Below, in pieces: positions 1-24,000 of a stretch of 24,000 nt of DNA. Origin of the DNA: Pseudomonas sp. CCC3.1 (GTDB taxonomy: Bacteria > Pseudomonadota > Gammaproteobacteria > Pseudomonadales > Pseudomonadaceae); the NCBI RefSeq assembly GCF_034347405.1, contig NZ_CP133778.1, forward strand, positions 4,362,275-4,386,274. The letters are read 5' to 3'. The notes beneath the pieces are model-generated. The model was not told the DNA's origin, did not search any database, and saw only the letters and a program-made list of their open reading frames with translations. Within the stretch, counting starts at the first letter, position 1. Each line of letters opens with the position of its first letter. Made by a program: the position numbers and the translations under genes.

Positions 1-486
1 CAACTGTTCCTCGGCGCAGTTGAAGCCGGCATCGCCCGAAACGCCCTCAATGATGCAAAAGATTTTGCCCAAAATCATGCACGACCAATCGTGCACAGCA
101 GCGCAAAACGCTCAGTCGATGACCCCTACGTGGAACTGAGTGTTGGCGACATCAGTGCGCGAGCCTACGCAGCTGAAGCCGTGGTCTTACGTGCAGCCCA
201 GGCGATAGACCGTGCCTGGCGCAACGACCTGGACGTCGACTCGATCGAACAGGCCGCCATCGAGGTCGCGCAGGCTCAATACATCGCCGCCGAATCGGCG
301 CTCAAGGCGGCCGAATTAGTCTTCGACGTAGGGGGCGCTTCTGCTACCGGCCGCAGCTACAACCTGGACCGGCACTGGCGCAACGCGCGAACAGTGGCCA
401 ATCACAATCCACGTCACTGGAAGGCCGCAGCGGTCGGTGCCAGCCACCTCAAAGGCACCCAACTCCCAACGTCCGGACTGTTCTGA
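1..486 (+). CDS. Acyl-CoA-dehydrogenase-fold flavin oxidoreductase, SfnB/DszC-like, C-terminal part (5' end lies outside the window)
   Basis: Frame 1 is open from base 1 (QLFLGAVEAGIARNALNDAKDF...) to the TGA at 484-486. The GTG at 91 in the ORF track is an internal codon. The C-terminal 'NLDRHWRNARTVANHNP' resembles the conserved DRHWRNART tail of SfnB / type-2 acyl-CoA dehydrogenase family proteins (recognised by eye). Confidence 0.7.
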   Translation, partial: QLFLGAVEAGIARNALNDAKDFAQNHARPIVHSSAKRSVDDPYVELSVGDISARAYAAEAVVLRAAQAIDRAWRNDLDVDSIEQAAIEVAQAQYIAAESALKAAELVFDVGGASATGRSYNLDRHWRNARTVANHNPRHWKAAAVGASHLKGTQLPTSGLF

Positions 487-824
487 TCCAGCGCTAACGC
501 AGCATGTATTAATAGCCATGCAAATGACGCGTCTGTCGCCAAACAGACGCGTACTGCGTCAGTGCATCGTTAAACCACCCAGCGATTTATCGACAGACGC
601 CCTGCCCGCGCAGTCTAAGAAGTTTCGTCCGATTGAAAGCGACTGGGCCTGCCAAAGCACTTTAAACGTCCCACTTTCGGGCAAAAAAAATCATTCAATA
701 GTGGCCAAATAAAAGCAGAACTCCTGAGTGTGGCTATAGTCAATTGGCTTAAGGCCCTAATGTTTAGGGCATATAACCGAGCCCGCAGACACCGGGCCTA
801 ACTGTGCACAAGGAGCTTTCCCCT

Positions 825-1103
825 ATGAAACGTACCGCACTTGCTGGTCTTTTTGTTTGCGCTGCAATGTTGGCCTCCCCGGTGTTTGCGGCAGAAGATC
901 TGTGCCAGATCAACCTTCAGAAAATCAACGATGCCGTCGCGACGCTTAATGCGACCAGTGAGAACACCAAAGACGATATCAACGCCTTGGTCGAAAAGGC
1001 CAAAGGTGAACAAGCTGCTGGCAAAACCGAAGATTGCATTGCGACATCAACCCTGGCACTGCAAAAACTGCAAAACCTCACCAAAGGCGGCGACGATAAG
1101 TAA
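825..1103 (+). CDS. Small secreted/periplasmic hypothetical protein (92 aa)
   Basis: AAGGAG at 811-816 sits 8 nt before the ATG at 825. The N-terminus MKRTALAGLFVCAAMLASPVFA/AE is a classic Sec signal peptide with an AxA-like cleavage site. The mature part is helical and K/E/A-rich with 2 Cys. Confidence 0.6.
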   Translation: MKRTALAGLFVCAAMLASPVFAAEDLCQINLQKINDAVATLNATSENTKDDINALVEKAKGEQAAGKTEDCIATSTLALQKLQNLTKGGDDK

Positions 1104-1113
1104 GCCCTTGAGG

Positions 1114-1143
1114 TTGGCCTTCTGCGCCGAATTGGCGTAGACT
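1114..1143 (+). promoter_or_regulatory. Possible sigma70-type promoter of ssrA
   Basis: TTGGCC (1114-1119), an 18-nt spacer, then TAGACT (1138-1143), about 35 nt upstream of the mature tmRNA 5' end. This is compatible with a short RNase P-processed leader. It is a by-eye match only. Confidence 0.3.
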
Positions 1144-1176
1144 CCGCAAGCTTGCTGGTTACACACAGCAAGCATC

Positions 1177-1568
1177 GGGGCCGTTTAGGATTCGACGCCG
1201 GTTGCGAAACTCTAGGTGCATGCCGAGTTGGTAACAGAACTCGTAAATCCACTGTTGCAACTACTTATAGTTGCCAATGACGAAACCTACGAGGGTCAAG
1301 CTCTCGCAGCGTAAGCTGCCTTAGCCATCCTCCTGGTGCCTTCGGGCCCAGCAATCACTAGGGGATGCCTGTAAACCTGAAGTGATTGTCATATAGAACA
1401 GGATCGCCGTGCAGTACGTTGTGGACGAAGCGGCTAAAACTTACACAACTCGCCCAAAGCACCCTGCCCTTCGGGTCGCTGAGGGTTAACTTAATAGATA
1501 CGGCTAAGCATGTAGTACCGACAGCGGAGTACTGGCGGACGGGGGTTCAAATCCCCCCGGCTCCACCA
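1177..1568 (+). ncRNA. ssrA: tmRNA (transfer-messenger RNA, SsrA)
   Basis: The 5' end is GGGGCCGTTTAGGATTCGACGCCGG. The internal tag frame GCC AAT GAC GAA ACC TAC GAG GGT CAA GCT CTC GCA GCG TAA (1273-1314) encodes ANDETYEGQALAA, with the canonical AND...ALAA ends. The tRNA-like 3' end is GGGGGTTCAAATCCCCCCGGCTCCACCA (1541-1568). The 75-aa ORF at 1386-1613 is an artefact of this RNA gene. Confidence 0.95.
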
Positions 1569-1579
1569 CTTCATCATCT

Positions 1580-1605
1580 AAAGACGTCCACGGACGTCTT
1601 TTTTT
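1580..1605 (+). terminator. Rho-independent terminator of ssrA
   Basis: aaaGACGTCcacgGACGTCttttttt: a GC-rich stem (1583-1588 / 1593-1598) extended by A:T pairs and followed by a run of 7 T. Confidence 0.8.
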
Positions 1606-1680
1606 GTGCCTGAAATCCAGTAAATACAGGGGTTTAGCGGCTATAGAGATCTCTAGAGCTTTTTGGAGTTCTAGCAATTT

Positions 1681-1732
1681 TGGTATTCCAAATGGTATTC
1701 CAAGCCATCTGGTGCTATTTTTTGGAATACCA
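1681..1732. repeat. Three copies of the 11-mer TGGTATTCCAA (two direct, one inverted) just upstream of int
   Basis: TGGTATTCCAA occurs at 1681-1691 and 1693-1703. Its exact reverse complement TTGGAATACCA occurs at 1722-1732. The palindrome AGAGATCTCT lies at 1645-1654. The position between attL and the int start codon suggests arm-type Int/Xis sites or an int operator. Confidence 0.45.
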
Positions 1733-1755
1733 AAATGGTGTCAGAGGTAGCTCTC

Positions 1756-3012
1756 ATGCCTGCTCTAGCCCTTCGCCTCTCCGACCGCCAGCTCAAGGCA
1801 GTCAAGGCAAAAGACAAGGATTACGTCCTCAGCGATGGTGATGGCCTTCAGCTCCGAGTCAGGAGCAATGGCTCGATGCTGTGGAACTTCAACTACCGCG
1901 AGCCGGTAACCAAAAACCGTATCAATATGGGGCTGGGCACGTACCCAGAACTCTCACTAGCGAACGCCAGGAAAAAAGTGGTGGAAGCGCGCGAGCTGCT
2001 TGCACAAGGTATTGATCCCAAGGTGCAACGCAATGCACAGGACGAAGCCAAACGAGCGGAGACGGAACATACGTTCGAGAACGTGGCCACCGCCTGGTTC
2101 GAGCTAAAGAAGGACTCCGTCACGCCGGCGTACGCCGAAGACATTTGGCGATCGCTCACGCTGCACGTATTTCCAGACCTGAAAACAACGCCGCTCTCAA
2201 AAATTACCGCACCGATGGTCATCGAACTGCTTCGCCCGATTGAGGCCAAAGGCAGTCTCGAGACAGTGAAGCGACTGAGCCAACGGCTCAACGAAATCAT
2301 GACCTATGGGGTCAATTCAGGACTGATCTTTGCGAACCCCCTCAGTGGCATTCGGGCGGTGTTCAAAAAACCCAGGAAAGAGAACATGGCCGCGCTACGA
2401 CCTGACGAGCTTCCGGAGCTCATGATGGAAATCGCGAATGCCAGCATCAAGCGAGTCACGCGCTGTCTGATCGAATGGCAGTTGCACACGATGACCCGCC
2501 CTGTCGAGGCAGCCACCACTCGGTGGGCAGACATCGATTTCGACAAACGCATTTGGACCATCCCACCAGAGCGCATGAAAAAGCGTCGCCCGCATACCAT
2601 TCCGCTGACTGAACAGGCACTCGCGTTACTGGAGACACTCAAGACCCATAGCGGCCACAGAGAATACGTGTTCCCGGCAGATAGAAACCCGCGTACCCAC
2701 GCCAACAGCCAGACCGCCAACATGGCGTTGAAACGCATGGGCTTTCAGGACCGCTTGGTCAGCCACGGCATGCGCTCCATGGCCAGCACCATCCTCAACG
2801 AGCATGGGTGGGATCCGGAGCTCATCGAAGTCGCACTGGCGCATGTCGACAAGGATGAAGTCCGTAGTGCCTACAACCGGGCGGACTACATCGAACGCCG
2901 GCGTCCGATGATGGCCTGGTGGAGTGAGTATATCCAGAAGGCGGCCACCGGCAGCCTGTCGGCATCTGCGATCAATCAAACCAGGGACCACAACGTCGTG
3001 CCGATACGGTGA
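1756..3012 (+). CDS. int: Tyrosine integrase, P4-like (DUF4102 N-terminal arm-binding domain plus phage-integrase catalytic domain)
   Basis: GAGGT at 1744-1748 sits 7 nt before the ATG at 1756 (the ATG at 1735 is also possible). The N-terminus 'LSDRQLKAVKAKDKDYVLSDGDGLQLRVRSNGSMLWNFNYR' is the DUF4102 signature. The catalytic region has 'LHTMTRPVEAATTRWADID', 'VSHGMRSMASTIL' (HxxR) and 'RSAYNRADYIERR' (Tyr). It lies adjacent to ssrA. Confidence 0.9.
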   Translation: MPALALRLSDRQLKAVKAKDKDYVLSDGDGLQLRVRSNGSMLWNFNYREPVTKNRINMGLGTYPELSLANARKKVVEARELLAQGIDPKVQRNAQDEAKRAETEHTFENVATAWFELKKDSVTPAYAEDIWRSLTLHVFPDLKTTPLSKITAPMVIELLRPIEAKGSLETVKRLSQRLNEIMTYGVNSGLIFANPLSGIRAVFKKPRKENMAALRPDELPELMMEIANASIKRVTRCLIEWQLHTMTRPVEAATTRWADIDFDKRIWTIPPERMKKRRPHTIPLTEQALALLETLKTHSGHREYVFPADRNPRTHANSQTANMALKRMGFQDRLVSHGMRSMASTILNEHGWDPELIEVALAHVDKDEVRSAYNRADYIERRRPMMAWWSEYIQKAATGSLSASAINQTRDHNVVPIR

Positions 3013-3073
3013 GCGCTCACCGGACGCTGCCGGTAACCGAGAATGACTCCCCAGATGGAGTGATGGTTGATTT

Positions 3074-3150
3074 GGCGACAGTGGCGACACCGGCGACAAC
3101 CCGTGTAATACCTGGCCTGCAGCATGGCGACAAAAGTGGCGACTGTCGCC
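3074..3150. repeat. Cluster of GGCGACA repeats (left iteron-like cluster)
   Basis: GGCGACA occurs at 3074, 3083 and 3092 (9-bp period, followed by ACCCGTGT) and at 3126. The palindrome GGCGAC-T-GTCGCC lies at 3138-3150. Bases 3074-3106 match the reverse complement of 5545-5577 at about 29 of 33 positions. Confidence 0.6.
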
Positions 3151-3186
3151 GTTGCAATCCTCGCTCTTGGAGCTTTTTCGGCCAAG

Positions 3187-3227
3187 CCCATGCAGGCGGG
3201 AAGGCTCCGCATTCCCACCTGCATGGG
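3187..3227. repeat. Extended imperfect hairpin
   Basis: CCCATGCAGG (3187-3196) pairs perfectly with CCTGCATGGG (3218-3227). An inner GGGAA/TTCCC stem lies in the loop. The hairpin is in ORF-poor DNA. Confidence 0.4.
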
Positions 3228-3588
3228 CTCACATTAAAAACCGACGAACGACCACCCGGCCATGGGAAACCACCGGTCTCCAAGGTCTTCCAGCATTACC
3301 GATTGGCGCAACAGTGCCCCCAAAATGCTGTTGACCGCGAGCAGAACGAGCGTTACACCAGAGCCTTACAAGCGCTGTCCTCGACAGCACCCAGGTAGCC
3401 AGAACCTTTGAGTCTACGCCACACCGTGGTGGTTCACCCCCAAGTGCGATTAGCGTCCGGCAGCTCGTACGGTCACTACCCATGTGATGGATGCCTACTT
3501 CTAGCAGAGTGCCTACTGCGGCAACTCATCCCCCTACCCAGCTGTCCTGCAGCAACTTATCCGCTTGGCCATTTCTTGCGCCAACCTT

Positions 3589-3622
3589 GCGCCCGTCTCT
3601 TTCTCTCGAAAGAGACGGGCGC
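3589..3622. repeat. Perfect 15-bp-stem hairpin (GCGCCCGTCTCTTTC-tctc-GAAAGAGACGGGCGC)
   Basis: The left arm at 3589-3603 and right arm at 3608-3622 are exact reverse complements around a 4-nt loop. Neither strand has a flanking T-run, so it is not a canonical intrinsic terminator. Confidence 0.55.
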
Positions 3623-4043
3623 ATCTCACACTGCTGCAGCCCGGCTCGCATGGGGCTTTGCGGCTTTCCACCTCGTGACAATCGGCGTGACAAACACCGA
3701 ATGCTCACTCGCCACAGCGATGCCGATGATGGTGCCGCAGCCCAAGGAATGGACTGCACCTGACTGACAGTCAGGCATGCCCCGGTCATCGCATCACTGC
3801 CTTCACCCGACTCTGGATCTCGCGGCATTGGTCTCGTCAGCCAGCGCAGCCTCCACCCGCCCACGTCTTCGGAAGTGTTCAGGAGGCCAGATCATGAGAT
3901 GCCCAAGCTCCCGGTCGTAAAGAGCCGCCAGTCCCGCGTCAGTGGACAACCCTCACAGGTCGCAGGGGCCTTGATCCCTGATAACACTCAACAACCGTGG
4001 CGGGATGAGTGAGGACGAAGTCGATAATCTCAGGAGAATAGCG

Positions 4044-5444
4044 ATGCAACTGTGCGAAGCGTTCGAGCCACCACAACCATTGCTGGAATACCAGCAGGCG
4101 CCACTGCCCTACCCGGTCGAAGCACTCGGGGACCTGTTGGGCCCTGCGGTCGAACGACTGGCCGAGGTGATCGGCGTGCCCAGCGCCATGGCTGCACAAT
4201 CGGTGCTGGCCAGCGCTGCCCTGGTGAGCCAGGGCCATGCCAATGCCCAACTCGATGGCCGAACCTATCCGCTGTCCCTCTACCTACTGACGGTGGCGTC
4301 CTCGGGTGATCGCAAAAGCGCAGTGGATCACCTGGCACTGAAGGCGGCGCGCGACTGGGAACGACAGCAGTGGACCCTGTATGCGGAAAAGCTCAAAGCC
4401 TATCGCGCCGCTACCAGCATCATGGCCAAGCCCAAAACCTCAACGGATCGCGCTGAGTCGAAAGACGGTGAGCTGTCCGAGCCGGTACCGCCGAGACTGA
4501 TCATTGCCGAGCCCACTATCGAGGCCCTGGTCAAAAGCCTGTGCCATGGCTTACCCAGCATGGGTTTGTTCAATGATGAAGGTGGCCAATTCTTGGGCAG
4601 CAGCACCATGAGCAAAGAGAATCTGCTCAAGGCAATCACCACCTTGTCGATGCTGTGGGATGGCAGCCCGATCGACAGGGCCCGCTCCATGGCCGGAGAA
4701 AGCCTGCGGGCCTATGATCGCCGCCTCAGCCTGCATCTGATGCTGCAGCCCTACCTGGCCAACCAGATTTTCAAAGATCCGGTGATCAATGGCCAAGGCA
4801 TCCTCGGCCGTTGCCTGATCAGTTGGCCCGAGCGCCTGGCCGGCCAGCGGCTCTACAAGGCAATCGACCTGACCCGAGATCCCAAAGTCCAGCGCTACCA
4901 ACAGCGGATCACCGCCCTGCTGCAACAGCCCTGGTCGCTTCACCAGGATGGCTCACTCAATCCCGCCACGCTGGAGCTGACTCCCCGTGCCCGTCGTGCC
5001 TGGATTGATATTCACGACACCATCGAGTGCCAGTCTGGCGAGTTCGGCGAGCTTGCCGGCGTCCAGCCTGTCGCGAGCAAGGCCGCGGCGAATGTACTGC
5101 GTATCGCGGGCGTGTTGGCCATGGTTGAAGAGGCCAGTATGTTGGAGGAAGCACACATCCAGCGTGCCTCCACGCTGATGGATTACTACCTGGCCGAGAT
5201 TCAGCGCCTGACCGAACAGGAGCCGGTCAATAGCCGACGCGAGGAATCGGATCGGCTGCTGCGCTGGCTGGTGCAGAAAGGCTGGACCCACTTCACCGTC
5301 CGCGACGTCAATCGTAACGGTCCTCGTTTTGCCCGAAAAAGTGCTGACCATACCGCCTCTTTATTCGTCGAGTTGATCACTCATCGCTGGCTGAGCAGCC
5401 GCGATGGAAGAACCTTCGAGGTCCGTCATGTTCCGCCTCAATGA
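4044..5444 (+). CDS. DUF3987 / YfjI-like protein (mobile-element replication-associated, function unproven)
   Basis: AGGAG at 4032-4036 sits 7 nt before the ATG at 4044 (the ATG at 4005 is possible). The N-terminus 'PLPYPVEALGDLLGPAVERLAEVIGVPSAMAAQSVLASAALVSQ' is the typical DUF3987 opening. It is followed by the degenerate P-loop-like 'VASSGDRKSAV' and 'LFNDEGGQFLG'. The context is a P4-int/ssrA island, as for E. coli CP4-57 yfjI. Confidence 0.75.
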   Translation: MQLCEAFEPPQPLLEYQQAPLPYPVEALGDLLGPAVERLAEVIGVPSAMAAQSVLASAALVSQGHANAQLDGRTYPLSLYLLTVASSGDRKSAVDHLALKAARDWERQQWTLYAEKLKAYRAATSIMAKPKTSTDRAESKDGELSEPVPPRLIIAEPTIEALVKSLCHGLPSMGLFNDEGGQFLGSSTMSKENLLKAITTLSMLWDGSPIDRARSMAGESLRAYDRRLSLHLMLQPYLANQIFKDPVINGQGILGRCLISWPERLAGQRLYKAIDLTRDPKVQRYQQRITALLQQPWSLHQDGSLNPATLELTPRARRAWIDIHDTIECQSGEFGELAGVQPVASKAAANVLRIAGVLAMVEEASMLEEAHIQRASTLMDYYLAEIQRLTEQEPVNSRREESDRLLRWLVQKGWTHFTVRDVNRNGPRFARKSADHTASLFVELITHRWLSSRDGRTFEVRHVPPQ

Positions 5445-5787
5445 CGCGGTGCGCCGCTACCAAGCGCAACATCAACCGCCGCCAGAATCACGACGTGTCG
5501 CCGCTTCTGTCGCCACCCTGTCGCCACGCCCCAGGCCAGAAACGACGCGGGTTGTCGCCACTGTCGCCGCTGTCGCCACACCACCACTTGATCCTGCCTA
5601 CCTCGTCCTGCTGATGGAACAACTGCGTGAGGAAGGGGCACTGCTGCTGCACTACAAAAATGCCCTCTTGATCCGCCCGACACACTGGCAGCAGCTGGAC
5701 CGGCTCAGCCTCCACTGGAAAGCCCTGCTGCTCTTTCTGCAAACAAACGAAAACGGTGATGACGATGGCACTGGTCGGTCGGCGTGA
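5428..5787 (+). CDS. Hypothetical protein (119 aa) whose N-terminal half is encoded by the TGTCGCC repeat cluster
   Basis: GAGG sits 6 nt before the ATG at 5428. The ORF overlaps the DUF3987 stop by 17 nt and the next gene's start by about 23 nt. The C-terminal half (LDPAYLVLLMEQLREEGALLLHYKNALLIRPTHWQQLDRLSLHWKALLLFL) looks like a real helical protein. The N-terminal half (VAASVATLSP..VVATVAAVATP) is repeat-derived. Confidence 0.45.
   Translation: MFRLNDAVRRYQAQHQPPPESRRVAASVATLSPRPRPETTRVVATVAAVATPPLDPAYLVLLMEQLREEGALLLHYKNALLIRPTHWQQLDRLSLHWKALLLFLQTNENGDDDGTGRSA
5496..5577. repeat. Cluster of six TGTCGCC repeats (right iteron-like cluster, inverted relative to 3074-3150)
   Basis: TGTCGCC occurs at 5496, 5508, 5519, 5553, 5562 and 5571. 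The last three have a 9-bp period and are preceded by ACGCGGGT. This mirrors 3074-3106. Confidence 0.6.
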
Positions 5788-6745
5788 GGGTCGCAACTTT
5801 GGCTATGGCCGCCAGCTGAGCTACGCCGGCCCACAAGCGCTAAAGGATCTGTTTGCCGGTGGCCACTTCGCCACGGTCAAAGCGCATAGCGATCGCTGGC
5901 AAGCGTTCGTGCGTTGGTATCGGTCAGAGAATGGCCCCGGTTACAACGATGCGCGTCAGATCAATCGACGTACACTACAAGACTACGCCGCTTACCTGCG
6001 CCAGCAGATCCAGCAAGGTGAACTCTGCATCGCCACCGCGCAGAACCGCCTGAGCAGCGTCAACCGCACCCTCGCGGCGCTGCGCGGTGATCAGGATGTG
6101 AGGATCGCCAGCCCGAGCCAGGCGTTGGGACAGAAGCGCTCGACCGCACGCACCCGCGCCCCGGATGGCCAAGACCGCCAACAGGTGCGGCGAGTGTTTG
6201 AGGTGCTTGGCGAACGGCAACACGAGCGGGTGGCGGCGATTGTCCTGTTGGCCCGAGCAACCGGCATGCGCCTACGCGAAGCAATCCTGGCTGACCTGCC
6301 ACGCTTGCACCGCGAAGCCGAACACTTAGGCCGCATCAACATCCAGGACGGCACCAAAGGCGGCCGCTCAGGCGCTTCAGCGCCGCGATGGGTCGTGGCC
6401 AATGAAGAGGTTAAGGCGGCACTGCTGTTGGCTCGTAAGGCGTCGCCGACCGGCAGCCGTAACTTGCTGGCCCGAGACGAAAGCTACGCCGCATTCCTGC
6501 ATCAGACCGTGCTCCCCGCCCGCGAAACGCTGCATGAACACGGGCTGAAGGGTTTCCATGAACTGCGAGCGGCCTACGCCTGCGAGCGTTACGAGCAGCT
6601 CACGGGCCACGCCGCACCGGTCAATGGTGGCCACTGCTATCGCATTGACCGCGACCTGGATCAACAGGTGCGCCAACAGATCAGCCTTGAACTCGGTCAT
6701 AACCGGATCGATGTGGTTTCGGCCTACATTGGAGGGAGAGCGTGA
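5765..6745 (+). CDS. Tyrosine-recombinase-like ('integrase domain-containing') protein, second recombinase of the island
   Basis: Catalytic-domain signatures are 'LLARATGMRLREAILADL' (Arg I), 'IQDGTKGGRSG' (beta-hairpin Lys), 'GFHELRAAYACERY' (HxxR) and 'IDVVSAYIGGR' (Tyr). The start is ambiguous among the ATGs at 5756, 5759 and 5765. Confidence 0.7.
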   Translation: MALVGRREGRNFGYGRQLSYAGPQALKDLFAGGHFATVKAHSDRWQAFVRWYRSENGPGYNDARQINRRTLQDYAAYLRQQIQQGELCIATAQNRLSSVNRTLAALRGDQDVRIASPSQALGQKRSTARTRAPDGQDRQQVRRVFEVLGERQHERVAAIVLLARATGMRLREAILADLPRLHREAEHLGRINIQDGTKGGRSGASAPRWVVANEEVKAALLLARKASPTGSRNLLARDESYAAFLHQTVLPARETLHEHGLKGFHELRAAYACERYEQLTGHAAPVNGGHCYRIDRDLDQQVRQQISLELGHNRIDVVSAYIGGRA

Positions 6746-7068
6746 CCAAGCCCTTCGATATGGCGCTGTTCCTGAGCGGCGTCCTGACTGGCTCGACGAC
6801 CACGCAGCAACGCCACCTGCGCCAAGCCCGAATCATGCAAGCGGCCATTCAACAACGATGGCAGCGAGACAATCCCTGGACCTGGCAGATCAAGCACGTG
6901 CGCTGGTTTCTCACTCAGTACCTGAAAGACCATTCCGATGCTACCCGGTATTACTATCGGCTCACCGCCCTATTGGTCTGGAAGCGATTAGGGAACGGCC
7001 AGAAAATTTCTGATCTGGCACCTCAAGATTACAGCTCCCTTCAGAGCAGACCAAGAGACCATAGGTAG
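6742..7068 (+). CDS. Hypothetical protein (108 aa), translationally coupled to the recombinase-like gene
   Basis: There is a GTGA start/stop overlap at 6742-6745, preceded by GGAGGGAG (6730-6737). No recognisable motif was found. The 3' end overlaps the convergent qatC by 28 bp. Confidence 0.5.
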   Translation: MTKPFDMALFLSGVLTGSTTTQQRHLRQARIMQAAIQQRWQRDNPWTWQIKHVRWFLTQYLKDHSDATRYYYRLTALLVWKRLGNGQKISDLAPQDYSSLQSRPRDHR

Positions 7069-8369
7069 TTTCTAACCTCTCCCATGCCTCTGCTGGCCAC
7101 ATCTATTAAATAATCACGAGACTGGCGGTGGAGTGGAAGCGGGCCGGATTGACGCACCCATTTCGCGACATCCTCTGCGGGCAATCTGCGGGCTGCCAGG
7201 ATCATGGCCATCAGATCATCTCTGGCATTCGCATCCCGAACTACTGAAGTCAGATCCGCTCCTCTGGCATGGTACGCGGTGCCGTCCGTCATTCCGGCAG
7301 CGTGGAACGAGGCGCGTCGGATGACGCACGGGACGCACTTACCACACTGCTGGTATGTCCGCTTCCACTTACCACACGATACCGTTTCCGATGCTAGGAC
7401 CCTCAAGTTCGCTTGATCTAAACACCTAGAAAGCATCTCTCCCTTCGTCTGAAGCGCGTACGGATTCTCGACTCGTACAGGCAGGCCGACCGTATCCAGA
7501 ATTTTTTGGAATAGGCCCAAAAAATGTGGGTGCGTCGTCCTAGTACTCAACGCGCCAATGCGGCGAGCAGTCATTGGAGGGTTCAGCGCAATGAGCCCGT
7601 TCTCGGGAACGAAAAGTTCTACTGGTGTGCCAGTGACTCGTAGCTGCGCCAGTGTGGCCCCAACCAGTGCACCATAAGCGAGGAAATTGAAGCTTCGAGT
7701 GCGCATCTGCACATCGGTTTTTCTCCCAGTCAAGGACACCGGATTTGCCACCGCAGCGAATCTTGAGACCTCCACCGGTAGATGATCCCGAACCATGATT
7801 TGCTTTTCCGAGTCACCTCGATATGCATGACTTATCAACAATGGGCGTCTGCCCTCTGCTAATAAATTCAACGCTCCAATGCCGCTATCCATCCCCCCCG
7901 AGAACAAACTGACGCAATCGTGGCCGGCCATAACGGTGATGCGACCACGGTTCTGAGACGTGAGCTGTCTGGGTCCATCAGGCAATAGGATGATCTCCCA
8001 AAGATCGCCGCTTAAGAAATGCAGAGCCTTCTGTAAAAGCGGTATCGCGGCCTGCCAAAGTTGCGGATCAGCGATGGGGATGAATAAACGAAGGTCCCGG
8101 GCCCAACCATCATCAGCGTCTGCTTTATCAACAAAAGTATCTGCGGCTGTTACGGCCATGGCTATAGTCAACAAATCGAACCCGGTTCTACTGACCGGAG
8201 CACCCAAACGCCTCACTGCAGCGCGAACCGGCCCCCCTATAGAGCAAGTGCCCCGCGTCGGTGGGCGACTGCCGTACATCAGTACGGGAATTTCATTAGC
8301 CGTTTGCGAGCGAAGCTGATCAGCTTCGTGATGGAAAATGAGGTCTGTCACTCTTGGTATGCCTCCCAT
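7041..8369 (-). CDS. qatC: QatC, QueC-like PP-loop ATPase of the Qat anti-phage system
   Basis: The PP-loop is 'CVSLFSGGMDSGIGALNLL' (SGGxDS). The QueC-type 4-Cys zinc site is 'SCGKWKRTYQQCGKCVPCVIRR'. A roughly 150-aa N-terminal extension is typical of QatC rather than housekeeping QueC. The gene lies directly downstream of the qatA and qatB homologues. The start is either the ATG at 8369 or the GTG at 8351, which forms a GTGA overlap with the qatB stop. Confidence 0.85.
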   Translation of the reverse strand: MGGIPRVTDLIFHHEADQLRSQTANEIPVLMYGSRPPTRGTCSIGGPVRAAVRRLGAPVSRTGFDLLTIAMAVTAADTFVDKADADDGWARDLRLFIPIADPQLWQAAIPLLQKALHFLSGDLWEIILLPDGPRQLTSQNRGRITVMAGHDCVSLFSGGMDSGIGALNLLAEGRRPLLISHAYRGDSEKQIMVRDHLPVEVSRFAAVANPVSLTGRKTDVQMRTRSFNFLAYGALVGATLAQLRVTGTPVELFVPENGLIALNPPMTARRIGALSTRTTHPHFLGLFQKILDTVGLPVRVENPYALQTKGEMLSRCLDQANLRVLASETVSCGKWKRTYQQCGKCVPCVIRRASFHAAGMTDGTAYHARGADLTSVVRDANARDDLMAMILAARRLPAEDVAKWVRQSGPLPLHRQSRDYLIDVASRGMGEVRNYLWSLGLL

Positions 8370-9100
8370 TCACTCCACACTTCGCGGATGGCGGCCATCT
8401 GAATCTTTTCAATTTGTTTGCTGGAGAGCGCTTTCAGACTGCCTCCCAACAAGGGACGCATGTGCTTGTCGGTCACCGATTCAACGAGAGAGTACAGTTC
8501 CTTCTCGGCCTGCTCGACTTGGCCAGGTGATTCAGCTTTTGCGAACGCATCGTTCGAATCGAGCACTACTTGTCCAAACACGCATTTGGTGACGTACACC
8601 AGCATCATCTGTACAAGCATCTCGTCAGTGATGCTCGCGAAATCAAACTCTTGGTAACCCTCTAGGCATTCAGAAAGCGCCTCGTTCATCGCAACCCGAA
8701 CGCGATCAGAATCGCCGTCCTCGGTGGCAAGCGCCTGCACGATCATGTCGATAGCAATGTCCGTGTCCTGGCCGTTCAACGCAGCGAGATCCAGCCCCAG
8801 AGGGGAATGCCCTTCCCTCAATGTGGCCATCGCACCAAATAAGGCTCCACCGGCTCCGGCCATGGAGCCAAACCGGGCAGGTCCAATGCCACTGCCACCG
8901 GTTGCACCGCCTGCATAGCTGCTTATCGCAGAGCGAAGGTAATCGCCGTCTCCTGTCGAGACGAATCTCCCCAGATTTGTGCGGAAGTCTTTAAATCGCT
9001 GCGGAGGAGCCTCGGGTACCTGCTGCCCATCGGTGTCCACCCACCCAGGCACAAATGGAGAATTACCCCCAGGCCCTTTGCTTGACGTAGAGGTTCCCAT
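8348..9100 (-). CDS. qatB: QatB-like protein (250 aa, Gly/Ser-rich N-terminal third)
   Basis: The call rests on position, between the KAP ATPase and the QueC-like gene. A TAATG overlap with the qatA stop lies at 9098-9102. The N-terminus is MGTSTSSKGPGGNSPFVPGW, followed by a Gly-rich segment (GGATGGSGIGPARFGSMAGAGGALFG) and an acidic helical C-terminal half. No enzymatic motif was found. Confidence 0.65.
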   Translation of the reverse strand: MGTSTSSKGPGGNSPFVPGWVDTDGQQVPEAPPQRFKDFRTNLGRFVSTGDGDYLRSAISSYAGGATGGSGIGPARFGSMAGAGGALFGAMATLREGHSPLGLDLAALNGQDTDIAIDMIVQALATEDGDSDRVRVAMNEALSECLEGYQEFDFASITDEMLVQMMLVYVTKCVFGQVVLDSNDAFAKAESPGQVEQAEKELYSLVESVTDKHMRPLLGGSLKALSSKQIEKIQMAAIREVWSEWEAYQE

Positions 9101-10896
9101 TACTTCTTCTCCCGCTCCTTGTACCAGCTCGCGCCCTTAAGCTTGCTGCTGAGCCAAGGCCGAATTTTGTCCGGCATTACGGTGTGAATGAAGTCCGATA
9201 GCAGCGCACCGGCTTCGGGTGACTTCTCGGCAAGCAACTGCGCACCGTCAAAGCCGACTGGCTTGCTTGTCCACTCAGAATGCGACCGCATCGATTCAAT
9301 TAACTGGGTCATGACGGCCGCGTGCTCACCACCGGATATGGTTTGTAGAGCAGCTTTTGCAGAAGGTGACGAGGTGTTGGACGTCCGTTTGAGCACAGCA
9401 AGCGCTTCAGCCGCATCAGCAGAAAGACCTGCGCGCAATACCCGTAAGGGAGTGGTTTCCCTGCTCAGATAAACGACCGGACGAAGGTCTACAGTCGAAA
9501 GCTGCGGTTCGAGCCTGATCCAATCTCGCACGAGGTCTACTTTGGTCCATAAATCCGGACAAGCCTCCGTAAATTTCACGGGGTCTTCCAGTAGTCCCTC
9601 CAGTTCGGCCAACACTTCAGGTTTGCCGCCGGCAGCACTATTTATCATCGAGTAAAGATGGGCGACCGCTTTCTCCTCCATGCAACGCTCAAAAAGAGCT
9701 ACCTTGGCGATTAGGGCCTCGTTTACAGGCATTTCACGCAGTGCTGCTACCCGTACCCTCATTCGAACGACGTTGAGCATACGCTTCACGATTCTGGGGT
9801 TACCCAACACGGAGCTGGAGCTTGCGAGCATTGGCGCAATTCGATCAGCAATCGGAAAAGCTTCGGCAACTTCCACAGGCACATTAGAGCCCAGCAACTC
9901 TAAGGCCCTCTCTGTGCTGATGGGTTCGTCTCTCCATGCCTTGCGCAAGTTATCTTCAAGCCCGACTCTCAAGGCCTCGATGTGCTCGCCAGGGACCTTG
10001 TTACCGGCCGAGGCAAACAGCATGAATAGGTACGCCCGAACCTCCTGAACGCCCAACCTTGGCACACGAACAGGCACTTGAATAAGTTTATCCAAGTAAT
10101 CAGTCACATGACGATCACCAGGATCTTTGAAATGCTCACTGACCGAATGGCGAACCATCTCCTCATCTGCCGCCACGACAAAAGCCGTATGGTTCATGAA
10201 GAGGAATAGACGCAGAGCCTCCAAGGTATGGATCGTCTGCTTGGGCAAGCAGCGATCTAAGTTGTCGACAAAAACGACCAACGTTTTGTCGAGACCGATG
10301 AGGACATTTGAAAACTCCTTTCGGAACGCCTCGATCTGTTGGGGGGGAGTTTGCTGCTTTTCTGGGCCAAGCAGCCCGGTAAAGCTGTCCTTCGCCTTAC
10401 CACCTTCATCTTTGAGAGTTCCTAACGAGTCATGATCCGCTTCACCGGAAAAGAGCTTCCCCAGAGCCTCCACCCCTTTCGCACCAAAACCGAAAGCTGG
10501 CATACCCAAAGCAAGCGCTCCGCCTTCGACCATAAGACCAAGCATTCGCATTTTGTTTGCCCGCGCAAAAAGCTTCTTCGCTTCAGGAAGAAAGCTGGTT
10601 TCTTCGGCAGCGTCGATAAGAGTGGAGGCGATGATCTCCATCAGCGCGGCGCGGGAGTCATCGAAGCCCTGATACAACCAGGCGTCAAAACGAACGACGA
10701 CGAATTCAGACGCTCCCCGAGGAGGGTTCAGTCCATGCTCGATCAGATTGAGCAGCGTGGACTTCCCAGTACCCCAGGAACCGAACACGCCTATGGTAAC
10801 CGGACGCATGGACGGATCACGGATGACGTCCACAACCAGATCCGCCACTTCTGAGTAATTCAGAAAATCGCTTTTTGTATCGACATCAGCCCACAT
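9100..10896 (-). CDS. qatA: QatA, KAP-family P-loop NTPase
   Basis: A strong RBS AAGGAGG sits 5 nt before the ATG at 10896. Walker A is 'GVFGSWGTGKSTLLNLI', followed by 'VVRFDAWLYQ'. Walker B is 'VVFVDNLDRCLP'. A hydrophobic, Gly-rich insert (MLGLMVEGGALALGMPAFGFGA) lies between them, where KAP NTPases carry their membrane insert. Confidence 0.88.
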   Translation of the reverse strand: MWADVDTKSDFLNYSEVADLVVDVIRDPSMRPVTIGVFGSWGTGKSTLLNLIEHGLNPPRGASEFVVVRFDAWLYQGFDDSRAALMEIIASTLIDAAEETSFLPEAKKLFARANKMRMLGLMVEGGALALGMPAFGFGAKGVEALGKLFSGEADHDSLGTLKDEGGKAKDSFTGLLGPEKQQTPPQQIEAFRKEFSNVLIGLDKTLVVFVDNLDRCLPKQTIHTLEALRLFLFMNHTAFVVAADEEMVRHSVSEHFKDPGDRHVTDYLDKLIQVPVRVPRLGVQEVRAYLFMLFASAGNKVPGEHIEALRVGLEDNLRKAWRDEPISTERALELLGSNVPVEVAEAFPIADRIAPMLASSSSVLGNPRIVKRMLNVVRMRVRVAALREMPVNEALIAKVALFERCMEEKAVAHLYSMINSAAGGKPEVLAELEGLLEDPVKFTEACPDLWTKVDLVRDWIRLEPQLSTVDLRPVVYLSRETTPLRVLRAGLSADAAEALAVLKRTSNTSSPSAKAALQTISGGEHAAVMTQLIESMRSHSEWTSKPVGFDGAQLLAEKSPEAGALLSDFIHTVMPDKIRPWLSSKLKGASWYKEREKK

Positions 10897-11226
10897 CTGA
10901 GCCTCCTTGCTTGCGGAGCATCCCTTGCTTACGAGCTGGACTTACTGCCACAGACACGCAGCATCGCTTTCATAACCGCCATCATTCGTTAAAAAGCGAT
11001 TCAATGCCACTATTTCGACATCTAGTGAATAACACCCCTTCCTATAAGTCCGTCGGGCCGTATAGTCGTAGGCAAAAGCTCAGGAAAGAGAAAACGTAAA
11101 GCAGAACGAGCGGCGGCATGAAAGCCGGGATCTGTAGATATCGTGCATACCATACTGACATCGGCAGTAGCGCCACTTGCAGTAAGCAGAACAATTTAGC
11201 GGACGCCCAGAGGAGTTTCGGGATCA

Positions 11227-11270
11227 GACTAGATCGATGCCGCGTGCAAGCGCGCGACATCGATCTAGTC
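11227..11270 (-). terminator. Hairpin downstream of the MTase-helicase operon (possible terminator, no U-tract)
   Basis: GACTAGATCGATG (11227-11239) and CATCGATCTAGTC (11258-11270) are exact reverse complements. They enclose a GC-rich 18-nt loop that can pair further. The hairpin starts 23 nt after the stop of the 11293-12483 gene on the minus strand. Confidence 0.35.
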
Positions 11271-11292
11271 ATCGTTTACCTCATCAGTGTCT

Positions 11293-12483
11293 TTAGCTGA
11301 CCAGGCGAGCCGAGTGGGGATCGTAGACCATTTCGGTAATTGACCCATCTCGGATGCGCTCAACCGCTTCATCAATCACATGCAGCGGCACCAGGAACCA
11401 CTCCCTAGGTCTGACTGGATGGCCGAAGCGGTCTTCGATGGTCAAGTCCAGCTGCGCTGCGCCGAACAGGCGGTGGAAGATGTTTTCCAGCCGGGTGCGG
11501 TTCAGGTTGTGAAGCTTGTAAGTTGCGACCACTTCCACATCGGCCAGCAGGTAGGTGGCATCTTTCGCCGCCGCCGCGATACGCGTTTCCACTCGGCCAC
11601 CGGTTACGCCGATCTTGTGGATCAGCTCGCGGTGCTCGGCTACGTAGGGATGGTTGGACCGGCTGCGTAACACATAAATGGTGCCAGTCTCGATGTCGTC
11701 CGGCTCGGTTATGTCGCTGAACAGTGGGCCAGAGTCTACCTTGATGATCCGAGACCCTGCACGCCCGTCACCGTCTTTGTAGAGCGCCCGCTGCAAGGAT
11801 CGTAGTAGCAGATCGCTTTCTGTCTCATTGGAGTAGATGACCCGCAAACGACCATTCGTCTCCGCATTCGGCGTCTTGTAGGTGTCTCCCACCTCGGCGA
11901 CATAGGCAATGAGTCCGCTCAGAATGAAGAAGTCCCCGACCTCGATGCTGGCGTTCTTGCCAAAGGGCTTGGTTACCCATAGTTTTTGCTTGAGGCCTGC
12001 TTCCACCTCGTCAAACAGTGGCTTAAATCTCTCGAAGTCTTTACATGGGTTCCGGGCGGCAATTTCTTCTGCCGCTTTTATTGCCGCACTGGAACGCACA
12101 TGCCGCAGCACGGTGATATCGTCCTGGTCGATGGACTCACTGCCGATGCCCAGCTCGGCGAGCAAGGCGTCCTCATCCAGGTCATTCACATTTACCGTGG
12201 CTACCACAGAACCTGACAGTAGGCCGTGACTATCTAAGCCTGCCAGTAGGGCTTGTGCTTCCGGTAACTTGCGAAGCTGATCCAATCGCACGGCGTACAA
12301 GCGCTCGAAAATGTCGCGGTCTTCGCCATGTAGTGGGGCGCGGCCATGGGTCTGATAGAAGCGCCGAATGTCCTCAAAGCCAGCGAAGATGCGTTCTTCG
12401 CGAGGGGTTCGAGTGGCTGTATTTAGCGAGGGTACTTCTACCCCTAGCGCATCCAGTAGGTCGTCATCGTTCATCTTAGCCAT
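11293..12483 (-). CDS. T5orf172 / MUG113-type (GIY-YIG-superfamily) domain protein with a roughly 280-aa uncharacterised N-terminal region
   Basis: The C-terminal domain reads 'GTIYVLRSRSNHPYVAEHRELIHKIGVTGGRVETRIAAAAKDATYL...VVATYKLHNLNRTRLENIFHRLF...REWFLVP', which matches the T5orf172 pattern (IYVLR...KIG.T...R). The chosen start is the ATG at 12483 (MAKMNDDDLLD), which overlaps the helicase stop as ATGGCTAA. The longer ORF from 12600 would run 125 nt into the helicase gene. Confidence 0.85.
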   Translation of the reverse strand: MAKMNDDDLLDALGVEVPSLNTATRTPREERIFAGFEDIRRFYQTHGRAPLHGEDRDIFERLYAVRLDQLRKLPEAQALLAGLDSHGLLSGSVVATVNVNDLDEDALLAELGIGSESIDQDDITVLRHVRSSAAIKAAEEIAARNPCKDFERFKPLFDEVEAGLKQKLWVTKPFGKNASIEVGDFFILSGLIAYVAEVGDTYKTPNAETNGRLRVIYSNETESDLLLRSLQRALYKDGDGRAGSRIIKVDSGPLFSDITEPDDIETGTIYVLRSRSNHPYVAEHRELIHKIGVTGGRVETRIAAAAKDATYLLADVEVVATYKLHNLNRTRLENIFHRLFGAAQLDLTIEDRFGHPVRPREWFLVPLHVIDEAVERIRDGSITEMVYDPHSARLVS

Positions 12484-14593
12484 TAGTGGATTCTCCCTGT
12501 GCCGCTTTGGCTTGGGCACGGTAACGTGCGAACGCAACCACGCCTTCAGCCATTCGTTTCTCCCAGACATCGGCGGAGTTGATGTCTGGCAGCCGGCCAC
12601 GCTCGTTTTTGAACTGCAGGGCGCGCATTGCTAAGTCTCGTGCTTCGCTTTCAGGAATGCTCACCTTCTTGGCTGCAATGCTGGCCTGCACCTGGCGCAG
12701 GGATTTTTCATCCATCGCCTTAGCCAGCACCGCATAGGCGGCTTCAAAAGGGTTGATGCGGTCGATCAGATCAATATCTAGCTCGCGCACGTTGACGAAT
12801 TTGCGCACGCCTTCCAGCAGAGACGTACTGCCTTGTAAGGCGCCACTCTCGCTGGCATCGGTCTGAGCCAACATCAATTTGGCCTGTTGGGTAATGTTCA
12901 TGGCTGCGATGGCATGCTGACGGATTGCTTCCTGGTCGACGTCGCTCAAGTCGGGGTAACGCTCGCGCACGATCTTGCCCATGCGCAGTTGGGTCAGCTC
13001 TTCGGGTAGGGTGTTTTCCTTGTCGAATAGGCCGCGTTCCAGCACGGTTTTGTCCTGCAGGAAGCTGGTTACCACTTCGTTCAAATCTTCTTTGCAGATG
13101 CGCGAGGCTTCTGTGCTTTGCGGCGTGGTCAGACCGTTGATTTCGACATGGTACTGGCCTGTGGCTTCATTCACGCCCAGATTGGTGCCACCTGATTGAT
13201 AGCCCTCGCCACCGTTGTAAATGAAACCGTCTTTCGGCCCGGTATCTTTCGGACTGAACTCATAGCGCGGGGCGAGCACCTGTTCCATCAGCAGGCTGGC
13301 GGAAATGGCCTTAAGCATATCGTTCACTGCTTCGGCTACAGCCGCTTGGTCGGCCATAGGCTCAGCGATCAGGTTGGTGAAGCGCGAGCGCTCCTTGCCC
13401 TCCGCATCACGCGTGGCGCGGCCAATGATTTGTACAATTTCGGTCAGGCTCGAACGGTAGCCGATGGTCAGCGCATGCTCGCACCAGATCCAGTCGAAGC
13501 CTTCCTTCGCCATGCCCAGTGCGATGATCACATCCACGTTGTCGCGGTTGTTCTTCTGCGCAGGGTCTTTCAGTGCACTGAGCACTTTGGAGCGCCTGGA
13601 CGCGTCGCTGTCATCCACCAGGTCTGCCACTTTCAGCGTGCGACCGTCCTTGGCTTTGATGAGGTGGAAGCCGGTGGCCGGGTCGACACCCTGCCAATCG
13701 CCCAGCGCACTCATGATTTCGTTGACCTCGCGCTCCTTGTCTTTGAGGCTTTCGCGGGCATTCACATTGGGGATATGGATGATGGTTTTCAGTGCTGGGT
13801 CCAGCACCTTGGCGACGGCATCCACATACTTGCCGGTATAGAAGAAGTACCCGATGTCCAGCGACTTGAGCCAGCGGTAGCCGTTGAGCTGCTCGTAGTA
13901 GGTGTAAGTCACCGTCTCAAACTTGGCTTCTTCCGCCGGGGCCAGCACGGCCTCGCTGTCGCCACGGAAATAAGAGCCAGTCATGGCCACCAAATGCACT
14001 TTATCGCGGCCGATAAACGCACTCAGTTGGCCGCCCAACTTGTTGTCCGGGTTGGCGGAAACGTGGTGGAATTCGTCGATGGCGATTAGGCGGTTGTCGA
14101 AAGCTTCGATACCTAGCTCTTCTACGGCAAAACGGAAGGTGGCATGGGTGCAAACCAGTGTCTTGTCGGTGCTTTTCAGGAAAGCGCGTACGGCTTCCAC
14201 CTTGGATTTGGCCACGCGCGGCTCATCGATGCCAGGAGCATTACATAGGTTCCACTGCGGAGCCACTTGCCAGTCCCAGTAAAAACCAAACTTGCTCAGC
14301 GGCTCATCGGCGAAGCTGCCGCCAATGGAGCGCTCCGGCACCACGACAATTACCTGTTGCAAGCCCTGGTTATGCAGCTTGTCCAGCGCGATAAACATCA
14401 GGGCGCGGGACTTACCTGATGCAGGGGGCGACTTGATCAGCAGGTACTGTTCGCCGCGCTTGGTATAGGCGCGCTCCTGCATGGTACGCATGCCCAGCTC
14501 ATTGGCTTTGCTGGAAGCCCCGGTGTGCGCCGTGGTGATGGATACCGATGGCACCGTGTAAGTGTTGGTTGGGTTGTGGTTCTGTTCGGTCAT
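12476..14593 (-). CDS. SF2 DEAD/DEAH-like helicase (705 aa)
   Basis: Walker A is 'IKSPPASGKSRALMF'. Motif II is 'LIAIDEFHHV'. Motif III-like is 'MTGSYFRGD'. Motif VI is 'VQIIGRATRD'. A roughly 250-aa helical C-terminal extension follows. There is an ATGA overlap with the upstream gene at 14590-14593. Confidence 0.9.
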   Translation of the reverse strand: MTEQNHNPTNTYTVPSVSITTAHTGASSKANELGMRTMQERAYTKRGEQYLLIKSPPASGKSRALMFIALDKLHNQGLQQVIVVVPERSIGGSFADEPLSKFGFYWDWQVAPQWNLCNAPGIDEPRVAKSKVEAVRAFLKSTDKTLVCTHATFRFAVEELGIEAFDNRLIAIDEFHHVSANPDNKLGGQLSAFIGRDKVHLVAMTGSYFRGDSEAVLAPAEEAKFETVTYTYYEQLNGYRWLKSLDIGYFFYTGKYVDAVAKVLDPALKTIIHIPNVNARESLKDKEREVNEIMSALGDWQGVDPATGFHLIKAKDGRTLKVADLVDDSDASRRSKVLSALKDPAQKNNRDNVDVIIALGMAKEGFDWIWCEHALTIGYRSSLTEIVQIIGRATRDAEGKERSRFTNLIAEPMADQAAVAEAVNDMLKAISASLLMEQVLAPRYEFSPKDTGPKDGFIYNGGEGYQSGGTNLGVNEATGQYHVEINGLTTPQSTEASRICKEDLNEVVTSFLQDKTVLERGLFDKENTLPEELTQLRMGKIVRERYPDLSDVDQEAIRQHAIAAMNITQQAKLMLAQTDASESGALQGSTSLLEGVRKFVNVRELDIDLIDRINPFEAAYAVLAKAMDEKSLRQVQASIAAKKVSIPESEARDLAMRALQFKNERGRLPDINSADVWEKRMAEGVVAFARYRAQAKAAQGESTNG

Positions 14594-15651
14594 TGCGAGT
14601 CGTCGTCCATGGATGCGTCATCACTTGCCAGCTCGCGCTCGATCTGTTCGATGCTGGGCAGGCTGGTTTGCAGCTCTGCCGGCAGGGATTCCACCAATTG
14701 GTATTCGGCCACGCCAATGGGGCGGGCGTTATCGCGCAAGGCATATTCGGCCACTACCTTGTTCTTACTCTTGCACAGCAGCAGGCCGATGGTGGGACCG
14801 TCCTGTGGGTGCTTGAGCTGGGCATCCACTGCGGTGAGGTAAAAACTTAACTGGCCCAGGTGCTCGGGCTTGAACTTACCGGCCTTGAGTTCGATCACCA
14901 CATAGCAGCGCAGCTTGAGGTGATAGAACAGTAGGTCGATGAAGAACTCGTCACCGCCCACATCCAGCAACACTTGCTGGCCAACGAAGGCAAAACCTGC
15001 GCCCAGTTCCAGCAGGAACTCGGTGACATGCTTGACCAGAGCGTTTTCGATCTCACGCTCCTGCGCATCAAAGGTCAGGCCGAGGAAGTCGAAGCGGTAA
15101 GGATCCTTCAGCGACTCGCGGGCCAGGTCGGACTGCGGTTTGGGCAGGTGGTTCTCGAAGTTACTGACTGCCTTGCCACTGCGCTCCAGCAGACGAGTCT
15201 CGATCTGCATCACCAGAATGTTGCGCGACCAGTTGTGCTCGATGGCCTTGGCGGCATACCAGCGGCGGGTTTCGGGGCCAGGCAGTTTGTCCAGCAGCAC
15301 CAGATTGTGACCCCAAGGCAATTGTGCAGCAGCCTGCTGCACAAATTCCGCATCCGGCCACGCCTCGGCAAAGGCGCGCATGTACTTGAGGTTGCGTGGC
15401 GAAAACCCTTTCATATCGGGAAAGGCTGCGCGCAAATCCTGCGCCAAGCGCTCGATTACCTTGGCACCCCAGCCCTGTTGTGCTTGCCGGGTCAAAATAT
15501 CGTGACCGATCTGCCAGTAGAGCAGCACTAATTCGCGGTTAACCGCCAGTGTGGCGCGCTGCTGGGCATTATGAATACGGCCTTTGAGGCCGATCAGCCA
15601 GTCGCTGTAGCCCTCGGGTGGCATGCTCAGGCTAATAGGGGTGTCGCTCAT
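14590..15651 (-). CDS. YhcG/DUF1016-family PD-(D/E)xK nuclease-fold protein
   Basis: The N-terminus 'YSDWLIGLKGRIHNAQQRATLAVNRELVLLYWQIGHDIL' is the typical DUF1016 opening. The C-terminal core 'FFIDLLFYHLKLRCYVVIELKAGKFKPEHLGQLSFYL' has the D...ExK motif. There is an ATGA overlap with the MTase stop at 15648-15651. Confidence 0.88.
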   Translation of the reverse strand: MSDTPISLSMPPEGYSDWLIGLKGRIHNAQQRATLAVNRELVLLYWQIGHDILTRQAQQGWGAKVIERLAQDLRAAFPDMKGFSPRNLKYMRAFAEAWPDAEFVQQAAAQLPWGHNLVLLDKLPGPETRRWYAAKAIEHNWSRNILVMQIETRLLERSGKAVSNFENHLPKPQSDLARESLKDPYRFDFLGLTFDAQEREIENALVKHVTEFLLELGAGFAFVGQQVLLDVGGDEFFIDLLFYHLKLRCYVVIELKAGKFKPEHLGQLSFYLTAVDAQLKHPQDGPTIGLLLCKSKNKVVAEYALRDNARPIGVAEYQLVESLPAELQTSLPSIEQIERELASDDASMDDDSQ

Positions 15652-18416
15652 GCCTTTCTCCCTCGTGGCTTTTTCGGCGCGGCCTTCGCTGCGTTTGCCG
15701 CCATCTTGGTATAGAGGTCAAACAGCTTTTCCAGCCGTTCGGTATCGTTCTTGAAACGACGACCAATATAGATGCGCTCCAGCACTTCATCGTTGCACTC
15801 GTGAGCTCGACGCAGGTTATCCGGCATATTATCCGGGTCGTACAGGTCGGCGATGGCGGCGGGGAAATGCGCTTCGCGGGCCAGCAGGATGGCTTCGGCG
15901 CAGGCGGTCAGGTCGGCTTTATTCTGCTCGGTGAGCAATGGCACGGGGAAAGTATTCCAACCGAGGGTGTTCGAGTACGAAAAATCGGTACGCATTCGCA
16001 CGCAGACCGCACCAATCCAGGCCCAATGCAAGCGTGAGGCGATGAGGGCCATGTTCCAGAGCGGGGCGTCGTAAAGGGCGAAGCATTTATTAGAAATGAT
16101 GGATTGGTTGTCTAATAAATCAACTGGCAAGTAGCTTCTGTTCTCCGAAGATACAACAGGAATGGCGAAGAAATAGTTTTCACAGCTTCGCATCTCACGA
16201 AACTGATGCGGCCTTTTAACCATGCCATTGGATACGGCATCTTTTGATGTCTGTCGCGCAGCCTTGCCTTGTTCCAGCTTCTTCTTGATATCTGCAATCT
16301 CAAGAATTTCCGCTGCCGGATCATCAGGAAACCAGAAGCAAGCACGCGGTCTGGCTTTGGTAACTTCTGATGCACCATAGAATTTTCGTATAAACGCAGC
16401 ATCCAACCCTGCATTCAAATATTTATTCTTTCCTTCCGTATCAAAAATCAAATGCTCTGACATGCCGTAGTAGTTGCCCTTCAGCATCGGGGGGATGACC
16501 GAAATCGGGCGGGATGATGGCATAACCCAATAGTCATCTGCCGGCATCAGGTACGCATTGATGTTCTTAGTCGAAAGTTTTTTGTCATCATCGTAAAGGT
16601 CTGCGGACGCCGCTTGTACCCCAGCACCGATGCAGACAACGGTAACTCCAGCATCGTTTGTCGCCAGGTTGCTCCACTTGAAAGAACGAACTGCAAAGTT
16701 GAATTTCAATCCGTCGTCGAAAAGCGGCTTCCAAAAGCCTGTTACGTGTTGTCCTTGAGAAACGCTGTTCGTTGCCACAAAAGCAAATTTCGCCCGTGTT
16801 TGCTTTGCATATTCGTGAGCTTTGAAGAACCAGCCACACACATAGTCAAGTAAGCCCCATCCATCAACCTTCTTATCGAGCAAATCGCCCATGTCTTTCT
16901 TTTGCTCGGCAGTTTTTTTTGCGTTTCCTTTGTACGGCGGGTTACCACAGATATACGTTTCCCCTCCCTCATTCTCAAAATCGATCTGAGCCTGATCCAG
17001 TGGGGTTGCAAACAAATCATTGGCGTGAAGTTTCACGCCCGTGCCCGTTGGCGGGCAGATATTCAGCCAGTCCAGCCGTAGCGCATTACCGCAAACGATC
17101 CAGTTTTGCGAATCCAGCGGCAGAAACTCTTCTAGTGCATCCTTCTGGCCACGATACAGCACGTCGCACTGGTACTCGGCAATGATGAGCGCCAGGCGGG
17201 CAATTTCCGCCGGAAAATCTCGCAACTCGATGCCACGGAAATTGGTCAACGGAATATCGCTGCCTAGATGAGGTTCTCCCCGACGACGATTAATTTCCGC
17301 CTCGATTTCGCGCATTTGCTTGTAGGCAATGACCAGGAAATTTCCGGAACCGCAAGCTGGGTCGAATACGCGGATGCGCGCCATGCGTTTGCGCAGATTA
17401 TGCAGCTTGGCCTTGTTATCGCCAGCCGCATCCAATTGGGCGCGCAGATCATCCAGTAGCAGTGGGTTCAACACCTTCAGGATATTGGGCACGCTGGTGT
17501 AGTGCATGCCCAATGCGCCACGCTCTTCATCATCGGCTACGGCCTGAATCATGCTGCCGAAGATGTCTGGGTTGATTTTCTTCCAGTTCAGGTTGCCGGC
17601 GTGCAGTAGATAAGTACGCGCCATGCGTGTGAAGCGCGGCACCTCGGTACTGCCGGAAAAAAGGCCGCCATTCACATAGGGGAAGCCGTTGGCCCAATTG
17701 GGCAGCCGGGGCTGAACAGTGGCACGCTCGGCCAGCTTGATGTTCATGGCTCGGAAAATTTCAGACAGCACCTGATGGGTGTTGGAGCCATCGCGTTCGC
17801 TGTACTGCTCAACCGTTTTGGTAAACAGGCCATCGCCATTAAAAATGTCGGTGTCTTCCGCAAAAAAGCAGAACACCAGCCGCGCCATAAAATGGTTCAT
17901 GTCGGCGCGGCGCTCGTCCTTGGCCCAGTCAGGGTCCTCGTTCAGCAGCTCGATATATAGCTTGTTCAGGCGGCTGGTGGCGCGCACGTCGATGGGGTTG
18001 TCCTTGATCTCCTTAATAGTGGAGATACCGGCCAAGGGCAACAGGAAGCCGAAGTGGTTGGGGAGGTCCGGGTAATCGCAGGTGATGGTTTCACCCGTGA
18101 TTAGCTCTTCGGCCTCAAGCGTTTGCCCGTCGGTGGCAAGGATGAACTTGGCTTTGGCTTTTGTGGTGGCAGGGCTGGCGCGCAATGCCTTGAGTGTTTC
18201 GCCTACGCTACCAGATTCGCATGCGGCGATATGGATGTTGCTGCGCAGTAGCACACCGCCGGGCACGTCGGAAGCGTTGTTGTTGCCGGCACGCAGGCGT
18301 TTTAGGGCGGTTTCCTTATTGCCAAAAGCGGCCAGGAAGACAAACGGAAATTCCACCGCGTCAAAGGGCTCAAGGGCCAGGTCCGAAATAGCGGACTCAA
18401 TTTCTACTGCATTCAT
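15648..18416 (-). CDS. Large (922 aa) class-I SAM-dependent N6-adenine DNA methyltransferase, gamma-class, with its own target-recognition region (YeeA-like)
   Basis: Motif I is 'RVFDPACGSGNFLVIAY'. Motif IV, downstream of it, is 'YICGNPPYKGN'. A long N-terminal domain (~350 aa) and a C-terminal domain (~400 aa) flank the core. No D..ExK nuclease motif was seen in the N-terminus. Confidence 0.88.
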   Translation of the reverse strand: MNAVEIESAISDLALEPFDAVEFPFVFLAAFGNKETALKRLRAGNNNASDVPGGVLLRSNIHIAACESGSVGETLKALRASPATTKAKAKFILATDGQTLEAEELITGETITCDYPDLPNHFGFLLPLAGISTIKEIKDNPIDVRATSRLNKLYIELLNEDPDWAKDERRADMNHFMARLVFCFFAEDTDIFNGDGLFTKTVEQYSERDGSNTHQVLSEIFRAMNIKLAERATVQPRLPNWANGFPYVNGGLFSGSTEVPRFTRMARTYLLHAGNLNWKKINPDIFGSMIQAVADDEERGALGMHYTSVPNILKVLNPLLLDDLRAQLDAAGDNKAKLHNLRKRMARIRVFDPACGSGNFLVIAYKQMREIEAEINRRRGEPHLGSDIPLTNFRGIELRDFPAEIARLALIIAEYQCDVLYRGQKDALEEFLPLDSQNWIVCGNALRLDWLNICPPTGTGVKLHANDLFATPLDQAQIDFENEGGETYICGNPPYKGNAKKTAEQKKDMGDLLDKKVDGWGLLDYVCGWFFKAHEYAKQTRAKFAFVATNSVSQGQHVTGFWKPLFDDGLKFNFAVRSFKWSNLATNDAGVTVVCIGAGVQAASADLYDDDKKLSTKNINAYLMPADDYWVMPSSRPISVIPPMLKGNYYGMSEHLIFDTEGKNKYLNAGLDAAFIRKFYGASEVTKARPRACFWFPDDPAAEILEIADIKKKLEQGKAARQTSKDAVSNGMVKRPHQFREMRSCENYFFAIPVVSSENRSYLPVDLLDNQSIISNKCFALYDAPLWNMALIASRLHWAWIGAVCVRMRTDFSYSNTLGWNTFPVPLLTEQNKADLTACAEAILLAREAHFPAAIADLYDPDNMPDNLRRAHECNDEVLERIYIGRRFKNDTERLEKLFDLYTKMAANAAKAAPKKPRGRKA

Positions 18417-18795
18417 GATTTACCACTGCCCAGATCGCGTATGAACGAGTACGGCGAATTAAGCCGTTAATTTTGCGGATGATGACTAGGCCACTTGAGT
18501 GCTTCAACCTTCGTGCCGGCCACGGTCTGACATGATAACCCCGATAGCCTCGAACAAGGTCGTATCGCGTGTGGCGACAGCGGAGCTACTGGAGCGGCGA
18601 TGGCAGCATTGCAGCTGGATCACAGGAGTGACAGAAGAAAAACTTAACTCAATTCTGGAGTTTAGTGGGGATAGCACGTTTGGGCTAAGCGCAGAGCGAG
18701 TCACGGTGATGCAGCAGTTCGTTCATGGCCAGCCATCCGGTGATTCGTTCAGGGCAGAAAATTTAGGAGGTGGTCACACATCGGGTTAGAGCGGA

Positions 18796-20088
18796 TCAAT
18801 TCCGGAATAGGTTTTCACGGTGCCATGTCAGATAGGAGCGATGGCGCGGCTCGATCTGCCGTAACCTCAATGCAGGGCTCAAATGGAGCGCCGCCGCTGT
18901 CGCTGCATCTACTTCAGGGCTCAGCAAAATGTCGCCATCGTCATCAAAGCTGATCAAGCCTTGATCAAAGGCCAAGTCGAGGTTAGGGGTCAGAAGCAGT
19001 CCATTGAACTGATCAAGTCGCTCGGCATGGTTCGCTGACCGCCAAGGCTTGATATGCGAGGCACGCAGCAATTGGGGAATGGAGCACTCGGTTACTGAGC
19101 AACCGCCCCAATAAGCCACAAGGGAATCGCGATAACGGCTTTGACCGATACGAGCTTTGATCAAAGCGTCTCGCTCTGTGTCAGTCAGAGCTACCTCACC
19201 CAGATCGATAGTCATCGCAGCCGGCGTAGCCGGCATAGCTGGCACTTCGTCAGGAAGGGACTCGTGACCAAGCAGAGATTGGACAAGAGCATTCATTGCT
19301 GCAGTGTCACGAAAGCCAAAAGCAATCCCATAGTTTATGGGCGTAGTGCCGCTATGGAGGCGCTTGGGAAAACCACGCAGGTTGCTGTTGTGGTAGTAAG
19401 GCTCCGCTGGACGCTCGACACCGGTTATCTCGGACCATTCGACAAGCTTTGAAGCATGCATGGGATGCAACACCAACGGTGCACGCGTCGATTGACCTGC
19501 CCCCCTCTTGACATAAATCGGCTCATCCAACGCTGGATGCATCAGGCGGAATACTTTGTTTCCCGGCAAGGGTGTCAAAACAAATCCCGCTTGTTCGAGA
19601 CCGCTTACGATCTGTTCAACGGTTAGCGCATGCCCGTTGAACTGGCCAGGCACAGGTGAGGCCGTTGAGAACGGCTCTCCATTCGCGGATTGATCAAGCG
19701 AGTACTCGTTGGGCCATTTGACAACACGGTTCTTAATTGGATATGTCTTCAAAAAGCCTGGCGCTTGCAAACGCGCCAGCGCGGGTTTTCCGACTGCCTC
19801 CCAAGGGGTGTCAGCGCCAGCAACGAGGCGTGAGAAGCTGATGATGGGCCCGTTTTTCTGCGCAATTATCCAGGCGAGACAGGCTTCTGCGCGATCACGG
19901 GTACCGCTCTTGTTGCCCAAGCGTATCTGGCCATCTGCGATGATCCATAGGTCGAGACCTGAGTCATGCACCGCCAGTACAAACTCGGCGAAATCATCAC
20001 GGACGGCCGTAGGCCAGTCTGCGGCAAGAATTGAAAAGGGTGAGCTGCGCTCGAATTTTTTGACAACATCTTGCAATGACGTACTCAT
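18796..20088 (-). CDS. HNH_2-family endonuclease with a roughly 300-aa uncharacterised N-terminal domain (candidate Type IV / modification-dependent nuclease)
   Basis: The C-terminus 'RIGQSRYRDSLVAYWGGCSVTECSIPQLLRASHIKPWRSANHAERLDQFNGLLLTPNLDLAFDQGLISFDDDG' matches the HNH_2 (PF13391-type) pattern (Q..FR...CA+TG......AAHIKPW......NGL.L...+H..FD.G). The preferred start is the ATG at 20088. The 20109 start in the ORF track is a TTG. Confidence 0.85.
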   Translation of the reverse strand: MSTSLQDVVKKFERSSPFSILAADWPTAVRDDFAEFVLAVHDSGLDLWIIADGQIRLGNKSGTRDRAEACLAWIIAQKNGPIISFSRLVAGADTPWEAVGKPALARLQAPGFLKTYPIKNRVVKWPNEYSLDQSANGEPFSTASPVPGQFNGHALTVEQIVSGLEQAGFVLTPLPGNKVFRLMHPALDEPIYVKRGAGQSTRAPLVLHPMHASKLVEWSEITGVERPAEPYYHNSNLRGFPKRLHSGTTPINYGIAFGFRDTAAMNALVQSLLGHESLPDEVPAMPATPAAMTIDLGEVALTDTERDALIKARIGQSRYRDSLVAYWGGCSVTECSIPQLLRASHIKPWRSANHAERLDQFNGLLLTPNLDLAFDQGLISFDDDGDILLSPEVDAATAAALHLSPALRLRQIEPRHRSYLTWHRENLFRN

Positions 20089-20149
20089 TTTCGTTCCCTG
20101 AAAGGGCAATATCGAATGGCCACACCCTAAGCAATCCAGCTACAAACGT

Positions 20150-20419
20150 CTACAGCTTCGATACATCGTCGAGAACGCGTATCGGCATGGAATCAAGCAG
20201 CTTGAGCAGCACACAAGTCGGCTGCGGCCAGAGGTATGCATCGATGCAACTCCATGACGCCTCGCGCGGCGGCTCTATTTGCATACCCTCCAGCAGAAGT
20301 AGCTGTTCCCGGCAAGCGCCGGCAGAGAGACGATATGTAATCTCACAAGACACGTCCATAGTGTGGTCCTGTACAGGTAAAGTATTCGCACATATGTAGG
20401 CGCCGAAGCGCCAGAACAT
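20150..20419 (-). CDS. Possible 89-aa protein translationally coupled to the RecQ-UvrD helicase gene
   Basis: Its ATG (20419-20417) shares one base with the helicase TAA stop (20421-20419), giving TAATG. The composition is non-repetitive, with 6 Cys and 3 Trp. The overlapping plus-strand ORF (20076-20399) is Ser-rich and looks like an antisense artefact. There is no homology evidence. Confidence 0.35.
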   Translation of the reverse strand: MFWRFGAYICANTLPVQDHTMDVSCEITYRLSAGACREQLLLLEGMQIEPPREASWSCIDAYLWPQPTCVLLKLLDSMPIRVLDDVSKL

Positions 20420-23400
20420 TACCTCGGCGTCCCGCTGATTCTAGGAATCACCACCTCCCACATGTCCATTTTCAGAGCAGGTCGAAACTGCAGATCAGCC
20501 TCATCGGCATACCGGGCGATTATCCCTTCCACATGACACTGGTCTATCTCTACGTTCGCTTTGAAGTTTTTCGCAGTACGACCAACGACTCGCCCTTGGG
20601 CGTCCTGAAGCAAGTACCGCTCGCCATCGCGCGTGAGCAGAAGGGGGTGGCCCGTTTGTAGTTCGGCGATCGCCCGGTGTATCTGATGCGTCGCAGTGCT
20701 TCTGCCGGCAAAGCCGATGTCTACGTCAGCCAGCGAAAGCTGAATGTAGGTGCGAGACAGTCGTGGATCGAAATCGCCGGAAAAGCTTTGTACCAAGGCA
20801 CCGTGTGAAAGCTTGGGACTGAAAGGATTTCCGGACTCGAACTCTCCCAAGGTCAATGTTTGTTCCGCCCGCGTCATGCCAACGTAGTAGAGGCGGCGAT
20901 CGGCATTCAAGTTTTGAGATGTGCTGCTCCAGGCGCCGTCCAGCAATCCGACATGGCGAAACTCCAGGCCTTTGGCGGAATGTACGGTGCCAAGGTACAA
21001 GCCCTGCCTTCCTTGTTTGCGAAGTGCCCGCGGGTACTCGTATAACCAGTCGATGATTGACTGTGAAGACAGCTGGCATTCGCCCATTTCCTGAACAAGG
21101 CACAGGAGGGCTGTTTCAAAGAACTCTTGCCAGTGCGGATCATCCAGGCTCGGCCGAAGCGTAGAGATGACCTCCGTCGCCGTCTGAGGCTGCTCGATCA
21201 AGCGTAAACACCCTATCCCTTTCAGGAAGCCCCGCTGGCGCGTTAAAGGGATTGAGTCCTCATTCTCGGAGGCGAGAAAATAAGGGACCTCGTTGAGTTC
21301 GCACCAGGCTTGGACCGGTTTGAGATAGGCATGAGTTCGGCCCAGTATCGCGCATCCGTTCCAGGTGCCGTTTTCCTCCAGTGAAATAAGCCGCGCCAGC
21401 TCAGCCGCCATAGCTTGAGCCTGTAGGTTGCCATTGGACCGGTCAGCAAAAGGAAGCTGGATTCGCAGCACCTTACCCGCCCGGGACGGATCTCTCGCCT
21501 CCCATTGCCCACCTGCGGGTAGCTCCCGGCGAGCCTTGTCGATGGTGATGGGATGATCTGCCTTCATCCGGCCTTCAGTTTCCCCGATCACCCGGTTCGA
21601 CGAATTGATGATATTGGCGGACGAACGATAGTTATCCACCAAGTAGGTGACGCTGGCATCGTAGTTGTCGCGGAACTGCTCGATGTACTGATTGCTGGTA
21701 TGGCGCCAGTCGTAAATATTCTGATCGTCATCACCAACCGCCAAAATGCATAAGCGCCCGTCCTCTTCTGCATTGCGCCCAGCCAACGCACTGACTAGTC
21801 GGTACTGCATCTCATCAATGTCCTGGTACTCGTCAACCATGATGTAACGGTAGCCACGCAGCAGTTGCTCGCATAAGTTGTCCTCACCGGTCGCCCGACC
21901 ACCCTCCTCCAGCAAGTGCACCGCATCGGTGATTACCTGAGTCAACCGCTTCTCATCGACGGGCTCACCGCGCTCGAAGCGGGTGCCGGTCAATCGCATC
22001 GACATCGCGTGGTAGGTCAGTACGCTGACACCGTAAGCATCGGCTCCAACCAATGCTAACAAGCGCTTGCGGATTTCATTGGCCGCATGCCGGTTGAATG
22101 CCAAGGCAATGATGCTGCTGGCGGGTACTCGGCGCACGCGCAACAAGTAAGCAATCCGATGGACGATGACACGTGTCTTGCCAGACCCTGGACCGGCCAG
22201 AACTAATCGGTTGACGTCATCGTTGTCGGCAACGACCAATCTCTGGACGGTACTCAAGCAATGGGTGATGGCCTTCCAAGACTGCTCGCTGGTTGCGAGT
22301 TTCAGAACTTCTTCGCGCTCATTGAAATATTCTTTGATGAAGTCACGCTTGGGGTTGCCAAAGTACGCCAGTACCAGCCTGAGCGCCGGTTCCATGTCAT
22401 GGATTCCGCGCTCGGCATATTCACGCATGACATGCACCTGAACACATTTTTCCCGGTAATGTTCATCGAGCTTCGCGTAATCGTCCTTGTAAAACCCCAC
22501 CTTCTTTTCAGCCTTTTCGCCGTCCACTTTGATTGTCATCGCACGCCGCATGACGGTCATACCGTGGTTCAGAGTCAGGATTTCCTGCTGGTGCATATAC
22601 AACAGCACGTGCTCCACCGCTCTGCGAAACTGACCTGCCGGCATCGTGGATTTCAAGACCAGATCGCCCTCAAGCGTGGCGACCAGCTTGCCAAAGGTGG
22701 TATCGACCATCAGGTCGCGGGCTCGGGCACCCGGTGGAAGTTGGGAGATGAGGTAATTAAGCAGCAGCGTTGCAATGGTGCGGCGTTTCTCACCAAACGC
22801 ACTGATACGCTTCCAACTATGACGGCCGGTAAAGCGCAGCTTCAAATGATCACGATTGATCGGGCGAATTTCGAAGGTGCTGCGCTGTTGGCTTTCACCG
22901 TCGCGATCCTGGGCCAGACTCTTGAGCAGCCTGAGTACCTGAATGGGATTCACATCGTCGCGCTCCAACCTGGCCTTCAATGCGGTGTTGAGCTGGGAAA
23001 GGTTGATGTCTTGCCATTCACCATTTTCTGCATCTGGCGAGAGTTCAGGCAGCAACTCGAACAATGCCTTTTCAAGTTCCAGCGATTGCATGAGCCGCTG
23101 ATTGGATGAGCCGACGATGCCATGCCGGACAAACACCGTCAGCTGAGAATCATTGATCAGGATTCCCATCTGCTCCATCTGCTTCAAGGCCCCGGCAACC
23201 TCCTCCAGCGACTGGCCGGTAAGCGTCATGAGTTCATCGGTGTTGATGCGTTGGTCGGCCTTGGCCTGAAAAAGGTAGTTGAGGATTGCCTTGAATTCGG
23301 CAAACCTGCGTTGGGGGAGTTTCGCCTCCACGAGACGCGCCTGCGATTCTTCAAGGGTGAGCGCAGCGCGGGCGGGAAAGATACGCGTCTGGTTTTCTTC

Positions 23401-24000
23401 ACGGCGCAGAAAATCACTACGTTCCAGCCAAGCGATGGCCGTCACCACCTTGGTTTCGGCATCACGATCTTCTGCCGCGAATGTCGTTTCGACAGTTGCA
23501 TCCAGCAGAATCTCGCCGGCCGTAATAACCAACTCTCGTCCTTTGCGCTTTGAAGTTTCCCCGCGCAGCTTTTTCAGAATTTGCTGGATATCACGAAGAC
23601 TGAGCTTGGAGCGCTCGCTTATCCCAAACTGCGCTTCAATATCCTGTGGATCGTAGAGCAGCACGCAGCGGGCGCTTTCCTGATCTCGACCGGCGCGGCC
23701 AGCCTCCTGCAGGTAGTTTTCAAGTGAGCCGGGGATATCCGCGTGGATGACCAGGCGGACATCCTTCTTGTCGACCCCCATGCCGAAGGCGTTGGTGGCA
23801 ACGATGACTCGAAGCACCCCTTTGATGAAATCGTTCTGAATGTCGGTCTTCTCGCCAGGCGGGAGCCCTGCGTGGAAATACTTGCAAGCCCAACCCTTCC
23901 CAACCAGAAACTCCGAAAGCTCCTCCGCACCTTTACGGCTGGAGACAAAGACCACGGCCCCTCCCTCTTGGGTGACCAGATTGTCTTCCAGCAACTGCTG
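20419..24000 (-). CDS. Giant fusion helicase: RecQ-like SF2 helicase fused to a UvrD/PcrA-like SF1 helicase (N-terminus outside the window; more than 1190 aa visible)
   Basis: The frame is open through base 24000. The RecQ C-lobe reads 'VVFVSSRKGAEELSEFL...YFHAGLPPGEKTDIQNDF...VIVATNAFGMGVDKKDVRLVIHADIPGSLENYLQEAGRAGRD'. About 500 aa of linker follows. The UvrD motifs are 'LVLAGPGSGKTRVIVHRIAYLL' (I), 'ALAFNRHAANEIRKRL' (Ia), 'YIMVDEYQDID' (II), 'LAVGDDDQNIYDWR' (III), 'LVDNYRSS' (IV), 'LGTVHSAKGLEFRHV' and 'RRLYYVGMTRAEQTL' (VI). A roughly 130-aa C-terminal tail has no recognisable motif. Confidence 0.9.
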   Translation of the reverse strand, partial: QQLLEDNLVTQEGGAVVFVSSRKGAEELSEFLVGKGWACKYFHAGLPPGEKTDIQNDFIKGVLRVIVATNAFGMGVDKKDVRLVIHADIPGSLENYLQEAGRAGRDQESARCVLLYDPQDIEAQFGISERSKLSLRDIQQILKKLRGETSKRKGRELVITAGEILLDATVETTFAAEDRDAETKVVTAIAWLERSDFLRREENQTRIFPARAALTLEESQARLVEAKLPQRRFAEFKAILNYLFQAKADQRINTDELMTLTGQSLEEVAGALKQMEQMGILINDSQLTVFVRHGIVGSSNQRLMQSLELEKALFELLPELSPDAENGEWQDINLSQLNTALKARLERDDVNPIQVLRLLKSLAQDRDGESQQRSTFEIRPINRDHLKLRFTGRHSWKRISAFGEKRRTIATLLLNYLISQLPPGARARDLMVDTTFGKLVATLEGDLVLKSTMPAGQFRRAVEHVLLYMHQQEILTLNHGMTVMRRAMTIKVDGEKAEKKVGFYKDDYAKLDEHYREKCVQVHVMREYAERGIHDMEPALRLVLAYFGNPKRDFIKEYFNEREEVLKLATSEQSWKAITHCLSTVQRLVVADNDDVNRLVLAGPGSGKTRVIVHRIAYLLRVRRVPASSIIALAFNRHAANEIRKRLLALVGADAYGVSVLTYHAMSMRLTGTRFERGEPVDEKRLTQVITDAVHLLEEGGRATGEDNLCEQLLRGYRYIMVDEYQDIDEMQYRLVSALAGRNAEEDGRLCILAVGDDDQNIYDWRHTSNQYIEQFRDNYDASVTYLVDNYRSSANIINSSNRVIGETEGRMKADHPITIDKARRELPAGGQWEARDPSRAGKVLRIQLPFADRSNGNLQAQAMAAELARLISLEENGTWNGCAILGRTHAYLKPVQAWCELNEVPYFLASENEDSIPLTRQRGFLKGIGCLRLIEQPQTATEVISTLRPSLDDPHWQEFFETALLCLVQEMGECQLSSQSIIDWLYEYPRALRKQGRQGLYLGTVHSAKGLEFRHVGLLDGAWSSTSQNLNADRRLYYVGMTRAEQTLTLGEFESGNPFSPKLSHGALVQSFSGDFDPRLSRTYIQLSLADVDIGFAGRSTATHQIHRAIAELQTGHPLLLTRDGERYLLQDAQGRVVGRTAKNFKANVEIDQCHVEGIIARYADEADLQFRPALKMDMWEVVIPRISGTPR

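Follow-up and report, generated by a model that had tools for sequence, protein, structure and literature searches.

A probable YeeA(DnmA)-YeeB-YeeC-type defence module with an embedded YhcG gene in a Pseudomonas defence island

Described relatives of the module

A "second set" of MmeI homologues was described years ago, without the nuclease motif and "invariably" located beside a DEAD helicase and a GIY-YIG protein (Morgan 2009, PMC2731913). The helicase neighbour was YeeB-like and the GIY-YIG neighbour YeeC-like, and the same mechanism that we consider below was proposed for them (Morgan 2009, PMC2731913). In Bacillus subtilis, YeeA (DnmA) generates m6A at GACGAG (GACGmAG) (Nye 2020, PMC7261158). 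Work on this homologue has shown that the methylation affects one strand of an asymmetric 6-bp site, and that YeeA alone has no nuclease activity. For a classical R-M system, a methyltransferase deletion without toxicity is unexpected. Deletion of dnmA in B. subtilis was neither toxic nor lethal (PMC9973331, PMC7261158), and the cluster did not restrict plasmid transformation or protect against three phages, nor is the DnmA motif depleted in Bacillus phages (Fernandez 2023, PMC9973331). DnmA methylation alters promoter activity in this bacterium (PMC9973331, PMC7261158), and its YeeB and YeeC have been reported to lack C-terminal stretches found in the Vibrio proteins (PMC9973331). In Vibrio crassostreae there is yeeAB-dependent resistance to some phages (Piel 2021, bioRxiv 10.1101/2021.05.05.442762). 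In the literature, DNA cleavage by YeeB/YeeC, or their interaction with the MmeI-like subunit, has been demonstrated biochemically for no member.

The original prediction for the locus studied here presented the gene set as a candidate non-canonical system and, if a likeness to B. subtilis yeeA-yeeB-yeeC held, as functionally undescribed. The methylation of GACGmAG by DnmA and the yeeAB phage resistance of V. crassostreae contradict the latter, and exactly this class, with the same division of labour, had been put forward by Morgan et al. 2009 (PMC2731913), so that this kind of module was already known and predates the prediction. The likeness that it proposed to B. subtilis yeeA-yeeB-yeeC, which we matched by description, is correct according to the literature (PMC9973331, PMC7261158, PMC2731913).

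The module and its three constant genes

The window (the whole stretch of 24,000 nucleotides that was analysed) carries four overlapping genes on its minus strand between 11293 and 18416, as read directly from the sequence:

15648-18416, minus strand: gene 1, MmeI-family gene, 922 aa
14590-15651, minus strand: gene 2, YhcG / DUF1016 PD-(D/E)xK nuclease (PADLOC candidate PDC-S02), 353 aa, facultative cargo between the methyltransferase and helicase genes
12476-14593, minus strand: gene 3, YeeB-like SF2 helicase/translocase, 705 aa, with a ~250-residue helical C-terminal extension
11293-12483, minus strand: gene 4, YeeC-like protein, 396 aa counted from the ATG at 12483, with a C-terminal T5orf172/MUG113 (GIY-YIG-superfamily) domain at residues 267-378

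Direct reading of the junctions gave ATGA at 15648-15651 (gene 1/YhcG), ATGA at 14590-14593 (YhcG/helicase) and ATGGCTAA at 12476-12483 (helicase/gene 4), bearing out the coupling of four genes that had been predicted, and all the motifs then quoted are present in the translations. For gene 4, the listed open reading frame starts further upstream, at a GTG (12600). Purifying selection acts on all four genes (dN/dS 0.05-0.17). Genes 1, 3 and 4 match the "second set" of MmeI homologues (Morgan 2009, PMC2731913), and 11293-18416 is an intact copy of the methylase/helicase/nuclease module of this class, first described in 2009. We consider the locus to be, probably, a three-component, ATP-dependent R-M-like defence module of the YeeA(DnmA)-YeeB-YeeC type with a separate YhcG (PDC-S02) embedded at the methyltransferase-helicase junction. 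The expectation of a restriction-modification type module made of a methylase, an SF2 helicase and a GIY-YIG-like nuclease is thus supported. No PADLOC model covers these genes together, and its single-gene models place gene 1 in Type IIG and gene 2 in PDC-S02, genes 3 and 4 being without models.

Judging by its domains, the product of gene 1 is a full-length member of the MmeI family (Type IIL; YeeA/DnmA-like), a gamma-class N6-adenine methyltransferase to which a target-recognition domain (TRD) is fused. Pfam detected MmeI_N at residues 1-159 (2.4e-30), MmeI_hel at 172-253, MmeI_Mtase at 329-608 (1.4e-109), MmeI_TRD at 626-827 (3.6e-69) and MmeI_C at 831-907. The PADLOC match was REase_MTase_IIG (1.2e-262), and the alignment to MmeI itself (PDB 5HR4, E = 4.9e-115) starts only at residue 89. 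Type IIL had been set aside and a plain N6 methyltransferase expected, and in these two respects the original prediction failed, while genes 2-4 gave the Pfam matches foreseen. The SAM-binding and NPPY motifs are intact (FDPACGSGNF at residues 351-360 and NPPY at 492-495, both conserved). The absence of a PD-(D/E)xK nuclease motif from the N-terminus was confirmed: the first ~85 residues, although conserved, are not alignable to the MmeI catalytic segment D70/E80/K82, a profile of residues 1-170 aligned only over 86-117 (to MmeI 105-136), and no conserved (D/E)xK was found in residues 1-170 among 15 homologues. This protein would be the specificity and modification subunit. One part of the gene behaves differently from the rest:

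16083-16927, minus strand: hypervariable segment of gene 1, residues ~497-778

It covers the portion of the methyltransferase domain after NPPY and most of the TRD. DNA similarity to more than 40 related loci (40+) stops at 16083 and 16927 and resumes on both flanks, identity averaged over 62 homologues is 41% in the TRD vs. 76% in the N domain and 84% in the C domain, and the GC content of 16001-17000 is 0.476 vs. ~0.56 in the flanks. We interpret the segment as a swapped specificity cassette, and the TRD appears to be diversifying much as in active R-M systems.

The helicase matched DEAD, ResIII and Helicase_C weakly in Pfam and no family model in PADLOC or NCBIfam, and a UniRef protein 93% identical to it bears the name "YeeB-like". 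Its motifs in the window are ASGKS (within residues 56-64), DEFH (173-176) and QIIGRATR (388-395), and four motifs do not vary across 80 helicase sequences, namely I (PPASGKSR), II (DEFHH), III (MTGSYFRGD) and VI (QIIGRATRD). A Foldseek search with the AF2 model (pLDDT 74) retrieved generic SF2 matches, LlaBIII and EcoR124I HsdR among them, and did not distinguish the motors of restriction enzymes from SF2 helicases of other kinds. Gene 4 matched MUG113 (1.5e-12) and T5orf172 (1.3e-11), its conserved N-terminal region being unmatched by any family of Pfam, PADLOC or NCBIfam. It contains IYVLRS (within residues 267-274) and KIGVTGG (within 289-296), and across 76 sequences there is conservation of GtiYvLrS, HKiGvT, RI and eWf, the GIY/YIG-like motifs being invariant or nearly so. 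RefSeq labels its plasmid homologues "GIY-YIG nuclease family protein". The structure model of the T5orf172 domain is poor and does not confirm a GIY-YIG fold, an assignment that comes from sequence likeness; the protein is the presumed cleavage subunit.

The MmeI-like, helicase and T5orf172 genes follow in identical order in 134 related loci. Upstream of the helicase there is a MmeI-like match in 74 of 80 genome loci, every time on the same strand, and the next gene downstream is T5orf172 in 76 of 76 loci (median gap -8 nt, an overlap), without a single interruption. The order holds in divergent viral-collection loci, with helicase identity down to 40%, and on annotated plasmids of Pseudomonas and Ligilactobacillus. 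The module moves as one unit between chromosomal islands and plasmids. An alternative is the one proposed for B. subtilis, a relic R-M system whose methyltransferase serves as an orphan epigenetic regulator, the helicase and T5orf172 genes persisting without function. The lack of restriction or phage defence by dnmA-yeeB-yeeC and the promoter effects of DnmA would fit such a relic, and the DnmA of S. mutans has likewise been described as an orphan. However, the helicase and T5orf172 genes have dN/dS values of 0.05-0.15 and their catalytic-type motifs are invariant across 76-80 loci from several phyla, the module resides in a mobile defence island beside a tmRNA gene and on >150 plasmids, the TRD varies as described above, the Vibrio homologue defends against phage, and it is the B. 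subtilis YeeB and YeeC that are reported to be shortened (PMC9973331). We regard a relic here as highly improbable.

The methyltransferase-helicase junction as a cargo slot

Gene 2 matched YhcG_C (1.1e-63) and DUF1016_N (1.5e-45) in Pfam and PDC-S02 in PADLOC (9.1e-171), with IDLLFYH at residues 238-244 and VVIELK at 251-256, and IDLLF...ELK is conserved in 17 sequences. Because of its ATGA overlap with both neighbours it must be co-translated with them, and this overlap together with purifying selection (dN/dS 0.11-0.17) may reflect a functional link to the module. These properties, the intact D...ELK motif and the recurrence of the arrangement in 16 genome and 2 viral-collection loci would suit an obligate four-component system, as first envisaged, in which YhcG would be an integral second nuclease that acts together with the helicase and the T5orf172 protein. 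Against this stands our survey of the junction in species-representative genomes (80 loci, 74 with a MmeI-like match upstream, 72 scored). The methyltransferase and helicase genes abut with nothing between them in 33 of the 72, full-length YhcG is present in 16, decayed remnants of it in four (L001, L004, L046, L049) where the other three genes are intact, and other co-oriented genes, defence candidates unrelated to YhcG, in about 20. The latter include Schlafen-AlbA_2/HATPase_c_4, GmrSD_N (HEC-05), RhuM (PDC-S05), PDDEXK_4 (PDC-S26), FRG (PDC-S15), PtuA, SoFic and an IS200 transposase. Full-length YhcG occupies the junction in 2 of 43 viral-collection loci with a MmeI-like match. In two loci YhcG is only 47-48% identical to that of the window, with helicases 78-85% identical, and it is absent from every genome or viral-collection locus whose helicase is <=75% identical. 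Besides, it is their embedding in modification-based systems (BREX, DISARM, Type I R-M) that defines the genes of PDC families (Payne 2024, bioRxiv 10.1101/2024.01.29.577857). An obligate four-component system is therefore very unlikely; the co-occurrence expected of four families holds for the MmeI-like, helicase and T5orf172 proteins and fails for YhcG. Being optional, YhcG is better seen as embedded cargo than as a core subunit. It would be a passenger, co-transcribed and translationally coupled, that has a putative defence activity of its own. Its most likely route of entry is a cassette exchange between the conserved gene ends on either side.

It is also conceivable, although unlikely, that YhcG and the other slot genes are back-up effectors held in check by the MmeI-like/helicase complex and freed once a phage anti-restriction factor disables it, for which PrrC within the EcoprrI Type I system is a precedent (via Payne 2024, bioRxiv 10.1101/2024.01.29.577857). 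Embedding takes place at one junction only (39/72 loci, vs. 0/76 for the helicase-nuclease junction), the cargo has the orientation of its neighbours and often overlaps both, and it belongs to the families known from within Type I R-M, BREX, DISARM and Hma systems. However, homologous recombination at the conserved gene ends on both sides, combined with co-expression in an operon, accounts for the same pattern, physical or regulatory interaction is without support, the structurally unrelated cargo families argue against a single common docking mechanism, and the slot is occupied by the IS200-type transposase in L028.

Flanks and proposed mechanism

The prediction had placed the operon in a defence island between Qat and an HNH nuclease, preceded by a gap of 380 bp and followed by a hairpin. 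QatABC and the HNH nuclease are indeed the neighbours, the island adjoins a tmRNA gene and a P4-type integrase, and the gap is 18417-18795 (379 bp). Two features stand out in the flanks:

18417-18487, minus strand: conserved leader of ~70 nt upstream of the MmeI-like gene, delimited by DNA similarity
11227-11270, minus strand: hairpin between the last stop codon of the module and the divergent-context Qat operon

Similarity of the leader to L001-L005 reaches 18466-18488 and then ends, so that only ~70 nt of the gap are conserved; it is probably a promoter or 5'UTR of the module. A sigma-70 scan gave no match to the consensus at its threshold. The hairpin has the perfect 13-bp outer stem foreseen, extended inward (-33.7 kcal/mol; z = -5.07 vs. 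shuffles), its arm sequence occurs only there, and no U-tract follows. It is likely a local terminator or insulator. Similarity to related loci ends exactly at 11293, leaving the hairpin outside the shared DNA and, by this comparison, outside the transferred module.

We propose that the TRD of the MmeI-like subunit would recognise a short asymmetric site, where the subunit would methylate one adenine on one strand as the self mark. At unmodified sites its nuclease-less N-terminal domain would recruit or license the YeeB-like motor, perhaps helped by the conserved C-terminal domain, and the motor would translocate on dsDNA and bring the YeeC-like GIY-YIG nuclease to cut. The other option is a methylation-guided defence without site-directed cleavage, either BREX-like exclusion or abortive infection, the latter with the helicase/T5orf172 pair as toxic effector and the methyltransferase providing only self/non-self information. 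Bacillus phages do not avoid the DnmA motif and dnmA deletion is non-lethal (PMC9973331), the methyltransferase domain is weakly similar to PglX and DrmMI in PADLOC models, and cleavage is on record for no member. However, there are no PglZ, BrxC, BrxL or DrmA/B-type partners at the locus, the motor is in every case coupled to a conserved nuclease of GIY-YIG type, and the architecture parallels that of two kinds of cleaving enzyme, Type I and Type ISP. Defence without cleavage is thus quite unlikely. In the cleaving module that we favour, since only one strand is marked, cutting would probably need a pair of unmodified sites with a defined orientation to each other, a feature of Type III and Type ISP enzymes proposed here by likeness. 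If true, such a requirement would spare freshly replicated host DNA.

Gene layout and genomic setting

The ORF coordinates confirm four minus-strand genes where the original prediction had placed them. They are listed here with their neighbours in the window.

Genes of the window and their neighbourhood
1177-1568, tmRNA (ssrA) gene, at the island edge
1735-3012, P4-type tyrosine integrase, directly after the tmRNA gene
After the integrase, DUF3987 and Integrase_1 genes, the convergent Integrase_1 gene ending at 6745
7041-10896, QatA, QatB and QatC (PADLOC, E = 2e-226, 6e-88 and 8e-118)
11293-12483, minus strand, T5orf172 gene (gene 4), 396 aa counted from the ATG at 12483
12476-14593, minus strand, helicase gene (gene 3), 705 aa
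14590-15651, minus strand, YhcG gene (gene 2), 353 aa
15648-18416, minus strand, MmeI-like gene (gene 1), 922 aa
Within 18796-24000, minus strand, HNH_2 protein of 437 aa, upstream of the module
Within 18796-24000, minus strand, protein of >1191 aa with Helicase_C and then UvrD-helicase domains, running off the window

From 5' to 3' of the operon the junctions read ATGA, ATGA and ATGGCTAA, the start/stop overlaps that had been claimed, and all the peptide motifs quoted earlier were found in the translations. The upstream gap is real, although it measures 379 bp and not 380 bp. The hairpin described downstream (11227-11270) was also recovered (-33.7 kcal/mol, z = -5.07); its arm sequence is found nowhere else in the window and it carries no U-tract. 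The DNA conserved with related loci does not include it, and for this reason it was rejected as a component of the module. This similarity spans exactly 11293 to about 18487, and thus the module (MmeI-like, helicase and T5orf172 genes) moves as a unit. A consensus scan of 10800-19000 gave no sigma-70 promoter, and terminator-like sites were not above chance.

The ssrA gene directly precedes the P4-type integrase, so the whole defence region is cargo of an ssrA-integrated genomic island. With Qat genes on one side, the HNH_2 gene on the other and the integrase at the edge, the description of the region as a defence island is well founded. No ORF for QatD (TatD-like) was found downstream of QatC, and the small minus-strand ORFs located there had no PADLOC match. 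The Helicase_C/UvrD-helicase protein gave DpdF-, PsyrT- and GajB-like PADLOC matches, and together with the HNH_2 gene it may form a separate two-gene defence system. A tmRNA match was also found near the module copy of Stutzerimonas tarimensis (L005, one of the related loci found by helicase similarity).

An MmeI-like protein with a separate helicase and putative nuclease

All five MmeI Pfam domains are present in the gene 1 protein (MmeI_N 2.4e-30, MmeI_hel 1.6e-25, MmeI_Mtase 1.4e-109, MmeI_TRD 3.6e-69, MmeI_C 1e-16), and this full set rules out a bare N6-adenine methyltransferase. The MmeI structure 5HR4 matches it with E = 4.9e-115, covering residues 89-909 and nothing before 89, and the PADLOC Type IIG REase-MTase model (PDLC03598) covers it end to end (1.2e-262). 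The original prediction was therefore mistaken in dismissing a kinship with Type IIL enzymes. It was right about the N-terminus, for which it had seen no nuclease motif. A check of MmeI residues 1-144 against the chain in 5HR4 fixed the positions of the catalytic D70 and E80-M-K82. When a profile of 15 subfamily N-termini was compared with MmeI (hmmsearch and hhalign), only positions 86-117 were alignable, to MmeI 105-136; the D70/E80/K82 segment is absent or not alignable in the gene 1 protein, and no (D/E)xK is conserved among the 15 homologues. Residues 1-85 are nevertheless highly conserved in the subfamily (MNAVEIE...), and D50, H62 and D96 are invariant.

The SAM-binding and NPPY motifs are kept in 63 sequences. 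A different picture is found in the TRD, where mean identity is 41%, as against 76% in the N domain and 84% in the C domain, and which differs even from the TRDs of the closest relatives. DNA similarity to more than 40 loci breaks at 16083-16927, a tract of ~845 nt that starts just past the NPPY codons and runs through the TRD, with a local drop of GC to 0.476. Positions 16083 and 16927 look like recombination break-points flanking the TRD, and its divergence, together with the similarity break, is consistent with the shuffling of specificity that an active R-M-type system would show. In the Firmicutes copy on a Ligilactobacillus salivarius plasmid (p1; L082:3286-5985) the MmeI-like gene is annotated in three pieces, two short CDS named "type IIL restriction-modification enzyme MmeI" and one "DNA methyltransferase", with the helicase gene and the GIY-YIG gene both intact. 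Such a split could be due to a disrupted N-terminal domain or to a sequencing or phase-variation frameshift.

Gene 3 encodes an SF2 helicase with weak Pfam matches to DEAD, ResIII and Helicase_C. Neither Pfam nor PADLOC revealed a nuclease domain in it, and it had no PADLOC, NCBIfam or PDB relative. Motifs I (KSPPASGKSR), II (DEFHH), III (AMTGSYFRGD) and VI (QIIGRATRD) are invariant in 80 sequences. A UniRef protein with 93% identity is named "YeeB-like"; among the cluster members of ten divergent representatives we found only generic "DEAD/DEAH box helicase" names, and no B. subtilis YeeB. In the AF2 model (pLDDT 74) the two-RecA core is confident and the C-terminal extension is helical. LlaBIII (Type ISP; rank 6, E = 4e-8) and EcoR124I HsdR are among the top Foldseek matches, but Pol theta, Brr2, RecQ and DEAD-box helicases match equally (E ≈ 1e-8), and the fold matches do not tell restriction motors from other SF2 helicases. 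The extension (residues ~450-705; 12476-13240) is conserved and mostly helical, with invariant residues (e.g., NPF, ER.GR.P), and could be an interaction surface. At residues 644-670 there is a weak Pfam match to a pseudomurein-binding repeat (E = 0.0012, below the family cut-off).

The gene 4 protein carries a C-terminal T5orf172/MUG113 domain (residues 267-378, Pfam), and for its conserved N-terminal region Pfam, PADLOC and NCBIfam gave no family. Across 76 T5orf172 sequences, the elements GtiYvLrS, HKiGvT, RI and eWf are either invariant or conserved at 90% or above. Its AF2 model is poor (pLDDT 57.5) and has no significant fold match, the eIF5A-like and Slx1 matches being too weak to count as evidence; the putative GIY-YIG assignment thus rests on Pfam and on motif conservation. 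PDB searches with the helicase and the T5orf172 protein, as single sequences and as profiles of 26-27 homologues, gave no solved relatives, and in NCBIfam none of the four proteins has a specific model.

These features correspond to a class that was described years ago. Morgan et al. (2009, PMC2731913) divided MmeI homologues into two sets, the second of which has no PD-ExK motif, departs from MmeI over the first ~100 residues and "invariably" adjoins a DEAD helicase resembling YeeB and a protein resembling YeeC that carries GIY-YIG motifs. In the window we found the same MmeI homology (spacer, MTase, TRD, C-terminal domain), no PD-ExK, different first ~100 residues, and downstream on the same strand a DEAD-type helicase gene followed immediately by the GIY-YIG/T5orf172 gene. 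The likeness to yeeA-yeeB-yeeC of Bacillus subtilis, pointed out in the original prediction, is borne out by the literature, which describes the same gene set and order: a motif-less MmeI homologue, an SF2 helicase and a GIY-YIG/T5orf172 protein in the same orientation. This order is conserved across species (Fernandez et al., 2023, PMC9973331). The supposed novelty of a functionally undescribed system does not survive this comparison. Besides the description of 2009, YeeA (DnmA) is known to produce m6A at GACGmAG (Nye et al., 2020, PMC7261158), and in Vibrio crassostreae 7F1_18 inactivation of yeeAB restored sensitivity to one phage group (Piel et al., 2021, bioRxiv 10.1101/2021.05.05.442762). 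Beyond these four papers we found no later literature naming the system or solving its mechanism. The window copy shares with the B. subtilis and V. crassostreae systems a horizontally acquired defence context and the proposed division of labour, and differs from them in the YhcG gene embedded between MTase and helicase. Its helicase (705 aa) and nuclease (396 aa) are full length; those of B. subtilis reportedly lack stretches at the C-terminus. Assignment to the YeeABC-type family is nearly certain; the mechanistic details are much less so.

Other R-M classes share parts of this design. With MmeI and the Type IIL/IIG enzymes the gene 1 protein has in common a homologous helical spacer, a gamma-class m6A MTase, a fused TRD and the C-terminal domain (E = 5e-115). 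However, those enzymes are single polypeptides, with D70/E80/K82 in MmeI, whereas here that segment has no alignable counterpart and a separate motor and nuclease are invariable partners. A bifunctional MmeI-type restriction enzyme was therefore rejected, given the missing PD-ExK residues and the constant helicase and T5orf172 partners. Type ISP (LlaGI, LlaBIII) and Type I (HsdMSR) systems follow a shared logic, recognition and m6A coupled to an SF2 dsDNA motor and a nuclease, and Type I loci also host embedded defence genes, as the window locus does. But Type ISP enzymes are one polypeptide (nuclease-helicase-MTase-TRD) and here there are three, Type I relies on HsdS and here the TRD is fused to the MTase, and the nuclease is of GIY-YIG/T5orf172 type instead of an Mrr or PD-(D/E)xK domain fused to the motor. 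The exclusion of Type I, Type ISP, BREX and DISARM in the original prediction was upheld by family searches and ORF layout. There are no HsdS or HsdR family matches, the TRD is fused and the helicase has no nuclease domain (Type I); the ORFs are separate and the LlaBIII fold match is no better than those to unrelated SF2 helicases (Type ISP). Among the four proteins and seven neighbours PADLOC detected no PglZ, BrxC/BrxL, DrmA, DrmB or HmaC partners (BREX, DISARM, Hma), and the PglX and DrmMI matches of gene 1 were only weak, through the MTase fold. Type III was also considered and rejected, as was membership of Hma.

Conservation of the module and its variable junction

A scan of one-genome-per-species representatives detected at least 590 stretches encoding a relative of the helicase, of which the best 80 (69-93% identity) were kept. 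These 80 loci come from Pseudomonas, Stutzerimonas, many Burkholderiales, Xanthomonadales, Acinetobacter, Sphingomonadales, Caulobacterales, Acidobacteriota and Armatimonadota. By tblastn with the four window proteins, an MmeI-like gene lies upstream on the same strand in 74 of them. The T5orf172 gene comes directly after the helicase in 76/76 loci, with a median gap of -8 nt (identical to the 8-nt overlap in the window), a largest gap of 289 nt and never an intervening gene. The same gene order was found in 54 more divergent IMG/VR loci (helicase identity 40-92%), with an MmeI-like match in 43 of them; in the others the contigs end within 1.5 kb upstream. In PLSDB, 266 plasmid records match the helicase, 154 nearly full length, and the triads of P. 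fluorescens pG20 (helicase identity 93%) and of a Ligilactobacillus salivarius plasmid (43%) carry the RefSeq annotation [quoted passage not shown]. Against 1.84 billion cluster representatives the helicase gave 2610 matches at E ≤ 1e-3 and 457 at E ≤ 1e-30, about 25-30 among the 150 matches listed being full-length representatives. The YeeABC-type module is widespread. Pairwise dN/dS values are low for all four genes (helicase 0.05-0.10, T5orf172 0.08-0.15, MmeI-like 0.14-0.17, YhcG 0.11-0.17), and the Pseudomonas copy is intact, full length and under purifying selection.

Gene 2 encodes a complete YhcG (DUF1016_N 1.5e-45, YhcG_C 1.1e-63, Pfam) and matches PDC-S02 (PDLC04831, 9.1e-171), one of the PADLOC candidate families of genes embedded in modification-based defence systems; its HMM match and its location between MTase and helicase genes make it a PDC-S02 member. 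The MTase-helicase junction could be scored in 72 of the 74 loci with an MmeI-like match, the remaining loci mostly ending at contig edges.

State of the MTase-helicase junction (72 loci, from the best 80)
Direct junction (≤ 250 nt, usually overlapping), 33/72; L006 and L014 show an ATGA overlap
Full-length YhcG, 16/72
YhcG fragment only, 4/72: L001:7182-7550 (residues 1-123), L004:7844-7933 (residues 1-30), L046:7470-7865 (residues 1-132), L049:463-1038 (residues 46-236)
Other inserts of 0.7-3.2 kb, about 20/72

The four-gene unit of the original prediction does not hold in view of these numbers: MTase, helicase and T5orf172 do co-occur, but YhcG is not a constant companion. In L001, L004 and L046 the module genes flanking the YhcG remnant are intact, which shows that the cargo decayed or was deleted while the module was kept. 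The inserts are nearly always co-oriented with the module and include Schlafen AlbA_2 and HATPase_c_4 proteins (at least 9 loci), GmrSD_N/HEC-05-like proteins, RhuM (PDC-S05), PDDEXK_4 (PDC-S26), FRG (PDC-S15), Septu PtuA, SoFic and several proteins without family. The slot content is not always a defence gene, as seen in L028, which carries an IS200-type (IS200-like Y1) transposase (L028:6475-6972).

YhcG was found at the junction only where the helicase is ≥ 78% identical to that of the window. In two loci (L019:423-1490 and L048:1922-3040) the YhcG is just 47-48% identical to the window's while the adjoining helicases are 78-85% identical, which suggests that YhcG was acquired repeatedly and independently or that the cassette was replaced. 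By definition, PDC families consist of genes embedded in BREX, DISARM and Type I R-M systems and HEC families of genes embedded in Hma (Payne et al., 2024, bioRxiv 10.1101/2024.01.29.577857). These definitions, the divergent YhcG copies and the helicase-identity limit all fit cassette exchange. The same families described there (PDC-S02, PDC-S05, PDC-S15, PDC-S26, HEC-05, PtuA, SoFic) occupy this slot, also co-oriented; the difference is the host, Hma, BREX, DISARM or Type I R-M in that work and here a YeeABC-type module for which PADLOC has no model. Under standard defence annotation (PADLOC), gene 1 would pass for a Type IIG enzyme complete in itself, while the helicase and T5orf172 genes would go unannotated. 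The simplest reading is that YhcG would be an independent, co-expressed defence candidate in a recombination-prone slot, and not a restriction subunit.

There is another possible explanation for the slot. The junction might be dedicated to "guard" effectors, co-translated with the restriction complex and gated by it, that fire when a phage disables or evades methylation-based restriction. They would be YhcG in the window and Schlafen-ATPase, GmrSD-like, RhuM, PDDEXK_4, FRG, PtuA or SoFic proteins elsewhere, in what would be a generalised version of the PrrC/EcoprrI arrangement. If so, the activity of YhcG in the window would depend on the state of the MmeI-like/helicase complex. We regard this as improbable.

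Proposed mechanism and significance

We consider it probable that the locus encodes a three-component R-M-like system, with YhcG as cargo. Its likeliest mechanism would be the one proposed by Morgan et al. (2009, PMC2731913), refined by analogy. YeeA and a Moraxella homologue, each expressed alone, had no endonuclease activity, and these authors proposed that the MmeI-like subunit provides specificity and one-strand modification, while its N-terminal domain engages a helicase and a nuclease that are subunits of their own, which would connect these systems with Type I. Here the MmeI-like subunit would read an asymmetric site and methylate one strand, as has been shown for DnmA and is likely for the gene 1 protein by analogy with MmeI. 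On unmodified DNA it would engage a motor (YeeB-like) and a nuclease (YeeC-like). Since the mark is on one strand only, cutting probably requires two unmodified sites that lie in a fixed orientation and are detected through translocation, following the logic of Type III and Type ISP enzymes. Some observations do not favour an R-M mechanism. No cleavage has been shown for any member of the YeeABC-type family, and in B. subtilis dnmA-yeeB-yeeC neither restricted plasmids nor defended against three phages, and was called a relic (Fernandez et al., 2023, PMC9973331). Moreover, deletion of dnmA was not toxic and Bacillus phages do not avoid the DnmA motif (PMC9973331).

The module is not a new category of system but a well-preserved example of a family first described in 2009. 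Current tools label the nuclease-less MmeI-like subunit a Type IIG restriction enzyme and ignore its two partner genes. Being intact, full length and under purifying selection, the Pseudomonas copy would be suited to reconstituting a "split Type ISP-like" enzyme, in which an MmeI-type reader is combined with a motor on another polypeptide and a GIY-YIG nuclease. The new point is modest: like Type I R-M, BREX, DISARM and Hma, a YeeABC-type module hosts embedded defence genes, at a single junction. These genes support a role of the module in defence and make it a further "guilt-by-embedding" host in which new candidates may be sought.
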